Source: Bacteroidota bacterium (GTDB lineage: Bacteria; Bacteroidota; Ignavibacteria; UBA10030; SZUA-254). From it: DNA of 64,000 nt. The stretch spans positions 360 to 64,359 of the forward strand of contig DASQAZ010000113.1 in the NCBI GenBank assembly GCA_035635475.1. Direction: 5' to 3'. Both the position numbers and the translations under genes were made by a program. Positions within the stretch are counted from its first letter, which is position 1. Every line of letters starts with the position of its first letter. This document shows, in pieces, positions 1 to 64,000 of the stretch. The notes below the pieces were generated by a model. That model was not told where the DNA came from, searched no databases, and was given only the letters and a program-made list of their open reading frames with translations.

Positions 1-951
1 GTCACGAATGGCTCCCTCGACGTTTATGCCGGAGAACAGGGCCTCGAGGAGTTGATCGATCGGGACGATATCGACATCGTCATCAGCTCGCTGGTGGGAT
101 TCGCCGGTCTCAAGCCGACTCTCCAGGCGATAAGGCGCGGAAAGACGATTGCGCTGGCAAACAAGGAGACCCTCGTGGTCGCGGGCGAGATCATCACGCG
201 GATGATCAAAGAGCATCATGCAACGTTGATACCAGTCGACAGCGAGCACAGCGCGATCCTTCAGTGTCTCCGCGGCGAGGATCCGGCGAGCATCGCGAAG
301 CTGATCCTCACCGCCTCGGGAGGTCCTTTTCTCGGCCTCCAGAAGTCGGAGTTCTCCCGTGTGACGGTCGAGGCGGCGCTGCGGCATCCGAAATGGAGCA
401 TGGGGAACAAGATTTCGATCGATTCGGCCACGCTGATGAATAAGGGGCTGGAGGTCATCGAAGCCCACTGGCTGTTTCACCTGCCCCCCGACAAGATCGA
501 GGTGCTGATTCATCCACAATCGATCATTCATTCGATGGTGGAATTTGTCGACGGATCCGTAAAGGCGCAGCTCGGGATGCCCGATATGAAGATTCCGATT
601 CAATACGCGCTGACATATCCGGCACGCGCCGCGTCGGTCTATGGGCGTGTAAATTTCAGCGATTTGAAGGAAATGACATTTTTGAAACCAGACTTCACAA
701 AGTTTGAGTGCCTCGGCCTCGCTTACGAGGCGATCAAGAGGGGCGGTACCGCGCCCGCCGTTCTGAATGCCGCGAACGAAATAGCCGTGGATCTTTTTCT
801 GCAGGAGAGGATCGGATTCGACTGCATCCCGGGCCTGATCCGGGAATCGCTGCAGCATGTGCGGATCACGGATACCCCTTCGCTGGACGACATCTTTGAT
901 GCTGACCGATCGGCCCGCGAATTTGCGCTTGGACTGGGCAGAAGGGTGTAG
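1..951 (+). CDS. dxr: 1-deoxy-D-xylulose-5-phosphate reductoisomerase (5' end outside window)
   Basis: Frame 1 is open from nt 1 (VTNGSLDVYAGEQGLEELIDRDDIDIV...). The listed ORF 52..951 is its downstream part. Dxr hallmarks are present: GKTIALANKETLV, PVDSEHSAI, ASGGPF, HPKWSMG, IDSATLMNKGLEVIEAHWLF. Confidence 0.93.
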   Translation, partial: VTNGSLDVYAGEQGLEELIDRDDIDIVISSLVGFAGLKPTLQAIRRGKTIALANKETLVVAGEIITRMIKEHHATLIPVDSEHSAILQCLRGEDPASIAKLILTASGGPFLGLQKSEFSRVTVEAALRHPKWSMGNKISIDSATLMNKGLEVIEAHWLFHLPPDKIEVLIHPQSIIHSMVEFVDGSVKAQLGMPDMKIPIQYALTYPARAASVYGRVNFSDLKEMTFLKPDFTKFECLGLAYEAIKRGGTAPAVLNAANEIAVDLFLQERIGFDCIPGLIRESLQHVRITDTPSLDDIFDADRSAREFALGLGRRV

Positions 952-960
952 GGGGACTCC

Positions 961-2274
961 ATGCAAGTGCTGAACATGATCATGTACACGGCCATCACGC
1001 TCGGCGTGCTGATCTTCATTCATGAACTCGGTCATTTTCTCGCCGCCAAGCTGACCGGCATGAGGGTCGACCGATTCTCCATCGGATTCCCTCCCCGCGC
1101 ATTCGGCATTAAAATCGGAGAAACGGATTACTGCATCTCCTGGATCCCCATCGGCGGCTACGTGAAGATCGCCGGCATGATTGACGAAAGCTTCGACACG
1201 GATTTCCTGCGGCATCCCCCACAACCGTGGGAATTCCGCGCCAAACCGCTCGGCGCGAAGATGCTTGTCATTTGCGCAGGGGTGGTCATGAACGTGTTCC
1301 TGGCCATTGCCATCTTCTGGGGGATCAGTTATGTCAATGGAAAGGTCACCAAGGAAACGACCGAGATCGGATATGTTGCCGAGGGGAGCCCAGCGTCACA
1401 ATCAGGTTTCCTGCCCGGCGATAAGATTTTTTCCATCAACGGCAAGCCGGTAACGAACTGGGAGGAGGTCGAGAACCTCCTCTATATTGAAAATCTCGGC
1501 AACGACATCCGTTTCGACATTGAGCGGAACGGCCATCGCCAGTCGCTCGTCGCCCCAAGAAGGAGTCCGAGCGAATCGTCCGAAAAGCCTTTCGGAATGG
1601 TAGAGGCGCATCTGGGCGCGGAGGTTAAGGCGGTCGAGCCCTCGCTCCCAGCCCAAAAACTGGGCCTGAGACCGGGCGACATTCTCGTTACCCTCGACTC
1701 CCTGCCGGTGGGCTACCCGCAGGTATCGAGCATGATCCGCGAGCGCGCCGGCCGGACAGTCACTATAAGATGGAGACGCGGCGGAGAGGTTCTCTCGGGA
1801 ACAACGACCATCCCTACCGAGGGCCGGATCGGGATCGTCATCGAGCCGGTCTATGAAGGCCCGACGAAGCGCATACACTACTCTTTTTTTGGGGCCTTGC
1901 CCGAGGGGATTGCCAAGACCGGGCAGTCTGTCTACCTCTTCTACCTCACAATAAGCAAGATCATAGCCGGGAAAGCGTCCATACGGGACTCGTTCGGGGG
2001 CCCCATTGCGATCGCCCAGCTTGCCACACGCAGCGCCGAATATGGAGTCGTCCAATTTCTTGAATTCATGGCAGTCCTCAGCATGAGCCTGGCGATCTTG
2101 AACATCCTTCCGATTCCTGCCCTGGACGGAGGACACCTGGCAATGATGCTGTACGAGAAGGCGTTCAACAGAGAAATTCCCCACCGGGTCAAACTTGTGA
2201 TCCAGCAGGCGGGCTTCATTCTCCTGCTCCTCTTCATGGCATTCGTCATTTACAACGATCTCTCCCGATTCTGA
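961..2274 (+). CDS. rseP: RIP site-2 metalloprotease RseP (M50 family) with PDZ domain
   Basis: HELGHF (HExxH) lies in the first TM helix, with central PDZ-like segments and a C-terminal NILPIPALDGGH motif. It directly follows dxr, as in many bacteria. The true start may be the internal Met at 976 or 982. Confidence 0.9.
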   Translation: MQVLNMIMYTAITLGVLIFIHELGHFLAAKLTGMRVDRFSIGFPPRAFGIKIGETDYCISWIPIGGYVKIAGMIDESFDTDFLRHPPQPWEFRAKPLGAKMLVICAGVVMNVFLAIAIFWGISYVNGKVTKETTEIGYVAEGSPASQSGFLPGDKIFSINGKPVTNWEEVENLLYIENLGNDIRFDIERNGHRQSLVAPRRSPSESSEKPFGMVEAHLGAEVKAVEPSLPAQKLGLRPGDILVTLDSLPVGYPQVSSMIRERAGRTVTIRWRRGGEVLSGTTTIPTEGRIGIVIEPVYEGPTKRIHYSFFGALPEGIAKTGQSVYLFYLTISKIIAGKASIRDSFGGPIAIAQLATRSAEYGVVQFLEFMAVLSMSLAILNILPIPALDGGHLAMMLYEKAFNREIPHRVKLVIQQAGFILLLLFMAFVIYNDLSRF

Positions 2275-2391
2275 TCACGTCGCGTGATCGAAAACACACC
2301 CCCCGTTGAATTTGGCGGTAAATTGCAGGTATATTATAGAGTAGATTGCTATAATTGACTGTATTCGGTATACTTTGCATCGGCAAAGGGA

Positions 2392-3489
2392 ATGGAGTTC
2401 GAATTTATGATCAGTTTTCGTCGTGATATCCCGGCTTCATTGATTGGCATGGCCCTGATCTTGTTCCCGGCCAAAGCGTCGGGCCAGCCGTGCTCACTAT
2501 CCATGCAGGTAAGCCATACGGCTGCAGAACAGCTATCGCTCGCCGACCTTGATTTTCCCAATTTTCACTCGACAAACCTGCTGTTCACGGTTACCTTTAC
2601 CAATAGAGGAGTAGTCGCTGCAAACGCATCGCTTCATCTGATCATGGACATAACGCTCGCCCAGGGATCGATCAATTTTCCCGGCGCCCTCGATCTTACG
2701 ACGAAGGCGTTTCCAGTTCCTCCGGGAGGCAGGACGATCACGAATTTGAACCTCGGTCCCGGCGGCGATATTCAGACGCAGACGTACAGCTTCAGCCGGG
2801 AAGCGAAAACCAAGATAGAGGACATCGCCCTTTTGACCGGCCACATGCCCGCCGGCTCGTACAATTTTCATATCGAACTGAAGGAACTGGGTTGCGCGAC
2901 GACAGTCAACGATCAAATCGAGCTTCTCCTGCAAAATCCTACACGGGTCGAGCTCAGGTCGCCTCGCGACGGTGAGACGACGAACACGTTCCCGCTCTTT
3001 GAATTCTTCCAGGACGGTTACAGAGCGGTGCTGACGGTCGCAGAGAAAAGCCCGGAACAAACGAGGGAAGATGCAATTTCGCGCAAGCCGCCCATGCTGG
3101 AGGTCGATCTCTCCGGCCGGAACTCGTTCCTGTACTCCGGAGGCAGGCCCCTGGAAGACGGGAAGACGTACGTCTGGACCGTCGTCAGCAAGGTCCGCAC
3201 GGCGGGTGGATTAGACATCGATGTTGCGAGCCCGATCGGGTTGTTTAGCGTTTCGGGATCGCTGCAGGGATCGGGCTCGTTGGGGGCGGTTGACGATGCG
3301 CTGCTCACTCAGCTTGAGGAGATTCTCGGCAGCAAGCATCACGCTGTCTTCCAACAGATCCGGTCGGGAGGATACCGTCTCACCTCGAATATGTCGTTGA
3401 ATGACTCGAAGCTGAGCGCGAGCCAGCTCCTGGATCTGCTGATCCAGTTGAGGGATCTGAGCGATTCAATCGAGTTGAGCTTTGAATGA
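2392..3489 (+). CDS. hypothetical secreted protein (signal peptide)
   Basis: 365-aa ORF with an N-terminal signal-like segment (LIGMALILFPAKASGQ). No family recognised. Its stop overlaps the next start (ATGA at 3486-3489). The start could be 2407. Confidence 0.5.
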   Translation: MEFEFMISFRRDIPASLIGMALILFPAKASGQPCSLSMQVSHTAAEQLSLADLDFPNFHSTNLLFTVTFTNRGVVAANASLHLIMDITLAQGSINFPGALDLTTKAFPVPPGGRTITNLNLGPGGDIQTQTYSFSREAKTKIEDIALLTGHMPAGSYNFHIELKELGCATTVNDQIELLLQNPTRVELRSPRDGETTNTFPLFEFFQDGYRAVLTVAEKSPEQTREDAISRKPPMLEVDLSGRNSFLYSGGRPLEDGKTYVWTVVSKVRTAGGLDIDVASPIGLFSVSGSLQGSGSLGAVDDALLTQLEEILGSKHHAVFQQIRSGGYRLTSNMSLNDSKLSASQLLDLLIQLRDLSDSIELSFE

Positions 3490-4220
3490 CGGAGGATGTG
3501 AAGATGATCAGGACAAAAACCCGAACTCGGTACATATTGAAAATCGCAGGCGTGTCGACGGCTCTGTTGCTCGCCGCCGCTGCTGCCGGCTTTACTCCAG
3601 GCAGGGGCCCTCTCGCGATGATCCTGAAGGTCATCCCGGAGGTCACAAAGCAATCCCATTCGGCAACCGATTGGGCGATAGCGTCCAAAGGCGACCCGCT
3701 CACGACCGGCGACAAGGTTCGAACGGACAAGAATTCGCTGGCCCTTATCAAATTCATGGACCGGAGCATCGTCCGGCTGAGAGAGCAATCGGTGCTGACC
3801 GTCGACACGTCAACGGTTGAGGGCAAATTCACAAAATTCATAAAACTGTGGAAGGGCGGCTTCGGTTTTGAATTCCGAAAACAGAAGGATGAACAGTTCC
3901 GCCTGACTTCCCCGACGGCCGTCGCGTCAATCCGCGGAACGCGAGGGATGTTAAGCGGGGGTGATGGATCCGATACGCTGATTGTCACCGAGGGAACGGT
4001 CAGGTTCGGAAACAACGTCTCGAACAGGGAAGTCGACGTCGCCGCCGGAAACATCGGGATCTCGAGTCAGGACGGCACGATCTCTTCGCGGCGTGCTACG
4101 ACAAAAGAGCTCGCCGAAGCAGACCGGCTGGCTACGGGCGGGACGCTGAACGAACTCAAGCTGGAGCTTCGTGATAAGCAGGGCAACAAGAAAGAGCTGA
4201 AGCTCAAGTACAAGCAGTAA
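3486..4220 (+). CDS. FecR-domain protein
   Basis: Signal/TM segment (VSTALLLAAAAAG), then the FecR-like pattern GDPLTTGDKVRTDKNSLALIKFMDRSIVRLREQSVLTV ... TAVASIRGTRG. The C-terminal tail is Lys-rich. Confidence 0.62.
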   Translation: MTEDVKMIRTKTRTRYILKIAGVSTALLLAAAAAGFTPGRGPLAMILKVIPEVTKQSHSATDWAIASKGDPLTTGDKVRTDKNSLALIKFMDRSIVRLREQSVLTVDTSTVEGKFTKFIKLWKGGFGFEFRKQKDEQFRLTSPTAVASIRGTRGMLSGGDGSDTLIVTEGTVRFGNNVSNREVDVAAGNIGISSQDGTISSRRATTKELAEADRLATGGTLNELKLELRDKQGNKKELKLKYKQ

Positions 4221-4278
4221 CAAGGGTGTCCGCTCCCCTGCGAATTTAAGAGCATTCAATCGTGACGAGGGTCCACGA

Positions 4279-6729
4279 GTGATTCGTTCTCGACGTTTTT
4301 GCATCAACGTTATACTCATTTCAGCCGCACTCCTTGGACGGGCCGCAATCGTTCACGGCCAGGTCTCCGGAAGGGTCAGCAAGATCGACATCGGGACCTT
4401 CACACCGGGCAACCCCCTCACCATCCAGGTCGAATTCTCCAACACGGCCGATCTCGACAGGGTAGAGATCGCCTTCCGCCAGTTCGGGCAGCACGACTAT
4501 AAGCGGGCAGAGATGGCTCTCGAGGGTCACACCGCGACCGCCTCAATCCCGGCGACAGAGCTCGTTCCGCCGTTCATCGAATATTATATCATCCTCTATC
4601 TTCGGAACGCCCCCACAGCCGAAACTTACCCTCTCGAAAATGCCCAGGAACATCCCTTGCGGGTGGATCTCCAGGGAACAGAATCGGGCGAGAACGCCCA
4701 GATTACTATTTTAAGCCCCGAGCCGAACGAGCGTCTCCGGAGGGAAGACGTCCTGATCTCGTTCGTCGTTTCCCCGGCCGATTCAACGCTCGACCCGAAG
4801 GCGACGAGAGTGTACCTTGACGGGCTGGATGTCTCGGGGAAAACCATCGTCACGGACCTGCTGTATGTGCTCAGGCCGGAGAATCTGTCTATTCCGCTCG
4901 GGGCCGGGAATCATGTCGCACGCGTGGAGCTCGTCGACAGGCAGGGGAAAACCGTTACCGACCGGGTCTGGAACTTCGGCGTTTTAGAAGCGGGGAATTA
5001 TGTCGAGGCCCCCTCACCCTGGCAGTACCATTACGGCGCCGTGCTTGAAACCCGGAATGAAAATATTGCCGGCGACGTCACGCCGTACAACCGCGCGACG
5101 CTGAATGCGAACGGCACATACCAGGAATTTCGCTTCGACGGGAAGCTCTATGCCACGAACGAAGAATCCGACCGGCGCCAGCCCCAGAATCGATTCTACC
5201 TCGGCGCCCAATCACCCTGGGCCCGGATCGGATACGGCGACAGCTACCCGTCGACGTTTCCCGAGTTGATCATGAGCGGAAAGCGCGTGCGCGGTCTCAA
5301 TGGAAGTCTCATGCTCGGCGCATTCAACCTGGATGTGGCGCACGGCGATATTCTGCGGCGGATCGAGAGCGACACGGTTAAGACATTTCCCGGCGACAGT
5401 CTTACCGCAGAGCAGGGAAGGGATTCGACCGGGCACTACGTGCTGTACGATCCCGGCACAGATCGTTGGGCGCAATTGAGAAGCGGAACGTTCAACCGCG
5501 AAATCACGATCGTCCATCCGAGCTTCGGCAGGGAGAACGCGCACATCGGCTTCACGTACCTGAAGTCGGCCGACGACGTGAACTCGATCCGGTACGGAAC
5601 GAGGCCGGAAGAGAACCTGGTCATCGGGAGCGATTTGACGCTCGCATTCGACCGGCACAACGTCGAAATCAACGGCCAGGCGGCGATCAGCGCGACGAAC
5701 CGCGACATCAGTCATGGGACATTCACCGATGCGGATATCGATTCGACATTTAAACCCCCCACGTACAGCGACGACGACCGGACCAACTTTCGACAGATAA
5801 GGGATCTTGTCTCCCGATTCATCACCGTCAACTCAAATCTCGTGCCGCTGTCGCTGAAAAAGCTTCAAACGCTCGCCTACGAAGGAGGATTGAATCTGAA
5901 CTACTTCGATAACTCCATCCGGTTCAGTTATATCCGTCACGGAGAGAGTTTCGAATCGTTCGGTCAGCCGTTTCTCCGCACGGATGTTGTGGGTTATAAC
6001 ATTTCCGACCGCGTGCGGCTGATGGAGAACAGAGTTTTTCTCTCGGGGGGATTCGAACGGCTCCAGGACAATACCGCGAACACAAAGGCCGCGACGACGA
6101 CGGGCACGACCGCCAATATCGGAGTGTCCTGTTTTCCACGGACCGACTTTCCCAATGTCACGGTGGCCTACCTTTTTGCCTCAAACGTGAACGACCGGAA
6201 CCTCTCGGACACGCTCTATGCCGTCGATGATCAGACGAACCGCGTTCTCATTCAACTCGGGAAGGAATTCACGTTCGGTGCGCGCCACAGCGCCAACCTG
6301 GGCATCGGCACATCGGTGAGGAATGACAATACGGTGAAACATCTCGATACGCGCAATACCACCGTCTCCCTCAGCACGAGCTCGACGTTCGAGATTCCAC
6401 TCCAGACTTCGCTGAGCATCACGGTCAATTCGAGCAAGTTTGTCACAGGGCTTGGGTCGTCGGGCGGAGAGATGACGCTCGGCTATACGACGCTCTACGG
6501 CAGCGCGCAGTACCGCCTCGCCGGTGACCGGCTCCAATTGACCGGATCGTTGAGCCCCACGTTCGGGGACATCGAACGGGTGCTCGTGAACGCCGGCGCC
6601 CAATACCGTATCATGCCGAATCTGAGCGCACAGGGGCAGATGTTTCTATTCTTCAATACGAAGCTGTTCGGAAGCTCCAATCCCACGAACGACGCAGTCT
6701 GGAGCCTGATTCTCCGCCTCGAGGTTTGA
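4279..6729 (+). CDS. large secreted/outer-membrane protein, function unknown
   Basis: 816-aa ORF with a GTG start and signal peptide (ILISAALLGRAAIVHGQ). The C-terminal half has alternating beta-strand-like segments rich in Y/G/S/T/N, suggesting a beta-barrel. No family recognised. Confidence 0.5.
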   Translation: MIRSRRFCINVILISAALLGRAAIVHGQVSGRVSKIDIGTFTPGNPLTIQVEFSNTADLDRVEIAFRQFGQHDYKRAEMALEGHTATASIPATELVPPFIEYYIILYLRNAPTAETYPLENAQEHPLRVDLQGTESGENAQITILSPEPNERLRREDVLISFVVSPADSTLDPKATRVYLDGLDVSGKTIVTDLLYVLRPENLSIPLGAGNHVARVELVDRQGKTVTDRVWNFGVLEAGNYVEAPSPWQYHYGAVLETRNENIAGDVTPYNRATLNANGTYQEFRFDGKLYATNEESDRRQPQNRFYLGAQSPWARIGYGDSYPSTFPELIMSGKRVRGLNGSLMLGAFNLDVAHGDILRRIESDTVKTFPGDSLTAEQGRDSTGHYVLYDPGTDRWAQLRSGTFNREITIVHPSFGRENAHIGFTYLKSADDVNSIRYGTRPEENLVIGSDLTLAFDRHNVEINGQAAISATNRDISHGTFTDADIDSTFKPPTYSDDDRTNFRQIRDLVSRFITVNSNLVPLSLKKLQTLAYEGGLNLNYFDNSIRFSYIRHGESFESFGQPFLRTDVVGYNISDRVRLMENRVFLSGGFERLQDNTANTKAATTTGTTANIGVSCFPRTDFPNVTVAYLFASNVNDRNLSDTLYAVDDQTNRVLIQLGKEFTFGARHSANLGIGTSVRNDNTVKHLDTRNTTVSLSTSSTFEIPLQTSLSITVNSSKFVTGLGSSGGEMTLGYTTLYGSAQYRLAGDRLQLTGSLSPTFGDIERVLVNAGAQYRIMPNLSAQGQMFLFFNTKLFGSSNPTNDAVWSLILRLEV

Positions 6730-6732
6730 TCC

Positions 6733-8913
6733 ATGCCGTCTCCGATCTCGAAATCTACGCGCACGATTCTCGACTATCTCGGCTTCAGCATTGCTGTCAG
6801 CGTGTTCGTCTTGTTTTTGACCCAGAATGTTCTCTTCCAGCGCGCCGAATCCTCCCTCGTCGATCAGCGTTTCCAGGCCCGGGGCCCGAGATCAGAAACC
6901 GCCGATTCGTCGGATATCGTCATCGTGGAGATCTCCCAGGCGTCGTTCAATTCGCTGCCGGAAAAGTGGCCCTGGCCGCGCTCGTACTATACTCACCTGA
7001 TTCGAAATTTGGAGCGCGCAGGCGCAAAAACGATCGGCCTCGACGTCATCTTCAGCACGCCGGATGTCCGTGACCCGGCGGCTGACGCCGAGTTCAAGCA
7101 GACGGTGCGCGATAACCCCAACGTCGTCCTGGCGGGGAAAATTGAAACTGAGAACCGGGGCTACACAATCCGCTCCCTCGGCGAAAACTACGGCAACATC
7201 TTTGTGGATTCAACCGTCCGGTTCGGCGTCGTCAATATCCGAACCGATGCCGACGGAGTACTGCGGAGATACATGCCTTTTACGACCGACCCCGCCGGCC
7301 GGATTCCGACGTTCTCGTTCGCGGTGCTGAATTCCTTTTTCGAGAAACCAGGTTCGCTCACGGCGCTCTACGGCGACGGATTCTTTCACTTCGCGGGTCG
7401 AACGATCCCCTGCTACGACGAAACATCCTTCCTGATTAACTACTGCGGTCCGTCGGGGACATTCCGGCGCATCCGGTTCGAAGATGTCATCGACGACAAG
7501 GATTTTCTGACCGTGGATGAAAAGAAGTATGGCCTGGAGACCAATACGTTCGACGATTCCGATTACGGATATCTGAACGACGGCACATTCAATGGTAAGA
7601 TCGTCCTTGTCGGATCTACGGTGCCGGAGGATAAGGACCTGTTTCCGGTGGCGATCGGGCAGGGCAGGCAGGAGGGGGACAATCAGATGTACGGGGCGGA
7701 AATCCATGCGAACGTCATCCAGAACATATTTCACGGAGACTTTATCATCCGCGAGTGGATCTGGATGAATGCCGCCATCGTCTTCGGCCTGAGCCTGTTC
7801 ACGTTTGTCTATACTGCCGGCCTTAAGTCGATCAAGACAAAATTCAGCTCGCTCATCGAAATTCTCGGTTTCGTCATCGTTTTATCAGAATGCTTCATCA
7901 TCTGGACCCTTTCGATGCAGTTGTTCGTCCGACACAATTTTCTCGTCGAGGAGATGAGCCCCTTCCTGGCGGTCGGATTCAGCTACGTGGCAAGCACCGT
8001 TTATCATTACCTCAACGAGCGAAAACAGAAGGTTCTGATCAGGGGGCTGTTCAGCCGGTACGTCAGCCCGACCGTCGTGGACGAGATTGTGAACAACCCG
8101 CAAAAGCTCCGGCTCGGAGGGGAGCGGAAAGAACTGACGGTTTTCTTCAGCGATATCGAAAGCTTCACGAGAATCTCGGAGAAGTTGGAGCCGGAGAATC
8201 TTGTCGCCATTCTGAATGAATACCTGAGCATGATGACCGAAGTCATCTTCGAGAACCAGGGGACCCTGAACAAGTATGAAGGCGACGCAATCGTCGCCTT
8301 CTGGGGGGCGCCCATCCCGCAGCTCGACCATGCTCTTCGTGCATGCCGCACGGCGGTCGCGATGCAGGAGAAGCTTGCTGCGGTGCGTCCGCGGTGGGAG
8401 GCGGAGGGAAAACCTTCCCTCAGAGTGCGCATCGGGATCAGCACCGGTGAGATGATTGTCGGGAACATGGGCGGGGTCGGGCACTACGATTACACCGTCA
8501 TCGGAGACAGCGTCAACATCGGCGCGAGGCTTGAAGGGGCCAACAAGCAATACCGTTCGAAGATCATCGTCAGCGACAGTACCTACGCGCAAGTCGCGGG
8601 ATATGTTATCGCGCGCGAACTCGACGTCCTGATCGTCGCGGGAAGGACGGAACCGATCCGCGTGTACGAGCTGATAGGGCTGGCGAATGGGGCCGTGGCC
8701 AGAGACCGGGTGGACCTCGTTGACTGTTTCACGAAGGGCTTGGAACTCTACCGGAGGCGCCGGTGGCTGCCCGCCATCGAGCAGTTTGAAACGACGCTGC
8801 GCCATTTCCCCCATGATTACCCGTCTCAGCTCTACATCGAGCGGTCGAAGGCTTATCTCGTATCGCCGCCCCCGGATGACTGGGACGGGGCGTTCGCTCT
8901 GAGGGAGAAATAG
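6733..8913 (+). CDS. CHASE2 sensor domain-containing class III adenylate/guanylate cyclase
   Basis: N-terminal CHASE2 pattern (IVIVEISQASFNSLPEKWPWPRSYYTHLI...GLDVIFSTPD), three TM helices after residue ~360, then cyclase motifs FFSDIESFT, GDAIVAFWGAP, RIGISTGEMIVGNMG, YTVIGDSVNIGARLE. Confidence 0.88.
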   Translation: MPSPISKSTRTILDYLGFSIAVSVFVLFLTQNVLFQRAESSLVDQRFQARGPRSETADSSDIVIVEISQASFNSLPEKWPWPRSYYTHLIRNLERAGAKTIGLDVIFSTPDVRDPAADAEFKQTVRDNPNVVLAGKIETENRGYTIRSLGENYGNIFVDSTVRFGVVNIRTDADGVLRRYMPFTTDPAGRIPTFSFAVLNSFFEKPGSLTALYGDGFFHFAGRTIPCYDETSFLINYCGPSGTFRRIRFEDVIDDKDFLTVDEKKYGLETNTFDDSDYGYLNDGTFNGKIVLVGSTVPEDKDLFPVAIGQGRQEGDNQMYGAEIHANVIQNIFHGDFIIREWIWMNAAIVFGLSLFTFVYTAGLKSIKTKFSSLIEILGFVIVLSECFIIWTLSMQLFVRHNFLVEEMSPFLAVGFSYVASTVYHYLNERKQKVLIRGLFSRYVSPTVVDEIVNNPQKLRLGGERKELTVFFSDIESFTRISEKLEPENLVAILNEYLSMMTEVIFENQGTLNKYEGDAIVAFWGAPIPQLDHALRACRTAVAMQEKLAAVRPRWEAEGKPSLRVRIGISTGEMIVGNMGGVGHYDYTVIGDSVNIGARLEGANKQYRSKIIVSDSTYAQVAGYVIARELDVLIVAGRTEPIRVYELIGLANGAVARDRVDLVDCFTKGLELYRRRRWLPAIEQFETTLRHFPHDYPSQLYIERSKAYLVSPPPDDWDGAFALREK

Positions 8914-8926
8914 CCCCGGAGGGGGA

Positions 8927-9475
8927 TTAAAAGGAAAGTGAAGAGAGCAGCGTCTGCTGCGCGGTGAACATTCTGGTGATCTCGCCTGCCGATCCCGGAC
9001 TCTTCACCGGCACTGCATCGCACTCGTAGTACCTTCCCCGGGCTGTAAAGACGACGATGCGCATGAACCTCCCCCCGGTTGAGACTTCATAGCTGCAAAA
9101 CCTGGTTCCCTTCATCTCAAACGATTTGGGTGATGCCGAGACTTCAGCGCCTTCCGAACGGTGAAGGCCCGCGCTGATGTGAGCCAGCAGCTCGAGCCCC
9201 TCCTTCTCGACACGGGATGTGGAGAGGCGGTCGAGCGTCAGCTCCTTAATCCCGATTGAGGCGGAAAGGTCATCTTTGACCAGCCAGGCCACCACGGCGG
9301 GGATCAGCGTGTCCTCCGTCGAGGAAAACCAGCCCCTGGGAATTCTTCCTCTGAAGACACCGTCGCGTGAGCGGAACATTTGTTCCGTGAGGGGGTAATC
9401 GATCCCATAGGGAAGCGATGCGGCGCAGGATATGCATAACAGCGCGGCGAGAAGCGAAACAACGTATTGCTTCAC
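8927..9475 (-). CDS. hypothetical lipoprotein
   Basis: Lipobox-like N-terminus (LLAALLCISCAAS). Its start overlaps the upstream gene's stop by 4 nt. No family recognised. Confidence 0.5.
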   Translation of the reverse strand: MKQYVVSLLAALLCISCAASLPYGIDYPLTEQMFRSRDGVFRGRIPRGWFSSTEDTLIPAVVAWLVKDDLSASIGIKELTLDRLSTSRVEKEGLELLAHISAGLHRSEGAEVSASPKSFEMKGTRFCSYEVSTGGRFMRIVVFTARGRYYECDAVPVKSPGSAGEITRMFTAQQTLLSSLSF

Positions 9476-10590
9476 CGGCTCTCTGTGGTTCGGCGGAACT
9501 GTTCCGCCTCCAGCGTGAAGGTGAGCGAAATGCGGTGAGTGTCTCCGAGGTCCTGGCTTCGATCAAACCTGGCAAATGAATAATCGATGTCCAGCTTCGG
9601 GAGGTGGATGCCGGTTCCGATGTTCAACGACTTGATGTCGCTGTATCCGATGCGCAACGCTGCGAGGTTCTTGTACTCGAATTCCACTCCGCTGTGAAAA
9701 TCCATGCTCACCCGTCCGATATGGGCGTTTGAGGCGGACTTCCGCCCTTCGAACCGGAAGTCGATGTCAATCGCGGGAGCGACCTGGCCGCCGAACAGGT
9801 CGAACAGGTACGCGGTGCCCGCCTTGAGTGTGGGGGAGATGAGCTCATTCCTTCCGGTGTTCCATGCCACGAGGGTTGTGGTGATGTCCTGCGCATTGGC
9901 GCCGATTAATAGCCGGTCTGTGGGAGCGTACTGCATCCCGAGGTCGAATCCCACACCGGTGGCCGAGGCGGTCCCGAGCTCACGCCGTATAAATTTGACG
10001 TTCGCGCCGTATGAAAACTGATCGCCCGCCTTTTTTGCATACGAGAAATAGAACGCCCAGTCAGCGGCATTGAAATACGTAATCCTCGAGGGATCGATTC
10101 CGGCGAGCTTTTGGAGCTGGTCGGGGGGGACCGGATTGCCGTTCGCGTCGACACCGGCATTCTGAGTATTGGGAATGTCATCCACGCCGAGGCGAATCAA
10201 ACTGATTCCGAAACTTGTGCTCACCCCTGCCGGGAGCGCAAAGGCCGCATAGTCGTAGTTGACCAGCCCGCCGAACCGTTCATCGTGCATCAGCGTAACC
10301 TGTGGGTACATCATCCTCGATAATCCGGCCGGATTCCAGTACCCTGCGGTGACGTCGTTTGCGAGCGCCGAATACGCGCCGCCGAGGCCGAGCGCGCGCC
10401 CACCCACGCCGATCGCTATAAATTCACCTGCGTACTTTGCTACTGCGGCTCCCGCCCTGGCTGGAACCGGGGATCCGGCGAACAAGAATACAAGGGAGGG
10501 GACGGCAATCCATTTTATAAGAGAGACACCGATGCCGCAAACATCGCGCAGGGTCCGGCCGGCGGACGGTTCATTTGCCTTCCCGCTCAC
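9472..10590 (-). CDS. PorV/PorQ-family (FadL-like) outer-membrane beta-barrel protein
   Basis: Signal peptide, then AKYAGEFIAIGVGGRALGLGGAYSALANDVTAGYWNPAGL. This resembles the N-terminal signature of the porV gene in this window (FLLLAPNARADAMGEAGGALSDDAASAFWNPAGL). Confidence 0.6.
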   Translation of the reverse strand: MSGKANEPSAGRTLRDVCGIGVSLIKWIAVPSLVFLFAGSPVPARAGAAVAKYAGEFIAIGVGGRALGLGGAYSALANDVTAGYWNPAGLSRMMYPQVTLMHDERFGGLVNYDYAAFALPAGVSTSFGISLIRLGVDDIPNTQNAGVDANGNPVPPDQLQKLAGIDPSRITYFNAADWAFYFSYAKKAGDQFSYGANVKFIRRELGTASATGVGFDLGMQYAPTDRLLIGANAQDITTTLVAWNTGRNELISPTLKAGTAYLFDLFGGQVAPAIDIDFRFEGRKSASNAHIGRVSMDFHSGVEFEYKNLAALRIGYSDIKSLNIGTGIHLPKLDIDYSFARFDRSQDLGDTHRISLTFTLEAEQFRRTTESR

Positions 10591-12332
10591 TCAACCTCCT
10601 TCGCACCAAATTCACGAATAAGAGCCTGGATCACCGGATGGCGCCGGACGGCCGGATCGTGGCTCTCTTTCGGCGGGGGTTCGGACCGGGCGACGGATGA
10701 GGCAGTGCGGGCGGTCGCAAGGATCGTATCCAACCGGACCCTCGCACCGTAGATATTCTGCGCCAGCTCGGAAATGAATTCGCGGTTCCGCCTTAGCTGG
10801 TCGAGATGAAAATCATCGGGGCAAGAGATCCTGAGACTTCCCGTGCCGACGCCGACGAGGGCCGTTTCCCGGAGCATGGTACCGACCGCGATTCTTTTTT
10901 TACACGCTTCGTCGATCAGCATGGGCCATTTTGCCTGCGCCTCGTCGATAGAGATGCCGTCCGCGCGCGGGCTTTCGTTGGCGATGACCGCCGGCCCGGC
11001 CGCGGGCATCGCAGCGGAGAGTTCTGAAAAGTTTCGAATGGGGCGGGGCGAGCCGGCGGCAGGCTGCACCATTTGTTCGGGCCGCAATACCGGCTGCGAA
11101 GCTTTAACGCTGCCCCGGACGACCGGCTTTTGAGCGCCGGTTTCGGCGAACGGAATCGCCCGCCGCACGTTATCCTCCCCGGGCACCTTTTTTTTTAGCT
11201 CATCGAGCTGCTGGAGCAAGGCATCGATCTGAATGCTGCGGTCGAGCCGGATCATCTGCAACAGCCCGATTTCCAATTTCAGGCGTCCGCCGGCCGAGGA
11301 GTGGTCCCATCGGATTGCGGCGTCGGTCTCGGCGGCAATTTTTAAAAGGCGAATCAAATCGGACGCAGTGAACGCCTTCGGCGCCTCGAGGTAGCGTTTC
11401 TTGTAGACCTCGGAGGTTTCGATCAGTTCCGCCGATTCAGTCGTGCAAACGACAAGCATGCTTCGCAGGTGCTCCATGAGCCCGCCGAGAAATTCGCGCA
11501 GATCGTATCCCCGCGATGTGATTTCCCGTATTAGCGAAAGCCCCTCGCCCGCATTCTTATTTGCGATGATGTCCGTCGTGCGGAAAAAGATTTCCTCATC
11601 GACGACGTTCAGCATGCGCGCCATCTCCTGTGTGTCGATGTTCTTGCCGCAGAATGAAACGATCTGATCGAAGATGCTCTGTGCATCGCGCAGCGAACCG
11701 TCGCTCCGCTTCGCGATCACAAACAACGCATCATCCCCGATCGTGATCTGCTCTTCCGAGGCGATGAAACGCAGCCGGCCTATAATTTCCTCAATCGATA
11801 TGCGGCGAAAATCAAATCTCTGACAGCGGGAAAGGATCGTCGAAGGAACTTTATGGATTTCGGTGGTTGCGAAGATGAAGACGATGGAGGGGGGCGGTTC
11901 TTCGAGCGTCTTGAGCAGGGCGTTGAAGGCCTCCTTCGTGAGCATGTGGACTTCATCGATGATATACACTTTATAGCGGCCCTTGGCGGGGGCGTAGCGG
12001 ACCGCCTCGCGCAAGTTGCGGATTTCGTCCACCCCGCGGTTCGAGGCCCCGTCGATCTCGAAAACATTGAGGCTGCGCCCTTCGGTAATCTCCCGGCAGA
12101 GTTCGCATTCGTTGTCGGGGTTTACGTCGACCGGATGCAGGCAGTTGATCGCCTTGGCGAGGATTCTCGCCGTCGTCGTCTTGCCGACACCGCGCGGGCC
12201 GCTGAAAATGTACGCGTGCGACAACCGGTTCGTCGCAATTGCGTTGCGCAGGGTTGTCGCGACGTGCCCCTGGCCGACGATATCCTCGAAAAGCATCGGC
12301 CGCCATTTCCTCGCTGTTACGATGTAGGTCAT
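10587..12332 (-). CDS. dnaX: DNA polymerase III subunit gamma/tau
   Basis: N-terminus YIVTARKWRPMLFEDIVGQGHV, Walker A GPRGVGKTT, zinc module CLHPVDVNPDNECELC, DEVHML, SRCQRF. Confidence 0.93.
   Translation of the reverse strand: MTYIVTARKWRPMLFEDIVGQGHVATTLRNAIATNRLSHAYIFSGPRGVGKTTTARILAKAINCLHPVDVNPDNECELCREITEGRSLNVFEIDGASNRGVDEIRNLREAVRYAPAKGRYKVYIIDEVHMLTKEAFNALLKTLEEPPPSIVFIFATTEIHKVPSTILSRCQRFDFRRISIEEIIGRLRFIASEEQITIGDDALFVIAKRSDGSLRDAQSIFDQIVSFCGKNIDTQEMARMLNVVDEEIFFRTTDIIANKNAGEGLSLIREITSRGYDLREFLGGLMEHLRSMLVVCTTESAELIETSEVYKKRYLEAPKAFTASDLIRLLKIAAETDAAIRWDHSSAGGRLKLEIGLLQMIRLDRSIQIDALLQQLDELKKKVPGEDNVRRAIPFAETGAQKPVVRGSVKASQPVLRPEQMVQPAAGSPRPIRNFSELSAAMPAAGPAVIANESPRADGISIDEAQAKWPMLIDEACKKRIAVGTMLRETALVGVGTGSLRISCPDDFHLDQLRRNREFISELAQNIYGARVRLDTILATARTASSVARSEPPPKESHDPAVRRHPVIQALIREFGAKEVE
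11170..11196 (-). other. putative programmed -1 frameshift / transcriptional slippage site in dnaX (A9G run plus -1-frame stop)
   Basis: The minus strand reads CTA AAA AAA AAG GTG (codons 379-383). The heptamer A AAA AAG is the same as the E. coli dnaX shift site. The -1 frame reads GGT GCC CGG GGA GGA TAA and stops after 5 codons. Confidence 0.45.
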
Positions 12333-12353
12333 TGTGGAAGTCTCACGGGCGCG

Positions 12354-14516
12354 CTAATCCTCCGAGCGCTGCAAGTGCCGGTGAAAGAATTCTTCGATCC
12401 GGGAATATTCGTCGTACCAGCTCTCCGGCTCGTTGAAGGAATGCGACTCCTCAGGGTAGACCATCGTTTCGAACGCCTTGCCCGATTTCTGAAGCTTCGC
12501 GATGAGTTGGGCCGCATCCTGAAAAAAAACATTATCGTCCGCCATTCCATGGAGAATCAAAAGGGGTTTTTTCAACCGGTCGGCAAACGTGAGCGGGGAA
12601 CTGATGCGGTACGCCTCCGGTTGGTCCTCGGGCTTGCCGAGGCGCGCCTCCGTGTACGATGAATTGTGGCGATAGTAGTTTTCCCAGCTTGTCACCGCCC
12701 GGAGCGCGACGCCGCACGCGTATTTGTCTGAGAGAAAGAGTCCCATCAACGTCATAAATCCGCCGTAGCTTCCTCCGTACATCCCCACGCGCGTTGAGTC
12801 AATATACCCCAAACTCCTTAGATATTCAAGGCCATCGAGCTCGTCATCAAGGTCTTTTCCCCCCAGATGCAGATAAACGTCGGTCCGGTAGTCGCGCCCA
12901 TACCCTGCGCTTCCCCGGTACTCAACCTCGAAGACGACATAGCCGAGCTGGGTCAGACGGTGGTGGAACATGTATTCGCGGTAGTAATAACTCCAGCCCC
13001 GAAAGACATTCTGGAGGTAGCCCGCCCCGTGAACGAAAACCACAACGGGATATTTCCTTGCCGGAGCAAAATCACGCGGCTTGTAAATCATGGCAGGCAC
13101 CTTCGTCCCGTCCCTGCTCCGGAAGCTGACAATCTCGGGAATGACCCAATCGACTGACTTGAATTCCTCGGGCATCGAGTGAGTGAGCCGGATTTCGCCC
13201 GAATTCCCATTGGATGCGGAACCGTCACTCGAAACGCCGGCGGCCCTTGCGTCACCCCGGGTGGGCACCGAGACAAGATCCGCCGGCTTCGCAAAGTCGG
13301 AATACCGCGCGACAATGAGCGATCCATCCTTCGACATGACCGGCGAATCGTACGTTCCCTCCAGGCGCGAGAGAGGCCTGATCTTTCTTGAAGCGAGATC
13401 GAGCGAGAAGAGCCGCCACTGGTGGTGATCGTCCTTGTTCGCAAGGAAGTAGATTTCTTCCCCCAACGGGTCGAAGTCAAACCAATGGACCTCCCATGCG
13501 CCGCTCGTCAACTGGCGAAGGTTTTTTCCGTCCGGCGACATCATATAAAGCTGGTTCCAGCCGTCCCGTTCGCTCGTTGTCACAATCCGGCTTCCGTCGG
13601 GCGCCCACCGTGTCGTTGACAGGCCCCCTTCAACCCATGCCCGATCGGATTCATTGAAAACGAGCCTCGCCTTGCCGCTGTCGGTATCGGCAACGAACAG
13701 CTCGCGTTTCTTTCGATCGGAACTGAATCGCTCAATGCAGAGCTTCGTTCCGTTGGGCGAGAGTGACACATCCCCCAGGTAGAAGCGGTCGTCGCCGGGA
13801 AGTTTGACCCAAACCGTGGCCCCGGTATCGGACGGTGCGATTCCAAACTTTGTCCTGCCGATGCCCCCCTTGAATGCGTTGGTCGAGACGTCCTTGCCGG
13901 TGTAGCGGGGCACGATAAATTCCTGCAGGCCTTCGCGATTCGATTCCGTGAAAATCACCTTCTTGTTATCCGGCGTGATGTCAATACAAGCAAGCGAGAC
14001 ATCTTTCCCCCCGGGCCTGGCAATCTCCGTGAACCCCGGCCCGGCGATGTTGACCATGCCGAGCCGGCCGTCGGAGGAGAAGATCAGATACTTTCCGTCG
14101 GGCGACCACCGCAGCGAGTTTTCCCAGACATCGGTGCGCGTGATACGCTCGTAGGTCCGGAAGCTTGTATCGGTGAGAAAGACGTCGCCCTTTCGTGTAC
14201 AGGCGACGGTCTTTCCGTCCGGCGACCACTCGACCTCGCCTAGGAGCGTATCGGAAATCATTCTCATGCCTGACCCGTCCGAACCCACGAGCCACGAGCG
14301 GTATTTATTCTGGGAGCTGCTGTCCCACCGGAATAATATGCGCCGCCCGTCGGGCGAGATTCTCTGGTCAGTCGGCCTGGTACCGGAAATGTACGGCTTG
14401 AAAAAAATCCGTTTCAGCGGCAGAACCGTCCGGGCACTTTCGCCCGCGGACAGTATAACGGCAGGACCGAAGAGGCAGCAGGCAATCGCGCTGACGCGAA
14501 GGAGCCGGATCATCAA
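12354..14516 (-). CDS. S9 family serine peptidase (prolyl oligopeptidase/dipeptidyl peptidase type) with N-terminal beta-propeller
   Basis: Repeated WSPDG/SPDG propeller motifs. The C-terminal alpha/beta hydrolase has the nucleophile elbow GGSYGGFM, and later HGMADDNV and EESHSF. Confidence 0.85.
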   Translation of the reverse strand: MMIRLLRVSAIACCLFGPAVILSAGESARTVLPLKRIFFKPYISGTRPTDQRISPDGRRILFRWDSSSQNKYRSWLVGSDGSGMRMISDTLLGEVEWSPDGKTVACTRKGDVFLTDTSFRTYERITRTDVWENSLRWSPDGKYLIFSSDGRLGMVNIAGPGFTEIARPGGKDVSLACIDITPDNKKVIFTESNREGLQEFIVPRYTGKDVSTNAFKGGIGRTKFGIAPSDTGATVWVKLPGDDRFYLGDVSLSPNGTKLCIERFSSDRKKRELFVADTDSGKARLVFNESDRAWVEGGLSTTRWAPDGSRIVTTSERDGWNQLYMMSPDGKNLRQLTSGAWEVHWFDFDPLGEEIYFLANKDDHHQWRLFSLDLASRKIRPLSRLEGTYDSPVMSKDGSLIVARYSDFAKPADLVSVPTRGDARAAGVSSDGSASNGNSGEIRLTHSMPEEFKSVDWVIPEIVSFRSRDGTKVPAMIYKPRDFAPARKYPVVVFVHGAGYLQNVFRGWSYYYREYMFHHRLTQLGYVVFEVEYRGSAGYGRDYRTDVYLHLGGKDLDDELDGLEYLRSLGYIDSTRVGMYGGSYGGFMTLMGLFLSDKYACGVALRAVTSWENYYRHNSSYTEARLGKPEDQPEAYRISSPLTFADRLKKPLLILHGMADDNVFFQDAAQLIAKLQKSGKAFETMVYPEESHSFNEPESWYDEYSRIEEFFHRHLQRSED

Positions 14517-14607
14517 GCTGGACTCACCATTGAGGGCGGATCAAGACAGAAGTCAGGGACGCACACTGGTTGTGGTAAGAGAATATACCAAGAAGGATGA
14601 AGGGAAT

Positions 14608-14615
14608 CAAGGAAG
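14608..14615. repeat. left copy of 8-bp target-site duplication CAAGGAAG
   Basis: An identical octamer abuts the outer end of each terminal inverted repeat (14608-14615 and 18433-18440). Confidence 0.7.
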
Positions 14616-14631
14616 GGTAGTGTCTCAGTTT
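14616..14631. repeat. left terminal inverted repeat GGTAGTGTCTCAGTTT
   Basis: This is the perfect reverse complement of 18417-18432. The similarity resumes (AAAATGCTT) after a 17-nt insertion on the left side. Confidence 0.8.
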
Positions 14632-14655
14632 GAAAATTAATAATCGGGAAAATGC

Positions 14656-14684
14656 TTGACCGGATAAGGAAGGTTTGCTATATT
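14656..14684 (+). promoter_or_regulatory. sigma70-like promoter just inside the left IR (TTGACC-17 nt-TATATT)
   Basis: TTGACC lies at 14656-14661, followed by a 17-nt spacer and TATATT at 14679-14684. AGGAGA (~14699) and the ATG at 14713 follow. Confidence 0.4.
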
Positions 14685-14712
14685 CCGAGCACACATTCAG
14701 GAGAGAACCCTT

Positions 14713-14910
14713 ATGCCGACCAAAATCACCGGGACGCCAGTTTATACAGGACACGGTTTCAAAATCTACGTCGGGATTCCCTCAAAGCCCAAAAAAAGGG
14801 GAAAGTCAAGAATCTGGATTTCAATTAGGCAGGATGATCCCAAGGAATGGCGCATCTATGAATCGCTGAGCTATGCGCAGGGTGCCGACGTTCAATTCGT
14901 GAAGGATTAA
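14713..14910 (+). CDS. hypothetical small protein (65 aa), transposon passenger
   Basis: The ORF is preceded by an AGGAGA Shine-Dalgarno sequence and the IR-proximal promoter. No family recognised. Confidence 0.35.
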   Translation: MPTKITGTPVYTGHGFKIYVGIPSKPKKRGKSRIWISIRQDDPKEWRIYESLSYAQGADVQFVKD

Positions 14911-14919
14911 GTCTCAGCA

Positions 14920-15150
14920 ATGAAAAAACCGAAACGACCCCGCGACACTAATCAGCTTGCGAAATTCATCGTAGACCTCTCAACCGGAGAGGCAGTCGAA
15001 CCCTCACCTCCAGAATCCACGAAAAACCCTGCCGCCGTCGCATTAGGTAGATTGGGAGGCTTAAAGGGAGGGATAGCAAGAGCCAAAAAACTTAGCGCGA
15101 AACGTAGAAGTGAAATTGCTAAACGAGCTGCAAAAAAACGGTGGGGTTAG
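14920..15150 (+). CDS. small basic protein (76 aa) with Lys/Arg-rich C-terminal motif
   Basis: N-terminus KRPRDTNQLAKFIVDLSTGE and C-terminus ALGRLGGLKGGIARAKKLSAKRRSEIAKRAAKKRW. From memory, this pattern recurs in small proteins of mobile or TA-associated loci. The start is 9 nt after the upstream stop. Confidence 0.45.
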   Translation: MKKPKRPRDTNQLAKFIVDLSTGEAVEPSPPESTKNPAAVALGRLGGLKGGIARAKKLSAKRRSEIAKRAAKKRWG

Positions 15151-15156
15151 GTTGTT

Positions 15157-15453
15157 TTATCTGTTATGCGTATCGAGAATTTCTATGAAGTGAATTTCAT
15201 TCGCTGGAATATCTGGGTTTAGATCATCTCGTAATCTAAAGATTATCCTATCTTTTCCCCTGCCTCCCCCTCCTGTGCCTGGTATATCGGCACTTCTGCT
15301 TCCAGAATATTCATGCTTTAACCGTTTTGCGTGAAGGGCTTGTGGATTCTCACAAAGTCTATCGCATAGCTCCAGAATCTTGTCCTTCTGATCACAAAAA
15401 TCGCCGTCTAATTGTTCATCAAAAAACTCTGTGTGGACTGGAACTAACGGCAT
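15157..15453 (-). CDS. RelE/ParE-superfamily-like toxin (98 aa from the internal Met)
   Basis: The C-terminal pattern KRLKHEYSGSRSADI...GKDRIIFRLRDD...EIHFIEILDTHNR resembles the RelE/ParE core. The Met at 15453 lies 11 nt downstream of the upstream gene's stop. The listed ORF 15157..15558 would overlap that gene. Confidence 0.5.
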   Translation of the reverse strand: MPLVPVHTEFFDEQLDGDFCDQKDKILELCDRLCENPQALHAKRLKHEYSGSRSADIPGTGGGGRGKDRIIFRLRDDLNPDIPANEIHFIEILDTHNR

Positions 15454-15464
15454 CGATGCACGTT

Positions 15465-16121
15465 TCAGGAACGTGCATATACGAGGCGACTTTTGGATGC
15501 CTTTTCGAAATCGGCGCGATTTGAAGGACTCAGAGCAATCGCCAACGTATCCATCCAATCGTCCGGGATTGAGATAGTAAGTTCTGATTCAGGTTGATCA
15601 AGCACCTTAGTAAAGTGGCGGTGTATGGGGGTTTCTCTAACAGTTAATTCTCTATTAGGTGCTTCTATGGTCGGGAATTTCATGTCATAGACAAGGCTCG
15701 TTAATCGGGAAGCTCGGAGGTTTGCAAATTCTCTCACCACATTGATCAAACACTCGGAAAGAAACCGATTTTCAGGAATTCCTTGCATCACTTCTTCGAT
15801 GAAACTCTTCACCAAATCCTGAGCACGTTTATTCGTGTTAGAAAGGAAATGCTTATCTCTTTTCATCAATCCAATCTTATGAAAATCATCGACAGCCGTG
15901 TAAATACCCGTGGACATTGGGCCTTTTTGATGTCGATAAAACTCAAGTGAGAATGCCTTTTTCCGCGCAAGAAATAAAGGCATAGCCACAAGAAACGATA
16001 ATTTTTGGACTTTCAACATCGACTCTAAAGTGGATCCTTGAGAAGTCAAAGAAAACAGTGACAATAGAAGCATCTTGTCTATGGTCACTTCTTCGGGGGT
16101 TCTATTTATCTCGTCACGCAT
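15465..16121 (-). CDS. Panacea (DUF4065/SocA-like) domain antitoxin candidate
   Basis: LKVQKLSFLVAMPLFLARKKAFSLEFYRHQKGPMSTGIYTAVDDF matches the remembered DUF4065 core pattern (KLqKLlY...f.A...GPv...vY). It lies immediately upstream of a small toxin-like ORF. Confidence 0.45.
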   Translation of the reverse strand: MRDEINRTPEEVTIDKMLLLSLFSLTSQGSTLESMLKVQKLSFLVAMPLFLARKKAFSLEFYRHQKGPMSTGIYTAVDDFHKIGLMKRDKHFLSNTNKRAQDLVKSFIEEVMQGIPENRFLSECLINVVREFANLRASRLTSLVYDMKFPTIEAPNRELTVRETPIHRHFTKVLDQPESELTISIPDDWMDTLAIALSPSNRADFEKASKSRLVYARS

Positions 16122-16160
16122 CTTTCGGAATTAATCCTTGACTTTTGCCCAAAAGTTTGT

Positions 16161-16200
16161 ATTATAAAAAAGGTGATCGAACCCATATTCGATCACCTTT
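16161..16200 (-). promoter_or_regulatory. 13-bp perfect inverted repeat next to a minus-strand TATAAT box (candidate TA operator or terminator)
   Basis: AAAGGTGATCGAA (16169-16181), a 6-nt spacer, then TTCGATCACCTTT (16188-16200). The minus-strand TATAAT is at 16166-16161, about 40 nt upstream of the antitoxin ATG (16121). Confidence 0.5.
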
Positions 16201-16207
16201 AAAAGTT

Positions 16208-16281
16208 GCCGCCATAGCTCAAATGGTTAGAGCTAATGCCTGGTAAGCACATGATGGAGGGTTCGATTCCCCCTGGCGGCA
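16208..16281 (+). tRNA. tRNA-Thr (anticodon GGU), no encoded CCA, with stem mismatches
   Basis: Hand-folded cloverleaf. The acceptor stem GCCGCCA/TGGCGGC is a perfect 7 bp, the D stem is GCTC/GAGC, the anticodon loop is CT-GGT-AA, and the T loop is TTCGATT. The anticodon stem (AATGC/GCACA) has A.C and A.A mispairs. The T stem (GAGGG/CCCCC) has one A.C mispair. Confidence 0.7.
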
Positions 16282-16362
16282 CTGTTTTTAGTATAATCTA
16301 TTGTGTATACAAATGTCAATAAAAACTTGTCCACACCTTAAATACTTGATAATCATAGGGTT

Positions 16363-16833
16363 ATGACAAAACTCATGGGCCAAACTTTGAGCACCAAAGA
16401 AACTCTGGAAAGCCTAAGAAGCCAAATATTGCAAAAATGGCTTCCAATAGAGGTAATTGAGGAATTCGAGGCGATTCAGGGAGCGATCGATCGGCTAAGG
16501 GCCGCAAACAATTCGCACTCGAAAAAACAGCCAGAGAAAATCGCCAGTGTTCCCGCCGTACCCTCTACTCATAGCAAAGTGGTCGAAATTGCCCTGGAAT
16601 TGATTGATAAGAGGGAAGGTCATTCGGTGAGAAATGCGGAAATCATTGAATATGCTGAACAGAAGGGAATCGACATTGGCAAGGGGGAAGACCGGGATAG
16701 CACGGTTGGACGAATTTTGCATGATGAATGGGAGAAGAAACATGGCAAATTGCGCAAAGTAAACCGTGGTTTGTGGAATAAACGGGAAAAACCTCTCGCA
16801 AATCGCTCAGTATTTATCAAAGAACCCGCCTAA
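16363..16833 (+). CDS. hypothetical protein, possible winged-helix (Mrr_N/HARE-HTH-like) domain
   Basis: 156-aa ORF in the AT-rich island. The C-terminal half (VVEIALELIDKREGHSVRNAEIIEYAEQKG...TVGRILHDEW...LRKVNRGLW) resembles winged-helix modules ending in 'R..rG.w'. The call is weak. Confidence 0.4.
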   Translation: MTKLMGQTLSTKETLESLRSQILQKWLPIEVIEEFEAIQGAIDRLRAANNSHSKKQPEKIASVPAVPSTHSKVVEIALELIDKREGHSVRNAEIIEYAEQKGIDIGKGEDRDSTVGRILHDEWEKKHGKLRKVNRGLWNKREKPLANRSVFIKEPA

Positions 16834-16940
16834 GTCATCAAAAACAGCGTTTCCAAGTAGTAAGAGCCAGCCAATAGCTTCTTCGGCTGGTGGTATAAAT
16901 CACGGAATTCATTGTATCTTTCTTAAATTGAACTTTATGC

Positions 16941-16969
16941 TTGACTTCTCAAGCAAAAAGAGTTATATT
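16941..16969 (+). promoter_or_regulatory. sigma70-like promoter upstream of the transposase (TTGACT-17 nt-TATATT)
   Basis: TTGACT lies at 16941-16946, followed by a 17-nt spacer and TATATT at 16964-16969. It shares ATGCTTGAC with the IR-proximal promoter at 14653-14661. Confidence 0.4.
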
Positions 16970-16996
16970 GATGGTAGAACAAATGAGGCTTCTGCC

Positions 16997-17821
16997 ATGA
17001 ACAGACTTCCACTTGAAAAGCGCACTCAGATCGTTCACCTTCTCTGTGAGGGTAATAGTCTCCGTGCGACCTCGCGAATCGCAGATGTGTCGATCAACAC
17101 GGTCACAAAACTTTTGGTGGAGGTGGGCGCGGCGTGTCAGAAGTATCACGACGAGAACGTTCGTGGCCTGAAATCAAAGCGCGTAGAGTGCGATGAAATA
17201 TGGTCTTTCTGCTATGCGAAACAAAAGAACGTTCCTGATGGGATGCGGGGACAATTCGGCGTAGGTGACGTATGGACATGGGTCGGCCTGGATTCAGACT
17301 CAAAGTTAATAATCGCTTGGTTGGTCGGGAATCGGGATGCGGAATATGCCAACGTATTCATGCAGGACGTTGCAGATCGTCTTACTAACCGCGTCCAGTT
17401 GACTACAGACGCGCTGAAAGCGTATCTTGAGGCAGTAGAGGGGGCTTTCGGTGCGGATGTGGACTACGCGCAATTAGTGAAGATGTACGGCGAGGCTCCG
17501 GGCGGAGAAAAACGATACAGCCCCGCAATCTGCACTGGGATTAAGAAAGAACTCATCATAGGTAATCCGAAACACAAGCTTACATCCACAAGCTACGTCG
17601 AGAGACAGAATCTCACAATGCGGATGAATATGCGGCGGTTTACACGACTAACAAACGCCTTCTCCAAGAAAGTCCAGAACCATGCCCATGCCGTCGCCCT
17701 GCATTTCATGTATTATAATTTCGTTCGGATTCACAAGACGCTGCGAGTAACGCCCGCAATGGAGGCTGGAATAGCGAAGAAACTTTGGACGGTGGAAGAT
17801 TTGACGAGGCTTATAGATTGA
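16997..17821 (+). CDS. IS1-family DDE transposase (single ORF, 274 aa)
   Basis: N-terminal HTH (NSLRATSRIADVSINTVTKLL). The IS1-type catalytic pattern is CDEIWSF ... WTWVGLD ... GNR ... LTTDALKAYL ... YVERQNLTMRMNMRRFTRLTNAFSKK ... YYNFVRIHKTL. The ATG at 16997 is the likely start, and the track's upstream extension from 16766 overlaps the previous ORF. Confidence 0.85.
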   Translation: MNRLPLEKRTQIVHLLCEGNSLRATSRIADVSINTVTKLLVEVGAACQKYHDENVRGLKSKRVECDEIWSFCYAKQKNVPDGMRGQFGVGDVWTWVGLDSDSKLIIAWLVGNRDAEYANVFMQDVADRLTNRVQLTTDALKAYLEAVEGAFGADVDYAQLVKMYGEAPGGEKRYSPAICTGIKKELIIGNPKHKLTSTSYVERQNLTMRMNMRRFTRLTNAFSKKVQNHAHAVALHFMYYNFVRIHKTLRVTPAMEAGIAKKLWTVEDLTRLID

Positions 17822-17837
17822 TTCTCGGGGGGGTTAT

Positions 17838-18308
17838 TTGTACTTTGATCGATCTAACCTCACGTACCTACCTGTGACCTGGCTTTCTGATTTAGATAAA
17901 ATTGACCGCTCTAAAGTTGCTTTCGGGCTACTCGGATTCTTAGCAACCGTCGGCCCCGGATTTCTCATAGTCTATCTATTTAAGCCAGAATTGATTGAGA
18001 AACTCGATATAGTTAAGCTCACCATATTTTCTTGTGCCCTTACGACCCCATTGTTGATGACTAATGTCCTTGCCAATATTGTAATTCAATCCAAAGAGAA
18101 CAATGAGGGAGAAATTGCTTCCGTCATGGGAACAGCCTTTGCATCTCATATTATATCAAGTTACTCGGCCATTTTTCTTGCGTACTGGTTTCATTGGGAA
18201 TTTCTTCGATTTGTTTGGTGGGCGCTTGGCTTTAGCGTCGGAGTGTCGATTCTCATATATTTTGTAGAGAAACTGCCCGGAGAGAAGCATAAAAAAAATC
18301 CAAAGTGA
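17838..18308 (+). CDS. hypothetical 4-TM membrane protein, transposon passenger
   Basis: TTG start with four hydrophobic helices (e.g. VAFGLLGFLATVGPGFLIVYLF, FVWWALGFSVGVSILIYFV). No family recognised. Confidence 0.45.
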   Translation: MYFDRSNLTYLPVTWLSDLDKIDRSKVAFGLLGFLATVGPGFLIVYLFKPELIEKLDIVKLTIFSCALTTPLLMTNVLANIVIQSKENNEGEIASVMGTAFASHIISSYSAIFLAYWFHWEFLRFVWWALGFSVGVSILIYFVEKLPGEKHKKNPK

Positions 18309-18416
18309 CCTGTAAATATATCGTTCGACCTTCCGTCTAAGCTTTCCCCTACCCCTCCGAGAAGATTTTTCCCCGTAATTCTTACCTCTTCCGTACTTGG
18401 CTGTTCTAAGCATTTT

Positions 18417-18432
18417 AAACTGAGACACTACC
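18417..18432. repeat. right terminal inverted repeat AAACTGAGACACTACC
   Basis: This is the perfect reverse complement of 14616-14631. Confidence 0.8.
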
Positions 18433-18440
18433 CAAGGAAG
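18433..18440. repeat. right copy of 8-bp target-site duplication CAAGGAAG
   Basis: It is identical to 14608-14615 and directly abuts the right IR. Confidence 0.7.
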
Positions 18441-18500
18441 GCCCCTCTTGGAACGTCCGAAGATTTTGTTATATTGTCGAAGAAGTTTTCCAGATCAGGC

Positions 18501-19646
18501 ATGGACTTCCTCGCATACACGGAGGAGCTGGACCGGAGCTACGGCACGTACAAAGTTGCGGCGTTCCCGGCGCGGCGGTTCCCTCCCGATCCTCTCCAGC
18601 GCACAATCGACGCGCTTGCGGGAGATACTCCGACGCCGTTCAACATCCGGATTGTGGGGCAATCGTTTGAAGAACGCCCGATCCGGCTCGTGACGGTGGG
18701 CAGCGGACCGACACAGGTTCTCCTCTGGTCGCAGATGCACGGGGACGAGTCGACGGCCACGATGGCGATTACCGATGTCCTGAATTATTTCCGGATAGCG
18801 CGCGGCGACGGCGCGGCCCGAAGCATACTTTCCACACTCACGATCCATTTTCTCCCGATGCTCAATCCCGACGGCGCATCCCGCTTTCAGCGACGCACAG
18901 CGCAGGGCATCGACATGAACCGCGATGCTCTCGCACTCCAAACGCCGGAGGGGCGACTCCTCAAGCAGCTCAAAGACACAATTAAGCCCGACTTCGGATT
19001 CAATCTCCATGATCAGGAACTAAGCACGGTGGGGACGACAAAAGAGCTGACTGCAATTGCTCTTCTGGCCCCTGCGTTCGACATGGAGAAATCAGACAAC
19101 GAGGTCAGAATCAGGGCGAAGCACGTCGCCTCGGTCCTCGCCGCCGCACTCAAGAGCGCGGCCCAGGGGAGGATCGCCCGCTATGACGACAGTTTTGAAC
19201 CGAGGGCGTTCGGAGACAATATGCAAAAGTGGGGCACGAGCACGATTCTTGTCGAATCCGGGCATACGCAGGGAGATCAAGAGAAGGACTCAATCCGCAA
19301 GCTCAATTTCATGGGCATCCTCGCGGGTCTTCATGTGATTGCGTCGGGTCAATACAGCGCCTGGGATCTAGGGCATTACGAACACCTTCCGTGGAATGCG
19401 AAGAAGGCCTACGACATCATCATCAGGAACGTCCAGATAACGCACGGCGACGGCCGGGTCACCCGTGCAGATCTGGGAATCTCCTATCAGGTCGACACGC
19501 ACTCGGAATCGACACCCATGCTGGCAGACCTGGGAGACCTGCATACATTCATAGGCCTCAAGGAGATCGATGGAGGGGGAAAAGCGATTCCCCGGGAATC
19601 GCTGGATCCCGGGAAACCATTTCAATGGACGCGTTTTTTCGATTGA
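18501..19646 (+). CDS. M14 family zinc carboxypeptidase
   Basis: The zinc motif is HGDEST (HxxE), followed by LNPDGA, NRD and a later ESGH. The ATG at 18501 is preferred over the TTG at 18474. Confidence 0.8.
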   Translation: MDFLAYTEELDRSYGTYKVAAFPARRFPPDPLQRTIDALAGDTPTPFNIRIVGQSFEERPIRLVTVGSGPTQVLLWSQMHGDESTATMAITDVLNYFRIARGDGAARSILSTLTIHFLPMLNPDGASRFQRRTAQGIDMNRDALALQTPEGRLLKQLKDTIKPDFGFNLHDQELSTVGTTKELTAIALLAPAFDMEKSDNEVRIRAKHVASVLAAALKSAAQGRIARYDDSFEPRAFGDNMQKWGTSTILVESGHTQGDQEKDSIRKLNFMGILAGLHVIASGQYSAWDLGHYEHLPWNAKKAYDIIIRNVQITHGDGRVTRADLGISYQVDTHSESTPMLADLGDLHTFIGLKEIDGGGKAIPRESLDPGKPFQWTRFFD

Positions 19647-19674
19647 CCGAAGGAAGGCGGAGTCGGGCCGGCCT

Positions 19675-20430
19675 CTATCTCACCCACCCGAAAAGCGATG
19701 CAGCGATCACCCAGACCGCCCAGAGTCCTAACGCGATTCCCATTCCTGTCGAAGTAGGCTTCCCCGATACCTTCGCAATCCCCTGACCGACAAGAGCCGT
19801 CTGCCACAGACCGAAAACGCCCACCGAGGCCAGCAGCTTATGCCCCAGGTTGTCGCGTTCAAAATTATTGATGACAAACAGGGAGCCGCCGAGCGAGGCA
19901 TGGACGGAATCGAACACGTGCATCAGAAGCAGCGTCACGATGGCACCGAGCACCCCAACAAGTGACGTAAGACCGTAAACCTCAAGCATCTTCTGATATG
20001 ATACGGGAGATTTTAACAGTAATTTTGTGATCAGCCAGAGTATCAGAGGGCTGCCGAAGACCGCGAGGCTCACGATCACAAGCGAGAGGCCGAAACCGAA
20101 GGCGAGAAATAACGCGGGAGACTCCATCCCTGCCACTGCGCGATCATATTGCTCCTGGGTCATTTTACCTTCGTCCACTGCCTTTTGCATTTGTTGTTGC
20201 TGGGGTTCGAGAATCTGCTGCCGGAGAGAGGGGGTGGAGGAGAGCGAATATGTGACGACAGCCGCCGCGAGCAAGGTGATCAGGTAAGGCAGCAGCCACG
20301 AAGATGTCTGTACCGGCGCCGACGCTACTTCGCTGAATAACTCGCCGGGGGACGCGAAAACCCCCATTGCTCTGGCGCCGAAGGAGGTAACGGCGGTAGA
20401 TCCGGATGAAAGAGTGGTCTGTTGGTCCAT
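19675..20430 (-). CDS. Yip1-domain multi-pass membrane protein
   Basis: The N-terminal cytoplasmic segment with GVFASPGELF is followed by five hydrophobic helices, which is the typical Yip1/DUF1282 layout. Confidence 0.55.
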   Translation of the reverse strand: MDQQTTLSSGSTAVTSFGARAMGVFASPGELFSEVASAPVQTSSWLLPYLITLLAAAVVTYSLSSTPSLRQQILEPQQQQMQKAVDEGKMTQEQYDRAVAGMESPALFLAFGFGLSLVIVSLAVFGSPLILWLITKLLLKSPVSYQKMLEVYGLTSLVGVLGAIVTLLLMHVFDSVHASLGGSLFVINNFERDNLGHKLLASVGVFGLWQTALVGQGIAKVSGKPTSTGMGIALGLWAVWVIAASLFGWVR

Positions 20431-20659
20431 GTCGTCCTTTCGGATTTTGGGCTAAAATACTCAATTCGGGTTTCAAGGTCAAGAAAGGAGCGCGACCTTG
20501 ATTTTCAGCTCTTCCTTTGTTATTTTGGCGCTGTTGACCTTCATCCGCCGTTAGCATCGATCTGCCCCGATTCATCTTTCGGTGTCCACGACAGGCGGAG
20601 AGCTGCTTACCAGAGGCGCCGGGGGGAATCGGAGTGAACCTGATGCCGAAAAGGGGTGA

Positions 20660-21271
20660 ATGCAGAAGCTGACCGTCGAGGAAATCCGCAAGCGCTTTGA
20701 GCTATCGAAAGAATTCAACGAAATTTTCGATGCTTTTGAGCAGGCAATCGGTCAGCGTCTTCAAGACATTGAGCTCTACCGCCAGCTCTTCTGGAACCAC
20801 ACTCTTACGCCGGACGAAATCTGCCTTTTCGGAGAGAAACTCTCGAAGGAACTCCCGGACCTCGCCTATGATACGTTCATGTGGATGGCGAATGTCTTTG
20901 AGGTGACCTATTCGATGTATGACAACTACGAGCTCGCCCTTCAGTATTTCAAAAAGGCTGCATCCGTCCGTCCTTCGGAGCCGGACCCATATCTCGCCGC
21001 CGCCGATTGTTACGAGCCGGATCTGAATATTCCCCCCATCGACGCCCTCATCGACTTTCTCAAACAGGGAGTGAACGGGGTCACCGCTCCGAAGTCTCTT
21101 TACCTGAAGCTCGCTCATCTGTACGAGCTAAACGGGAACGATGAGATGTATACTTATTTCCGGAAGAAAGGCGAAGAGACTCCACCCGGGCCGGCTCCCC
21201 CCGGATCGACTTCTCCCGGTCCGACGCCTCCCGGACCGGCTCCTCCCGAACAACCCTCGCCCCCGCAATGA
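20660..21271 (+). CDS. hypothetical helical protein with Pro-rich C-terminal tail
   Basis: 203-aa ORF with TPR-like helical content. The tail is PPGPAPPGSTSPGPTPPGPAPPEQPSPPQ. No family recognised. Confidence 0.45.
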   Translation: MQKLTVEEIRKRFELSKEFNEIFDAFEQAIGQRLQDIELYRQLFWNHTLTPDEICLFGEKLSKELPDLAYDTFMWMANVFEVTYSMYDNYELALQYFKKAASVRPSEPDPYLAAADCYEPDLNIPPIDALIDFLKQGVNGVTAPKSLYLKLAHLYELNGNDEMYTYFRKKGEETPPGPAPPGSTSPGPTPPGPAPPEQPSPPQ

Positions 21272-21359
21272 GATATGCCGCCGAAGCGGCCTTCGCCTCA
21301 AGGCGCCGCACCGGCACCATGATGGCCGCCCCGGGGTTCGAGGTGCAGGGAAACCCGAA

Positions 21360-21938
21360 TTGACCGAGCGCCGCCGGGAAAAAATGCTCGCTGTTCTCAG
21401 GCATCGTCAGCCGGGACTCAGCGTCATTCTCGAAGGGATTCACGATCCCCATAATGTGAGCGCGATTTTGCGGACGGCCGACGCCGCGGGGGTCTTGGAA
21501 GTCCAGCTCATTTACGAAAACGAACTCTTTCCCCGCCTCGGGAAGAAGAGCTCGGCAAGTGCAGTCAAGTGGATCAAGCGCCGGCCGTTCGCGTCGATCC
21601 GGGAGTGCTACGAATCGCTCCACCGCCAGGGATTCCTGATCTACGCGACGCGATTGGACGCATCTTCGAAATCCCTCTATGATCTGGACCTGACTGGCAA
21701 GATCGCCTTCGTCTTCGGCAATGAGCATCGCGGGGTATCGGGAAAGGCCGCGGAACTGGCGGATGGAAACTTTCAGATCCCGATGCTGGGGATGATTCAA
21801 AGCCTGAATGTCTCGGTTGCATGTGCCGTTGCTCTCTTTGAGGCGTTCCGCCAGCGCCAGATCGCCGGGTTATACCGAAAGCCCGCGATGAGCGCGGAAG
21901 CGATGCAACTTTTATATGAGGCATGGACGAAACGGTAG
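21360..21938 (+). CDS. TrmH/SpoU-family RNA 2'-O-ribose methyltransferase
   Basis: LAVLRHRQPGLSVILEGIHDPHNVSAILRTADAAGV, VFGNEHRGVS and IPMLGMIQSLNVSVA are SpoU motifs. The TTG at 21360 gives an N-terminus collinear with E. coli TrmH, and the ATG at 21384 is the alternative. The track ORF from 21141 overlaps the previous gene. Confidence 0.8.
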   Translation: MTERRREKMLAVLRHRQPGLSVILEGIHDPHNVSAILRTADAAGVLEVQLIYENELFPRLGKKSSASAVKWIKRRPFASIRECYESLHRQGFLIYATRLDASSKSLYDLDLTGKIAFVFGNEHRGVSGKAAELADGNFQIPMLGMIQSLNVSVACAVALFEAFRQRQIAGLYRKPAMSAEAMQLLYEAWTKR

Positions 21939-22804
21939 GATTCACCGACCGTTATGTCCGGGCCGGCGGCCTGAGGGTGCACGTGCTCGAGGGGGGCGCG
22001 GGACCTCCCCTGCTTCTGATTCATGGTCTCGGAGGGCCGCTCATGTGGCAGAGGGTGCTCGGACCCTTATCGAAACGGTTCCGTGTGATGGCGGTCGATC
22101 TTCCCGGCTTCGGTGAATCCGATCCCGTCTCGTGGAATCCCGCCGAGCGGGACCCCATGGGACGCGACGCCTCTTTCAACGGGTACGGTGAGTTCCTCTT
22201 CGAAGTTACGGAACACATGGAGGTGAGAAACGCCATCGTCTGCGGAATCTCATGGGGTGGACAGCTGGCGGTTCAGCTCGCCGATCTCCATCCTGACCGC
22301 GTCGAGAAATTGATTCTTATCTGCACTACGGGGCTGCGCTGCCATCCATTGGCGCGCAATTCTTTGGTCAGAATAATTCTGCCGCCGATGCTAGAAAACA
22401 CGGTTCTTCGAAGCAGATTCCTGATCGATTATTTCAGCCGCCGAAGCTTTTACAATATCGAAAACCGCCCGCCCGATCTCTGCACGCAATTCCAGAAGGG
22501 GCTTCGGCGCGAGGGGAGGAGCGGCGCGTTCCTGGCCGCCCTGCTTGACGCCGCGGCCGGGGATCCCGGCTTCCTGGAAAGGCTTTCCCGCTTGAGAATC
22601 CCCTCATTGATCATCTGGGGGAAAAACGATTTGATCGCCCCGACGGAAGACGCGTATCGAATCGGGGGCGCGATACCCAATGCCATCGTAAGGATTTTCC
22701 CCGAGTGCGGCCATTCTATCCCCCTCGAGAAGCCGCGTGAACTTGTCGATGCCTTTTTCGTGTTCAAAGGACAGGAGGGATTGCCCCACGGCGTCAATTC
22801 CTGA
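21923..22804 (+). CDS. alpha/beta-fold hydrolase
   Basis: LLLIHGLGG, the nucleophile elbow GISWGG, and the C-terminal GHSIPLE (catalytic His region). Confidence 0.8.
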   Translation: MDETVGFTDRYVRAGGLRVHVLEGGAGPPLLLIHGLGGPLMWQRVLGPLSKRFRVMAVDLPGFGESDPVSWNPAERDPMGRDASFNGYGEFLFEVTEHMEVRNAIVCGISWGGQLAVQLADLHPDRVEKLILICTTGLRCHPLARNSLVRIILPPMLENTVLRSRFLIDYFSRRSFYNIENRPPDLCTQFQKGLRREGRSGAFLAALLDAAAGDPGFLERLSRLRIPSLIIWGKNDLIAPTEDAYRIGGAIPNAIVRIFPECGHSIPLEKPRELVDAFFVFKGQEGLPHGVNS

Positions 22805-22832
22805 ACGGTAAACCACTATTAGAGGAAACCCC

Positions 22833-23375
22833 ATGCCCGAAACAACCCTGAAACTCACCGAACGTCTCCCTGAATTCCGGAATCTGCCGGGAGTCGAGGG
22901 AAAATCGCATTCATCGAAGGAATACTCCGGCGAGAACATTCTCGTCGTTGTCTTCTCCTGTAACCACTGTCCGTATGTCCGGGCCTATGAAAACAGGATG
23001 ATCGCACTGCAAAGGGAATACGGACCCAAGGGCGCGCAGGTCATTGCGATCAACTCCAATGATACGAAGAACTATCCGGAGGACAGCTTCGACAAGATGG
23101 TCCTGCGCGCGAAGGAGAAGGGATTCAATTTCCCGTACCTCCGCGACGAGGATCAGTCGGTTGCAGAAGCCTTCGGCGCGACTCACACGCCGCAGTTTTT
23201 TGTCTTCGACCGTGAACGGAAGCTTAGGTATTCCGGGAGGATGGACGACAACTGGGAACATCCCGCGGCGGTTAAAGAGAATTATTTGCGCGACGCCCTG
23301 GATGCCCTGCTTGCCGGGAAGGATGTGCCGGTCCCCGAAACCTACTCGATCGGATGCACGATCAAGTGGGGATGA
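22833..23375 (+). CDS. thioredoxin-fold (AhpC/TSA/redoxin-like) protein
   Basis: CxxC motif in VVVFSCNHCPYV, with conserved THTPQFFVFD and YSGRMDDN typical of this thioredoxin-like family. Confidence 0.7.
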   Translation: MPETTLKLTERLPEFRNLPGVEGKSHSSKEYSGENILVVVFSCNHCPYVRAYENRMIALQREYGPKGAQVIAINSNDTKNYPEDSFDKMVLRAKEKGFNFPYLRDEDQSVAEAFGATHTPQFFVFDRERKLRYSGRMDDNWEHPAAVKENYLRDALDALLAGKDVPVPETYSIGCTIKWG

Positions 23376-23396
23376 CCCCGGCCGGGGCGACCGGAG

Positions 23397-24368
23397 CTAC
23401 TTGCTTCGCTCCAGCACGAAACCTACGAAACCCCTGAGCGCTTCTTTAGAAGGCGATTCGGGGAGCGGTTCGATCGCCTCCAGAGCCAGGTTTGAATAGA
23501 GTTCCGCTTTCCTCGTGGTATAGTCGATGCCGCCGAATTCGTGGGCGAACTCGACGATGCTCTGCAGCTCCTTTTTGCTCGATCCATTCTTGATGATGCG
23601 CAGGATCGCCCTCGTCCGGCCGTGAGGCGCGTTCGAGAATGAGTGGATGAGCGGGAGCGTCAGCTTTTTTTCCTTCATGTCGAGTCCCGTCGGTTTGCCG
23701 GTAATGCTCTTCCGGCCCGTGTAATCGAGCAGGTCGTCGCGGATCTGGAATACCATCCCGATGTTTTCCCCGAATTCCTTCAGCCGACGAAGCATTTCCT
23801 CGTCGTGCGTCACGCTGGCTCCGCCGATCTGGCAGCACGTCGAGAGCAGCGAAGCGGTCTTGTCGGATATGATCTTCAGATACGTCGCCTCGTCGATATC
23901 GAGGTCCCGGCTCTTGGCAATTTGAAGAATCTCCGCCTCGCTCATTCTCCGGACCGCGTCCGACGTGATTTTCAGGAACTGGAAGTCATTGTGATCGAGA
24001 GAGAGGAGCAGCCCTTTGGCGAGCATGTAATCTCCCATGAGGACTGCAATTTTGTTTTTCCATACTGCGTTGATCGAGGCGAGGCCGCGGCGGGTGTCGG
24101 CATCATCCACGACGTCGTCGTGAATGAGCGTTGCCGTGTGCAGGATCTCGACGAGCGACGCGCCGCGGTAGGTGCTGTCGTTGACCATTCCGCACGCCTT
24201 GGCCGTCAGGAGCACGAGCGCGGGCCGGATCCGTTTCCCCTTTTGCCGGATAATGTAGCGCGCGATCAGGTCGACGAATGCGACCTTTGAACGCATCGCG
24301 CTGCGGAAGAAGTGATTGAACTCCTCCAGCTCTTCGGCAACCGGTCGGGTGATCTCCTCTAGCTTCAT
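23397..24368 (-). CDS. polyprenyl diphosphate synthase (IspB-like, long-chain trans-prenyltransferase)
   Basis: The first and second Asp-rich motifs are LIHDDVVDD and FQIRDDLLD, with GKRIRP near the N-terminus. Confidence 0.88.
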   Translation of the reverse strand: MKLEEITRPVAEELEEFNHFFRSAMRSKVAFVDLIARYIIRQKGKRIRPALVLLTAKACGMVNDSTYRGASLVEILHTATLIHDDVVDDADTRRGLASINAVWKNKIAVLMGDYMLAKGLLLSLDHNDFQFLKITSDAVRRMSEAEILQIAKSRDLDIDEATYLKIISDKTASLLSTCCQIGGASVTHDEEMLRRLKEFGENIGMVFQIRDDLLDYTGRKSITGKPTGLDMKEKKLTLPLIHSFSNAPHGRTRAILRIIKNGSSKKELQSIVEFAHEFGGIDYTTRKAELYSNLALEAIEPLPESPSKEALRGFVGFVLERSK

Positions 24369-24376
24369 GGTCGCTG

Positions 24377-25186
24377 TCAGGCCTCCGCTGCGCGGGCCTC
24401 CTCGCGCTTACGCTGGGCGATTTTCGCGATCCAGATGCTGATTTCGAACAGGAGGAACATCGGCAGGGCGAACACCGTCATCGTGATCGGATCGGTCGTG
24501 GGGGTGACGAACGCGGCGATGATGAGGATAACCACGATCGCGTGCCTGCGATAGTGCCTCATGAACGCCGGGGTCACGATCCCGAACCGCGCGAGAAAAT
24601 ACGAGACCATCGGAAGCTCGAAGATCAGCCCGGAGAGCAGGATCAATTGAAGGACGAAACTCATGTATTCGCTGATCGAGATCATGTTCTGGATGTCGAG
24701 CGTTCCAAACGTTGCGAAAAACTGCAGCATGTACGGCAGCATGATGAAGTAGGCGAACGCGACACCGGCGAGAAAACAGAGCGTCGTGCAAGCGACGATG
24801 CCTGATATATATTTTCGCTCTTTAAGTAAAAGACCCGGCTCGACGAACTTCCAGAGCTGATACAGAATCCAGGGAGAGCTGAGGATGAGTCCGCCCACGA
24901 TGACGACCATCATGTAGAACGTGACCTGGCCGTAGGGAACGGTATTGATGAGGTGGAGAGGCGGAGTGATGGTCCTGCTGGGCCGCAGAATGAAATCGTT
25001 CACGAGCCGGTCGGCAAAAATCCCGCAGAGAAGGACTCCCACCAGGAGTCCGAGCAGCGCTTTGATCAGCCGCCACCTGAGCTCCTCCAGGTGATCGAGG
25101 AAGGACATCTCTTTCCCGCCGCCGGCATGCTCTTCGGACTCGCGGTCCTCAAGCTCCTGGTCGATTTGTTCGGACTTCTCGGGCAA
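24377..25186 (-). CDS. tatC: twin-arginine translocase subunit TatC
   Basis: MSFLDHLEELRWRLIK, six TM segments, and a conserved FVTP..DP region. Confidence 0.9.
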   Translation of the reverse strand: MPEKSEQIDQELEDRESEEHAGGGKEMSFLDHLEELRWRLIKALLGLLVGVLLCGIFADRLVNDFILRPSRTITPPLHLINTVPYGQVTFYMMVVIVGGLILSSPWILYQLWKFVEPGLLLKERKYISGIVACTTLCFLAGVAFAYFIMLPYMLQFFATFGTLDIQNMISISEYMSFVLQLILLSGLIFELPMVSYFLARFGIVTPAFMRHYRRHAIVVILIIAAFVTPTTDPITMTVFALPMFLLFEISIWIAKIAQRKREEARAAEA

Positions 25187-25189
25187 TGG

Positions 25190-26494
25190 CTACCTTTCTC
25201 CGTCCGGAAGAGGGTAGAGAGGAAATTTGGCGCACAGTTCGCCGGCGCTCTTTTCAATGTCCTTGTAGACGCTTACGTTACCGATCCTGGTGAGCACGCG
25301 ATCGATCATTCCCCCCACTATCTCCATTTCGGGTTCCCGCATGCCGCGGGTTGTGAGGGCAGGGGTGCCGATGCGGATGCCACTGGTAATAAGCGGGCTC
25401 TTGTCGTCGAACGGAACTGCATTCTTATTCAGCGTAATGCCCGCAAGGTCGAGAGCTTCCTGCGCGTCTTTTCCAGTGAGGTCCTTGTTTCTCAGGTCGA
25501 TCAGCATCAGGTGGTTGTCTGTTCCTCCCGAAATGACGTTGTATCCGAGCGCCATCAGCTTTGCGGAGAGCGCCTGAGCGTTCCTGATCACCTGCTTCGC
25601 ATATAATTCGAAGTCGGGGTGGAGATTTTCAAGAAATCCGACCGCCTTCGCGGCGATGACGTGCATGAGCGGCCCTCCCTGGATCCCGGGAATCACCATC
25701 GAGTCGACCAGCTCGGACATCATTTTCGTCCTGCCCGACTTCGGCGCCTTCGTGCCGAACGGGTTCTCATAGTCCCTGCCGATAAGGATCAGCCCGCCCC
25801 TCGGTCCCCGCAGCGTCTTGTGGGTGGTCGAAGTCACGACATGGCAGTGAGGCAGGGGGTCGTCGAGGAGTTTCTTCGCGATCAGGCCTGCCGGATGCGC
25901 GATGTCGGCGAAGAGAAACGCTCCGACCTTATCGGCAATCGTGCGGAACGCCCGATAATCGATGTTTCGCGAATAGGCGCTGGCCCCCACCGTGATCATC
26001 TTCGGTTTTTCACGGGACGCGACGGCCTCCACCTCGTTGTAGTCAATCCGCCCCGTCTCTTTTTTCACGCCGTAGGCCACAAACTTGTAGAGCTGGCCGG
26101 AAAAGTTCACCGGCGACCCATGCGTCAGGTGGCCGCCGTGAGAAAGATTCATCCCCATGACCGTATCTCCGGGCTTCACAAACGTGAAGTACACTGCCAT
26201 ATTTGCCTGCGAGCCGGAGTGCGGCTGGACGTTTGCGTACCCGGCGGAGAATAATTCTTTCACCCGGTCGCGGGCGAGGTTTTCTGCAATATCGACGAAC
26301 TCGCAGCCGCCGTAATAGCGTTTTCCGGGGTAGCCTTCAGCGTACTTGTTTGTCAGCACCGAGCCCAGTGCTTCCAGCACGGCAGCGCTGACAAAGTTCT
26401 CGGAAGCGATCAGCTCGAGCTTTGTATTCTGCCGCCGCGTCTCGCTGCGGATGGCGCTGTGGACAGCCGGATCCTGATCGTGAAGGGACTTCAT
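25190..26494 (-). CDS. glyA: serine hydroxymethyltransferase
   Basis: [25 protein letters not shown], and the PLP lysine region [16 protein letters not shown]. The Met at 26494 (MKSLHDQDP) is preferred, because the track start at 26551 would overlap the upstream gene. Confidence 0.95.
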
Positions 26495-26547
26495 TGTGCT
26501 CCCGTGTTGCGGTTCTAGTATGAGCGCTGCGGGCCGCGCCCCAGAGT

Positions 26548-27798
26548 TCATTCCTGCGGAGCGTGGACGAACCAGCGTTCGCTCGCGCTGAACGTGACCG
26601 AGAGGCGGAATATCCGGTCTTTTTCGAGATCGGCAGTCCCCCGGAAGCTATATTCCGCCGCGATGTGCATCCGCGTGTCGGCGAGAATCGGAATGCCGAA
26701 ACCGCCCGCGATGCCGGCCTCGTCGATGGGTTCACCCTTGATATTGTAGTAGGAGGCATCGTAGAAAAATCCCAGCCGGTATGAAAGCCGCTGGAAGAAT
26801 GGCGCCGAAGATTCCTTTTTCGGGACCAGTTCGGCGCCGAGACTGAACCGGTAGCTGTCGCGAAGGTCTGATACGCTCGAATCGTGAAGCGCAAACATCG
26901 ACCAGTTCTGGTAATAGAGGTCGCTCGCGAGCGTGTAACGGTCGGTTCCAAACGATATTCCTCCGCCGGCGGCGAAGGGGAGCCGGCTTTTCCCCTCGGG
27001 ATAGACGACGGTGTCGCGGGTCGTCAGTGAAGTGTTCGTGTACGCATAGTAACGCTCCTCGGCCGAGTTCATGGACGATATCGTCGAAAAAACAGCGCCG
27101 ACATTAAGAAATTGATCCGGTGGAAGATTCATCAGCTTTTTCATTCCGCCGTACATCACTCCGAATGTCGCGCCGATGCCATCGAGACGTGTGAGCCGCA
27201 CATCCTGCGCGTTTGTGTACGAGTTCGACGGGAATGTCTGGCTCACGGTGTTCCGGAGAGTCCCGAAGTAGTAATTCAGCTTGACGCCGATCATGAGATT
27301 ACTGTCGGGTGCGGCGGAGACGCCGAGATGCCCCTGCGAAATCCCGCCCTCGCCCTCATACCGGGCGGTGTAGTCGAAACCGTTTTGGGAGCCCGGAACG
27401 AGAATATTGTAATTGACTCTGCTGAAAGGAGTAATACCCGCCCCGAGGATGACTCCCCAGGAGGGGATAACAGGGACTGCTAACATCAAGCCGTTAAACT
27501 TCGCGCTGCTCAGATAGGTCGAGCTTGTCTGATCGGTTCCGGCGAAACCTTCGTACAATGCGCTGACGGAAAACTGCGTGCGGCTGATCACCGCCCAGGT
27601 CGCCGGGTTGAGCGGGTCAATCGTTCCGGAGGGAAGGAGCGCAATTCCCACACCGCCCATGCCCAGGCCGCGACCGAACGACCCGTATTGCAGGTCGCCG
27701 AGGCCGTGCCGTGAGTAGCCGGAGCCGCCGCTTCCGGCGAGTCCGGTTGATGACCCTACGATCAAGAAGAGAAACGCGATTCGCGTTGATCTGCGCAT
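26548..27798 (-). CDS. outer-membrane beta-barrel protein (FadL/PorV-like), function unknown
   Basis: Signal peptide, Gly-rich N-terminal region [13 protein letters not shown]...DPLNPA, and alternating beta-strand pattern throughout. Confidence 0.5.
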
Positions 27799-27802
27799 GT
27801 GC

Positions 27803-28939
27803 CTAAGGAAGAACTGTGTAGGAGACAGTCAACTTCGGCCTGAGATTCGCTGCGGCCGCCGGCCCATAGACCGCGAAGCGATCGAGCGTCGTGAAGTCGC
27901 CGTACGTGTGCAGGACGAACCCTTTATTGGGCTCCCGGCCGATCCACTGCTGGACGATATTGGTGACATCCCCCTTGTAAAACTTCCGGGTTCCGACGAT
28001 CTGCGGGCTGCAAATCGACGGGAACGCCAGAGAATCGTACGGATAGACATCTTTCCTCGAGAGAAACGCGATGAGGGAATCGCGCGAGAACGTGTTGATG
28101 AATGATGACGGTTGATCGACCGAAACTTCAAGATAGGCCTTCAGAACGCTCACCTTCGGAGGGATGGGGAGCGAATCGAAGCGGAGCAATCCGGAATAAC
28201 GAACCCCCGCCTGAATGAACGTAACTTGCGGCGGCGAAGGGAGCGATGCGTTCGCGACAAAGATGGCCTGTGAAGCGCGCGCGGTCGATGTTACGGTTGT
28301 ATCCGCGGTGTCGCGATAGCTTATTGTTAAAAGCGGCCGGGTATCGCCGCCGTTTGTCAAATTCGAGAAACCGAGGACAAGCCGGGTGGTGAGCGACGGG
28401 ATGAGCATGATGGAACCTGAGCCGGCCTGCGACCACTGCCGGACGAGGGCGGTGTCGATATGAATTCTGACGGCAGTATCGGAACCGGTTATCGTCGTCA
28501 GGAATGTTCCGGCATTGGTGATATCGTACGAACCCGCGAGTGAGTCCCACGTGTACGACGTTGCGCTCCAGGAATGAAGCATGTTGTGCGCGGTAAGCCC
28601 GTATTCTCCCGTTGAATCCTTGAAACGGTAATCAATTTTCAGGAAGACGGTTGCAGAATCGATTTTCACGCCGGGACCGAATCCGGGAATTCCGGAGAAT
28701 TCCATGATCGTACGGGCTTCGAGATCCTGATAGAGGCCCAAAAGCGTCCGGCCGGAGTTTCCGTTGATTCGATTGAGAAAATTGGATGTCGAAGTTCCGG
28801 GTATTCCCCTCGTCTCGAGATGGAGCGTATCCTGATCCGTCAACAAGCCCTTGCCGACCTCGCCGGGGTCTTCGCTGCAGCCCGAAGGGAGGAGCATGAG
28901 AAAAAGCAATACCGCGGACGCGATACTACGGGCAGCCAT
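27803..28939 (-). CDS. hypothetical lipoprotein (DUF4270-like by position)
   Basis: Lipobox LLPSGCSE. It lies downstream of a short glycogen-synthase-like gene, an arrangement I recall from Bacteroidota. The domain call rests on synteny memory only. Confidence 0.4.
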   Translation of the reverse strand: MAARSIASAVLLFLMLLPSGCSEDPGEVGKGLLTDQDTLHLETRGIPGTSTSNFLNRINGNSGRTLLGLYQDLEARTIMEFSGIPGFGPGVKIDSATVFLKIDYRFKDSTGEYGLTAHNMLHSWSATSYTWDSLAGSYDITNAGTFLTTITGSDTAVRIHIDTALVRQWSQAGSGSIMLIPSLTTRLVLGFSNLTNGGDTRPLLTISYRDTADTTVTSTARASQAIFVANASLPSPPQVTFIQAGVRYSGLLRFDSLPIPPKVSVLKAYLEVSVDQPSSFINTFSRDSLIAFLSRKDVYPYDSLAFPSICSPQIVGTRKFYKGDVTNIVQQWIGREPNKGFVLHTYGDFTTLDRFAVYGPAAAANLRPKLTVSYTVLP

Positions 28940-28948
28940 TCACGGTGT

Positions 28949-29536
28949 TTAGTAGTTTTGCTCTTGATTAATAGTCTGCTTGATGAACTGTACGGCGTCG
29001 TGGAGGTTGTCTGCAACGTGTCCGATCGGGACCTCGTTCTCGCGGCATAGTTTCAATTCCTGTTTGCCGTACCCTGTAAGAACGAGAATGGAAGTCGCGC
29101 CGCTGTTGTTGCCGGTCTGGACATCAATCATCCGATCGCCGATGACAAACGATTTTTTGACGTCGATCCCAAGCGTCTTTGCGGCGGAGTCGACCATGCC
29201 GGTGTTCGGTTTCCGGCAGTTGCAGATTGTGCGGTAGGGAGGAACCCCGAAGTCGGGGTGATGGGGGCAATAGAGTATTGCGTCCACGCGGGCGTCGTGT
29301 TCGAGAAGCTTAGAGAGGAGGGCAGTGTGGATTTCCGCCAATTGATCCTCGGTCAGGATACCCCGGGCGATCCCGGACTGATTGGTGATGATGACAACCT
29401 TGAATCCCGACTCGTTTGCGTCGTGGATGGCGTCGGCGGAACCGGGAATCAGACGGAGATCAAGGGGAGATGAGAGGTAATCGACTTCCTCGTTGATGGT
29501 GCCGTCGCGGTCGAGGAAAATCCCGATATGGCTCAT
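28949..29536 (-). CDS. gmhB: D-glycero-D-manno-heptose 1,7-bisphosphate phosphatase (HAD-IIIA)
   Basis: FLDRDGTIN (DxDxT), the Zn-binding CPHHP...CNCRKPNTGM, and GDRMIDVQTG. Confidence 0.8.
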   Translation of the reverse strand: MSHIGIFLDRDGTINEEVDYLSSPLDLRLIPGSADAIHDANESGFKVVIITNQSGIARGILTEDQLAEIHTALLSKLLEHDARVDAILYCPHHPDFGVPPYRTICNCRKPNTGMVDSAAKTLGIDVKKSFVIGDRMIDVQTGNNSGATSILVLTGYGKQELKLCRENEVPIGHVADNLHDAVQFIKQTINQEQNY

Positions 29537-30399
29537 CGGCCGTTTTTTGCCAGCTCGCGGTACACGTCGATGAATTTCATTGCGAGGAGGCCCTGACCGT
29601 TTCCATTGTGTGAGGCATTGCCCATCGGAACGATGCTGTTCTTCCGGGCCTGGAGCACCCTGTCGACGTCGTCCTGGGGAGAGATCCGGATTCCCCGGTC
29701 GGCCCTGTTGCCGAGGGTCGTAATGACGTCGGCAAACGCAAGGCCCGCAGTGAGGAAATTGAGGCGTCCGAGACTGTCACCATATTCCCCGTAGAGCTGG
29801 GGCGGAAGCCCTGCCTTTTCGAATGAATTCTTCGGGAACGACCCGTGAGAAGCGAGGCTGAAAACGCTGAAGACCGTCTTGACGTTCTTGAAAAATGGAT
29901 CGTTCTTGTAGATCGAGTTAAGGTACGCCGGTATCAGCCCGCACTGCCAGTCGTTGCAGTGAATGATCTGCGGCTGCCAGCGGAGCTTTTTCAGGGTTTC
30001 CAGGACCCCGCGGCAAAAGAAAATGAACCGCTCATCGTTATCGGCGAAGTACTTCTTGGTCGTGGGATGGAAATACAGGCCCTCTCTATTAAAGTAGCGA
30101 TCATTGGCGAGAAAATACACCAGAACCTTCTGATTCTCGCTGTTGAGGTAGGAAGACCTCACGCTTGCCTGTTCACTTCGCCCGCTCACCGGGATCCCGA
30201 AATCTTTCATCCGGAGCAGGTTGTGGATCTGGAAGCGCCGGCAGTTGATGCTGCTGTAACCGGGCAGCATGACCCGGATGTCATGCCCCATTGCCTTGAC
30301 GGTTTTTGGTAGGCTGCCGGCAAGGTCGCCAATCGACCCTGACTTAATGAAGGGATCTGCCTCGCTCGCAACATAAAGGATATCGATCGGCTTGGGCAT
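29533..30399 (-). CDS. short glycogen/starch-synthase-like protein (GT5 N-terminal domain only)
   Basis: ILYVASEADPFIKSGSIGDLAGSLPKTVKAMGHDIRVMLPGY matches the GlgA N-terminus. At 288 aa it lacks the C-terminal GT1 half. Confidence 0.7.
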   Translation of the reverse strand: MPKPIDILYVASEADPFIKSGSIGDLAGSLPKTVKAMGHDIRVMLPGYSSINCRRFQIHNLLRMKDFGIPVSGRSEQASVRSSYLNSENQKVLVYFLANDRYFNREGLYFHPTTKKYFADNDERFIFFCRGVLETLKKLRWQPQIIHCNDWQCGLIPAYLNSIYKNDPFFKNVKTVFSVFSLASHGSFPKNSFEKAGLPPQLYGEYGDSLGRLNFLTAGLAFADVITTLGNRADRGIRISPQDDVDRVLQARKNSIVPMGNASHNGNGQGLLAMKFIDVYRELAKNGR

Positions 30400-30477
30400 T
30401 GAGATACCGAAGAAGTACTAAAATCACTAGAATTTCATCTAATTTACATATTCTGCGCGTTAAAATCAACTCGGCTA

Positions 30478-30506
30478 TTGACAATCCGGTGAACTTTCTA
30501 TATATT
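30478..30506 (+). promoter_or_regulatory. consensus sigma70-like promoter (TTGACA-17 nt-TATATT) with no ORF behind it
   Basis: TTGACA lies at 30478-30483, followed by a 17-nt spacer and TATATT at 30501-30506, within the AT-rich divergent intergenic region. Confidence 0.4.
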
Positions 30507-30664
30507 TAAGCGAAATTATTTTGTTCTATAATAGGGCGACTGCATAGAGTTTTTGTTAAAGGTTCTTGTTCCGGTTAAAATCTAGCTTGTGCCGGAATGA
30601 ATTCGGCCTATAAAGCCGGGTTCTGCTGATTCAAACGAGAAACCTTTGACAATCGATTGCGGGC

Positions 30665-30706
30665 AGACCGAATGTCAGGGTTACCTGTCATTCGGTCTTT
30701 TTATTT
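30665..30706 (+). terminator. intrinsic terminator-like hairpin plus T-tract, 21 nt upstream of the porU start
   Basis: AGACCGAATGTCAGG (30665-30679), loop GTTA, CCTGTCATTCGGTCT (30684-30698). This gives 14 bp with one T.T mismatch, followed by TTTTATTT. Confidence 0.6.
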
Positions 30707-30726
30707 CTATCCGGTCATGGACAACA

Positions 30727-33700
30727 TTGAAATTTTATCGGCGCAATATTGCTACGAAGCTGACAGGGATGGCGTTCATCCTGTCTTCAATATTTGTGAA
30801 TTCCGCTTTCTCTCAATCAGGCGACGTGAAGATTTTGCAGTCTGACCGGAACGGGATCACAATCCAGTATCTTCCCCAGCTCCGGCCTCCGTCGACAGTC
30901 ACCTCGGGCGCGGAGCAATTCGTACGTTACGATTTTGGAGGCGGCCGACTCAGAGCCCGGCAGCATTCGGGTTATCCCGAGCTGCCGGAAAGGGATGTAT
31001 GCCTCCGGTTGACCGCCAGTACGGGCAACACGGTTGAAGTTCTCTCCGCGGATTACGAAGACATTCGCGGCGTGACGCTCGCCCCGGTACCCGATGTCCA
31101 CCGGGACAATATGGATGGGATCCGCAGTTATCGGCTCGATCCGGCGGCGTACTCCATTGCGGAGTTTGTTCCGGCGGCCGTCGCTTCCATTGTGAATGCG
31201 GGTGAAACACGAGGGATCGTTCTCGGAGATCTCTCGATAAGTCCTCTTCAGTATAACGCGGCCAGTCGAACGCTGAGGCGCTTTTCCCGGATCGTGGTGC
31301 GGGTGAATTTTGCTCCATCCCGCGCTCAGGGACCCCCCGGCGACGCCCTCACCAAGGGTGTTGCCATTAATGATCAGGCCTTCACCGGGAGCGTTTCAAT
31401 CGCTGCCAGGCAGGCGGTGCTGGCGAACAGCGTCCTGAGTTCAGGGATCTGGTTCCGGTTTCCGATCCCGGCCGACGGAATGTACAAGCTGACAGGTCAG
31501 GTCCTGTTGGCCGCCGGGATACCATCCGGCGTTGATCCGCGAACGATCAGAATCTTCGGCAACGGCGGTTACGAGCTCCCAGGCGACCCTGCATCAGCTT
31601 CCATCGACGACCTTCTGGAAAGCGCCGTCTTTGTGAACGATGCCGGGACGATGGGGACGTTGGACCCTAACGATTATATCGTTTTTTACGGGAAGGGTAC
31701 ACGCGGCTGGAAATATAACCCCGCGAGCCGGACTTTCGGACACTATCTGAACCATTTCACCGAGACAGACTACTACTGGCTGACGTTCGGGAACGGACCC
31801 AGCAGGCCGATGGCTCTCGTGCCGTCACTGAATCAGCAGCCGGTTCCCGCCCCGTCTACCGTCCTCGGAAAGGTGTTCCGTGAGGATGACCGTGTCAACC
31901 TTCTGTCTTCGGGGCTGGAATGGCTCGGCCCTCCGTTGACCAACGGGGATGAGATGACCGACGTGCTGGGGACTCCGGGAGTGGACACATCACAGCTCGT
32001 TCAATACCGGTTCCACCTCGGCGCACAATCGAATTCGTTCTCGACATTTACAATCAGCGAGCATGGCGTCCAGCTCGGTTCTTCCGTGGGCATCAACAGA
32101 ACCGACGTTGGAAACGAGTTTGCCAGGCAATTGGTCGACGCCTTCGTCAATCGATCCCTGCTGCCTTCGTTTTCAGACGAACGGAGCCAGCTTCGCTTTT
32201 CGTATTCTACCTCGAGCTCGGGAGGGACGGGCTATGTCGACTGGTACGAGGTCTTCTACCAGCGGAAGCTGAAGGCGGTCAACGATTTGTTTAGTTTTCA
32301 TACACTGGATACGTCGGCGATCGTCGAGTACGATGTCACCGGTATGAGCGGCGGACCCGTGTCGGTATTTGACGTGACGAGATTCGACAGCGCCGCGGTG
32401 ATCTCAAACCCCCGGATATCGGCGGACACCTGCTCTTTTCAGATTCAGCTTGCCGCCGGTTCGGCGAAGGAATTGTATGTGGTCGGGCAGAACGGATACA
32501 TGACACCGGGACCCCTGACGAGAGTGGCGAACCAGAATCTTCACGGCGACCCGACCGAAGCCGACGAGGTAATCATCACCCATTCGGACTTCGCGCCCGC
32601 CGCTCAGCGCCTCAAGGCGTTCAGAGATCAGCAACCGGGCCGTCCCGTCAGGACGCTGGTTGCCGATGTCGATATGATTTATAACGAATTTGGCGGAGGC
32701 CTGCCGAGCCCGGCTGCGATCAGGAATTACTTGCGGTACCTTTACAATAACTGGTCGAAACCTCCTCTCTACGCTCTCCTTTTTGGCGACGGCGATTACG
32801 ATTACCGCCGCATCATCGCGACGGGTCCGAACTGGATTCCCGCGTGGGAAACTGCGGAATCGTACGATCCCCTCTATAGCTATGCGAGTGACGATGATTT
32901 TGTCATCCTCGGGAATACTTCGCGCGTTGGTCTGGGCGTCGGCCGCCTCACGGCGCGTTCGCCGGAGGAAGCAAATGTTATGGTGGATAAGATCATCGAG
33001 TATGAGTCGGGTCCGGTCGATGATCCCTGGAAGATCCGGGTGACCTTCGTAGCAGACGACGCGCTCGCGGGATCCCAGCCCAACGGCACGATCGAAAACG
33101 ACTATAGCATCCACGTCGCACACGCCGAGGCAGTCGCGCTCGAGGTTCCCGCGCTCTTTGAACTCAAGAAGATCTATGAGTTCGAGTTCCCGACCGTCTT
33201 CACGCCTGAAGGACGAAGAAAGCCGACCGTCAACGCGGCAATTGAGAATCAGGTAAACCAGGGTACGCTGATCCTCAACTATTCCGGCCACGGCAACCCG
33301 CACCTCTGGGCTCACGAGCATGTGCTCGTGAAGGAAACGGATTTTTCGCAGTTTCATAATAAGGGCAAATATTTCTTTCTCGTGGCGGCAACGTGCAACT
33401 TTTCCGCATTCGACCAGGTGAACGAACAGAGCGGGGGGGAGGTCCTTCAGGCGATGCCCGGTGCGGGCGCGATCGCAACACTCTCGGCCACGCGGCCCGT
33501 CTACGCCGCCCAGAACCGGGCTCTCAACGATACGCTTTTTCGGTACCTCTTTCAGCTCGGCCCCACCGGGCGCGTCCTGCCTCAGCGGCTTGGCGATGTC
33601 GTCTACCGCACGAAACAGCTACTCGTGAGCGACAATGACAGAAAGTATTTCCTGCTCGGAGATCCGGCGGTGAGCATCGCCTTTCCGAGACTCTTTGCAA

Positions 33701-34752
33701 CCGTCGACAGCATCAATCACCAGTCCCTGACTCTGCCCGTTCAGCTGCAGGCGCTCAGCCGTTCATCGGTATCTGCCACCGTCCGCGATACCGCTTCATC
33801 CGGGATCCTGAACGTCTCAGGGGCGGCGCAGATTGTCGTGAACGATGCGATCCGCACGGTTTCAATAAACGATCCGGATGCCGGACTCGTGACATGGCGA
33901 ACGGGAGGAAGCGTCCTGTTTCGCGGCGATCAGTCGGTTAACAGCGGATTGATCAGCTCCAGCTTTGTCGTGCCGAAGGATATTTCCTATGGTAACGATT
34001 TCGGCCGCATCACAATCTATTTCTGGAACGCCGCGACGGACGGGGTGGGCTACACGACAAATGTCCGCGTCGGCGGATCTGATTCAACGGCGGTTGCCGA
34101 TTCGGCGGGACCGGTCATGCAGCTCTATCTCGACAGCCGGGGATTTCGTCCAGGCGACGTCGTAAGTGCGTCTCCGACGCTCATTGCCGATCTATCAGAT
34201 GCGAGCGGCATCAATACGTCCGGGGCGGGGGTCGGCCATCGCCTTGAGGCATGGCTCGATGACCAGGCGCAGAGCGTCGATCTGAGCGATTACTACAGGA
34301 GCAAGCCGAATACGTATCAGGAGGGAACGGTCGACTATCAGTTCGGCACCCTCGCATCCGGGAGTCACAAGCTCAGGATGCGCGCGTGGGACACCTATAA
34401 TAACTCCTCGACGAAGGAGACGGTTTTTGACGTGCTGACCGGATCGGGCCTGAACGTCTCGAATGTATACAACTTCCCGAACCCCTTCGCGTCTTCCACG
34501 CTGTTCACGTTTCAGCAAAATCAGGTTGTCAGCATCGACTCCGAAATCAAGATCTACACGGTCGCCGGCCGCCTGGTCCAGTCGCTGAAAAAGGACAATA
34601 TCATCGCCCATTTTGTGGAGATTCCCTGGGACGGACGGGACAAAGAGGGGGACGCGCTGGCAAACGGAGTGTACCTGTACAAGTTGATTGCCCGCACGCA
34701 GGATGGCCGGTTTTCGAGCGAAGTTTTGGGAAAATTGAGCATTCTAAGATAA
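30727..34752 (+). CDS. porU: type IX secretion system sortase PorU (peptidase C25, gingipain family) with T9SS C-terminal domain
   Basis: C25 His/Cys regions LNYSGHGNPHLWAHE and FLVAATCNFSAFD. The CTD is NFPNPFASSTLFTF...IYTVAGRLV...WDGRDKEGDALANGVYLYKL. It is adjacent to porV. The TTG at 30727 gives signal peptide MKFYRRNIATKLTGMAFILSSIFVNSAFSQ, and the ATG at 30769 is the alternative. Confidence 0.85.
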   Translation: MKFYRRNIATKLTGMAFILSSIFVNSAFSQSGDVKILQSDRNGITIQYLPQLRPPSTVTSGAEQFVRYDFGGGRLRARQHSGYPELPERDVCLRLTASTGNTVEVLSADYEDIRGVTLAPVPDVHRDNMDGIRSYRLDPAAYSIAEFVPAAVASIVNAGETRGIVLGDLSISPLQYNAASRTLRRFSRIVVRVNFAPSRAQGPPGDALTKGVAINDQAFTGSVSIAARQAVLANSVLSSGIWFRFPIPADGMYKLTGQVLLAAGIPSGVDPRTIRIFGNGGYELPGDPASASIDDLLESAVFVNDAGTMGTLDPNDYIVFYGKGTRGWKYNPASRTFGHYLNHFTETDYYWLTFGNGPSRPMALVPSLNQQPVPAPSTVLGKVFREDDRVNLLSSGLEWLGPPLTNGDEMTDVLGTPGVDTSQLVQYRFHLGAQSNSFSTFTISEHGVQLGSSVGINRTDVGNEFARQLVDAFVNRSLLPSFSDERSQLRFSYSTSSSGGTGYVDWYEVFYQRKLKAVNDLFSFHTLDTSAIVEYDVTGMSGGPVSVFDVTRFDSAAVISNPRISADTCSFQIQLAAGSAKELYVVGQNGYMTPGPLTRVANQNLHGDPTEADEVIITHSDFAPAAQRLKAFRDQQPGRPVRTLVADVDMIYNEFGGGLPSPAAIRNYLRYLYNNWSKPPLYALLFGDGDYDYRRIIATGPNWIPAWETAESYDPLYSYASDDDFVILGNTSRVGLGVGRLTARSPEEANVMVDKIIEYESGPVDDPWKIRVTFVADDALAGSQPNGTIENDYSIHVAHAEAVALEVPALFELKKIYEFEFPTVFTPEGRRKPTVNAAIENQVNQGTLILNYSGHGNPHLWAHEHVLVKETDFSQFHNKGKYFFLVAATCNFSAFDQVNEQSGGEVLQAMPGAGAIATLSATRPVYAAQNRALNDTLFRYLFQLGPTGRVLPQRLGDVVYRTKQLLVSDNDRKYFLLGDPAVSIAFPRLFATVDSINHQSLTLPVQLQALSRSSVSATVRDTASSGILNVSGAAQIVVNDAIRTVSINDPDAGLVTWRTGGSVLFRGDQSVNSGLISSSFVVPKDISYGNDFGRITIYFWNAATDGVGYTTNVRVGGSDSTAVADSAGPVMQLYLDSRGFRPGDVVSASPTLIADLSDASGINTSGAGVGHRLEAWLDDQAQSVDLSDYYRSKPNTYQEGTVDYQFGTLASGSHKLRMRAWDTYNNSSTKETVFDVLTGSGLNVSNVYNFPNPFASSTLFTFQQNQVVSIDSEIKIYTVAGRLVQSLKKDNIIAHFVEIPWDGRDKEGDALANGVYLYKLIARTQDGRFSSEVLGKLSILR

Positions 34753-34874
34753 ACGGGGAGTGTGATGCCTGTCGTTGCGTCTGTTGCATCTGAAGCCGAA
34801 ACGGGGTACATTATAATCCCCGAACGCATTTTCAAATCATCATCTCATGTTTTTACAATAGAAGGATAAAGGCC

Positions 34875-36011
34875 ATGATTTCAAATGGAATGAGGAGAAC
34901 TCTAATATGGGCAGCGGTTGTCGCCGTGTTCTGTCTACTCACGATGCCCCAGGCATCAGTAGCACAGGGAGAATCGGCGGTGCCGTTTTTGCTGCTCGCA
35001 CCAAACGCGCGGGCGGATGCGATGGGCGAAGCCGGCGGCGCGTTGTCGGATGATGCGGCTTCTGCGTTCTGGAACCCGGCCGGGCTGGCGTTCCTGCTCG
35101 GTCAGGAAGTCAGCATCACGCACTCCAATTTGCTGCCGCAGTTTCAGCAGAGCGATTTGTTCTACGATTACCTGGCCTACCGCAACCACATTGCCGATAT
35201 CGGCGGGACGATCTCCGCAACGCTGACGTATGAGAGCCTCGGCGAGTTTGTCGAAACTGACGCCAGCGGCCCGACGCCGATCAGCACGTTCAGGGCGTAC
35301 GAGTTTGGGATCACGGCCGGATATGCCACGAGGATCCTGAGCGACCTCGGAGTGGGATTGAATCTGCGGTACATCCGGAGCGTGCTCGCGCCGTTCAATG
35401 TGCAGGGGCAAGGGCGCCAGGGTATCGCCTCGACGATCAGCTTCGACGTTGCGACGCTCTGGAAGCCGGCCATGTTCGACAATCGGCTCGGCGTGGGTGT
35501 CAACCTGTCGAATCTCGGGCCAAAACTGACATACATCGATGAAGCCCAGGCTGACCCCCTTCCGACGAATCTGCGCCTTTCATTCGCCGGCCAGGTTTTC
35601 AAGAGCGAATACAATAATATCAATGTCGTGCTGGATTTCACGCGCATCCTCGTCCGGCGCCGGCCTGAGATTGTCGATTCTGCCACGCAGTTGGTGGTGC
35701 AGGAAGCTTCGGTTGATAAACTGCCAAAGGCATTGTTCAGTGCATGGGGCGACGGGGGGATAAAAAAGGTGGATATTGGGACCGGCCTGGAGTACTGGTA
35801 TGGAAGTCCCCGCCTGATCGCGATTCGGTTCGGCTACTTCTACGAGAACCCTAACTATGGAAACCGCAAGTTCCTGACCTACGGTGCCGGCGTCCGTTAT
35901 GACGTCTACGGCTTCGACTTCAGCTACCTGTCTGCGGTTGAAGAAAATCACCCGCTTGACGGGACACTTCGATTCAGCCTCCTGATCGCGTGGGGCGGGA
36001 ATAAGGAATAG
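34875..36011 (+). CDS. porV: type IX secretion system outer-membrane shuttle protein PorV (LptO)
   Basis: Signal peptide, then AVPFLLLAPNARADAMGEAGGALSDDAASAFWNPAGLAFL, and a beta-barrel pattern. It lies immediately downstream of porU, the canonical arrangement. Confidence 0.8.
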   Translation: MISNGMRRTLIWAAVVAVFCLLTMPQASVAQGESAVPFLLLAPNARADAMGEAGGALSDDAASAFWNPAGLAFLLGQEVSITHSNLLPQFQQSDLFYDYLAYRNHIADIGGTISATLTYESLGEFVETDASGPTPISTFRAYEFGITAGYATRILSDLGVGLNLRYIRSVLAPFNVQGQGRQGIASTISFDVATLWKPAMFDNRLGVGVNLSNLGPKLTYIDEAQADPLPTNLRLSFAGQVFKSEYNNINVVLDFTRILVRRRPEIVDSATQLVVQEASVDKLPKALFSAWGDGGIKKVDIGTGLEYWYGSPRLIAIRFGYFYENPNYGNRKFLTYGAGVRYDVYGFDFSYLSAVEENHPLDGTLRFSLLIAWGGNKE

Positions 36012-36024
36012 AGTTCAGTGTGAT

Positions 36025-39000
36025 GTGAATTTTCGCACAATCGTTCTAGGCGCTTCCTCCATTCTCATTTCGGCTGCGCTCGGTGATGCGCAGACCCAAC
36101 GCCAGCCGGTCTTCAACCATCCTCTGACGACCTTTCGTGACCTGAGCGGGTCCCGGGGCGGCGGGATCTCCGCTCCCGCTGCGGGACCGGAGACGCTCCG
36201 GATTCTCACGGCAATGGTTGCATTCCAGGAGGACAGCGATCCCCGGACGACCGGCAGCGGCAGCTTCGACACCACGACGCCCACCAAGAATCTTCTCGAC
36301 CCGCCTCCGCATGACAGTGCCTATGTTCAAAATCATCTGGCATTCGCCGCGAATTACTTCCGGAAAGTCTCCGATGGCAGGTTAATCGTGACCGGAGAGG
36401 TCCTCGGGCCGGTGTACCGGCTTCCCTACCCGATGCAGCATTACAGTCCGACAAGGAGCAGCGCAAACAACGTCGAGATCGGTCTCCTCATGCGCGATTC
36501 CTGGCATCTGATCGACTCTGTTACGCCGGGCATATCATTCGGAAAGTATCAGGTTTTTCTTCTCGTTCACGCCGGCGCGGGGAGGGACATCGATCTCACC
36601 AGCATTTATGGCTTCGACCCGACGCCGTTCGACATACCGTCGATCTATCTGAATCTGGCGTCGCTGAAGAAAATGTTCGGCAATTCCTATGATGGCGTTC
36701 CGGTAGCCGGAGGAACCTTCCTCATCCCCAATTCGATCATTCTTCCTGAGACCGAGAGCCGCATTTTAGAATCTGCTGTGGGATCCTCTCTGCTGCAGCT
36801 CGGGATAAACGGTTTACTCGCCGCCAGCGTCGGGAGCCATCTCGGCCTCCCCGACCTTTTCGACACGAAGACCGGAGCTTCCGGAATCGGGCGCTTCGGC
36901 CTGATGGACGGCCAATCGATTTTCAGTTGGAGCGGTCTCTTTCCGCCCGAACCCTCCGCATGGGAGCGCGCTTTCCTGGGATGGCTGCAGCCGATCGCGG
37001 TCACCGGAGGCAACGCCGTCTATGCGCTTCCGGCCGTGACGCTGCCGCAAGACTCGGTCTACCGGGTTCTCATCTCCGCCAAGGAATATTTCCTTGTCGA
37101 GAACCGGAACCGCGACGCGAACCGCGACGGGGCGACTGTGACCATGGTACGAAACGGCCAGCCCGTCGTCCGGACATGGTCGCGCGATACCGTGGGTTTC
37201 AATGCCTTTAATCCCGACTCGTTGTATGGGGTCGTCACAGATGTTGACGAGTTCGACTGGAGCCTGCCGGGCGGCGTCAGCGCCCGCACGGGCGAGTTGT
37301 TCGACGGAGGCATCCTGATCTGGCATGTCGATGAGAATGTCATCGAAGCGAACTACGATGCCGATGCCGTGAACGGAGATCCTGACCGGCGGGGTGTCAA
37401 TCTCGAAGAGGCGGACGGGTCGCAGGATATCGGCCAGACCTATGGCCTGATCAGTCCGGGCGCCGGAAGCGAAAGCGGGACCGTCCTCGATTTTTGGTAT
37501 GCCGGGAACAAGGCCCCCTTGCGCCTGCAGTCGAATGAGTTCACGCCCACTTCCCATCCGAGCAGCCTGAGCAATGATCATGCGGAGAGCCACGTCTATA
37601 TCAGAGAGTTTTCCGCGCGCGCGCCGAGAATGACCGCAAGAATTCAGGTTGGGGATAATCAGGTGGAGCTGGTCCCGGGCTTTCCCAAGAATGTCGGCCG
37701 CATATTCGGGCGCAATTCGATTACTGCCGTGGACCTGTTTACCGGAGGCACCGGTGCAATTCTTGTCGCGACTTCAGGTCTGACTCCCAATAGCCTGCAG
37801 CCGGGACGGATCGTGCCCGGTTCGACTGCTCTACCGTACGTGTATGGCTGGAAATCGGATGGGGGCCCGATTGGTCAGTTTTTCTCGTCCGGGAGGATCG
37901 CGCAAGCCAGCGGACTCGGCACCTGCAACACCTTCACCGGAAAACCTGTCGCGGGCGATTTCAATCGAGACAATGTGCCCGACCTGGCCGTGACCGGCCT
38001 GTTTCGATTTATAAATGATCCAATCCCGGCTTCGATTGCCGTTGGCTGGAGGGCGCAGGATAATAATAATGACAGTCTCGCGGATCAGGCGTTCCTGGTT
38101 GCAGAAGCGCCGGGGCCCCAGATCACGACGTCGCTGGCCGCGGGTGATACAGATCTTGCGTTCGGCACCAGGAACAATGACATAGTGTTCCTGTCCGGCA
38201 GCGGGAATTTTGATTCTCTCCAGCAATTGAGTCCGGGGGACACATCTTCGATCGTGGGGGTGAGCCGATGGAGCCGGGGAGACACGGTTGTTGCCGTGTC
38301 GGCGAGCGGAACGGTGGGAATCGTCACTCCGCGCGGCGTTGTGATTAAAAGAAGTTTCGCTCATCCGATGAGTTCTCCGGCGGTCGCAGGAACGATTTCT
38401 TCCGGAATCGGCAGGCGGATCGTCTTCGCAACGACAGACGGATATGTCTATTCCGTTGATGGCAGCCTGAAGACAGCGGACAGATTCCCGGTTTCGACAG
38501 GAGGAGAGATTCTGAACGCCTGTGCGCTTGCCGATATCGACGGCGATGGCGTTAAAGATATCGTTGTCTTCAGCGGCAGAAAGGTTTTTGCTTATAATGC
38601 CGTCGGCTCCGTACTTGACAACTTTCCCATCATCGCGCCGTCCTCGAAAAGCCTTCTGACATCACCGATCATCGCGGATCTCAACGGCGACGGCCGGCCC
38701 GATATTGTGGGCGTTACGCAGGAGGGTCTGGTCTTCGCCTATGACCGGTCCGGAACAATGCTTCCCGGATTTCCGATCCTCGGAGGGGTTAATGCGGGCT
38801 CAACCCCCGCTGCTTTCTACATTCCGAGCGGCTGTCTGAGCTGCTCGGACATCGGTCTGGCTGTTGCTTCCGATGACGGGAACGTCTACGCGTGGAGGAC
38901 CGGTACGGTGGTGACAGGCCCGTCGTCGCCGCCGGAACAGCCCTGGCCGCAGTATCTACACGACGCCAGAAACAGCGGATTATCGGACACGCTTCTTTAC

Positions 39001-39312
39001 CAGCCGGCGCAGAACGGTGAATTCTTTCCCGCCTCCCGCGCCTATAACTGGCCGAACCCCGTGGATAAGGCGCACGGCTATAAAACCCACATTCGCTACT
39101 ATGTGAAAAACCCCGCGAACGTCCACATACGTATTTTTGATCTTGCGGGAGACCAGGTCACCGAATTCGACGGGCCCGGGGCGGGAGGGCTGGATAATGA
39201 GGTCGACTGGAGTGTTGACAACATCCAGAGCGGGATTTATTTTGCGCGCATCGAGGCCGTAGGATCAGGCGGCGGCGGTTCCGCCGTCATTAAAATTGCA
39301 GTCGTGAAATGA
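36025..39312 (+). CDS. T9SS cargo-type protein: M6 (InhA)-like domain with degenerate zinc motif, FG-GAP repeats and T9SS C-terminal sorting domain
   Basis: GTG start with signal peptide. The M6-like segment is LLVHAGAGRD ... AASVGSHLGLPDLFDT (where M6 has HExxH.LGLPD). FG-GAP-like repeats are DFNRDNVPDLAV, DIDGDGVKDIVV and DLNGDGRPDIVG. The CTD is YNWPNPV...IRIFDLAGDQV...IQSGIYFARIEA. Confidence 0.7.
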   Translation: MNFRTIVLGASSILISAALGDAQTQRQPVFNHPLTTFRDLSGSRGGGISAPAAGPETLRILTAMVAFQEDSDPRTTGSGSFDTTTPTKNLLDPPPHDSAYVQNHLAFAANYFRKVSDGRLIVTGEVLGPVYRLPYPMQHYSPTRSSANNVEIGLLMRDSWHLIDSVTPGISFGKYQVFLLVHAGAGRDIDLTSIYGFDPTPFDIPSIYLNLASLKKMFGNSYDGVPVAGGTFLIPNSIILPETESRILESAVGSSLLQLGINGLLAASVGSHLGLPDLFDTKTGASGIGRFGLMDGQSIFSWSGLFPPEPSAWERAFLGWLQPIAVTGGNAVYALPAVTLPQDSVYRVLISAKEYFLVENRNRDANRDGATVTMVRNGQPVVRTWSRDTVGFNAFNPDSLYGVVTDVDEFDWSLPGGVSARTGELFDGGILIWHVDENVIEANYDADAVNGDPDRRGVNLEEADGSQDIGQTYGLISPGAGSESGTVLDFWYAGNKAPLRLQSNEFTPTSHPSSLSNDHAESHVYIREFSARAPRMTARIQVGDNQVELVPGFPKNVGRIFGRNSITAVDLFTGGTGAILVATSGLTPNSLQPGRIVPGSTALPYVYGWKSDGGPIGQFFSSGRIAQASGLGTCNTFTGKPVAGDFNRDNVPDLAVTGLFRFINDPIPASIAVGWRAQDNNNDSLADQAFLVAEAPGPQITTSLAAGDTDLAFGTRNNDIVFLSGSGNFDSLQQLSPGDTSSIVGVSRWSRGDTVVAVSASGTVGIVTPRGVVIKRSFAHPMSSPAVAGTISSGIGRRIVFATTDGYVYSVDGSLKTADRFPVSTGGEILNACALADIDGDGVKDIVVFSGRKVFAYNAVGSVLDNFPIIAPSSKSLLTSPIIADLNGDGRPDIVGVTQEGLVFAYDRSGTMLPGFPILGGVNAGSTPAAFYIPSGCLSCSDIGLAVASDDGNVYAWRTGTVVTGPSSPPEQPWPQYLHDARNSGLSDTLLYQPAQNGEFFPASRAYNWPNPVDKAHGYKTHIRYYVKNPANVHIRIFDLAGDQVTEFDGPGAGGLDNEVDWSVDNIQSGIYFARIEAVGSGGGGSAVIKIAVVK

Positions 39313-39319
39313 GGCGCCC

Positions 39320-39976
39320 GTGCGACGAGCACTCTTGATAGGTTTGTGCGCTCTCCTTTTCTCCTGTCGCGACATTCAGCCCTTTCAGACGACTTCATCG
39401 ATCCAGGGATATCAACTGGACGGCACGGTGACATCCCCGAACGGGATTCCCCTTGACAGCGTCATCGTGCGGCTGTACTATAATTACGATGTCGTGAGCG
39501 ATACCCCCGTCGATACCCAGCAAGTCATCGTAACCGACCCCAACAAGATCGTGGATGTGGCGGTGTATACGCCGGGCTACGTGTTTGTTCGGCAGCTCTT
39601 TTTGAACTACCTTCCGAGGGGACCGGTCCCGCATTTTCTTTGGGACGGGCGTGACCTGCACGGCGCAATCGCTCCCAGCGGCGAGTATCTCGTCCGGTAT
39701 GCCATCGACTCCGTGATCGTCAAGTATTCGATCGTCGTCATTGACGCGCAGGCCTCGGCGACAACCGACCCCCTGGGACATTTTATCCTGACAGGCGACC
39801 GGCTGCCCGTCGGGACGGTATTCGATTCGTACACCACAGACAACGTTTACAATAGAACTCTTCAGGTTCGATCGGACCTCGAACTCATACTCATCAGGCT
39901 GACGCTCCGGGCCGACTACCCGTCTGTTCAATTGAAGAAGGATCAACGTACGACCGCAGGATTCACCCTCGGATGA
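39320..39976 (+). CDS. hypothetical lipoprotein with FlgD-Ig/CarboxypepD_reg-like features
   Basis: GTG start with lipobox LLFSCRD. GTVTSPNGIPLDSVIVRLYY and FLWDGRDLHGAIAPSGEYLVRY resemble Ig-like fold modules. Its stop overlaps the next start (ATGA). Confidence 0.5.
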   Translation: MRRALLIGLCALLFSCRDIQPFQTTSSIQGYQLDGTVTSPNGIPLDSVIVRLYYNYDVVSDTPVDTQQVIVTDPNKIVDVAVYTPGYVFVRQLFLNYLPRGPVPHFLWDGRDLHGAIAPSGEYLVRYAIDSVIVKYSIVVIDAQASATTDPLGHFILTGDRLPVGTVFDSYTTDNVYNRTLQVRSDLELILIRLTLRADYPSVQLKKDQRTTAGFTLG

Positions 39977-42900
39977 ATGGACCGGGATTTCGTCTTTTAT
40001 TATTGATGCTGATTGTCGTCACCGCAGGCGCCGCCCAGGATGAATTTTATCATCCCGAGCTGACGTGGCGGACCATCGAGACGGAGCATTTCTACGTGCA
40101 CTATCATGCCGGCACCGAGCGAACCGCCCGCGTCGTCGCGAAGGTCGCGGAGGATATTTACGCGCCGGTGACGGCGCTGTACCATCACCAGCCCGACGGG
40201 AAGGTCAGTTTCGTTATCAAAGACTATGACGATTTCTCGAACGGGGCGGCATATTTTTTCGACAACAAGGTCGAGATCTGGGCATCGTCCCTCGATTTCG
40301 ACCTCCGCGGGACGCACAACTGGCTGCGCAACGTGGTCACCCATGAATTCACTCACATCGTTCAGATTCAAACCTCCCTGAAATTCGGGAGAAAGTTTCC
40401 GGCTTTTTATCTTCAGTGGCTTCAGTATGAATCGGAGCGGAGACCGGACGTATTGTACGGCTATCCCAACGGGATCGTTTCTTATCCCATCTCCGGTTTT
40501 TCCGTGCCAAGCTGGTTCGCCGAGGGGGTCGCGCAGTACAACCGCCGGGAACTCGGCTACGACTCCTGGGACGCCCACCGCGACATGATCCTAAGGATGT
40601 ATGCTCTTGACAACAATTTATTAAGCTGGAACGAAATGGCGGTCTTCGGCAAGACGAGCCTCGGGAACGAATCGTCGTATAATGCCGGGTTCGCTTTCGT
40701 CCGCTATATCGGGGAGCGCTACGGCGACGACAAGCTTGAAATCATTTCCCGGAATCTTTCTTCTTTGACCCGAATGACGATCGACGGCGCTATCGAGGCG
40801 GCAATCGGCAAGAGCGGCGGCGATCTATACAACGAGTGGAAGGAATCCCTCCGGACGGATTACGCGTCCCGCACCGCGGAAATCAAAAACTCTCTTGTCC
40901 AGGGGGAAACAATCGCCGACGTGGGATTCGGAAATTTCTATCCTTCGTTCTCGCCCGACGGCAAGAAGCTCGCGTACGTGTCGAACAAGGGTGCGGATTA
41001 TTTTTCGCTCTCATCGCTGTATCTTTATGATCTTTCCGCGAAGACGGAACGGCTTCTTCAATCCGGGATCCGTTCCAGTTTCTCATGGTCTCCGGACGGC
41101 GGCAAGATCTATTATTCAAAGATCAGCAGGCACAACGATCACTGGTCGGACCTCGCCGATCTCTATGTGTTCGATGTCGAGAAGGGCGAGGAAACCCGTC
41201 TGACCAGAGCACTGCGCGCGAGCTCCCCGGCGGTTTCGCCGGACGGAAAGAGGATCGCCTGCGTTGCGGGGAGCGACGGGACGTTGAACCTTTACACGAT
41301 GAAAATTGACGGATCGGATGTACGAAAGATTACTGAATTTGCACAGGGCGAGCAGGTGTACAATCCAAAATGGTCGCCGGATGGCGCCCAGATTTTGTTT
41401 GACTACTCGTTGAAGGATGGACGGGATCTTGCCCTCGTGTCTGCCGATGGCGGGCCGGTGACATTTCTCCTCGCCACGCCCGAGGATGAACGGAACGCTG
41501 TTTTTACGGCCGACGGATCGAAGGTTATCTTTGCGTGCGACAAGACGGGCATTTTCAATATCTATGAATATGACCTCAAATCAAAGGCCGCCGTTCAACT
41601 GACGAATGTGCTCGGCGGCGCCTTCATGCCGGCGGTGGGCCGGTCGGGCGAGCTGGCGTATGCGACCTACACGTCGAGCGGTTACAAAATCGCCCTGATG
41701 AAGGAAGCCCGACCGCTCCCGGCTCCGGCCGTCTACAAGCGGGCTGAACGGACTGACGTTGCGATGATCTCCCCCGGGCTCGCATCCGACGGCTCGGAGA
41801 AGGACCGGTTCGACTGGAAGTCGCTGCGTTCGTACGACGACAGCAAGATTCCCGCCTATTCCGATACGACCTACAGGAACATCGCTTCCGATATCGCCTT
41901 CGTTCCATTTCTCCGCGTCGATAATTACAATCCCAAGAACAAGGGCATCGACATCCTGAAGCTGGGCGTGTATGCCTATTCCTACGATGTCCTGGACCGG
42001 TACGGTTTCTTCGCGGGCGGCGCCTTCAATAAGAAGGGTGAGCGCGACCTGTTTTTTAACTTCGATTACCGGGGAAAGATCCCCGGGCTTTTCCAGCTTG
42101 GGTTCGAGCCGGCGCTGTCGCTGGAAGCGTATAACATCACCCGCACGACCGACTCTAGAATCACGCTTCCCTTGGACACGATCGGGGTGGATGTTTCTTA
42201 TAATCTTCTCGAGTTCGACGTCGCGCTCAAGCAAAAAATCTTCAGCGAGGCATTGGAGATGGAGCTGCGGTACGCTCACAGCCGTTACACGGCGTCGGTC
42301 GGTGTGTTCATTCTGCCCGATGTCGCTCCCCCCAACAACCTCGTCCAGGCGTTCAGCGAGCTGTACCTGATCGGGAACGACATTTCAATGACGCTGAATC
42401 TTGAAAATATCTATCCTTCGCGGACGCAGGAGATCAATCCGGTGGGGCGGAAAATCCGGCTGAGGTATGACTATGAATTTAATAAGTTCAATCCGTCGAG
42501 CGAGTATGATTTTTCGAGCGGAATTCCGGTGCCGAAATACCGGCATATCAACTTCCACCGGCTCGATATCGGGTGGCGGGAATCGCAAAAGCTTCCCGGC
42601 TGGAACCACACGCTGAGCGCACACCTCCGGGGCGGGTCAATCCTCAACTGGCCGGTTGATGACTTTTTCGATTTTTATATCGGCGGCCTCGCGGGAATGA
42701 AAGGGTATCCCTTCTATTCACTCGGCGGAAATCAGTTTGCCTACGCAAACCTGACCTACCGCTTCCCGGTCTTACAGCATATCGACCTGCGCCTCCTGCA
42801 GATGTATTTCGATAAACTCTACGCGGCGTTGTACGGGGATGTGGGTGAAGCCTGGACCGGGGGAAGGTTGCAGGATCAGAGGTTTAAGAAAGACGCGGGA

Positions 42901-43077
42901 GTCGAGCTCCGTCTTGAGGCGTTTTCGTACTATGCATTCCCGACGCGGATCTTCTTTAATGCAACCTATGGATTCGACCAATTCAACCGCTATTTCAGCA
43001 ACTCCGGATCGACCGTCACGTACGGGAAGGAATGGAACTTTCACTTCGGCGTTCTGTTCGGATTCGACCTGGACTAA
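39973..43077 (+). CDS. fusion protein: HExxH (MA-clan-like) peptidase domain + TolB-type PD40 beta-propeller repeats + C-terminal Omp85/surface-antigen (D15) beta-barrel
   Basis: Signal peptide and VVTHEFTHIVQ. There are five PD40-like repeats (FSPDGKKLAYVS, WSPDGGKIYYS, VSPDGKRIACVAG, WSPDGAQILFD, FTADGSKVIFACD). The C-terminus FYIGGLAGMKGYPFYSLGGNQFAYANLTYRFPV...GVELRLEAF...FHFGVLFGF is typical of Omp85 barrels. Confidence 0.7.
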   Translation: MNGPGFRLLLLMLIVVTAGAAQDEFYHPELTWRTIETEHFYVHYHAGTERTARVVAKVAEDIYAPVTALYHHQPDGKVSFVIKDYDDFSNGAAYFFDNKVEIWASSLDFDLRGTHNWLRNVVTHEFTHIVQIQTSLKFGRKFPAFYLQWLQYESERRPDVLYGYPNGIVSYPISGFSVPSWFAEGVAQYNRRELGYDSWDAHRDMILRMYALDNNLLSWNEMAVFGKTSLGNESSYNAGFAFVRYIGERYGDDKLEIISRNLSSLTRMTIDGAIEAAIGKSGGDLYNEWKESLRTDYASRTAEIKNSLVQGETIADVGFGNFYPSFSPDGKKLAYVSNKGADYFSLSSLYLYDLSAKTERLLQSGIRSSFSWSPDGGKIYYSKISRHNDHWSDLADLYVFDVEKGEETRLTRALRASSPAVSPDGKRIACVAGSDGTLNLYTMKIDGSDVRKITEFAQGEQVYNPKWSPDGAQILFDYSLKDGRDLALVSADGGPVTFLLATPEDERNAVFTADGSKVIFACDKTGIFNIYEYDLKSKAAVQLTNVLGGAFMPAVGRSGELAYATYTSSGYKIALMKEARPLPAPAVYKRAERTDVAMISPGLASDGSEKDRFDWKSLRSYDDSKIPAYSDTTYRNIASDIAFVPFLRVDNYNPKNKGIDILKLGVYAYSYDVLDRYGFFAGGAFNKKGERDLFFNFDYRGKIPGLFQLGFEPALSLEAYNITRTTDSRITLPLDTIGVDVSYNLLEFDVALKQKIFSEALEMELRYAHSRYTASVGVFILPDVAPPNNLVQAFSELYLIGNDISMTLNLENIYPSRTQEINPVGRKIRLRYDYEFNKFNPSSEYDFSSGIPVPKYRHINFHRLDIGWRESQKLPGWNHTLSAHLRGGSILNWPVDDFFDFYIGGLAGMKGYPFYSLGGNQFAYANLTYRFPVLQHIDLRLLQMYFDKLYAALYGDVGEAWTGGRLQDQRFKKDAGVELRLEAFSYYAFPTRIFFNATYGFDQFNRYFSNSGSTVTYGKEWNFHFGVLFGFDLD

Positions 43078-43093
43078 CAAGAGAAAGGAACGG

Positions 43094-44077
43094 ATGATGA
43101 GCCATCGAGCAGGAGGGACCCGGGGAGGCTTGACGCTGTCGGTCTTGCTTCTCTCGTCCGGTCTCTGGAGTATAACCGCCCTCGCCGGCGAAAAGCCCGC
43201 GATTTCTTTGACTGGTCACGCGAGCACCGATTTTTTCGGTACCGCGCTCGCGATACACTGCGATCAATGGTCTCCCACGCATCCGTCGCCGATGTTCGAC
43301 CAGGAGACTCCTCCGGACGAAGAGAAGTCGCCGTGGCTTGCCGGCACCCTTTCCCTTGCGGTTCCCGGCACCGGGGAGTTTTACTCGAACAGCTACCTCA
43401 AAGCGGGAATGTTCGTGGCGTTTGAAGCGGCGTCGTGGATCGTCGCCTATACGTATAATAAGAAGGGCGACCGGCAAACCGGGGATTTTCAAACCTTTGC
43501 GAACGAACACTACAGCGCGTGGCGGTATGCGAAATGGACGCTCGACAATGTCGGCGGTCTCACGAATGGGGCGCACAGCTCAGCCGACTACGATCCGCTT
43601 CGGGACGGGCCGGACGCCCCCTGCAACGCGCCATTCGCCTGCGTCAATTGGGTAGAACTCAACAGAATGGAGCGGGATATCTCGAGTGTCTTAAGCCCCC
43701 CGACCGGATACACGCATCAAATGCCGTACTTCGGCGAACAGCAGTACTATGAATTGATCGGAAAGTACGATCAGTTTAGCCGGGGATGGGATGACGCCGA
43801 TCTGGGGCCCTACACCCAGCAGCCGACAGGCATCAAGAGCAACTCAAAATTATTTTACCAATACTCCGCGATGCGCGCCAAGGCGAACAGCTATTACGAT
43901 GTCGCCAGCACCTGGGTGAGCGTGGTTGTGGTCAACCACATTGTCAGCGCTCTCGACGCTTTCTGGTCCGCGACCCGGTTTAATAAGTCGCTGCACGCAG
44001 ACGTGAAAATGAGAGTTCAGCCCACGCCGTTCGGCGTTGTCCCCGTCACCGAAGCGAGGATCGAGTACACGTTTTGA
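43094..44077 (+). CDS. hypothetical secreted/membrane protein
   Basis: AAGGA lies upstream of the ATG at 43094, which is followed by a signal peptide (LTLSVLLLSSGLWSITALAG). The track ORF from 42839 overlaps the preceding gene. No family recognised. Confidence 0.45.
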   Translation: MMSHRAGGTRGGLTLSVLLLSSGLWSITALAGEKPAISLTGHASTDFFGTALAIHCDQWSPTHPSPMFDQETPPDEEKSPWLAGTLSLAVPGTGEFYSNSYLKAGMFVAFEAASWIVAYTYNKKGDRQTGDFQTFANEHYSAWRYAKWTLDNVGGLTNGAHSSADYDPLRDGPDAPCNAPFACVNWVELNRMERDISSVLSPPTGYTHQMPYFGEQQYYELIGKYDQFSRGWDDADLGPYTQQPTGIKSNSKLFYQYSAMRAKANSYYDVASTWVSVVVVNHIVSALDAFWSATRFNKSLHADVKMRVQPTPFGVVPVTEARIEYTF

Positions 44078-44108
44078 TGCCGCACGGCGGGACCAAGTGG
44101 GAGGGATC

Positions 44109-45197
44109 TTATTTCTCCACTCGCACCAGGTTGTAAATTCCCGCGGCGAGGAAGATGATATTCGCCAGCCAGGCCGTCACGAGCGGGTCAAGATCTCCGT
44201 TGTATCCGAACGCCTGGCTCACCTTCAGGAATATCATGTAAATAAAACAGACGGCGAGCGCGATCCCGAACTCCACGCCCAGTCCGCTGCGGCGCTTCAC
44301 CGAAGAGAACGGGATTCCGAAAATGACCACGATGACGCTCGCGAACGGAAAGGCGATCTTGCCGTAGAAATCGACAAGCCAGCGCGCCACCTCCTGTCCG
44401 CCGCGCTGCTGATTCGTGATAAACTGCTTCAGGTCGTTGTAATCCATTTCATCGGGCTTCTCCTGCTTTTTCCGGATATCCTCCGCCGAAAAATTGAGCG
44501 CTGCGATCGGCCGGGCCGCGAATGCGTCGAGGTATTCCTTTCCCCGATCGAACCTCCGTTCTGTTCCATTGATGAGCGTCCAGGATTTCTGCACGGGGTC
44601 CCAACGCATTTCGCTTGCGTCGTAGCGTCCGACGAGGGTGGTGGGATCCTTCGCGTCGAAGTCCTGTATGCTGACCCGCCGCGCTACCTGCCGGCTGTCG
44701 TCGAACATCGCGATCGAGAGGATCCTGGTGGGGGAATCCTGAATGAAAATATTGTTTTCGGAGACAAATTCGATGTTCTTCTGAAAGTAGCTCCTGCCGA
44801 GCTCGAGTTTTTTCTTATTGGCAAACGGCACGACCCAGCCGTTGAAGTAGATAGAGGCCCCGCTCACGATGAACGCAAAAATCACGAGCGGAGCCATAAA
44901 ACGGTAGAGGCTCATGCCGCTTGATTTCAGCGTGGTCAGCTCATTGAAGGTGGATAACCGTCCTGTCGTGAAGAGTGCGGAGAGGAGCATCGCCACAGGG
45001 ATCATGAGCTTGGCGATTTCAGGAAGAAAATAAAGATAATAGGTTGCGATGATGCCGAATCCTGCACTGCGGTCCAGAAAATCATCCAGGTTCTCCATCA
45101 TGTCCACGACGACGAAGAGAACCATGAACGCTGCAAGAGCCGCGACCGCCGTGATGATGAATTGACGGAGTACGTACCGGTCGATGGTGTTCATCAT
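44109..45197 (-). CDS. LptF/LptG-family LPS export permease
   Basis: MNTIDRYVLRQFI is the N-terminus typical of YjgP/YjgQ permeases, with a TM3 / periplasmic domain / TM3 layout. The start overlaps the upstream stop (ATGATGA at 45191-45197). Confidence 0.75.
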   Translation of the reverse strand: MMNTIDRYVLRQFIITAVAALAAFMVLFVVVDMMENLDDFLDRSAGFGIIATYYLYFLPEIAKLMIPVAMLLSALFTTGRLSTFNELTTLKSSGMSLYRFMAPLVIFAFIVSGASIYFNGWVVPFANKKKLELGRSYFQKNIEFVSENNIFIQDSPTRILSIAMFDDSRQVARRVSIQDFDAKDPTTLVGRYDASEMRWDPVQKSWTLINGTERRFDRGKEYLDAFAARPIAALNFSAEDIRKKQEKPDEMDYNDLKQFITNQQRGGQEVARWLVDFYGKIAFPFASVIVVIFGIPFSSVKRRSGLGVEFGIALAVCFIYMIFLKVSQAFGYNGDLDPLVTAWLANIIFLAAGIYNLVRVEK

Positions 45198-46627
45198 TGG
45201 CCGGATTGACCTTCGCCGGGCGGCTCGGGATTCCGCAAGGAACGGGGGAGGAACTTCCGGAACCACCGCCAGTTTATGAATAAATTTTCGCGGCCCATGC
45301 GTAGCGTCAGGTAAATCCCAAGGCAGCCGATCAGGATATTTGCCCCCCACATCCCGACCCAGGGGGGGATAATCGCGCGGTCGGCCAGTTTCTCCCCGCC
45401 GATGAGGGACGCCCAGTAGAGAAGAAAAAATCCAAAGCTCATCGATGCGGCAACGGCAAACGTTCCGCGCCTCGCCATGATGCCGAGAGGCGCGCCGATG
45501 AACACGAAGACAATGCAGGCAACGGGAATCGCATACTTCTTGTGGATCTCTACTACATACTGGTTGATCTGGTCCCGATTGTATTTGATAAGCATCATCT
45601 GATTGTCGACGGCGTTCGCCATCGAATGCGCCCTATTAAGCGCGAGCTGAACGGCCTGCTCGTGGACCGGGGCGGTGACCGCGGGAGGACCGCCGGGCCG
45701 CGGAGCCGGCACCTCATGGAACGCCTGGCCTCCGTTTCGCCGGTCCGGCATCCCGAAGCCGGAAAATGGGTACGATTCGTTCCGGACAACCTGGTCGAGC
45801 GCGGCGGCATTCGCCTGCTCAAGACTGTCGACGAGATGTTGCATGTCCTGCGCGCTGAGTTCCCTGTCCCCCCGGCCAAATGCATTTTCATTCGAGCGCT
45901 CGAAATCGAATCCCTCCGCGTTCATGACGATGCGATGGCGGACGTAACGCATTTTCCGGTATTCCTGGAGAGTGGTTGTGCCGAGCTGGTGAATCTCACC
46001 GTTGTACAAATCCATGATGAGTTTCCGCTGATCCGGCGTAAAGGTTACAGTTCCCCGCTCCGCGGTGACCACGACATTCGTCCCGGGATCGGTGTAGTCG
46101 TAGATCGTGATTCCCTCGAGGTCGTTCGAGTGTTCGAATGTCTTGCGCGCAAGGATGCTGTAGCCGGCGATATTCTGGGAAAACAATCCGGAGTTGATCG
46201 CGAGTGTCGGCTTCACTTTTCGGATATCGACCATCAGAACCTTGACCCGGTGATTCGCCTCCGGCAGGACGTTGTTATCAAATTGAATCAGGAGAGCCGT
46301 CAGAAGTATCGAGGCGATGAATACCGGGGCGATCATCCGGTACAGGCTCATGCCACCCGCCTTCATGGCCGTAACCTCGTTCTGTGCCGACAGCGAGCCG
46401 AATGCCATCAGGGCGGATACCAGGACGGCCATGGGCACGGCAAGCACCACCATCCAGGCGAGGCTCAGCGTTATCAACTCGCCGATCACCAGGGAGCTCA
46501 GGCCCTTCCCGACAAGCTGATCCGCAAATTTCATTAAAAATTGAAGCAGGAACACGAACATCAAGGTCACACATGAGAACAGGAACGGACCGGCATGTGC
46601 CTGAAGGATGTGGAATGAGAGCCGCAT
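45194..46627 (-). CDS. LptF/LptG-family LPS export permease (with enlarged periplasmic insert)
   Basis: LSFHILQAHAGPFLFSCVTLMFVFLL...EVTAMKAGGMSLYRM matches the YjgP/YjgQ family. It is paired with the downstream paralog. Confidence 0.75.
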   Translation of the reverse strand: MRLSFHILQAHAGPFLFSCVTLMFVFLLQFLMKFADQLVGKGLSSLVIGELITLSLAWMVVLAVPMAVLVSALMAFGSLSAQNEVTAMKAGGMSLYRMIAPVFIASILLTALLIQFDNNVLPEANHRVKVLMVDIRKVKPTLAINSGLFSQNIAGYSILARKTFEHSNDLEGITIYDYTDPGTNVVVTAERGTVTFTPDQRKLIMDLYNGEIHQLGTTTLQEYRKMRYVRHRIVMNAEGFDFERSNENAFGRGDRELSAQDMQHLVDSLEQANAAALDQVVRNESYPFSGFGMPDRRNGGQAFHEVPAPRPGGPPAVTAPVHEQAVQLALNRAHSMANAVDNQMMLIKYNRDQINQYVVEIHKKYAIPVACIVFVFIGAPLGIMARRGTFAVAASMSFGFFLLYWASLIGGEKLADRAIIPPWVGMWGANILIGCLGIYLTLRMGRENLFINWRWFRKFLPRSLRNPEPPGEGQSGQ

Positions 46628-46895
46628 AATGAAATATAGCGTCAGAAGAGGCGATTTCCAAGCCCCTTTGCTGCCGCCGAGTGACCGGAGATAAGCTCAC
46701 CGAAAGGGTACTTGCTTATGAAGACGCATTTGGCTACCTTTTTCAAGCACTCAATGGAGCGAAAGGAGCCGTTTAGTATCGAATCTTGGTGACTGTTTAA
46801 TTGTGCCCACGGGTTTTCCCGTGTAACGTCACAATTTTGTAGACAACAGGACGATAATACTAAGTTTGGCCGACATTCGCTCACCCCTGCGCGGG

Positions 46896-49800
46896 ATGAT
46901 CCCGCCTCCCTATACCCGCGCTCATACCCGTGTAATCCTCCTTGCGTTGGCGCTCAATGCCGTCGCTTTGTTATTGCCGACGCCCGCCGGGGCGCAGGTC
47001 CCGCCGGCGGTTGCCGACTCGCTGCGCCTCGACAGTCTGCAGAGAGGCCTCATCTTTCCATTCCCCGGCATCAACGATACGACCAATGTGCGCCTGCGCG
47101 GAAGGGGCCGTGACTCGCTTCACGCGGGGCGCGACTCTCTGGGATTCCTCCGCGACTCACTCCGCGGCCGCGGCGAATCGGGCGTGAAGATCGATACGGC
47201 CTGGGTCCCGTATCTCGATTCGACGTCGCGATTGCAGCAGTTTATACACCGGCGATCCGATATGCCGATGGTGGAACTATTTCCGCGCGAGAATTACAGC
47301 CTTTACCTGGACGTGCGTTCGGCCGCATACAACCGGCGATTCGAACTCGATTCCGCCGGCCGCTCGGTCACCGTGCGGGAACAGGTCAACGGCAAGGACG
47401 TAAAAATCCCGGTGTCGGTGCCGCTGGAAGATTATATCGGGCTCCGATCCCGCGAGGAAAAGAGACGATCGTGGCGTGAGCTCGTGACACGGTACCAGTA
47501 CAAAGAGACCCAGGACCAGCTCGGAGGATTTCTCTCTTCGCTCACGAATATCGAAATACCCGTTCCTGCAAACCCGATCCTCAGCATCTTCGGCGGCCGG
47601 GGAATAAAACTCAATGTTTCGGGCGCAGTGGATATCCGGGGGGCGTTCCGCAACCAGTCGTCGGATCAGGTGACGCTCTCGCGCCAGGATCAATCGCGAA
47701 GCGAGCCGGATTTCAACCAGACCGTTCAGGTGAACGTCAACGGGACGATCGGAGACAAGCTGAATATCCTCGCCGACTGGAACACACAGCGCACATTCGA
47801 GTACGAGAACCAGCTCAAGATCAAGTACACGGGATACGAGGACGAAGTCGTTCAGAGCGTGGAGGCGGGCAATGTCTCCCTCCAGACTCCTTCGCTCGTC
47901 GGGGGCGGGCAGGCGCTCTTCGGCATCAAGGCGAGAATGCAGGCAGGACCCCTGACGCTCACCACGCTTGTCTCGCAGAAGAAGGGGCAGACGAAGGAGC
48001 TCACGCTCACCGGCGGAGCCCAATCGAGCGAGTTCCCCGTTCTTCCGACGTCGTACGCAAAGAACTACTACTTTGTCGATACACTGTATCGAAAATTCTA
48101 CGCGAATCTTCACAGCTCACCCGCACCGACGATCGGCCCCGACGTGACGGAGAATCAAATCCTGCAGATTGACGTCTGGCAGAGTCTCCTCAATAATACT
48201 CCGAGCGCCACCGGAACGTACGTCACGGCCTCTGCGTATGTCAATCTGCCCGGGCACCCGAGCGATGTTTCGTATGCCCCCGATTTTGTCGCCACCTTTG
48301 ATACCACCTCGCCCGGCAACTATAAGAGAGGGTACTGGACGAGACTCGATCCGACGAAGGACTACCGCTATGACAAGTCCGCGGGCACGGTTACGCTTCT
48401 TACAAGCGTCGTCGATGCGCAGGCGATTGCGGTGAATTACACCATCGTCGGCGCGGGCGGAAGAAATCAAGTCTACGGCGACAGCGTCGGACATAATTTG
48501 TATCTCAAGCTCATCAAACCGGAAAACATTCAGGACCATCCGGGTTATAAGCCGGCGTGGGACCTCATGTTGAAAAATATCTATCCGCTCGGGGGGAGGG
48601 ACCTGAAAGAGGAGGGCTTTAAGTTCAAGGTTCTGCGGCACAGAGACGGCACGACGGACGATTTTCAGATTTACGGTACGAACCTCCTGGCGGTGCTCGG
48701 ACTCGACCGATTTGATGCGGCGAAAACCCCAAAGGCCGGCGGTGACGGTGAGTTCGATTTTATTAAAGGCGTGACCGTCGACGTGGAACGGGCCGAGATC
48801 ATTTTTCCCTCGCTGCGTCCGTTCGATTCGACCATCGTCCAGTATTTCAGGGGCATCGGAAAGGCGATTTCCGATTCCCTTCTCTTTAGCGATATCTATG
48901 ATACGACGGCGACAGCGGCACAATACAACGCGGTGAAAAACCGCTACTTCATGCAAGTTACGTCATCGACATCCCAATCGAGCCGATATCAGCTTGGGTT
49001 TAACCTCGTGGAGGGAAGCGTTCAGGTGCTCTGGAACGGCACGCCCCTGCTGCCGACCGTCGACTACACGGTGGATTACATCGTGGGGGAGGTCATTATT
49101 CGCAAGCCCGAAGCACTCCTTCCGGGTGCGAGCGTTCAGGTGAAGTACGAGCAAAACGATCTGTTTCAGCTTGCGTCCAAAACGCTGATCGGAGCTCGCG
49201 GCGAGATGGTAAACCTGTTTCCCAATACCAACATTGGTTTTACGGTCATGAGCCTCTCCCAGGCCACGCTGAGCGATAAAGTGCGATTGGGCGAGGAACC
49301 CACCAGTAATATGATCATGGGGTTCGATGCTTCGACATCATTCAACCTGCCGTTTCTGACGCAGGCAATTGACGCGCTTCCGTTCATCCGCACCCGGGAA
49401 ATGTCGAGCATCAGATTCGGCGGTGAAGCAGCGTACGTCCTTCCCAATCCAAATACGAAGACCAGCACCATCACCGATGATAACGGTGCGAGCATCGCCT
49501 ACCTCGATGATTTTGAAGGAGCCAGGAGGACGATCCCTCTGCCGATCAGCTACTCAGCCTGGCATCTGGCCAGCGCGCCTGCGTATAGCTTGTTGGGAGC
49601 AGGCCTGACGAACGAAAAAAAGACATATGCCAAGGGAAGGCTGGTTTGGTACAACCGGCTGCCAAGTGACGTGGTCTCCCAGGAGATCTGGCCGCACCGG
49701 GAAGTGCGGACAGGCGAAAACCTCGTGACGGTATTGAATCTTGACTATGATCCCCGTCATCGGGGGATGTACAATTTTTCGCCGAAACTCGATTCCACGC

Positions 49801-52800
49801 TTCACCGCCCGGGAGGGGGATATGATTTCCCCGACACCGATGGCCGGAAGCTCCGGCAAAGGAACTGGGGAGGCATCATGCGGTACATTTCGAACGCGGC
49901 AGGGCTTATCGACCAGAACATCGCCTACCTCGAGCTCTGGATAAAACCCATAACCCCCGATCAGCAGGATCTCAGGCACGGAAAGTTGTTCATCGACCTC
50001 GGCCGCGTCAATGAAGATGTCATACCCAACGGGAGCTTGAATTCAGAAGACATCATCAAGACGCCGCAAAATCCTGAGGGAATTCCAAACGGCGTGCTCA
50101 ACACCGGCGAGGATGTCGGCCTCGACATGCTTGCCGACAGCGCCGAGCAGCGCGTGTACGCGGGTTTTGTCGCTTCCAATAGCGGCGATCCGGATGTCAA
50201 TCCGAACGACCCGAGCGGTGACGATTGGTCTTATGCCACGGGGGACTCGAATTTCAGCAAGATCAACGGAGTCGAGGGGAATGTCAACGGTGTCGACGGC
50301 CGCCTGCCCGATACGGAGGATCTGAATAGCAATGGCGCGGTGGACCAGGTGGATCAATACAATGAATACGAAGTGCCGCTCGACAGTGTGTATTACGATT
50401 CGCTGGGGATTGAACAGCGAAACACGTTGATTGTCGGGGGCGACACATGGCACCAGATTCGCATACCGCTCTTCAGTCCGTCCCGAATCATCGGCGGGGA
50501 TCGCTCGGCAGGATCGGTGCTGAGCGAGGTGCAGTACGTTCGGCTCTGGATGTCGGGGTTCGAGAGTCCCGTGCGCCTTCGGATTGCAGAGATGAATTTC
50601 GTCGGTAATCAGTGGATCCAGAGGTCGACGGGGGACTCGACGCTTAAAGTCTCTGTTGTGAACATCGAAGATAACCCGAGCTACACAAGCCCGCCCGGAG
50701 TCATCCGCGAACGCGATAAGACCCAGCCCGACAGGATCATCTTCGGCAACGAACAATCCCTTTCCCTCGTCCTGAATGGGCTGCGCCGGGGGGAAACGCG
50801 TCAGGTTTATCGTTCGTTCGCCGTGAGACCTCTGGACCTTTTCAACTATAAGACAATGAAGATGTTCGTGCACGGCGACCCGGCGATTGGATACTATGCG
50901 CCGGACCGCTACGACGCGGAGGCTTTCATCCGCTTCGGCTCAGACTCGCTGAACTTCTACGAATACCGCCAGCCGATCCGGCCGGGGTGGGATCCGCTCA
51001 ACGACATGAATATCATCTTTTCACAACTCACGTCTGTCAAGGCGACGCGTGACTCGCTGAATAAGTTATACAGGATTGACGTGCCGAATGGCCATCCGGG
51101 AGCGACCTATGGCGTACAGGGAAACCCGTCCCTGAGGCAAATCCGCGAGATTTCTATCGGGATTACAAATCCGGCGCTCCAGGGGGGCACTGTCCCTCTC
51201 GTCGGCCAGATCTGGGTCAACGAACTGCGGCTAACCGATGTGGATAATTCCAAAGGATTCGCGTATCGCTTCGACACGCAGGTCAAGCTGGCGGACCTGG
51301 GCGGCGTGAGCTTCAACTATTCGAAAACAGATCCTTTCTTCCACGGCCTCGATCAGCGGTTCGGCGGCCAGACCACGCAGGTGAACTGGGGTGTGAATGC
51401 GAATGCCTCTCTCGAGCATTTCTTTTCGCAGGATTGGCAGGGAACGACGATCCCGGTCGGCTATTCGCATTCAGAGGGCCTCATCAAGCCGAGGTATCTG
51501 CCGAACAGCGATGTGGTCGTCGTCGAAGCTGCGAATCTCGCCGCGAGGGGCGCTGCACCTGATCACGCTGCTGCGGTTACCGACAGCGTTGTCACGACCT
51601 CACAAACGCTCCACGTGCAGGACTCCTACTCGATTCCGAATTTCCGTCTGGCGCTTCCGAGCCAGGCATGGTATGTGCGCGATACCTTCAGCAAGCTTTC
51701 CTGGGCGTTCAATTATTCGACTTCCCACGATCGGGATCCTGCCATTACGATGAGGAGGAGCTGGCAATGGAACTTCAAGCTCAGTTATGGCGTCGCCCTG
51801 CCTTCCGATTATTACATCCAGCCGTTCAAACATCTGTTCAACGGGATCTTCATCCTGGATTCCTACAAGGATTGGAAATTTTATTTACTGCCGATCACGA
51901 GCCTCTCGGCGAATGTCGGCGCGCAGCGTTCGCGCACCTATGAGGTGTCACGCGATCCCGCGAGTACACCCCGCGATTCCCGGAATTTCTCCGGCGGAAA
52001 GTCGTTCGGCTTCGGATGGAAATTGACTGAAGGCGGGCTCTCCGGACTCTCCGGCGATTACGGCCTGTCACTCGATCGCAATCTGTTAGTCCTGGACAAC
52101 GATTCGGCGGGCCGCGGCCTCTCATCAATATTCAAGGATATCTTTTTCAAGGGCGCCGACAGCCGTTATGGTCAACGGGTGACGTTCAATTCAAAGCCTA
52201 GAATTCCCGATGTGTTCGATATTCCGAAGTATCTCACGCTGAATGCAGGGTATGCCGTCAACTACGCCTGGCAGAACGCATTTCAGAATGGGGATATCGG
52301 GAAGAGCGCGGGATTCGATAATAATGTGACGCTCTCGTTCGACTTCCGGCTAAAGTCGCTCTTCGATCCGTTGTTTCAGTCGAAGGCCGAACCCGTCCCG
52401 GCAGCCCCCAGGAGCCCGTCGGATTCAACGGCCGGCAAGGGAGAAAAGAAGGATAACCTCGGCTCCCTGCTTGCAGGCCTGAAAACGGCGGCGACCATCT
52501 TTCTGAAGATTCCGTTCCTCGATTATGAGACGATCAACATCTCCTTTGCGCAGACAAATCATGCCGCCAATAGCGGCGTCGTTGGATCGACCGGATTCCG
52601 GAATTTCTGGGGGCGATTGCCCTTTCAGGGATCGGTGCCCGAGTACGGCCCGTCGCGGCTGTATCAGTTGGGACTGATCTCCGATCCGAGCGGCTCCCTC
52701 CGGTTCAGCCCACATTCAGGCTTCCCGTATTTTGGATGGTCAACGGTGCCCGGGGTAAGGGCTCCGAACGCTCAGCTTGCCGACCAGTACGGTCAGACGA

Positions 52801-53840
52801 ACAGCATCGCGCTCAGGACAAATCGGCCGCTTTGGCCGGGGGCGACACTCGAGGTAAACTGGAAGGTTGGGTGGCAATTCCAGAAGAGCACGACGTTTCT
52901 GACCGATGCATTCGGCAACAGGGCGGAAACAACCACCGACGCATCCGGGAATCTCGTAGCCGCCGTGCCGACGATCGCAACGCAGGGGAGTATCGAGAGG
53001 TCGTTCCTTACTCTTCCTCCGGTCTTCTTCCTGAAGGTGTTCAAGAGCAATCTCGAGGACGTGGGGAAAAAATATAACCGTTTGAACGATCTCGACAAAG
53101 ACCCAACCCATTACGCGGAACACCTTGCCGAGTCGTTTGAGAAGGGGCTCGAGGCATTGCCGTTTCTGAACAGGGTGTTGGGACAATATGTACCGCGGCC
53201 GAACTGGAGCCTGCGCTGGGATGGTCTCGAAAAAATAGCCGGTATCGGATCCGTGGTGGAGAGGATGTCATTGGAACACGCGTACACGGCGAGCTTTCGT
53301 CGGGATTTCCGGGGAGATATTTCCGGCGGGGAGAGGACCGATATCGAACGCGTGCAGTACGGTTTTGCTCCGCTCGCAGGCATCAATGCGACATTTAAGG
53401 AATTTCTCAAGGGAAACATGACGGGCACGCTGAGGTACAACTCGTCGACCGCCTACGATTTGAACCTCGCCGCGCAAAACATCACCGAGACCGCATCGCA
53501 GGAGATTTCGCTCTCGCTCTCGTATTCCCGGCGCGGTTTTAAATTCCCCCTCTTCGGACTAACCCTGTCCAACGACGTGGATGTCTCTCTTACGTTTTCG
53601 CGGACGAAGAACTCGCGGCGTTCGCACGATCCGAACTTTTTGGACGTCAACCAGGAAGGAACCCCGATTGAAGGCAGTACGCGAACATCGGCGGAGCCGC
53701 GCATCCGGTATGTCCTCAGCACGCGGGTGTCGGCGGCGCTCTTTTATCGATTCACGAAAGTAGCGCCCGATGAGGGAGGTTCGCTCATTACCGGAACCAC
53801 GACCAACGAAGCCGGTGTTGAGATTCATATAACGATTTGA
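46896..53840 (+). CDS. sprA: T9SS outer-membrane translocon SprA (Sov)
   Basis: The product is about 2300 aa, a size characteristic of SprA, with a signal peptide (VILLALALNAVALLLPTPAGAQ). Beta-strand-rich composition runs throughout, with motifs such as GGFLSSLTNIEIPVPANPILSIFG and AEIIFPSLRPFD. The ATG at 46896 is preferred over the TTG at 46866. Confidence 0.85.
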   Translation: MIPPPYTRAHTRVILLALALNAVALLLPTPAGAQVPPAVADSLRLDSLQRGLIFPFPGINDTTNVRLRGRGRDSLHAGRDSLGFLRDSLRGRGESGVKIDTAWVPYLDSTSRLQQFIHRRSDMPMVELFPRENYSLYLDVRSAAYNRRFELDSAGRSVTVREQVNGKDVKIPVSVPLEDYIGLRSREEKRRSWRELVTRYQYKETQDQLGGFLSSLTNIEIPVPANPILSIFGGRGIKLNVSGAVDIRGAFRNQSSDQVTLSRQDQSRSEPDFNQTVQVNVNGTIGDKLNILADWNTQRTFEYENQLKIKYTGYEDEVVQSVEAGNVSLQTPSLVGGGQALFGIKARMQAGPLTLTTLVSQKKGQTKELTLTGGAQSSEFPVLPTSYAKNYYFVDTLYRKFYANLHSSPAPTIGPDVTENQILQIDVWQSLLNNTPSATGTYVTASAYVNLPGHPSDVSYAPDFVATFDTTSPGNYKRGYWTRLDPTKDYRYDKSAGTVTLLTSVVDAQAIAVNYTIVGAGGRNQVYGDSVGHNLYLKLIKPENIQDHPGYKPAWDLMLKNIYPLGGRDLKEEGFKFKVLRHRDGTTDDFQIYGTNLLAVLGLDRFDAAKTPKAGGDGEFDFIKGVTVDVERAEIIFPSLRPFDSTIVQYFRGIGKAISDSLLFSDIYDTTATAAQYNAVKNRYFMQVTSSTSQSSRYQLGFNLVEGSVQVLWNGTPLLPTVDYTVDYIVGEVIIRKPEALLPGASVQVKYEQNDLFQLASKTLIGARGEMVNLFPNTNIGFTVMSLSQATLSDKVRLGEEPTSNMIMGFDASTSFNLPFLTQAIDALPFIRTREMSSIRFGGEAAYVLPNPNTKTSTITDDNGASIAYLDDFEGARRTIPLPISYSAWHLASAPAYSLLGAGLTNEKKTYAKGRLVWYNRLPSDVVSQEIWPHREVRTGENLVTVLNLDYDPRHRGMYNFSPKLDSTLHRPGGGYDFPDTDGRKLRQRNWGGIMRYISNAAGLIDQNIAYLELWIKPITPDQQDLRHGKLFIDLGRVNEDVIPNGSLNSEDIIKTPQNPEGIPNGVLNTGEDVGLDMLADSAEQRVYAGFVASNSGDPDVNPNDPSGDDWSYATGDSNFSKINGVEGNVNGVDGRLPDTEDLNSNGAVDQVDQYNEYEVPLDSVYYDSLGIEQRNTLIVGGDTWHQIRIPLFSPSRIIGGDRSAGSVLSEVQYVRLWMSGFESPVRLRIAEMNFVGNQWIQRSTGDSTLKVSVVNIEDNPSYTSPPGVIRERDKTQPDRIIFGNEQSLSLVLNGLRRGETRQVYRSFAVRPLDLFNYKTMKMFVHGDPAIGYYAPDRYDAEAFIRFGSDSLNFYEYRQPIRPGWDPLNDMNIIFSQLTSVKATRDSLNKLYRIDVPNGHPGATYGVQGNPSLRQIREISIGITNPALQGGTVPLVGQIWVNELRLTDVDNSKGFAYRFDTQVKLADLGGVSFNYSKTDPFFHGLDQRFGGQTTQVNWGVNANASLEHFFSQDWQGTTIPVGYSHSEGLIKPRYLPNSDVVVVEAANLAARGAAPDHAAAVTDSVVTTSQTLHVQDSYSIPNFRLALPSQAWYVRDTFSKLSWAFNYSTSHDRDPAITMRRSWQWNFKLSYGVALPSDYYIQPFKHLFNGIFILDSYKDWKFYLLPITSLSANVGAQRSRTYEVSRDPASTPRDSRNFSGGKSFGFGWKLTEGGLSGLSGDYGLSLDRNLLVLDNDSAGRGLSSIFKDIFFKGADSRYGQRVTFNSKPRIPDVFDIPKYLTLNAGYAVNYAWQNAFQNGDIGKSAGFDNNVTLSFDFRLKSLFDPLFQSKAEPVPAAPRSPSDSTAGKGEKKDNLGSLLAGLKTAATIFLKIPFLDYETINISFAQTNHAANSGVVGSTGFRNFWGRLPFQGSVPEYGPSRLYQLGLISDPSGSLRFSPHSGFPYFGWSTVPGVRAPNAQLADQYGQTNSIALRTNRPLWPGATLEVNWKVGWQFQKSTTFLTDAFGNRAETTTDASGNLVAAVPTIATQGSIERSFLTLPPVFFLKVFKSNLEDVGKKYNRLNDLDKDPTHYAEHLAESFEKGLEALPFLNRVLGQYVPRPNWSLRWDGLEKIAGIGSVVERMSLEHAYTASFRRDFRGDISGGERTDIERVQYGFAPLAGINATFKEFLKGNMTGTLRYNSSTAYDLNLAAQNITETASQEISLSLSYSRRGFKFPLFGLTLSNDVDVSLTFSRTKNSRRSHDPNFLDVNQEGTPIEGSTRTSAEPRIRYVLSTRVSAALFYRFTKVAPDEGGSLITGTTTNEAGVEIHITI

Positions 53841-53848
53841 TCCCGCAC

Positions 53849-53877
53849 GGTCCCGCGGGGCGGGACGTGGCGGGACC
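53849..53877 (+). terminator. GC-rich nested hairpin after the sprA stop (weak terminator candidate)
   Basis: GGTCCCGC (53849-53856) can pair with GCGGGACC (53870-53877). Alternatively the inner GTCCCGC-GGG-GCGGGAC can form. Only a weak T-rich tail follows. Confidence 0.3.
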
Positions 53878-53916
53878 TATCCGTTGATTCTCTTTCCCGA
53901 ATTACTTACTATTAGA

Positions 53917-55506
53917 ATGGAGCATAACACAATGAATGTCATGACCGCGACGAAGGGCAGAATCCTGTGGATCGACGACGAAATCGAACTCCTTCGGTCC
54001 CATATTCTGCTCCTCTCCGAAAAGGGATATACCGTTGAAACGGCGACAAACGGCGAAGATGCGATCGAGCTTGTCAAGGAACATCCGATCGATCTCGTTT
54101 TTCTGGATGAAATGATGGCGGGGATCGGGGGACTGAAGACGTTGTCCAAGATCAAGGATATCCGGCCCGAACTGCCCGTCGTCATGATCACGAAGAATGA
54201 GGACGAGGGTCTGATGGAAGAGGCGATCGGCGTGAAGATAAGCGATTACCTCACCAAGCCGGTCAATCCGAGCCAGGTCCTGCTGGCCTGCAAGAAATTC
54301 CTGGAAGGCAAAAAAATCACCGGCGCGCAGATATCGAGGGATTACATCAAGGAGTTTAATCAGATATCGCTCGCCCTTCAGCAAAACCTGACCGCCGATG
54401 ACTGGACGTCGATTTACGCGAAGCTGGTCGACTGGTCGATGGAGCTGGATCATCACCCGGAGCTTGGCCTGAAGCAGACGCTGACCGATCAGTTTCGCGA
54501 GTGCAACGTCGAGTTTTCGAAATTCATCGAACGCAATTACCGTCAGTGGCTCGGACAAAAGAGCCGGCCGACGCTTTCGATCGACATCGTCGAGAAGTAT
54601 CTCATACCCCAACTCACGCCCGATCGGTCGGTCTTCTTCTTCGTGATCGACTGCCTCCGCCTGGACCAGTGGATGGCTATGGAATCGGTGCTGCGCGAAT
54701 ATTTCGATATCACCCGAGATTATTATTACTCCATTCTGCCGACGGCGACGCCGTACTCGCGCAATGCGATCTTCAGCGGTGCCTTCCCGGACGAGATTGA
54801 AGTCCGGTTCCCGGAGATCTGGGAGCAGTGGGAGGACGACGACAACAGCCGGAACAGATACGAGCACCAGTTCCTCGAGAATTTGCTCGAGCGCCGGAAG
54901 ATTCAATTGAAACCGGAGTCGAAGTATGTCAAAATACTCGACCCGGAGTTCGGCCGCAGCATCGAGCAGAATATCAATTCCTATACGAAAAACCGGCTTA
55001 CTTCGATCGTCGTCAACTTCGTCGATATGTTGGCGCACGGACGTTCCGACTCTCAAATTTTAAAGGAGATCGCTCCGGACGAAGCCGCCTACCGGTCGCT
55101 CACCCAGTCGTGGTTCATGCATTCGTCGCTTTTGGGAATGCTGCAGACGCTGTCGCGGCAGAAGAATGTCAAAATTGTGCTGACCACCGATCACGGAAGT
55201 ATCCGCAGCTTGCGCAGCACGAAGGTCATCGGCGATCGGGAAGCATCGACGAACCTTCGGTACAAATACGGCCGGAATCTGAAGTGCGATGAACGGCATG
55301 CTATCTTCGTTAAGAATCCGTCCGACTTCAGGCTGCCCAAGCGCAGCGTGACGATCAATTACCTGGTCGCCAAGGAAGACTATTACTTTGTCTATCCGAC
55401 GGAATTCCACAAGTACGTCAACCAGTACCGCGACAGCTTTCAACACGGCGGCATCTCGATGGAAGAAATGATTTTGCCCGTCGTGACGCTCGAGCCGAAA
55501 AAATGA
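53917..55506 (+). CDS. porX: T9SS response regulator PorX (receiver domain + PglZ/alkaline-phosphatase-superfamily domain)
   Basis: The receiver domain is ILWIDDEIELLRSHILLLSEKGYTVETATNGEDAIE...DLVFLDEMM...ITK. The PglZ-like C-terminus is FFFVIDCLRLDQW...PTATPYSRNAIFSG...VNFVDMLAHG...TTDHGS. Alternative starts are 53932 and 53941. Confidence 0.8.
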   Translation: MEHNTMNVMTATKGRILWIDDEIELLRSHILLLSEKGYTVETATNGEDAIELVKEHPIDLVFLDEMMAGIGGLKTLSKIKDIRPELPVVMITKNEDEGLMEEAIGVKISDYLTKPVNPSQVLLACKKFLEGKKITGAQISRDYIKEFNQISLALQQNLTADDWTSIYAKLVDWSMELDHHPELGLKQTLTDQFRECNVEFSKFIERNYRQWLGQKSRPTLSIDIVEKYLIPQLTPDRSVFFFVIDCLRLDQWMAMESVLREYFDITRDYYYSILPTATPYSRNAIFSGAFPDEIEVRFPEIWEQWEDDDNSRNRYEHQFLENLLERRKIQLKPESKYVKILDPEFGRSIEQNINSYTKNRLTSIVVNFVDMLAHGRSDSQILKEIAPDEAAYRSLTQSWFMHSSLLGMLQTLSRQKNVKIVLTTDHGSIRSLRSTKVIGDREASTNLRYKYGRNLKCDERHAIFVKNPSDFRLPKRSVTINYLVAKEDYYFVYPTEFHKYVNQYRDSFQHGGISMEEMILPVVTLEPKK

Positions 55507-55540
55507 AATCGGGAGGAGCATCCTCCTCATCCCCCCTCGA

Positions 55541-55978
55541 ATGGAATCGTATACGACACTCTCAGAGAGCGAAACGATGGCGCTTGGCGCCAGGTTTTCC
55601 GAGCGCCTCCGGCCCGGCGATGTGGTCGCGGTCTCCGGCGACCTGGGGACCGGAAAGACGCGCTTTGTTCAAGGCGTCTGCAAGGCACTCGGCGTCGGCG
55701 GTCATGTCGCAAGCCCCACGTTCACGATCGTCAATGAGTATCGCACTCCCCGAACGGTCGTCTACCACATCGATTTTTATAGAGTGAACTCATCGGCGGA
55801 AATCCGCGATCTTGGATTCGAGGAGTACGTGTCGGGAAAAGGAATCTGCCTCATCGAATGGGCGGAAAAGGCGGCCGGTTTCCTCCCGCGGCCCCGGTAC
55901 GACGTGTCTCTCAATTTTGGGAAGGGTGTCGACACGCGGCAGGTACGGATTGAAGAAATCATCGAGGTTCCGGCATGA
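55541..55978 (+). CDS. tsaE: tRNA t6A37 biosynthesis ATPase TsaE
   Basis: GDLGTGKTRFVQG (P-loop), SPTFTIVNEY and HIDFYR. Confidence 0.88.
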   Translation: MESYTTLSESETMALGARFSERLRPGDVVAVSGDLGTGKTRFVQGVCKALGVGGHVASPTFTIVNEYRTPRTVVYHIDFYRVNSSAEIRDLGFEEYVSGKGICLIEWAEKAAGFLPRPRYDVSLNFGKGVDTRQVRIEEIIEVPA

Positions 55979-56691
55979 CGATCCTTGCCATTGAAACTGC
56001 GACCGAAGTCTGCGGCGCCGCCGTGATTGGAAACGGCGCTGTGATCGGAGAATCAAGCATCACCGCCCCGCACGTTCATTCTGAAAAGCTCATCGGCCTC
56101 GTGGATGAAGCGCTCCGGCGTGCCGCGATCGACCTCGGCGGGATCGACGGGATCGCTGTATCGATCGGACCCGGTTCATTCACCGGGCTGCGCATCGGGT
56201 TAAGCGTGGCAAAAGGACTTGCCTTCGCCTGCGGCAAGCCGGTTGTCCCCGTGCCGACTCTCAAAGGTCTCGCCGCACGGGCCGGCCGCGAGTCTCTCGT
56301 AAGCTCTCCAAGCCTCGTTCTCGCGATGATCGATGCCGGGCGGGATGAAATCTACTTTGCCGCTTACCGCGACATGAAAGAAGTCGCTCAACCCCGGGCT
56401 GCGGCGCGGGAAGAGGTCGTCGGGCTCTTTGCCGATGAAAGTCGCATAGTTATTATGGGAGACGGAGCGGACAAATTCCAGCCGTGGCTTGCGGCCGCGC
56501 ACCCCTCGCTCTCACTCCGGTTCCTGTTTCCACCGCGCGCTCGCCGCCTGTGCAGCGCCGCCGCAGTCGGACTCATCGGTGAGGAGGAGCTGGCAGCCGG
56601 GCACACCGCCGATCTTGCTGCTCTTGAGCCGGTCTATATTAAAGACTTCCGGTCGCTCATTCGAGAACATCATCCGGAGGTGCACTCCTGA
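55975..56691 (+). CDS. tsaB: tRNA t6A37 biosynthesis protein TsaB
   Basis: ILAIETATEVCGAAV, IAVSIGPGSFTGLRIGLSVAKGLA. It overlaps tsaE by 4 nt. Confidence 0.85.
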   Translation: MTILAIETATEVCGAAVIGNGAVIGESSITAPHVHSEKLIGLVDEALRRAAIDLGGIDGIAVSIGPGSFTGLRIGLSVAKGLAFACGKPVVPVPTLKGLAARAGRESLVSSPSLVLAMIDAGRDEIYFAAYRDMKEVAQPRAAAREEVVGLFADESRIVIMGDGADKFQPWLAAAHPSLSLRFLFPPRARRLCSAAAVGLIGEEELAAGHTADLAALEPVYIKDFRSLIREHHPEVHS

Positions 56692-57533
56692 TGGCGTGGT
56701 TTCGCCGGTCTAAAGCGAGTATTACCGCCGAGCCCCAGCGCAAGGACACCCCGGACGGGATGTGGACGAAGTGCCTAAGCTGCGGCGAGATTGTTCACCG
56801 AAAACAGCTCGAGCAGCAGCTCTTCACGTGCGCCAAATGCAATTACCATTTCCGGATCGGCAGCAAGGAATATCTCGCGATTCTCATCGACGAAGGGACT
56901 TTTAAGGAAATGGATCGGAAGATGAAATCCACCGACCCACTTCAATTTCAAGATACAAAACGCTACAAAGACCGGATCAGGGAGACGATCCGGAAGACCG
57001 GCCTCAACGACGCGATACGGACAGGCACGGGGAAGATCGGCGGCATTGAGGTTGCAGTCGGCGTGATGGATTTCAGTTTCATCGGCGGGAGCATGGGTTC
57101 GGTCGTCGGAGAAAAAGTGGCCCACGCGATCCACAGAGCCAGGAAGGCGAAAATACCCCTCGTGATCGTTTCTTCAAGCGGGGGCGCGCGTATGATGGAA
57201 GGCGCTCTTTCCCTGATGCAGCTTGCGAAGACGAGCGCGAAGCTGGCCCAGCTATCCGACGCCGGAATCCCCTATATTTCCGTCATGACCGATCCGACCA
57301 CCGGGGGGGTGACGGCGAGCTACGCTATGCTCGGCGATATTAACATTGCCGAGCCCGGGGCTCTTATCGGCTTCGCAGGTCCGCGGGTTATAAAACAGAC
57401 GATCGGCAAGGACCTGCCGGAGGGGTTCCAACGGTCGGAGTTCCAGCTTGAGCACGGTTTTGTCGATGCCGTTGTCCACCGGAAAGACATGAAGGAGACG
57501 ATCACGAGGCTCTTAAAGTTGATGTGGGTGTAA
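56691..57533 (+). CDS. accD: acetyl-CoA carboxylase carboxyltransferase subunit beta
   Basis: Zinc ribbon WTKCLSCGEIVHRKQLEQQLFTCAKCNYHFRI, plus GGSMGSVVGEK and GARMMEG. Confidence 0.93.
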   Translation: MAWFRRSKASITAEPQRKDTPDGMWTKCLSCGEIVHRKQLEQQLFTCAKCNYHFRIGSKEYLAILIDEGTFKEMDRKMKSTDPLQFQDTKRYKDRIRETIRKTGLNDAIRTGTGKIGGIEVAVGVMDFSFIGGSMGSVVGEKVAHAIHRARKAKIPLVIVSSSGGARMMEGALSLMQLAKTSAKLAQLSDAGIPYISVMTDPTTGGVTASYAMLGDINIAEPGALIGFAGPRVIKQTIGKDLPEGFQRSEFQLEHGFVDAVVHRKDMKETITRLLKLMWV

Positions 57534-57763
57534 ACGCCCTTTCCCTACAGGTTGTCTCAGTAGCATGCTCCCGATCGCTCCCCAGCACCCCCAGCATCCC
57601 GTTTTACCCGGTCCCGCCCTTCGTACTCCCGCTTTACGCACTCCCGCCGTGCGGTAGCTAGCGTCATCCACGCAGCCGAAAGGCTCTAACCTCAACCAAT
57701 ACTTTCATTTAAGCCCGGAAGGTATTGTAACTAAAATAAATATTTATTAACTTGGATTCCATC

Positions 57764-58669
57764 ATGACGATCCATATCATAGGTGTTCCGATGGATCTCG
57801 GGGCCGGACGGCGTGGAGTCGACATGGGGCCTTCCGCGATCAGAATCGCAGGTATCGGCCCTCGGCTCGTTGATCTCGGATATAAGGTCATCGATGAGGG
57901 CGATCTCTCGATCAAGACGCAGGAAGAACAGAAGATCAAGGATCCCCACGCGAAGTATCTGCCGGAAATCACGCGGGTTGCCGGTATCCTGAGCCGAAAG
58001 GTCGAAAAGATACTCCACCATGGGCATTTCCCCCTGGTGCTCGGCGGAGATCATTCGATTGCGATCGGGACTATCAGCGGGGTAGCCGTAGAGGCTCGAA
58101 GGAAACGCTTGAAAGTCGGCGTGCTCTGGGTCGATGCACATGCCGATTTCAACACACCGGAGAGCTCGCCGTCGGGGAACATCCATGGAATGCCCCTGGC
58201 GGCCTGCATCGGGCTTGGTCCGAGGGCACTTACCCGGATCGGCGGAGTGTTTAAGAAAGTAGAGCCGCAAAACGTTGCGATTGTCGGACTTCGCACGCTC
58301 GACAAAGGTGAGCGTGCAAACATTTTACGGTATGGAGTGAAGATCTTTACGATGGAAGACATCGATAAATATGGCATCCACCACGTGATGAACGAATTCC
58401 ACCGGCGTATCGGAAAGAAGGTCGACCACCTCCACGTCAGCTTTGATCTTGACAGCGTCGATCCGGTCTATGCTCCCGGAGTTGGCACGCCGGTGAAGGG
58501 GGGATTGGACTACCGTGAGGCACATTTAATAATGGAAATGGTCGCAGAATCAAAGAAGATGCGGTCCCTCGAGCTCGTTGAGGTGAATCCCATCCTCGAC
58601 AATCGTAACCAATCAGCAGAGTTTGCCGTAGAGTTGATGCAGTCGGCTTTCGGTAAGAAGATCCTGTAA
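57764..58669 (+). CDS. rocF: arginase
   Basis: Ureohydrolase Mn-binding motifs GGDHSIAIGT, VDAHADFNTPESSPSGNIHGMPLA and SFDLDSVDP. The ATG at 57764 is preferred over the TTG at 57752. Confidence 0.85.
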   Translation: MTIHIIGVPMDLGAGRRGVDMGPSAIRIAGIGPRLVDLGYKVIDEGDLSIKTQEEQKIKDPHAKYLPEITRVAGILSRKVEKILHHGHFPLVLGGDHSIAIGTISGVAVEARRKRLKVGVLWVDAHADFNTPESSPSGNIHGMPLAACIGLGPRALTRIGGVFKKVEPQNVAIVGLRTLDKGERANILRYGVKIFTMEDIDKYGIHHVMNEFHRRIGKKVDHLHVSFDLDSVDPVYAPGVGTPVKGGLDYREAHLIMEMVAESKKMRSLELVEVNPILDNRNQSAEFAVELMQSAFGKKIL

Positions 58670-58707
58670 TGGGATGGCGGCCTGGCGATCTGGCGGGGAA
58701 CTGAGGA

Positions 58708-59478
58708 TTGAGGAAATCGTATTTTTCGGAGAAAGACTTCCGGCCGATCCGGCTGATCGCGCTCCTGAGCAGTCTCGTGCTCCACATGCTGATCATCCTG
58801 GGGCTATTATATTATGTGCAGCGGCAGGCGGAGCAGGCGCGCCAGGAGGAGATGCTCTGGGGGAGCAGCGGCGGAGGGGGCGGGGAAGGTGAACAAGACT
58901 ACATCATACAATTCGGACCTCAAAGCAATCCCGAGCAAGGCAAACCGGCGCAAGAGAACACCACCACGGCACAGTTCAAGCTGATCGATATCCACGTGTA
59001 CAGCGAGCATCCGCACGCCCTGCCGGTCGTTGAGAAGATCCCGCCCAAGCCCGTCGCGAAGAAGCAAAAGAAGCGGCAGACGATCATTGCGGAGAATTTG
59101 CCCACCCGGTGGATCCGGCATGGTTCAGGGCCCGGGTCCGGCGGAGGCGCGGGGGGTGGGAGCGGAGGCGGCGTCGGAAAATCAACGGGATATTCGATTG
59201 ACTGGGGGGGCACCGGGTCACGGCGGCTCCTCAGCGGGCGCATCCCGCGCTACCCGGAGGGAACCGACAAGCAGATGGCGGTAATCCTGAGGTTCACCGT
59301 CCTTCCCGACGGGTCGGTGGACGCAATCCTTCCCGCACGCAAAACCGATGAACTTCTTGAAAGCGCGGCGATCGACGCGCTGCGAACCTGGAGATTCGAT
59401 CCGCTCCCCGAACAGATGCAACCTGAATCTCAGACCGGGAGGGTTACCTTCGTTTTCAAACTCGAGCTTTCCAAATAA
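58708..59478 (+). CDS. TonB-family energy transducer (C-terminal TonB domain)
   Basis: N-terminal TM anchor (LIALLSSLVLHMLIILGLLYY), a Pro/Gly-rich linker, and C-terminal ILRFTVLPDGSVDAILPARKTDELLESAAIDALRTWRFDP. The start is TTG. Confidence 0.6.
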   Translation: MRKSYFSEKDFRPIRLIALLSSLVLHMLIILGLLYYVQRQAEQARQEEMLWGSSGGGGGEGEQDYIIQFGPQSNPEQGKPAQENTTTAQFKLIDIHVYSEHPHALPVVEKIPPKPVAKKQKKRQTIIAENLPTRWIRHGSGPGSGGGAGGGSGGGVGKSTGYSIDWGGTGSRRLLSGRIPRYPEGTDKQMAVILRFTVLPDGSVDAILPARKTDELLESAAIDALRTWRFDPLPEQMQPESQTGRVTFVFKLELSK

Positions 59479-61394
59479 TGAAAGGTGAAATGCATCCCAT
59501 GAAACTTAGAACAGCGAACGAAAGATTTATCAGAGCACTCTTTACGCTCGCCGTTGTCTTATCGCAGACTCTCGCCAGCGCCCAGGGATCGAGGAGGCTT
59601 GAGCCACAGTGGTGGTTTGGGGGCGAGGTCGGACCGAACTTTAATTCCTACAGCAGCGATATCAGCCAGCAGCAATTCGGATTGGCGGGCGCGCCGAATT
59701 TCACTCAAGGGTCGGGGGCCGGGGTCTTTCTTTCACCGCTCCTCGAATACCGCCCGGACCCGATCTGGGGCGGGATGCTCGCGCTCGGTTTTGACGGGCG
59801 GGGCGGGTCGTTCACGGATGTGGCGAGCGGGGGTTCCAATTACTCACTCCGGACATCGATGAACTATATCAGTCTCGAGCCGAGCGTGAGGGCCACACCG
59901 TTCATCGTGCCGTTCTATTTCTTCGCCGGCCCGCGATTCGGCTTCACCGTCGCCAAGTCGTTCACCCATACGGTCTCCCCGGGAACGGAGACGAACGGGG
60001 AATGGACGAATGCGCGGGGCACGGTGCTTGGGGCACAGCTCGGGGCCGGATATGATATTCCATTATCTGATCCGAATTCTCCGAGCCAGCTCGACCTCTC
60101 GCCATTTGTCGCATTTCATTTCGGGCAGGGGCCGAGGTCCGAAGAGCGGTGGTCGTTGACCACGGTGCGGCTGGGTCTTGCGATGAAAATCGGCTCGACC
60201 GGCGGAGTCAGAAGAGCCGTTGAGACCGGCGTGCAGTTTTCGGTGCGTGCGCCGAAGCTGATTCCCGTCGAACGAAAGGTCAAAGAAACGTTTCCCATCA
60301 GGAACTTTATCTTTTTTGACGAAGGGTCGAATGCGATTCCGGCGAGATACATAAAGCTCGCACACGAAGAAGCGGCGCGGTTCAGAGAAGAACAGCTCGT
60401 TCAACCCGAGCCGAAAGACCTCTCCGGCCGCTCCCGCAGACAGTTGACAGTTTATCACAACATTCTCAACATCCTCGGGGACCGAATGCGCCGGCACCCG
60501 TCGGCGAGTGTGAAGCTGATCGGCTCGTCGGAGCAGGGAACGGCGAACGGACGCGAGCTGGCAGAGGCCGTGAAGAGATACCTGGCGGACGCTTTCGGCA
60601 TCGAGGAACAACGAATCCTTACGGAGGGAAGATCGAAACCCGAGATTCCCTCGATGCAGCCGGGGGCGACGCGCGAGCTCGAACTCGTTCGCCCGGAAGA
60701 CCGGCGCGTCGACATCACGAGTGCCGAGCCCCAGCTCCTTGAGCCCGTGCAGATCATATCGCTGCAGGAAGACCCGCTCGACAGCGACGTTCTCCTGACG
60801 GTCACAGGCGCCGAGGATCTGCTCGCTTCCTGGTCGGTTGCCGCCACCGATGAGAACGGAGCAACGAAACGGTATGGGCCATTTACTTCGCCGGAAGAAC
60901 GCATCTCCGGAAAAACGATCCTCGGCGACCGGATGCAGGGACGGTACACCGTGGTCCTCGATGGCATCACAAAATCGGGACAAACAGTCGAGAAGGAACA
61001 AACCATCCGGCTCGTGCGCTCGGACCAGCCGGAAGAAGAGCCCGGCCTGCGGTTTAGTATTCTTTTCGAGTTCGACCAGTCGAAGACGGTCTCCACCTAT
61101 GAACGGTTTCTTACCGGCACCGTCGCTCCCCTGATTCCCGAAGGGGGGAGTGTCATCATCCACGGCCATACCGATATCATCGGAGAAGAGAGTCACAATC
61201 TGAAACTCGCGCGCGACCGGGCTCAGGAGACGATGGCAGTTCTCCAGCGGGAGCTCGCGAAAGCCGGGAAACGCCGCGTGAAATTCGACACGTACGGGTT
61301 CGGCGAGGACGTCCGGCGCGCACCCTTCGATAACCGATTGCCCGAGGAACGGTTTTATAATCGCACGGTGATTATTGATATTCTGCCGGAATAA
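59478..61394 (+). CDS. OmpA-family outer-membrane protein (N-terminal barrel-like region, C-terminal OmpA_C-like domain)
   Basis: Signal peptide (LFTLAVVLSQTLASAQG). The C-terminus is IIHGHTDIIGEESHNLKLARDRAQETMAVL...YGFGE, matching the peptidoglycan-binding OmpA domain. Confidence 0.75.
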   Translation: MKGEMHPMKLRTANERFIRALFTLAVVLSQTLASAQGSRRLEPQWWFGGEVGPNFNSYSSDISQQQFGLAGAPNFTQGSGAGVFLSPLLEYRPDPIWGGMLALGFDGRGGSFTDVASGGSNYSLRTSMNYISLEPSVRATPFIVPFYFFAGPRFGFTVAKSFTHTVSPGTETNGEWTNARGTVLGAQLGAGYDIPLSDPNSPSQLDLSPFVAFHFGQGPRSEERWSLTTVRLGLAMKIGSTGGVRRAVETGVQFSVRAPKLIPVERKVKETFPIRNFIFFDEGSNAIPARYIKLAHEEAARFREEQLVQPEPKDLSGRSRRQLTVYHNILNILGDRMRRHPSASVKLIGSSEQGTANGRELAEAVKRYLADAFGIEEQRILTEGRSKPEIPSMQPGATRELELVRPEDRRVDITSAEPQLLEPVQIISLQEDPLDSDVLLTVTGAEDLLASWSVAATDENGATKRYGPFTSPEERISGKTILGDRMQGRYTVVLDGITKSGQTVEKEQTIRLVRSDQPEEEPGLRFSILFEFDQSKTVSTYERFLTGTVAPLIPEGGSVIIHGHTDIIGEESHNLKLARDRAQETMAVLQRELAKAGKRRVKFDTYGFGEDVRRAPFDNRLPEERFYNRTVIIDILPE

Positions 61395-64000
61395 GGGCCG
61401 GAGTAAAGAGCCCGGCTGCAGCGCGATCCACCCGCGGAGGCTGTGGGCGGCGGGATTTACTTTTTTGCTGTTCGCTGCAACGTGTTTTTGCCAGATCCCT
61501 CCCCTAAAGACCGCGGATCTCACCGGCGAGGCGACCGATTGGATGGAGGCGGGAGCGTATCATGTCGCCATTCAAAAGCTTGCGGAAATCCTTCGCGCTT
61601 CATCCTTCACCGAGCAGAATCGGGATGTCCTCTTCTGGCTCGTGCAGTCGAGCTTCAAGGACCAGCAATATGAGGAGGCCTATCAATGGGGGACGGAGTT
61701 CTTACAGGAAAACCCCAACGATGTCCGGCGTGTGGGCGTGCTCTTCATGCAGGGCGTGAGCGCCTATCACACGCGGAGGCTGGATGATGCAACGAGGTCC
61801 CTGGGCGAGTATCTTAAAGAGGGGGGAGATCATCCCGAGCGAGGCGCAGGCTGTTTCTGGCATGCGATGGCGGAGCTTGACAAAGGTGACACGGCGGCCG
61901 CGCAGAATGACATTCAGCGCTGCATGGACGACCCATCCTCCCGGGCGTACCGTGACTACATTCTCATGGGTTGGGCGCTCTCATTGGAGCGCCGGGGGAA
62001 TCTCGATGAGGCCGCCGATCGTCTCGATCGACTGCTGTCGGAATATCCTCAAAGCGAACTTGCCACGGATGCGCGCCTGCGCATTGCCTCGATTTCACTG
62101 AGGCAGGGCAGGTTGGCCCGCACCCTTAAGATGTTGGATGAAACTTCCCCCTCCCTTCCGTCGCAGCACCAGGAGTATCTTTTGTTAAGAGCCGAGGCGA
62201 ATCTCCGCCTGGGCCGATATTCCGCGGCACACGACGCGTACGAGGAGTTCACCTCGAAGTACGAGGACAGCCCGTACGAGAGAAACGCGCGGTACGGCCT
62301 CGCCTGGTCGCTCGTCAAGCTCCACGATTACTCGACTGCGCAAATCGTCTTCGACTCTCTCAGTACGGGGAAGGACTCGCTGGCGTTCGCGTCGATGTAT
62401 CAGAGCGGGATTCTTTCGCTCCTGCGGGGGAAGATGAGCACAGCGTTGACAACGCTCGATTCGCTGACCTCGCTCTCTCCGTATGACCGGGACGCGGTCA
62501 GCGCTTACTATCAAATGGGAATGATCGAATACCGGAGCAAGCATTACCGGGAAGCCCGCCGGTACTTCCAGCTTGCCGCGCGGCTCTTCCCGGAGAGCAA
62601 CCTGCGCGCCGCGGCGTATCGCATGCTGGGAGAGAGCAATATGGCGATCGGCGACTTCTCCAATGCCCAGTATGCCTTCGGCCAGGTGAGGCATTTGAAC
62701 GCCCAGGCGGAACTGCTCGCACCTTCGCTTTTTCAGGAGGGGGTGTCGCTCTATCACCTCGGACGGTTCAGGACCTGTGAGGAGCGATTCAAAGAATTCC
62801 TCGACCAGTATCCGGGCAATCCGAGGGCCGGCGAGGCCTACGTTTGGCGGGGAGAGGCGCTCTATCAGGACAGCCGCTTTCCGGAAGCCGAGCGATCCTA
62901 TTCCGATGCCCTCCGCCTTTTCCCGAAAAACCCGAGGCAGGCGCAAGCGTCGTATGGATATGCATGGTCCCTCTTTGAGGAGAAGAGGTTTTCCCCGGCG
63001 GCGGACGCCTTCGAGCGCTTCTCGAAGTCATATCCGAACGATGCCCACACCCTCGATGCGAAACTTCGAAAGGCCGACTGCTATTTTGCCACCGGAGAAT
63101 ATGACAAGGCGGAGGGGCTCTATGCGTCCCTTGCCACCGAAAAAGCAAGCAGCCGCCAGGTTGAGTATGCCGCATTCCAGCTCGCCATGTCGTACATTCA
63201 GCGTGGGGAGTCCGACCGGGGTATCGGACAGCTCCGGGACTTTCTGGGCCGCTATCCCTCCTCGATGTATGCAGAGATTGTGCAATTCAATATCGGCTGG
63301 ACCTATTTTTCAAGAGAACAATATACGGATGCAGTGACCGAACTGAAGACGGTCTTGCGCAAGTACGGCGACAGCCAGATTCTGCCCCGCGTGCTGTTCA
63401 ATCTGGGGGACGCCTATTACAATTTGAAGCAGTATGATAGCGCGAGGGTGTATTATCAGCGCGTCATAAAAGAATACCCTTCAAGCCTGCTCGTTGCCGA
63501 CGCGCTCTCGGGCCTTCAGTACACGTATGAGGCGGAGGGAAAGCCTGCGGGAGCCCTCGCAGAAATTGAAAAGGTGATCCGGGATAAACCCGCCGGTGCG
63601 CCGGAGGAGGAATTACTTCTGAAGAAAGGGGATATCCTGTTCGGTCAGGGCGACTTTGCCGGGGCAATCGGCGAATACCAGCGGGTGCTCGCGATGAAGA
63701 CGGCGCCCTTGGTCAAGGGGAAGGCGCTCTACCAGCTTGGCCGGTCCTACGAGCAGGAAGATAACCCCCTGCGTGCGATCTCGTTCTACGAGCAGGTTCC
63801 GACAGAAGCGCCGGGCACGGACATTATTCCCCAGGCGGCGCTTGCGCTCGGGCTGGCTCATCTGAAAGCGAAGCATTACGCGCGCGCCGCCGACGCGCTG
63901 AAAGACTTCGGACGCCGCTTCCCGGATTCGCCGCTGCTCGCCGAAGCGCAGTATCAGCTCGGCACTGCCCTCTCGAATACAGCCGACAAGGAAGGGGCGG
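61375..64000 (+). CDS. tetratricopeptide-repeat protein (3' end outside window; not in the ORF track because no stop is reached)
   Basis: Frame 1 is open from the stop at 61369-61371 to nt 64000 by my own translation. It has a signal-like LWAAGFTFLLFAATCFCQ, then many TPR/YbgF-like units (e.g. ARYGLAWSLVKLHDYSTA, AYYQMGMIEYRSKHYREARRYFQ, FNLGDAYYNLKQYDSARVYYQRVIKEYP). The start is unresolved (TTG 61375 or CTG 61441). Confidence 0.75.
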   Translation, partial: MIFCRNKGRSKEPGCSAIHPRRLWAAGFTFLLFAATCFCQIPPLKTADLTGEATDWMEAGAYHVAIQKLAEILRASSFTEQNRDVLFWLVQSSFKDQQYEEAYQWGTEFLQENPNDVRRVGVLFMQGVSAYHTRRLDDATRSLGEYLKEGGDHPERGAGCFWHAMAELDKGDTAAAQNDIQRCMDDPSSRAYRDYILMGWALSLERRGNLDEAADRLDRLLSEYPQSELATDARLRIASISLRQGRLARTLKMLDETSPSLPSQHQEYLLLRAEANLRLGRYSAAHDAYEEFTSKYEDSPYERNARYGLAWSLVKLHDYSTAQIVFDSLSTGKDSLAFASMYQSGILSLLRGKMSTALTTLDSLTSLSPYDRDAVSAYYQMGMIEYRSKHYREARRYFQLAARLFPESNLRAAAYRMLGESNMAIGDFSNAQYAFGQVRHLNAQAELLAPSLFQEGVSLYHLGRFRTCEERFKEFLDQYPGNPRAGEAYVWRGEALYQDSRFPEAERSYSDALRLFPKNPRQAQASYGYAWSLFEEKRFSPAADAFERFSKSYPNDAHTLDAKLRKADCYFATGEYDKAEGLYASLATEKASSRQVEYAAFQLAMSYIQRGESDRGIGQLRDFLGRYPSSMYAEIVQFNIGWTYFSREQYTDAVTELKTVLRKYGDSQILPRVLFNLGDAYYNLKQYDSARVYYQRVIKEYPSSLLVADALSGLQYTYEAEGKPAGALAEIEKVIRDKPAGAPEEELLLKKGDILFGQGDFAGAIGEYQRVLAMKTAPLVKGKALYQLGRSYEQEDNPLRAISFYEQVPTEAPGTDIIPQAALALGLAHLKAKHYARAADALKDFGRRFPDSPLLAEAQYQLGTALSNTADKEGA

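What the first reader, a model, noticed from the sequence alone, without database searches (positions are those of the whole stretch)
11170..11196. dnaX carries an E. coli-type A AAA AAG slippery heptamer within an A9 run, with a -1-frame stop 5 codons downstream
At codons 380-382 (DELKKKVPG) the mRNA reads CTA AAA AAA AAG GTG. The heptamer is the one used for programmed -1 frameshifting in E. coli dnaX, and an A9 run is the transcriptional-slippage signal described for Thermus thermophilus dnaX. Here the -1 frame gives ...KKK-GARGG-stop (TAA at 11172-11170). The product would be ~387 aa and would end just after the conserved clamp-loader domains I-III, which is where gamma ends in E. coli. 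The +1 frame stays open for ~90 codons. I saw no convincing E. coli-like upstream SD or downstream stem-loop stimulator.
Basis: partly seen in the sequence, partly recalled or inferred. Interest (0 to 1): 0.6.

Follow-up and report, generated by a model that had tools for sequence, protein, structure and literature searches.

The report
Conserved slippery A9 run in dnaX
The DNA-replication gene dnaX of this uncultured Ignavibacteria bacterium carries a run of nine A's, kept by selection across its relatives, that most likely lets one gene make both a long (tau) and a short (gamma) clamp-loader protein; the trick is already known from Thermus, E. coli and Chlorobi, but I found no report of it for this group.

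Summary
dnaX (12332-10587, minus strand, 581 aa) reads CTA AAA AAA AAG at codons 379-382, five codons after clamp-loader domain III. The -1 frame gives GARGG-TAA, so the short product would be 387 aa (43.6 kDa).

The run is under selection. Among 110 dnaX genes of the class, run length is bimodal (0-6 or 9-10). The Leu third-base A lies outside the heptamer, yet 18 of 21 run-bearing relatives keep it, against at most 19% at other conserved Leu columns. The -1 stop lies within 9 codons in 54 of 55 run-bearing genes, against 30% of run-less genes. Control A9 and KKK sites in other genes of this genome drift freely. Some relatives need the shift at the same run to make essential tau.

Mechanism is inferred. 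I favour Thermus-type RNA-polymerase slippage: the full A9 is selected, no SD-like element or hairpin stimulator is conserved, and tRNA-Lys(CUU) is present clade-wide. E. coli-type -1 ribosomal frameshifting is not excluded. In this family the A_AAA_AAG heptamer is common and only the -1 frame is closed.

I rate this a new member of a known kind, of moderate interest.

The parts
10587..12332 (-). dnaX coding sequence; the zero frame gives full-length tau, 581 aa, 64.7 kDa
   Evidence: ORF list; Pfam DNA_pol3_delta2, DNAX_ATPase_lid, DNA_pol3_gamma3 and DnaX_C; masses
11208..12332 (-). Part encoding clamp-loader domains I-III (residues 1-375), shared by tau and the predicted gamma
   Evidence: Pfam DNA_pol3_gamma3 matches residues 234-375 over profile positions 3-142 of 143
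11188..11196 (-). A9 run (CTA AAA AAA AAG, codons 379-382): the slippery site and the unit under selection
   Evidence: A9 or A10 sits at the same site in 55 of 110 class relatives, with a bimodal length distribution. The Leu third-base A is kept in 18 of 21, and AAA AAA in 22 of 22.
11187..11193 (-). In-phase A_AAA_AAG heptamer (the E. coli dnaX-type -1 shift site) nested in the run
   Evidence: An in-phase heptamer is present in 12 of 18 run-bearing family members but only 8 of 37 outside the family.
11170..11187 (-). -1-frame tail GGT GCC CGG GGA GGA TAA (GARGG-stop), which ends the predicted 387-aa gamma
   Evidence: The -1 stop is at the same codon in all five genus members. It changes from TAA to TAG in the 89% relative while the overlapping zero-frame codon changes from Asn to Ser.
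10587..11186 (-). Tau-only C-terminal part (residues 383-581, including the DnaX_C domain), lost in the short product
   Evidence: Pfam DnaX_C at residues 460-556
11144..11165 (-). Local 9-bp hairpin about 22 nt downstream of the run; probably not a stimulator
   Evidence: Seen in the fold, but the flank is no more stable than shuffles (z -0.09 to -0.61). The hairpin is broken in 1-2 of 5 genus members, and the alignment fold gives -6.0 kcal/mol with a covariation term of +3.56.

Best explanation
The A9 run is a programmed recoding site that lets dnaX yield two proteins. Standard read-out gives tau (581 aa). A shift into the -1 frame at the run gives a 387-aa gamma-like protein that ends five residues after the run. 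This product keeps clamp-loader domains I-III and lacks the C-terminal part.

The most likely mechanism is Thermus-type transcriptional slippage. RNA polymerase stutters on the nine template T's and adds an extra A to part of the transcripts, and ordinary translation of those mRNAs stops at the nearby TAA.

Shown here: the site, its frames, and strong nucleotide-level selection on the run and on the -1 stop. Inferred: that a short protein is actually made, how much of it, and that the polymerase and not the ribosome does the slipping. A contribution from -1 ribosomal frameshifting at the nested A_AAA_AAG is possible.
For: Position: the run lies five codons after the end of Pfam domain III. This is where gamma ends in the known systems, by own knowledge and PMC5009743.

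Selection on the nucleotides:
- Run length across 110 dnaX genes of the class is bimodal: 50 genes at 0-6, one at 7, four at 8, 36 at 9 and 19 at 10.
- The Leu379 third base is A in 18 of 21 run-bearing relatives. These split 9 CTA to 9 TTA, so the first base drifted while the third was held. The 22 other conserved Leu columns of the same genes average 8% and reach at most 19%.
- Lys380 and Lys381 are AAA in 22 of 22, against 50-80% at other conserved Lys columns.

Selection on the -1 stop: the -1 tail has a median of 2 codons and is 9 or fewer in 54 of 55 run-bearing genes. In run-less genes the median is 21.5 and 30% are 9 or fewer (Mann-Whitney p = 1e-10). Within the genus the stop keeps its position while changing from TAA to TAG.

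Controls: another A9 in this genome (HpnE-like gene) is absent even from the 87% congener. A conserved KKK motif in MurI shows free AAA/AAG drift, with runs of 2-10 and AAA AAA in 4 of 9.

The run is functionally slippery in the clade: in relatives L182, L178, L183 and L184 the zero frame stops 2-3 codons after an A10 at this site. The conserved tau C-terminus lies in the -1 frame there, so essential tau needs the shift.

For polymerase slippage over ribosomal frameshifting:
- The selected unit exceeds the heptamer.
- Run lengths sit at the roughly 9-nt threshold described for slippage (PMC1088944).
- The codon after the run varies (AAG, AAT, AAC, AAA).
- No conserved SD-like element lies at -10 to -14 and no conserved structure flanks the run.
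- The genome and at least 30 of 41 relatives carry tRNA-Lys(CUU) beside tRNA-Lys(UUU). This is the situation that PMC5009743 links to Thermus's use of slippage.
Against: There is no RNA or protein evidence.

In the window and its family the +1 frame is not closed. It runs 89 codons here, and the family median of 25.5 is indistinguishable from run-less genes (p = 0.46). Thermus has stops in both alternative frames, and so do most run-bearing genes outside this family (+1 median 3). Transcripts with two extra A's or one fewer would give a 471-472-aa protein with an Arg-rich junk tail.

The family is also enriched for the in-phase A_AAA_AAG heptamer (12 of 18 against 8 of 37). Both facts fit a -1-specific event such as ribosomal frameshifting. 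The extra Leu A could equally create a second overlapping heptamer (A_AAA_AAA).

Other A9/T9 runs sit in ordinary genes of this genome, so slippage on A9 cannot be very costly here.

The statistics are not corrected for shared ancestry. Downstream GC differs between groups. All relatives are MAGs, where homopolymer lengths can be mis-assembled.
Confidence: 0.6

Rival explanations
1. E. coli-type programmed -1 ribosomal frameshifting. Ribosomes decoding AAA AAG slip back one base on A_AAA_AAG and terminate at the TAA five codons later, giving the same 387-aa product. The mRNA is uniform.
For: An in-phase A_AAA_AAG is present and is enriched in the window's family (12 of 18 against 8 of 37 elsewhere). 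In this family only the -1 frame is closed, while the +1 frame is at background length, as expected for a strictly -1 event. The heptamer alone gave about 14-16% frameshifting in E. coli cell-free systems without stimulators (bioRxiv 10.1101/2025.10.02.679949). The extra upstream A creates a second overlapping heptamer.
Against: No SD-like element lies at the E. coli spacing, and no conserved downstream stem-loop exists. tRNA-Lys(CUU), expected to hold AAG firmly, is present here and clade-wide (argument from PMC5009743). Five of 22 run-bearing relatives in the order sample end the run with AAT or AAC and two with AAA, which are much less shift-prone in E. coli (PMC5009743). The bimodal 9-10 length distribution and the conserved Leu third base are not required by a heptamer.
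Confidence: 0.25
2. No recoding. The run merely encodes a conserved Leu-Lys-Lys-Lys linker motif, the nearby -1 stop is a coincidence, and only tau is made.
For: ELKKK is conserved as protein. Gamma is dispensable in some bacteria, and the run has been lost repeatedly, with at least 14 state changes on the tree. A9/T9 runs exist in ordinary genes of this genome.
Against: The synonymous positions are held far beyond the controls: the Leu third base at 86% against at most 19%, and AAA AAA in 22 of 22 against 4 of 9 in the MurI KKK control. The -1 stop is tightly linked to the presence of the run. Relatives place essential tau behind the same run in the -1 frame.
Confidence: 0.1
3. DNA-level variation or artefact. 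The run is a replication-slippage hot spot (phase variation between tau-on and tau-off alleles), or its length is an assembly error.
For: Homopolymers are hypermutable and are error-prone in some sequencing chemistries. Relatives show A8, A9 and A10.
Against: The same A9 and frame layout occurs in five genus members and in two independent assemblies of the 89% relative (JGI and Logan). dnaX is essential, so switching tau off would be lethal. No truncated close variant appears among the 120 best database homologues.
Confidence: 0.05

Closest known systems
Thermus thermophilus dnaX programmed transcriptional slippage (Larsen et al. 2000, as described in PMC1088944 and PMC5009743)
   Same: Both have a single ORF for tau and an A9 run in the sense strand just after the clamp-loader core. 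Both have a short alternative-frame tail that ends gamma, two lysine tRNA species in the genome, and no need for ribosomal stimulators.
   Different: Thermus has nearby stops in both non-zero frames. Here, and in this family, only the -1 frame is closed (the +1 frame runs 89 codons). Slippage is demonstrated experimentally in Thermus and only inferred here. The phylum differs (Ignavibacteria, Bacteroidota).
Escherichia coli dnaX -1 programmed ribosomal frameshift cassette (A_AAA_AAG with an upstream SD-like element and a downstream stem-loop)
   Same: Both have an identical in-phase heptamer, a -1 stop shortly after it, and a product that ends after domain III.
   Different: There is no SD-like element at -10 to -14 and no conserved stem-loop. 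tRNA-Lys(CUU) is present, whereas E. coli has a single tRNA-Lys. The -1 tail is five codons, not one. Selection extends to a ninth A outside the heptamer.
Two-ORF dnaX with A7-A10 runs in Chlorobi, Flavobacterium, Cytophaga, Capnocytophaga and Coraliomargarita (Antonov et al. 2013, PMC3711429, Fig. S3)
   Same: The site, the A-rich run and the wider bacterial group (FCB) are the same, and slippage is the presumed mechanism. Some class relatives of this genome (L182, L178, L183, L184) have exactly this layout.
   Different: In those genes the zero frame gives gamma and tau needs the shift. In the window tau is in the zero frame and gamma needs the shift. Ignavibacteria were not in that survey.
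Caulobacter crescentus DnaX, where gamma is made by proteolysis of tau (cited in PMC5009743 and bioRxiv 10.1101/2022.11.10.516041)
   Same: The end result is the same: a short and a long DnaX from one gene.
   Different: That mechanism is post-translational and needs no slippery sequence. It may be what the run-less relatives use, but this was not tested.

Membership tests
DnaX (DNA polymerase III tau/gamma clamp-loader subunit) | AAA+ clamp-loader module, ATPase lid and domain III, plus the tau C-terminal domain | tested here: met
   Pfam PF13177 (E = 1.8e-45), PF22608, PF12169 (residues 234-375) and PF20964 (residues 460-556). The nearest homologues are annotated as DNA polymerase III subunit gamma/tau.
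Thermus-type dnaX transcriptional slippage | Homopolymeric A run of about 9 in the sense strand just after the clamp-loader core, with tau in a single zero-frame ORF | tested here: met
   A9 at 11196-11188, five codons after domain III, with an uninterrupted 581-aa ORF.
Thermus-type dnaX transcriptional slippage | [quoted passage not shown] | tested here: not met
   The -1 stop comes after 5 codons, but the +1 frame is open for 89 codons. The family +1 median is 25.5, equal to background. Outside the family the feature is met, with a +1 median of 3.
Thermus-type dnaX transcriptional slippage | mRNA population with variable numbers of A at the run | not testable with these tools
Thermus-type dnaX transcriptional slippage | Separate tRNA-Lys for AAG (an associated feature, not strictly defining) | tested here: met
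   tRNA-Lys(CUU) and tRNA-Lys(UUU) are both present. The CUU gene, with its anticodon retained, was found in 30 relatives.
E. coli-type dnaX -1 ribosomal frameshift cassette | In-phase A_AAA_AAG with a -1 stop shortly after | tested here: met
   Heptamer at 11193-11187 in the correct phase, with TAA five codons on in the -1 frame.
E. coli-type dnaX -1 ribosomal frameshift cassette | Upstream SD-like stimulator about 10-14 nt before the shift site | tested here: not met
   None is present in the window. Across 60 run-bearing genes, SD-like words cluster only at -5 to -9, where they come from Glu codons (GAG GAG).
E. coli-type dnaX -1 ribosomal frameshift cassette | Downstream stimulatory stem-loop about 6 nt after the shift site | tested here: not met
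   The only hairpin starts about 22 nt downstream. Flank z-scores are -0.09 to -0.61. The hairpin is not conserved within the genus, and the covariation term is +3.56.
E. coli-type dnaX -1 ribosomal frameshift cassette | A sole tRNA-Lys(UUU) reading both AAA and AAG | tested here: not met
   tRNA-Lys(CUU) is also present.
Two-ORF dnaX (Antonov 2013) | The zero frame stops directly after the run, and the tau C-terminus lies in the -1 frame | tested here: not met
   The window has one continuous ORF. The feature is met in relatives L182, L178, L183 and L184.

The most novel reading that the evidence does not exclude
The A-run at the tau/gamma boundary may be an ancient, highly efficient slippage site of the whole Ignavibacteria class, and perhaps of the Chlorobi-Bacteroidia radiation. 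Around it, lineages would repeatedly flip which product, tau or gamma, is the zero-frame one. On this reading the window's family is caught shifting from polymerase slippage to ribosomal -1 frameshifting, or is using both. It keeps the A9, has acquired the E. coli heptamer, and has relaxed the +1 stop. That would be a natural intermediate between the two textbook dnaX mechanisms.
Probability: 0.15. Interest if true: 0.6.

Novelty: new member of a known kind. Interest (0 to 1): 0.35.

Why it matters
Making tau and gamma from one dnaX gene is a textbook case of recoding. It is known experimentally from only a few organisms and by three different mechanisms. This finding extends the Thermus-like single-ORF A9 layout to uncultured Ignavibacteria.

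The class-wide comparison shows the site is old and under nucleotide-level selection. It has been lost repeatedly, and it interconverts with the "tau needs the shift" layout. That supports the view that a short DnaX is widely useful.

In practice, these genes are all annotated as plain single products, so the predicted 387-aa gamma is missing from protein databases. The contrast between families could help in studying how one recoding mechanism replaces another: some close both alternative frames, while others close only -1 and carry A_AAA_AAG.

Tried and rejected

2. Exact-sequence look-up of the predicted 387-aa gamma in public assemblies.

3. Scan of genome contigs with a DnaX alignment. 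The taxon label came instead from source names of the nearest homologues.

4. Upstream hairpin as a slippage stimulator. The AGCUC-GAU-GAGCU palindrome abuts the run in the window. It arises from Leu-Asp-Glu-Leu codons, is already broken in the 93% congener, and the upstream 40 nt folds worse than shuffles (z = +0.67). Rejected.

5. Downstream hairpin as a frameshift stimulator. It is too far away (about 22 nt), not exceptional, and not conserved. Rejected.

6. SD-like stimulator. There is no consistent placement. Rejected.

7. The base after the run as a predictor of +1-tail length. Not significant (p = 0.15).

8. Earlier scan notes on look-alike stretches. These held nothing relevant.

Full report
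**Observation**

The minus-strand ORF 12332..10587 encodes a 581-aa DnaX. Pfam finds the clamp-loader AAA+ module, the ATPase lid, domain III (residues 234-375, essentially the whole profile) and the tau C-terminal domain (460-556).

Codons 379-382 read CTA AAA AAA AAG. The A9 run is at 11196-11188 and the in-phase A_AAA_AAG at 11193-11187. The -1 frame then reads GGT GCC CGG GGA GGA TAA, with the TAA at 11172-11170. The +1 frame stays open for 89 codons.

One extra A in the mRNA, or a -1 ribosomal shift, gives the same 387-aa, 43.6-kDa product ending KKKGARGG. Tau is 64.7 kDa.

**Is it more than chance?**

The genome (2.88 Mb, 56% GC, 170 contigs) has nine A/T runs of 9 or more, and none is longer. 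From 1,624 long ORFs, CTA plus TTA make up 4.7% of Leu codons and AAA 40% of Lys codons. Leu-Lys-Lys would therefore be written YTA AAA AAA less than 1% of the time.

**Taxon**

The nearest database homologues (93%, 89% and 73% identity, and so on) come from MAGs labelled Ignavibacteria, Ignavibacteriae or Ignavibacteriales bacterium. All are annotated as ordinary DNA polymerase III subunit gamma/tau. Earlier notes on this genome use the same label.

**Conservation**

I collected dnaX from 40 relatives (genus, family, order) and then from a spread of about 30 families of the class, 110 genes in all. In each I located the end of domain III by alignment to the window's protein.

- Run length at this site is sharply bimodal: 50 genes have 0-6 A's, one has 7, four have 8, 36 have 9 and 19 have 10.
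- All five members of the genus have A9 in the same phase and a -1 stop at exactly the sixth codon.
- In the 89% relative, seen in two independent assemblies, the stop has changed from TAA to TAG while the overlapping zero-frame codon went from Asn to Ser. The stop is therefore held in place through drift.
- Among single-ORF run-bearing genes, the -1 tail has a median of 2 codons and is 9 or fewer in 54 of 55. In run-less genes the median is 21.5 and 30% are 9 or fewer (Mann-Whitney p = 1e-10, not corrected for phylogeny).

**Selection acts on nucleotides, not only on the Lys motif**

In the 22 run-bearing genes of the order-level sample, Lys380 and Lys381 are AAA in 22 of 22. Other conserved Lys columns of the same genes show 50-80% AAA.

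The third base of Leu379 lies outside the A_AAA_AAG heptamer, yet it is A in 18 of 21. These split 9 CTA to 9 TTA, so the first base has drifted while the third is held. The 22 other conserved Leu columns average 8% and reach at most 19%.

Two controls from the same genomes behave differently. An A9 encoded as CTA AAA AAA AAC in an HpnE-like gene is unique to this genome, and the 87% congener reads CTC CAT AAG AAC. A Thr-Lys-Lys-Lys-Arg motif in MurI is conserved as protein, but its codons drift. Its runs range from 2 to 10, and AAA AAA occurs in only 4 of 9 KKK-bearing genes.

**The run is functionally slippery in the clade**

In four relatives (L182 in family f15; L178, L183 and L184 in f23) the zero frame stops 2-3 codons after an A10 at this site, and the conserved tau C-terminus lies in the -1 frame. 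In L182 this is 215 codons ending LIEELGAKRIS, compared with the window's LIREFGAKEVE. In f23 the same C-terminal motif is in frame 0 in three species and in frame -1 in three others.

This is the two-ORF dnaX layout that Antonov et al. 2013 described for Chlorobi, Flavobacterium, Cytophaga, Capnocytophaga and Coraliomargarita (PMC3711429). Tau is essential, so the shift must be efficient there.

On a DnaX tree the presence of the run needs at least 14 changes on well-supported branches. Within the window's order, run-less lineages nest inside run-bearing clades, which indicates repeated loss.

**Mechanism**

Both candidate mechanisms give the same protein, so only indirect arguments are available.

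For RNA-polymerase slippage (Thermus type):
- The selected unit is the full A9/A10 run, not the 7-nt heptamer. The length distribution sits at the roughly nine-nucleotide threshold reported for slippage-prone runs (PMC1088944).
- The codon ending the run varies (AAG 14, AAT 3, AAC 2, AAA 2, AGG 1). A_AAA_AAC and A_AAA_AAA are much less shift-prone than A_AAA_AAG on E. coli ribosomes (PMC5009743).
- No stimulator is conserved. The flanks fold no better than shuffles (z from +0.67 to -0.61). The genus-level consensus fold is weak, with an unfavourable covariation term. SD-like words have no consistent position at -10 to -14. An upstream palindrome abutting the run is already lost in the closest congener.
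- The genome carries tRNA-Lys(CUU) as well as tRNA-Lys(UUU). The CUU gene, with its anticodon intact, is present in at least 30 of 41 relatives. PMC5009743 links exactly this situation to Thermus's use of polymerase slippage.

Against a pure Thermus model:
- In the window's family the +1 frame is not closed. Its median of 25.5 codons is indistinguishable from run-less genes (p = 0.46), and it runs 89 codons in the window.
- Outside the family the +1 frame is closed (median 3, p = 2e-5).
- The family is enriched for the in-phase E. coli heptamer (12 of 18 against 8 of 37).
- Transcripts with two extra A's or one fewer would yield a 471-472-aa protein with an Arg-rich tail.

This pattern fits an event that is specifically -1. 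That could be a polymerase that mostly adds a single A, or a ribosomal contribution. GC content of the downstream region (0.55 in the family against 0.45 outside it) is a partial confound.

Several A9/T9 runs also sit in ordinary genes of this genome. Slippage on A9 cannot be ruinous here, and its efficiency may be moderate.

**What could not be done**

No ~387-aa close variant appears among the 120 best homologues, but only two homologues are closer than 75% identity.

**Comparison with what is known, and novelty**

The kind of system is well known: E. coli (ribosomal), Thermus (transcriptional), Caulobacter (proteolytic) and the two-ORF A-run genes of Chlorobi and Bacteroidetes (PMC5009743, PMC3711429, PMC1088944). 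No paper in the searchable library mentions dnaX together with Ignavibacteria. Baranov et al. 2005 noted that truncating cases like dnaX are hard to call by comparative analysis.

Earlier notes of this scan show that conserved dnaX A-runs recur in many lineages. I therefore rate this as a new member of a known kind.

**Verdict**

The case for a selected recoding site is strong (about 0.85-0.9). The case for polymerase slippage as the main mechanism is moderate (about 0.6). Ribosomal frameshifting is the main rival (about 0.25).

Noticed in passing
Relatives L182 (G175, family f15); L178, L183, L184 (G130, G164, G156, family f23): These are two-ORF dnaX genes. The zero frame stops 2-3 codons after an A10 at the same site, and the tau C-terminus continues in the -1 frame. 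Sister species of f23 (L177, L180, L181) have the same C-terminal motif in frame 0. The layout has flipped within one family.
   Followed up: partly
Family f23 relatives (L177-L184): The part of DnaX after the run is only about 50-100 residues in this family, against about 200 in the window, and it showed no match to the window's C-terminal domain by tblastn. These 'tau' proteins may lack the usual C-terminal domain.
   Followed up: no
Genome contigs C38:7156-7164, C23:9758-9766, C55:68833-68841, C34:40333-40341, C134:14636-14644, C15:20952-20960 (outside the window): Six other A9/T9 runs lie inside apparently ordinary genes: MurI-like, Nif3-like, HpnE/amine-oxidase-like, Lnt-like, acyl-CoA synthetase and a membrane protein. 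The two I tested (MurI, HpnE-like) are not conserved at nucleotide level, so they look like tolerated accidents.
   Followed up: partly
window 10895-10901 (minus strand, dnaX codon 478): A second, shorter A7 run (TGT AAA AAA AGA) lies inside the tau-specific part of dnaX. Its conservation was not examined.
   Followed up: no
window 10587-10590: The dnaX stop overlaps the GTG start of the next minus-strand ORF (372 aa, 10590..9472) by 4 nt, so translation of the downstream gene may be coupled to full-length tau only. Ribosomes ending at the gamma stop, 580 nt upstream, would not reach it. The overlap itself is already noted by another finding of this scan.
   Followed up: no
IS1 transposases classically use an A-rich -1 shift site, so this may be that element's own recoding site.
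   Followed up: no
Genome contig C76:27903-27976 (outside the window): The tRNA-Lys(CUU) gene is 100% identical over 74 nt in 18 genomes spanning several families of the order.
   Followed up: partly

Follow-up and report, generated by a model that had tools for sequence, protein, structure and literature searches.

What separates the S9 and M14 peptidase genes in this window, by which we mean the whole 64-kb stretch of DNA analyzed, and did the intervening DNA arrive as a single piece? An earlier note, made from the letters alone, had read the segment as a recently inserted transposon related to IS1 and loaded with passenger genes. That interpretation is supported here, and an empty site in a closely related strain proves its main reading. 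We hold with high confidence that positions 14616-18432 (3,817 bp) constitute one intact unit transposon, a passenger-carrying or "transporter" IS (tIS) of a distinct single-ORF IS1 clade. The element belongs to a very large group of transposons that moves anti-virus defence genes between distant bacteria.

Element boundaries and the empty site

Both ends can be read directly in the sequence. The terminal inverted repeat GGTAGTGTCTCAGTTT occupies 14616-14631 and recurs in reverse complement, without a mismatch over its 16 nt, at 18417-18432, and the 8-bp direct repeat CAAGGAAG touches the element on either side, at 14608-14615 and 18433-18440. A repeat search ranked the arms 14615-14635 and 18413-18433 (21 nt, 95%) as the top inverted pair of the region. 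With up to three mismatches permitted, GGTAGTGTCTCAGTTT has only these two sites in the window, and shuffled-sequence controls gave a mean of 0.23 matches. The left repeat, IRL (GGTAGTGTCTCAGTTTGAAA, 14616-14635, plus strand), starts with the IS1-like GGnnnTG and is found as the same left end in 69 relatives; the right repeat, IRR (18413-18432, minus strand), differs from the family consensus at position 17 only, and both ends read GGTAGTGTCTCAGTTT(G/A)AAA.

The earlier note had extended the repeat by skipping a presumed 17-nt insertion on the left, a detail that is not supported. The left end of the window fits the family consensus GGTAGTGTCTCAGTTTGAAAwT ungapped, and AAAATGCTT, which lies downstream of the left repeat, is part of a promoter conserved in the left ends of relatives (ATGCTTGACCGGATAAG...TATATT); the repeat is therefore 16 nt if exact, or 20 matches in 21 nt ungapped. 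The ATGCTTGACCGGATAAG motif is kept in relatives from Bacteroidota and Ignavibacteria, and the conserved left-end backbone of the window carries an inward-reading sigma-70-like promoter (TTGACC-17-TATATT with TG; 14656-14684, plus strand). The AT-rich interior that had been remarked upon is evident from a GC fraction of 0.445 against 0.570 in the remaining window, a composition foreign to its surroundings.

The predicted empty site, in which CAAGGAAG occurs just once between the two peptidase genes, S9 and M14, is present in a contig from a sister sample (L004; ENA ERZ27253190, k141_1953435). This contig corresponds to the window minus 14616-18440, with 99.6% identity over 11,242 bp and no further gaps; as it differs from the window by 46 SNPs, it represents another strain. 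A filled site is found in a second assembly (L003), in which the element shows 0 mismatches over 3,817 bp and the flanks carry 51 SNPs. These comparisons show that the whole 3,817 bp inserted as one piece into the divergent S9/M14 promoter region, duplicating 8 bp, and that closely related strains differ in whether they carry it. Two outward-facing promoter-like sites, one toward each peptidase gene, flank the insertion and are both intact, in agreement with the divergent promoter region proposed for this site. A second copy of the exact element was not found, the transposase sequence is on record in one contig context only, and two metagenome scans with the element end sequences returned no matches.

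Two alleles alone do not give the direction of an event, and since L004 comes from another strain, it could be argued that the 3.8-kb segment is ancestral and was later lost there by precise deletion or excision. We consider this improbable, given the GC content of 44.5% against 57%, the zero divergence of the element across two strain backgrounds whose flanks are 51 SNPs apart, and the one clean copy of the 8-bp target in L004, which has the look of an unoccupied site. A more distant relative (L088) also lacks this element and instead carries a different IS1-like element near its M14 gene. Mobility of the whole unit is demonstrated whichever direction the event took, and a recent landing of the 3.8-kb transposon between the two peptidase genes is supported. 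The suspicion that the filled junctions are an assembly chimera, which might be raised by a metagenome-assembled genome and an element whose GC is strongly unlike that of its flanks, is scarcely credible: the same junctions recur in an independent ENA assembly (L001/L003), a Logan contig (L002) stops exactly at junction 14616, the Logan assembly of SRR6267143 contains the left flank up to exactly that position together with an internal piece that is 100% identical, and transposition accounts exactly for both the 8-bp duplication and the empty allele.

An outlying IS1-type transposase

The sole transposase gene of the element, as the earlier note had recognized, lies at 16997-17821 (plus strand) and is preceded by a promoter-like site (TTGACT-17-TATATT; 16941-16969, plus strand) within the conserved backbone, where DNA homology with relatives begins at about 16916. 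It encodes, in one ORF of 274 aa and with no frameshift, an N-terminal helix-turn-helix and a DDE domain with the triad D66, D138, and E202, which is invariant in a 29-sequence alignment that includes a sister clade. The assignment to IS1 draws on several matches. The protein passes the 24.1-bit cut-off of Pfam DDE_Tnp_IS1 (PF03400) with 25.2 bits, IS1 is the best family match with IS6 far weaker, and BLASTP aligns residues 11-44 to the helix-turn-helix of E. coli InsA (residues 55-88, E 3e-4) and residues 198-238 to the E motif of InsB (residues 122-161, E 1e-5). NCBI names the exact protein "IS1 family transposase."

The NCBIfam IS1 model (NF033558), with an E value of 1.1e-17, reaches 64.7 bits and so stays below its cut-off of 100. 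As Pfam is barely passed, the N-terminus contains no CxxC pairs of an IS1 zinc finger, the frameshift is absent, and the stretch from the second D to the E is longer by some 39 residues, the transposase is a distant, outlying member of the IS1 family. The homologous DDE transposase, the GGnnnTG ends, and a duplication within the 8- to 9-bp range place the element in that family, and its length (3,817 bp against 0.7 to 1.2 kb), single ORF, and missing zinc finger place it outside the classical IS1 subgroup. Membership of the IS1595 family was rejected, with no transposase match at E≤0.1 (NCBIfam) or E≤0.01 (Pfam), and a compound (composite) transposon is ruled out by the presence of one transposase gene and one repeat pair.

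Conserved backbone and variable cargo

Comparison with relatives places the element in a wider context. Our survey confirmed 512 relatives in GTDB species genomes, from which 80 loci were fetched and 69 complete elements recovered. All 69, from many phyla, have the same ends bracketing a homologous transposase, which answers the concern that the inverted repeat might be an unrelated genomic repeat, and 56 of them retain a perfect 8-bp duplication. Their lengths range from 1,947 to 6,324 bp, the shortest element seen at all being about 1.86 kb. Homology between the window element and its relatives is limited to 14616-14690, 14916-15150, 16916-17821, and the right end. The element is thereby shown to consist of a conserved backbone, with left repeat, promoter, and F1 gene on one side and promoter, transposase gene, and right repeat on the other, and of variable cargo; each complete relative likewise has a hyper-variable cargo slot. 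In one MAG, three elements (L012, L014, and L016) are 97% identical in their first 301 nt and 88% identical in the transposase module and hold unrelated cargo, indicating that the slot swaps its content between elements. Across 57 sites, the target preference is a palindromic CAA-N7-CAAWWTTG-N7-TTG.

The relatives carry mainly defence and toxin-antitoxin (TA) modules. PD-Lambda-2_B was identified with an E value of 5e-39 (its ORF family occurring in 16 elements) and RosmerTA RmrT/RmrA in an ORF family of about 10 elements, alongside type IIG and type I restriction-modification, PemK/MazF, HigB, SocA_Panacea, and NYN; genuine Panacea proteins are cargo in two relatives.

Of the "two small ORFs" listed as passengers in the earlier note, only one is cargo. 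The 65-aa ORF between the left end and F1 (14713-14910, plus strand) is called as a gene in ENA assemblies, with no family matches and no homologue among the 69 relatives. The other, F1 (14920-15150, plus strand; 76 aa), is a small basic protein encoded by a core gene of the family that adjoins the left end. Clustering placed it in 69 of 70 elements, and it was recognized by eye in the remaining one. Its homologues number more than 7,900, all of them lacking a Pfam domain, and at E≤1e-10 F1 matches 3,776 representative clusters; its alignment holds 25 invariant columns, and the AF2 model is four-helical (pLDDT 76), with no match in the PDB by sequence or fold. Starting from F1 homologues, both sampled contexts showed F1, then cargo, then an IS1-like transposase. 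From its conservation and position, we infer that F1 is a candidate for a DNA-binding protein that assists or regulates transposition.

The cargo of the window element comprises, besides the 65-aa ORF, a weakly Panacea-like two-gene module, a tRNA-Thr(GGT), a coiled-coil/winged-helix protein, and a protein with four membrane segments. The first gene of the module (15465-16121, minus strand) encodes a 218-aa putative antitoxin with only three homologues found, which matches SocA_Panacea (PF13274) over profile positions 18-108 of 113 at an E value of 0.013, its 16.8 bits falling short of the 25.7-bit cut-off; by hhalign, its similarity to two genuine Panacea cargo proteins is not significant (E 0.027, low probability). 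The putative toxin (98 aa; 15157-15453, minus strand) starts 12 nt past the stop codon of the first gene and is among the genes called in Logan contig L087; it has no family matches, including to any recognized toxin family, and its AF2 model is unusable (pLDDT 45.6). Homologues 68 to 72% identical lie downstream of the 218-aa homologue in L088 and L089, so that the arrangement is kept in three elements. The earlier reading of this module as a TA pair is weakly supported.

Upstream of the tRNA, a stretch on the plus strand (16138-16200) contains a promoter-like site (TTGACT-16-TATTAT, 16138-16165) followed by a hairpin with perfect 13-bp arms (16169-16181 and 16188-16200; 14 pairs in a terminator scan). 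The tRNA-Thr itself (16208-16282, plus strand) had been noted within the element and is detected by both ARAGORN and Rfam, its cloverleaf scoring 53.3 bits against RF00005 (gathering score 29). Rfam marks non-standard pairs in its stems, on direct reading the anticodon stem has three standard pairs only, and the minimum-energy fold pairs no more than three bases in the anticodon arm; with so weak an anticodon stem, the tRNA may be non-functional. The 156-aa protein that follows (16363-16833, plus strand) is predicted to combine a coiled coil with a probable C-terminal winged helix (weak Pfam DUF6293_C, E 0.05), an architecture that recurs at 12 to 28% identity in cargo proteins of L050, L047, L013, and L007. 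Beyond the transposase, an ORF that reaches 156 aa if read from a TTG codon (17838-18308, plus strand) has four hydrophobic segments, judged by eye to be membrane segments, and no family matches; gene callers chose an 83-aa version (18057-18308).

The cargo, phage-like and defence-like in flavor, and an internal tRNA of the kind that classically serves as an integration site could suggest that an integrase-type island or prophage, attached at the tRNA gene, left this segment as a remnant, with the IS1-like transposase as a secondary passenger, and 12 relatives do lie on IMG/VR contigs. Family searches, however, find no integrase or recombinase in the element, the complete tRNA sits 1.6 kb inside the closer of the two ends, the element is bounded by inverted repeats and an 8-bp duplication rather than by a directly repeated tRNA 3' end, and the same boundaries bracket unrelated cargo in relatives, so that we give this origin almost no weight. 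It could also be speculated that an IS1-like IS of about 1 kb once mobilized neighboring DNA through a fortuitous repeat (one-ended or "IR-mimic" capture), as classical IS1 measures 768 bp and many transposase homologues sit on metagenome contigs of about 1.1 kb, which could suggest short elements. Those contigs are best explained by assembly breaks at the borders of backbone modules, as in L002 and L087. No internal repeat copy lies beside the transposase even with three mismatches permitted, the left repeat lies 1.0 to 3.8 kb upstream of the transposase in all 69 relatives with F1 adjoining it, and nothing under about 1.86 kb was seen; a one-off capture is therefore very unlikely.

For the unit transposon that we favor, a working scheme can be proposed from the family comparison and IS1 biochemistry. 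The N-terminal helix-turn-helix of the transposase would bind the ends of about 20 bp, and the D66/D138/E202 site would join their 3' ends to the target with an 8-bp stagger, preferably within the palindromic target, so that all DNA between the ends would be carried along. F1, which is helical, very basic, and expressed from the left end, could aid or regulate these steps through DNA binding, and the defence and TA cargo may stabilize the insertion and benefit the host.

Comparison with known systems

A description of such a transposon group was not found in the literature searched. In classical IS1 elements, a -1 frameshift fuses the insA and insB' ORFs, and InsA has a zinc finger. The element resembles IS1 (E. 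coli IS1A, ISfinder) in its DDE enzyme, InsA-like helix-turn-helix, and InsB-like E motif, in its ends (GGTAGTG against GGTAATG/GGTGATG, with 9 of the first 11 bases matching the IS1 right repeat), and in a duplication inside the IS1 range. It differs in its size (3.8 kb against 0.77 kb), single ORF without a -1 frameshift or N-terminal zinc finger, longer spacing from the second D to the E, universal 76-aa gene, and cargo slot. The ISfinder IS1 subgroup "ISMhu11" spans 0.9 to 4.6 kb.

The concept of tIS, IS copies with passenger genes, was described for the "+" subgroups of IS1595, a family related to IS1 (Siguier, Gagnevin & Chandler 2009, as cited in PMC3129680), and also appears in PMC7986276 and PMC9330008. 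Like tIS, the element has a single transposase and terminal inverted repeats, duplicates 8 bp of its target, and takes along the passengers inside its ends; the whole 3,817 bp is absent from L004 and only two repeat copies exist, as expected of the passenger-carrying IS1 relative first proposed. Unlike in IS1595 tIS, the transposase matches IS1 models, and passengers are not occasional, as all of the approximately 85 elements seen have cargo and F1.

The two-gene module is like Panacea (SocA/PanA) TA pairs in placing the larger Panacea-like gene first and a small gene of about 100 aa 12 nt downstream, and unlike them in its sub-threshold score and a small protein outside known toxin families. 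Tn3-family transposons reportedly carry toxin-antitoxin pairs. Tn7-like transposons carry defence systems (Benler et al. 2021, PMC8649781). Both resemble the family described here in having a transposition module beside exchangeable, variable cargo dominated by anti-phage defence and TA. They are, however, much larger multi-protein machines (TnsABCD/E; TnpA plus resolvase), whereas the present family has a minimal form of 2 to 6 kb that pairs a 274-aa transposase with a single accessory protein of 76 aa.

Filled and empty alleles of one insertion

The transposon between the S9 and M14 peptidase genes represents a clean transposition event caught in a natural population, in which filled and empty alleles coexist. 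When public assemblies were searched by the exact protein sequences of the flanking genes, the M14 peptidase was found encoded on two contigs: ENA ERZ27253176 (L003), in which the element is present, and ENA ERZ27253190 (L004), in which the S9 and M14 genes are only 162 bp apart. L004 aligns with the window in two blocks, 6676-14616 and 18433-21742, which overlap by the 8-bp repeat and one base. Against the window minus 14616-18440, it aligns without gaps at 99.59% identity across 11,242 bp (46 differing positions), and its empty site reads AATCAAGGAAGGCCCC with a single CAAGGAAG, as the earlier note had proposed for a genome without the element. Between L003 and the window, the element itself (14616-18432) is identical at 3,817 of 3,817 positions, and the flanks differ at 51. 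As filled and empty alleles occur in closely related strains, the insertion is therefore polymorphic and without divergence of its own, and zero element divergence between strain backgrounds fits a recent insertion.

In Logan SRR6267143, one contig ends exactly at base 14616, and a separate internal piece covering 14923-16710 is 100% identical to the element. The exact-protein look-up placed this element in the same context and in no other, and no further copies came up when metagenomes were scanned for a 24-nt left-end pattern and a 23-nt right-end pattern; a 100%-identical 294-aa transposase (P0002) is encoded on a 4,062-bp JGI contig. Of the 51 differences between the window and L003, 37 are packed into 286 bp (21698-21983), spanning the 3' part of a SpoU-methylase gene and the sequence just past its end, with the contigs otherwise 99.9% identical. 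This cluster looks like a recombination tract between strains.

The earlier note was correct in reading the locus as a real transposon, and its coordinates were all confirmed. In the sequence itself, 18417-18432 reads exactly as the reverse complement of GGTAGTGTCTCAGTTT at 14616-14631, and the direct repeat CAAGGAAG abuts both ends at 14608-14615 and 18433-18440. The inverted pair (21 nt, 95%) ranked top among the repeat pairs of the region, and no further match to the 16-mer GGTAGTGTCTCAGTTT was found within the 64-kb window with up to three mismatches permitted. The interior is AT-rich as described (GC 0.445, versus 0.570 in the rest of the window), 16997-17821 is the sole transposase gene of the element, and ARAGORN and Rfam both identify the tRNA as tRNA-Thr(GGT) at 16208-16282. 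The supposed 17-nt insertion in the left repeat proved to be an artefact: the left end matches the family consensus ungapped, and AAAATGCTT downstream of the repeat is a component of a conserved left-end promoter. The divergent promoter region anticipated for the empty locus is also apparent, as two promoter-like sites predicted from sequence flank the insertion point and face away from it, TTGATT-17-TATATT toward S9 (14610-14582) and TTGGAA-16-TATATT toward M14 (18448-18475), both left intact.

A conserved backbone with a small accessory gene

When this insertion is placed into the context of its relatives, a common architecture is revealed. Transposase homologues with 70-80% identity numbered more than 8,000 among the matches listed, and 512 relatives were confirmed when one genome of each GTDB species was scanned. 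We fetched 80 relative loci from Bacteroidota, Ignavibacteria, Alphaproteobacteria, Acidobacteriota, Nitrospirales, Zixibacteria, Verrucomicrobia, and others, and both ends could be located in 69. These 69 elements measure 1,947-6,324 bp and have in common the terminal repeat GGTAGTG[TC/GG]TCA[G/C]TTTGAAAT; a perfect 8-bp duplication is present in 56 of them. No backbone-only element of about 1.2 kb was seen among the surveyed elements, the smallest (1,859 bp) being located on an IMG/VR contig.

Clustering of all ORFs from 70 elements identified one universal gene besides the transposase, termed F1, which encodes a basic protein of about 76 aa, begins roughly 70-80 nt from the left end, and is oriented toward the interior (14920-15150, plus strand, in the window). 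Two small ORFs had been counted among the passengers in the earlier note; F1 is one of them and belongs instead to the core, while the other, of 65 aa, remains a passenger and, like the 4-TM ORF, has no relatives among the surveyed elements. Similarity of the window element to its relatives at the DNA level is limited to the left repeat and promoter (14616-14690), F1 (14916-15150), a promoter and the transposase (16916-17821), and the right repeat, the remainder being cargo. A search begun from F1 homologues gave the same order, with F1, then cargo, then an IS1-like transposase on both of two sampled long contigs. Three elements from one Ignavibacteriota MAG (CAVYML01; L012, L014, and L016) are 97% identical over the first 301 nt and 88% identical over the transposase module and carry unrelated cargo; cargo is therefore exchanged on a conserved backbone, and the unequal identity of the two modules suggests recombination between elements.

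F1 has more than 7,900 homologues, all annotated as hypothetical and none with a Pfam domain, and a profile search of 1.84 billion representative proteins gave 3,776 clusters at E<=1e-10. Two motifs are nearly invariant, KRPRDxNQLAKxIVDxATGE and NPAAVALGRLGGLKGGKARAxxLSxxxRxEIAKKAAxxRW. Searches against Pfam, NCBIfam, and PADLOC gave no match, and there was one weak match to an uncharacterised PHROG; in the PDB, neither a sequence match nor a significant fold match was found (best Foldseek E-value of 3). AlphaFold models four helices with a mean pLDDT of 76. As F1 is universally present, lies next to the left repeat behind a conserved promoter, and is basic and helical, it can be hypothesized that it acts as a DNA-binding cofactor or regulator of transposition, as a functional analogue of IS1 InsA.

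In the elements of L040 (489-1589, minus strand) and L077 (449-1522, minus strand), P63C-domain cargo proteins likewise carry the F1 C-terminal motif (GGxxRAxxLxPExRxEIAxxAAxxRW), here fused to their N-terminus. The motif is therefore a small mobile module and may offer a lead to F1 function. Small ORFs upstream of F1 in 13 elements share no homology with one another.

Target sites were compared across 57 insertions, comprising the window (14598-14615 and 18441-18450) and loci L005-L084 of transposase relatives, and display a palindromic preference, CAA-N7-CAAWWTTG-N7-TTG. Within the duplication, the favoured bases are C (position 1), A (2-3), T (6-7), and G or C (8); outside it, they are CAA at a distance of 10 bp upstream and TTG at the same distance downstream, with a bias per position of up to 29-36 of the 57 sites. 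The window site matches the half pattern CAA...G...TTG, and the relative in L007 duplicated the same octamer, CAAGGAAG. Several elements also lie within about 60-150 nt of host tRNA genes (L055:5948-6024, L059:2144-2218, L060:6005-6079, L066:2623-2712, and L081:3249-3324), which may reflect target preference and could provide a route to tRNA-gene capture. Transposase relatives are furthermore encoded on 12 predicted viral contigs from IMG/VR (L093-L104), at least four of which contain complete elements with 8-bp duplications (L094, 1,906 bp; L095; L098; L103, 1,859 bp), and phages or prophages may be occasional carriers of these transposons.

Defence genes and tRNA genes as cargo

In 67 distinct elements, 127 cargo ORFs of at least 100 aa fall into 81 BLAST families, from each of which one representative was scanned against Pfam and PADLOC. 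PD-Lambda-2_B was matched with an E-value of 5e-39 by an ORF family found in 16 elements, often together with a HigB-like toxin, and RosmerTA RmrA/RmrT with E-values down to 1e-120 by a family of XRE-plus-M78-peptidase ORFs in about 10 elements. Restriction-modification is represented by a type IIG enzyme and by type I methylase and specificity subunits, and further matches include PemK/MazF, SocA_Panacea (two members), NYN, SDH/ClpP-like and retropepsin-like proteases, and a STAND NTPase; most of the 81 families are without annotation. The Acidiphilium multivorum plasmid copy adjoins a RES/Xre toxin-antitoxin pair. The cargo moved in the surveyed relatives consists mostly of defence and addiction modules, for example PD-Lambda-2, RosmerTA, restriction-modification, MazF, and HigB.

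The cargo of the window element fits this pattern only loosely. Its 218-aa putative antitoxin (15465-16121, minus strand) is weakly Panacea-like (E-value of 0.013, below threshold), and profile-profile comparison with the Panacea cargo proteins was not significant. The 98-aa putative toxin (15157-15453, minus strand) starts 12 nt after it, and its single-sequence AF2 model (pLDDT 45.6) was too poor for a structure search. A homologue search for the 218-aa protein gave only three relatives. The pair recurs in two other loci, L088 and L089, its larger member at 57-61% and its smaller at 68-72% identity, immediately after an IS1-like transposase distinct from that of the window (45% identical).

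One of these, L088:2767-7007 (Logan SRR13378649), is a sister-clade IS1-like element of 4,241 bp in a related bacterium, inserted upstream of an M14 peptidase gene (neighbourhood Yip1-M14 ... Lon-S9). Its ends read GGTAyTGGCTCArGTT, it is flanked by the 8-bp duplication GGCTGCCG, and it has a subterminal repeat AGTGGCTCAGTTTGG; its cargo includes GmrSD, an HTH_17 protein, and the pair described above (217 aa and 98 aa). The pair is thereby seen to travel with IS1-like elements, and the site beside the M14 gene is a possible insertion hot spot.

The 156-aa protein of the window (16363-16833) combines a coiled coil with a probable winged helix, and proteins built like it occur in at least four other elements. 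Such proteins, which begin with a coiled coil and end in a winged-helix-like domain, are encoded between F1 and the transposase at L050:1734-2069, L047:4133-4588, L013:4056-4577, and L007:3956-4531, accompanied by a tRNA in the window and in L050. Instead of being random cargo, this protein may act as a semi-conserved accessory regulator.

In Rfam, the tRNA-Thr(GGT) reaches 53.3 bits; a promoter-like site of its own accompanies it, and a hairpin lies upstream. Read by eye, only three pairs of its anticodon stem are standard, and 27:43, 28:42, and 50:64 are mismatched; non-standard pairs are marked by Rfam as well, and in the minimum-energy fold no more than three bases of the anticodon arm are paired. 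tRNA or tRNA-like genes lie within five other element lineages: L021:5879-5965, L050:2246-2320, L057:2480-2552, L076:4831-4905, and a tRNA-Gly(TCC) at L058:4802-4874 (also in L059, L061, and L062) in a 2,047-bp element of Tsuneonella rigui present in at least four copies. In four of these five lineages, the tRNA is located about 85-130 nt upstream of the transposase gene. The anticodons of some element-borne tRNAs are unusual, with ACT or CGA found in a class-I body and one tRNA called without an anticodon, and where scanned these tRNAs score 48-57 bits in Rfam, compared with 62-74 for chromosomal tRNAs adjoining other insertions. We considered a shared origin of the element-borne tRNAs and found only generic tRNA positions in common. 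A codon-usage rationale for tRNA-Thr was not convincing, as ACC and ACT account for 48% of the Thr codons of element genes versus 38% of those in host genes, from small counts. On the minus strand of the window, a near-consensus promoter (TTGACA-18-TATACT, 16319-16290) faces the tRNA gene, and a hairpin at 16200-16169 resembles a terminator because a T run follows it; together, these would yield a transcript of about 110 nt antisense to the tRNA.

Relationship to IS1 and other known systems

The transposase narrowly passes the Pfam IS1 model (25.2 bits, threshold 24.1) and matches the NCBIfam IS1 model with an E-value of 1e-17 but below its cut-off (64.7 versus 100); IS6 is a far weaker match than IS1, and IS1595 was not among the family-model matches. 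When compared with E. coli IS1A (L090), residues 11-44 align with the InsA helix-turn-helix and residues 198-238 with the 'ERxNLxxR' region of InsB. Across 29 aligned sequences, a sister clade (44-45% identity) among them, D66, D138, and E202 never vary. The D-D and D-E spacings are 72 and 64 residues, versus 57 and 25 in InsB, and the frameshift and zinc finger of IS1 are both absent. The element ends, GGTAGTGTCTC, resemble those of IS1, GGTAATGACTC. The transposase is an outlying single-ORF member of the IS1 family.

The IS1 assignment made in the earlier note is thus borne out by transposase homology, end sequence, and duplication length. In size and in the frameshifted two-ORF organisation the element departs from IS1, and it is therefore classed within an IS1-type family of transposons dedicated to cargo, in which a small accessory gene is conserved. 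Among the IS1 subgroups in ISfinder is one, ISMhu11, whose members reach 4.6 kb. A 274-aa transposase and one tiny accessory protein appear to suffice for moving 1-4 kb of arbitrary genes in Bacteroidota, Ignavibacteria, Alphaproteobacteria, Acidobacteriota, Nitrospirales, and others, and the wider interest lies in this family architecture and its defence-rich cargo rather than in the single insertion. The conserved ends and F1 gene form an easy sequence handle for mining new defence candidates, and the family poses the testable question of a new transposition cofactor and suggests a compact natural chassis for cargo delivery.

Full-text literature searches returned no description of this clade, of ISMhu11, or of IS1-borne defence cargo. 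Passenger-carrying insertion sequences, or "transporter IS", are an established concept, introduced first for the IS1-related family IS1595 (Siguier et al. 2009, cited in PMC3129680; see also PMC7986276 and PMC9330008). It could be speculated, though we hold this only tentatively and as somewhat doubtful, that the clade is a huge, many-phyla group of IS1-derived minimal cargo transposons, always combining F1, as a cofactor or regulator of a new type, with an exchangeable slot filled largely by defence or toxin-antitoxin genes and in about 1 in 10 by tRNA or tRNA-like genes. If so, with its recurrent tRNA cargo, which is unusual among insertion sequences, the clade would be one of few examples of an insertion-sequence-type element that spreads tRNA genes, and it would be the smallest known dedicated vehicle for defence genes.

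Follow-up and report, generated by a model that had tools for sequence, protein, structure and literature searches.

A putative type II PanAT-class toxin–antitoxin operon carried as cargo by an IS1-related transposon

Introduction

Two adjacent genes in a 64,000-nucleotide stretch of DNA from a Bacteroidota bacterium (hereafter the window) are best explained as a type II toxin–antitoxin (TA) operon of the PanAT class, in which the product of the first gene would neutralize a toxic product of the second, and which is carried as cargo by an IS1-related transposon. A probability of roughly 0.7 is assigned to this reading. The hallmarks of a type II TA operon are present, namely two small adjacent co-oriented genes, conservation as a pair and a patchy distribution. 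The known partners of Panacea antitoxins include ParE-domain and mRNA-interferase toxins, and transposases are found beside PanATs (Kurata et al., 2022; PMC8832971). The initial annotation of this DNA had proposed that the pairing of a Panacea protein with a RelE/ParE-like protein may be undescribed; at the domain level this proposal fails, since such partners already appear in that work.

Organization of the operon

Both open reading frames lie on the minus strand, the 218-residue frame (16121–15465) preceding the 98-residue frame (15453–15157), which gives a bicistron with the antitoxin first and the toxin second. The TGA stop codon of the former occupies 15467–15465 and the ATG of the latter 15453–15451, so that the 11-nucleotide gap originally described between them was recovered, as were all of the peptide motifs quoted with it (KVQKLSFLV, EFYRHQKGPMSTGIYTAVDDF, GKDRIIFRL, IHFIEILDTHNR and IPGTGGGGRG). 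The features of the operon are as follows.

15157–15453, minus strand: gene for the candidate RelE-fold toxin, 98 residues, with the predicted order β1-α1-α2-β2-β3-β4 (alignments, AF2, Foldseek and hhalign)
15454–15464, minus strand: spacer of 11 nucleotides from antitoxin stop to toxin start, an operonic arrangement with counterparts of 9–15 nucleotides in the homologous loci L001–L004 and L007
15465–16121, minus strand: panA-like antitoxin gene, 218 residues, its divergent core of the Panacea/DUF4065 type spanning approximately 30–150, with GPM at 67–69 (Pfam, AF2, Foldseek and hhalign)
16122–16200, minus strand: region upstream of the pair; TATAAT box near 16155 and, at 16169–16200, a perfect palindrome (13-6-13) that runs into T6

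A 133-residue version of the toxin frame with a TTG start was rejected because every homologue in the alignments is 95–98 residues long and begins with MP or MA. A second candidate promoter, TTGACA/TATACT, occupies 16319–16290; transcripts that begin there would have to pass the hairpin to reach the pair. The palindrome upstream of the pair may serve as an operator or else as a terminator that insulates it. In a search for an operator conserved upstream of panA, it had no counterpart in L001, L003, L004, L007 or L008, and autoregulation is therefore unsupported. A palindrome in L002 was also considered as a panA operator and set aside, as it resembles the terminator of the transposase gene instead.

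A divergent Panacea protein

The 218-residue protein is a divergent Panacea/DUF4065 protein, as had been claimed from its core motif. A Pfam comparison, which had been suggested as a check, left the protein below threshold when it was searched alone (PF13274, 16.8 bits, E = 0.013, cut-off 25.7 bits), as are most members of its branch, and the match emerged at the family level. Eight of the 11 full-length family members matched PF13274 across residues 53–146, the same region as in the window protein; a single member (P0010, 46% identity across 98% of the length) exceeded the cut-off with 28.4 bits, and another (P0012) reached 25.6 bits. The GPV motif is conserved in Panacea, where it lies in β2 beside the central helix (Kurata et al., 2022; PMC8832971). 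The window protein has GPM (Gly67-Pro68-Met69) at this position, within a model strand comprising residues 67–69; Gly67 is invariant (11/11), and position 68 is Pro in nine members and Ala in two. Furthermore, hhalign against a canonical Panacea protein that the same genome encodes (76 bits) was collinear over 118 columns and aligned the GPM with the GPV of the latter.

The AF2 model (pLDDT 93.3) shows a central helix with a small sheet, in a secondary-structure order that fits the described Panacea architecture, in which helices surround the central one and the sheet has three strands. Its best PDB fold match was weak (Foldseek, E = 7e-3) and was chain 7yk3_B of a DarT–DarG complex; a weak DarG match was also given by NCBIfam (E = 0.049). 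A Panacea protein in BFVD matched weakly (E = 0.15, probability 0.8), and the hits contained no experimental PanA structure. Beyond the core, a folded C-terminal extension of about 65 residues (approximately 150–215; IPDDWMDTLAIAL) is conserved in this branch, with invariant Glu178, Trp189, Asp191 and Thr192, and matched no named Panacea-associated domain.

The core with a GPV-type motif is thus shared with the PanATs described by Kurata et al. (2022; PMC8832971) and in the NetFlax study (Ernits et al., 2023; PMC10440598), and the antitoxin-then-toxin bicistron, a toxin from a classical superfamily and frequent transposase neighbours are likewise found in PanATs (PMC8832971). In contrast to these, the present branch falls mostly below the Pfam cut-off and bears the folded extension, and its toxin family is without a Pfam or NCBIfam model.

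It is proposed that the promoter-proximal PanA binds the 98-residue protein and thereby neutralizes it. SocA has the same domain, PF13274 being named after it, and PanA could instead take an indirect route, handing the toxin over to ClpXP or Lon as a type VI proteolytic adaptor of the SocA kind and not neutralizing it through stoichiometric binding, a possibility left open by Kurata et al. (2022; PMC8832971). However, ClpXP and Lon were dispensable for nine validated PanAs in the same study, and an antitoxin-first operon and a folded C-terminal extension suit direct binding, which makes the adaptor route highly improbable.

A RelE-fold partner

According to its predicted structure, the 98-residue protein has the RelE/YoeB/HigB2 fold. 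The AF2 model (pLDDT 87.8, pTM 0.80) consists of strand 4–7, helices 9–16 and 20–35, and strands 53–57, 68–74 and 86–94, which is the superfamily arrangement, in which β1-α1-α2 leads into an antiparallel sheet of three strands. Foldseek returned RelE1, RelE2, YoeB, YafQ and HigB2 (E = 2e-4 to 5e-3, probability 1.0, TM 0.6–0.8, up to 0.79). The RelE/ParE likeness that had been read from the C-terminus was accordingly upheld as a fold, whereas the proposed comparison with RelE/ParE sequence profiles gave nothing significant. The window protein had no Pfam or NCBIfam match, and the best toxin-family profile matches were PF05016 (E = 0.032, two of nine members), TIGR00053 (E = 0.083) and TIGR02385 (E = 0.12). 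Profile searches against PDB chains were also without a significant result for either family, the HigB-2 match of the toxin having E of about 1. Only pairwise hhalign against YoeB gave a P value of 5.6e-4 (with DRIIF aligned with HRLVY), and membership of RelE/ParE therefore rests on the fold and not on a named sequence family.

Residues Asp56, Arg65, Gly66, Arg69, Phe72, Phe89 and His96 are invariant across the toxin family. The hhalign alignment places Arg69, in β3, opposite Arg65 of YoeB, and Arg69 would be the counterpart of this catalytic residue. The invariant His96 may occupy the place of His83 in YoeB or of His87 in YafQ; this match is by position only and lies outside the alignment. 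The position of the general base of YoeB, Glu46, is Lys or Arg in the toxin family, and the sequence therefore does not directly reveal the catalytic chemistry. The fold (TM 0.6–0.8) is shared with the ribosome-dependent mRNases YoeB, RelE and YafQ (PDB entries 2a6q, 3g5o, 9g12 and 4q2u), to which the Arg aligned with YoeB and a His near the C-terminus add a likeness, and the 98-residue protein is proposed to be a ribosome-dependent mRNA endonuclease. Unlike these toxins, which are partnered by YefM, RelB and DinJ, the window protein is partnered by Panacea; it also differs from YoeB in that its β2–β3 hairpin contains seven inserted residues, rich in Gly, and in lacking an equivalent of Glu46.

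This Gly-rich stretch, which the initial annotation had singled out as an unusual insertion (IPGTGGGGRG), is indeed present and forms the β2–β3 loop (Pro58–Lys67, PGTGGGGRGK), invariant in the closest homologues. It is not unique, however, as HigB-2 of Vibrio cholerae (PDB entries 5ja8 and 8a0x; Foldseek ranks 8 and 10), another RelE-fold protein, has a Gly/Lys/Arg-rich loop with KGKGKRGG at the aligned position. The HigB-2 segment KGKGKRGG-SRIIY aligns with ktggRGkeRiiF, the consensus of the toxin family, where the window protein reads GTGGGGRGKDRIIF (HMMER, E of about 1). HigBA systems, by contrast, place the toxin gene first and use an HTH protein as the antitoxin, and the sequence similarity of HigB-2 to the window toxin is not significant. 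The loop may contact RNA or the ribosome, as is assumed for the Lys/Gly-rich loop of HigB-2. The invariant loop region RSADIPxTGGGGRGKDR also includes a Walker-A-like GxxxxGK.

One fold is common to RelE and ParE, and the protein might instead be a ParE-type gyrase poison, in which case the pair would still be a PanAT with DNA gyrase as its target. ParE structures (5ceg_B, 5czf, 6xrw, 8c24 and 7r5a) are in the Foldseek list at E = 0.02–0.05, the PF05016 (ParE_toxin) trace is the only one in Pfam, and Kurata et al. (2022; PMC8832971) name ParE as the CDD domain that accompanies Panacea. However, the first 34 structural matches are all mRNases (RelE, YoeB, YafQ, HigB2 and relatives of HP0892/HP0894), with ParE appearing only lower, and the YoeB alignment includes the catalytic Arg. 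ParE toxins bear a C-terminal extension; the 98-residue protein ends four residues past β4 with its invariant His, as do YoeB and YafQ. A gyrase target is consequently regarded as quite unlikely, and an mRNase is the preferred assignment.

Inheritance as a unit

The panA and toxin genes are kept together, with their order unchanged, across seven independent loci (the window, L001–L004, L007 and L008), with a spacing of 9–15 nucleotides and, in one locus, overlapping genes. They are thus not a chance pairing of frames. The identities of the two proteins co-vary, being 57 and 68% (PanA and toxin, respectively) between the window and L001, 46 and 44% between the window and L004, and 59 and 62% between L004 and L007. 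The pair is extremely rare, with about a dozen members found among billions of proteins. A profile scan of the contigs of 185,579 species-representative genomes with the PanA alignment gave no relative, the pair is missing from 60 relatives (three other species of the genus and 57 further ones), and neither protein had a match in PADLOC or PHROGs. An exhaustive HMMER search with the toxin profile yielded four small homologous clusters and, otherwise, eight giant proteins (949–4138 residues), each with several short matches, some to toxin residues 63–97 and some to 14–59; these were judged to be spurious repeat matches. A 92-residue frame downstream of the other PanA gene of the genome was considered as a toxin relative and dropped when hhalign showed no relation.

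Position within the transposon

The initial annotation had placed the pair on an IS1-type element, and this is borne out by the inverted repeats and the 8 bp duplication that enclose it. The features of the element are as follows.

14608–14615: left copy of the target-site duplication (TSD), 8 bp, CAAGGAAG
14616–18432, plus strand: complete IS1-related cargo transposon, 3,817 bp, with the left inverted repeat (IRL) at 14616–14635 and the right (IRR) at 18413–18432
14920–15150, plus strand: gene for a 76-residue basic protein of the transposon backbone; of 80 related loci, about 70 have a homologue at their IRL-proximal end
16208–16282, plus strand: tRNA-Thr(GGT), cargo, an extra, foreign copy besides the chromosomal one on another contig (C55)
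16363–16833, plus strand: cargo frame of 156 residues with a weak winged-helix hint and no homologue in the other loci
16997–17821, plus strand: IS1-family DDE transposase, 274 residues, ATG at 16997 (PF03400, NF033558)
17838–18308, plus strand: hydrophobic cargo frame of 156 residues, between the transposase gene and IRR
18433–18440: right copy of the TSD, 8 bp, CAAGGAAG, ending 7 nucleotides before the TTGGAA -35 box of an M14 peptidase gene

The inverted repeats (GGTAGTGTCTCAGTTTGAAA) have one mismatch between the arms and end in GGTAGTG, and the GC content of the element is 39–48%, against about 57% in the flanks. IS1-family ends follow GGnnnTG (PMC6807381); the carrier accordingly has the ends, the IS1-type DDE transposase and the TSD (8 bp, within the 8–9 bp of the family) of an IS1-family element. 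The transposase scored 24.5 bits against PF03400 (cut-off 24.1) and 64.6 bits against NF033558 (E = 1e-17, under the 100-bit cut-off); a 351-residue version starting from GTG 16766 was discarded as an upstream over-extension. While E. coli IS1 has the same transposase families, ends and TSD length, the window element differs in its size (3.8 kb, of which about 2.5 kb is cargo), in its single-frame transposase and in its left-end small protein, which is the 76-residue basic protein and not InsA. This protein, the gene for which converges on the toxin gene with its 3′ end 6 nucleotides away, is a conserved backbone component of the transposon family and not cargo.

Inverted repeats and a TSD enclose the pair in the window and likewise in L001, where the TSD is GGCTGCCG; in L004 it is enclosed by inverted repeats. 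The wider transposon family is widespread, with perfect 8 bp TSDs in 38 of 43 delimited elements, and its internal slot is usually filled by TA or defence genes; the cargo of sister elements includes PemK, MqsA, AbiEii-type AAA_21, Abi_2, GmrSD, and HTH_3 with Peptidase_M78. The pair is not present in any of 80 related transposons taken from GTDB genomes and is therefore dispensable for transposition, and the identity matrices of the transposase and the TA proteins are incongruent, as expected if the pair is cargo. A role as a core transposition module was rejected on these grounds, and the cassette has been transferred among different backbones. It occurs almost only on such transposons, and the transposases of the backbones between which it has been swapped differ by more than 50%.

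The pair may alternatively not be an active TA system, the RelE-fold protein being non-toxic (degenerate, or a regulator or transposition cofactor) and the Panacea partner having a transposon-specific function. An IS1-related transposase lies within 0.1–4.3 kb in six of the seven independent loci, the general base of YoeB is not conserved, and Kurata et al. [quoted passage not shown] However, the absence from related transposons, the incongruent identities and the occupation of the same slot by classical TA and Abi genes in sister elements all argue against it, as does the strong purifying conservation of Arg65, Arg69, His96 and the loop. Inactivity is thus considered unlikely, and an active TA operon remains the preferred reading.

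Discussion

The cassette is viewed as cargo that can be exchanged within the internal slot of its IS1-related carrier, where it would most probably serve as an addiction or stabilization module, an abortive-infection module, or both. TA pairs in Tn3-family transposons (Lima-Mendez et al., 2020, as cited in PMC8832971) are comparable in that a TA operon lies inside a transposon as a presumed stabilizer; the present carrier differs in being IS1-related, in lacking a resolvase or res site, and in having a general cargo slot with backbone exchange.

It is also conceivable, albeit doubtful, that the cassette is a TA lineage specialized for IS1-related cargo transposons, with the loop directed to a new target or trigger and Panacea with its C-terminal extension acting as a sensor. 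If so, the loop could confer nucleotide binding or a new RNA specificity, unseen in known RelE toxins, and the Panacea domain with the novel extension could sense phage infection or loss of the element.

Under the preferred PanAT reading, the pair is a rare addition to a known kind, as Panacea with ParE-domain or mRNase toxins and PanATs beside transposases have already been published (Kurata et al., 2022). The broader transposon family, which constitutes a separate finding, is more interesting than the pair owing to its cargo slot and its insertion 7 bp upstream of -35 boxes. The pair is of modest practical value; neither protein is caught by current profile libraries, and models built from the family alignments would therefore improve annotation. 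To the PanAT network it adds a rare, sequence-orphan subfamily of RelE-fold toxins, together with a Panacea branch that is highly divergent and whose C-terminal domain is unnamed. It also provides a clean natural case of a PanAT cassette that occupies the exchangeable slot of an IS1-related cargo transposon of a widespread family, which supports the published speculation that proximity to transposons drives the partner swapping of Panacea.

Gene pair and its conservation

Two ORFs of 218 and 98 aa separated by 11 nt had been described in the initial annotation; every quoted motif was recovered, and the coordinates are as follows.

16121..15465, minus strand, 218-aa ORF (PanA, the putative antitoxin), upstream gene of the pair
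15453..15157, minus strand, 98-aa ORF (the putative toxin), downstream gene of the pair

A 133-aa reading of the toxin ORF from a TTG at 15558 was rejected; the 98-aa reading is correct because all homologues are 95–98 aa in length and start with MP or MA. At every locus with sufficient sequence (the window and the homologous loci L001, L002, L003, L004-6, L007 and L008-10), a PanA homologue is directly followed by a toxin homologue, with a gap of 9–15 nt or with overlapping genes. Between these loci, PanA and toxin co-vary in pairwise identity, and among the closest relatives the toxin is somewhat better kept than the antitoxin (61–72% versus 53–59%). The pair is absent from three other species of the genus, from 57 further relatives and from the GTDB representative genomes, a patchy accessory distribution as expected for a toxin–antitoxin module.

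Panacea domain of the putative antitoxin

The sole Pfam match of the 218-aa protein is SocA_Panacea (PF13274; E = 0.013), at 16.8 bits against a gathering score of 25.7 bits. Its family is very small (four proteins by single sequence and 11 by profile in a collection of 5.8 billion sequences), and the alignment of these 11 sequences is shallow. Scanned singly, eight of the 11 members match PF13274 over the same residues (∼53–146, profile positions 17–108); the homologue P0010, which is 46% identical across 98% of the length of the 218-aa protein, reaches 28.4 bits and a second homologue, P0012, reaches 25.6 bits. The Panacea signature is a GPV motif in β2 beside the central helix (Kurata et al., 2022), and its counterpart here is G67-P68-M69, with G67 invariant across the family. 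The AF2 model (pLDDT 93.3, pTM 0.90) contains a long central helix (35–51) bearing the invariant KxQKLxFL and two short strands (61–64 and 67–69), with helices around them. Its top fold match in the PDB is chain 7yk3_B of the M. tuberculosis DarT–DarG complex (E = 7e-3, prob 1.0), and the matches also include a Panacea-annotated BFVD protein. Furthermore, a canonical 76-bit Panacea protein encoded on another contig of the same genome (C92) aligns collinearly over 118 columns by hhalign, pairing KLMKLLYL with KVQKLSFL and GPVP with GPMS. The resemblance to Panacea proposed from the sequence is thus borne out by the family, with the score of the protein itself below threshold: it is a divergent yet genuine Panacea-domain protein.

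At L015:1411-2277, the canonical PanA on C92 (195 aa, PF13274 at 76 bits) is directly followed by a 92-aa ORF without a family match, which resembles ParE/RelE-type toxins by eye and shows no relation to the window toxin by hhalign.

In the AF2 model, residues ∼150–215 fold with confidence into a further element, an extension made up of three short strands and two helices; it bears invariant E178, W189, D191 and T192, and no Pfam model matched it. Panacea add-on domains have been described as Phd-C, PAD1 and ZBD (PMC10440598); by analogy with these, the extension is a candidate toxin-binding element. Neutralization by SocA-like proteolysis, rather than by binding and inactivation, is considered very improbable for this PanA.

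Predicted RelE-type fold of the putative toxin

Pfam, NCBIfam, PADLOC and PHROGs gave no match to the 98-aa protein. The toxin family is tiny: when 1.84 billion cluster representatives were scanned exhaustively by HMMER with a four-sequence profile, four small homologous clusters were returned, along with eight giant proteins that each had several short matches and were regarded as spurious. Sequence profiles of family members, aligned in a shallow set of nine sequences, give only traces of ParE_toxin (E = 0.032), YafQ (E = 0.083) and RelE_StbE (E = 0.12). The RelE/ParE likeness proposed initially emerges from the predicted structure: the AF2 model (pLDDT 87.8, pTM 0.80) has the topology β1-α1-α2-β2-β3-β4, and Foldseek ranks 1–34 against the PDB comprise M. 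tuberculosis RelE1 and RelE2, YoeB, YafQ, HigB2 and RelE of several organisms (prob 1.0, TM up to 0.79), so that the modelled fold is clearly of the RelE type. A gyrase poison of the ParE type, to which the ParE_toxin trace might point, is unlikely, as ParE structures rank only below the mRNase-type matches.

Aligned pairwise with E. coli YoeB by hhalign, the family gave P = 5.6e-4; the catalytic positions E46, R65 and H83 of the YoeB sequence used fall at the expected places. In the alignment, RLKHEYSGSRSADI stands against PLKHNLSGFWSRRI and DRIIF against HRLVY, by which R69 of the toxin would correspond to the catalytic Arg65 of YoeB. The family-invariant residues D56, R65, G66, R69 and H96 (the third residue from the end) would be compatible with an mRNase active site. 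The general base of YoeB is not kept, and the mRNase chemistry is therefore inferred. A non-toxic, repurposed pair, which the missing base might suggest and the invariant residues do not favour, has a small probability, slightly above that of the gyrase poison.

The Gly-rich stretch, initially regarded as unusual, is indeed inserted into the β2–β3 hairpin by comparison with YoeB and is modelled with lower confidence (pLDDT 68). RSADIPxTGGGGRGKDR is invariant among the four closest homologues; more distant ones have a version that lacks two to three residues and retains GRG. HMMER pairs the stretch with the V. cholerae HigB-2 loop KGKGKRGG, so a loop of this basic, Gly-rich type is a known variation at this position.

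Carrier transposon

The proposal that the pair rides on an IS1-type element is confirmed by its position inside inverted repeats and an 8-bp duplication, and by the IS1 matches of the transposase.

14616-18432, IS1-related element holding the pair, 3,817 bp, with inverted repeats at its ends and flanked by a target-site duplication
16997 (ATG) to 17821, plus strand, transposase matching IS1 models
14920-15150, plus strand, 76-aa basic ORF beside the left inverted repeat (IRL)

The ends are 20-nt inverted repeats starting with GGTAGTG (termini of the form GGnnnTG are typical of the IS1 family; PMC6807381), the element is flanked by a perfect 8-bp duplication, CAAGGAAG, and its GC content is 39–48% versus ∼57% in the flanks. 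The transposase family occupies at least 594 loci in GTDB representatives of many phyla, and the end motif GGTAnTGnCTCA is kept in the best 80 of these. Among 43 delimited elements of 2.0–6.6 kb, including L001 and L004, 38 have perfect 8-bp duplications. Enriched passenger ORFs are HTH_3 and Peptidase_M78 pairs, PemK, MqsA, AbiEii-type AAA_21, Abi_2, GmrSD, STAND and AAA NTPases, and P63C. The 76-aa ORF is a conserved backbone gene rather than cargo, as ∼70 of 80 related loci have homologues at the end next to the IRL, and may encode an InsA-like accessory protein; in the TA-bearing elements L001, L002 and L007 it is missing and an HTH_17 protein takes its place. Elsewhere in the genome, a second transposase of this family lies on contig C29 (34739-35548, 48% identical), where GGTAnTGnCTCA was not found, and a fragment lies on contig C33 (50512-50790, 51% identical).

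A homologous transposase lies 0.1–4.3 kb from the pair in six of seven independent PanA–toxin loci. In L004, and in L001 with its own duplication GGCTGCCG, the pair adjoins one inverted repeat on its inner side. None of the 80 best related transposon loci holds a window-type PanA or toxin. The identity matrix of the transposases is incongruent with that of the TA: between the window and L016, which lacks the TA, transposase identity is 78%, and between the window and L001, where the TA is 57/68% identical (PanA/toxin), it is only 44%, whereas L001 and L004 share 73% in the transposase and only 52/43% in the TA. The cassette is therefore exchangeable cargo, outside the transposition machinery and swapped between backbones. 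The related element of L004/L005 (840-6998) lacks a target duplication and adjoins phage-like genes (Gp3-like); an IS1595-family element is inserted in its cargo region, and it contains a DUF433 gene, followed in L005 by a PIN gene.

Insertion sites and upstream region

Target preference is strong in the carrier family: TTG lies exactly 7 nt past the duplication on one flank in 26 of 39 elements with perfect 8-bp duplications, against a background of ∼1.7% per flank (sites: window 18433-18475 and 14582-14615; L001 4758-4765 and 9008-9015; loci L016-L094). The consensus beyond the duplication, TTGAC(A), is −35-box-like. The window element sits 7 nt upstream of a TTGGAA-16-TATATT promoter of an M14 peptidase gene, and L001, a different backbone with a related TA, occupies the orthologous divergent promoter region, where two −35 boxes lie 4 and 7 nt away. 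Upstream of panA the element contains the following.

16169-16200, minus strand, perfect 13-6-13 palindrome then T6, between the tRNA antisense and the panA start
16208-16282, plus strand, tRNA-Thr(GGT), an extra copy
16290-16319, minus strand, near-consensus promoter TTGACA-18-TATACT, farther upstream of the palindrome

The anticodon stem of the tRNA includes two mismatched pairs, and the tRNA differs extensively from the other tRNA-Thr(GGT) of the genome, beside tRNA-Thr(TGT) on contig C55. A transcript from the promoter is predicted to cross the tRNA antisense into the hairpin, a candidate terminator, attenuator or operator that is not kept in homologous loci.

Proposed mechanism and significance

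The pair is probably a PanAT-type type II module, in which PanA would bind and inactivate a ribosome-dependent mRNase of the RelE kind; once PanA is lost or triggered, the toxin would be released and translation would stop. For a transposon, such a module would make losing the element costly (addiction), serve in abortive defence, or both. As a whole, this reading is given a probability of about 0.7.

Panacea has been found in at least 88 toxin-domain combinations, including mRNA interferases and a ParE domain, and many PanATs adjoin transposases, which the authors speculate drives partner swapping (Kurata et al., 2022; PMC8832971). Since both are reported there, the domain pairing, initially thought to be possibly undescribed, and the transposon association are of a known kind. 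The new part is modest: an orphan toxin subfamily with an invariant Gly loop, a very divergent PanA branch whose C-terminal domain has no name, and a well delimited instance of the cassette within an intact transposon.
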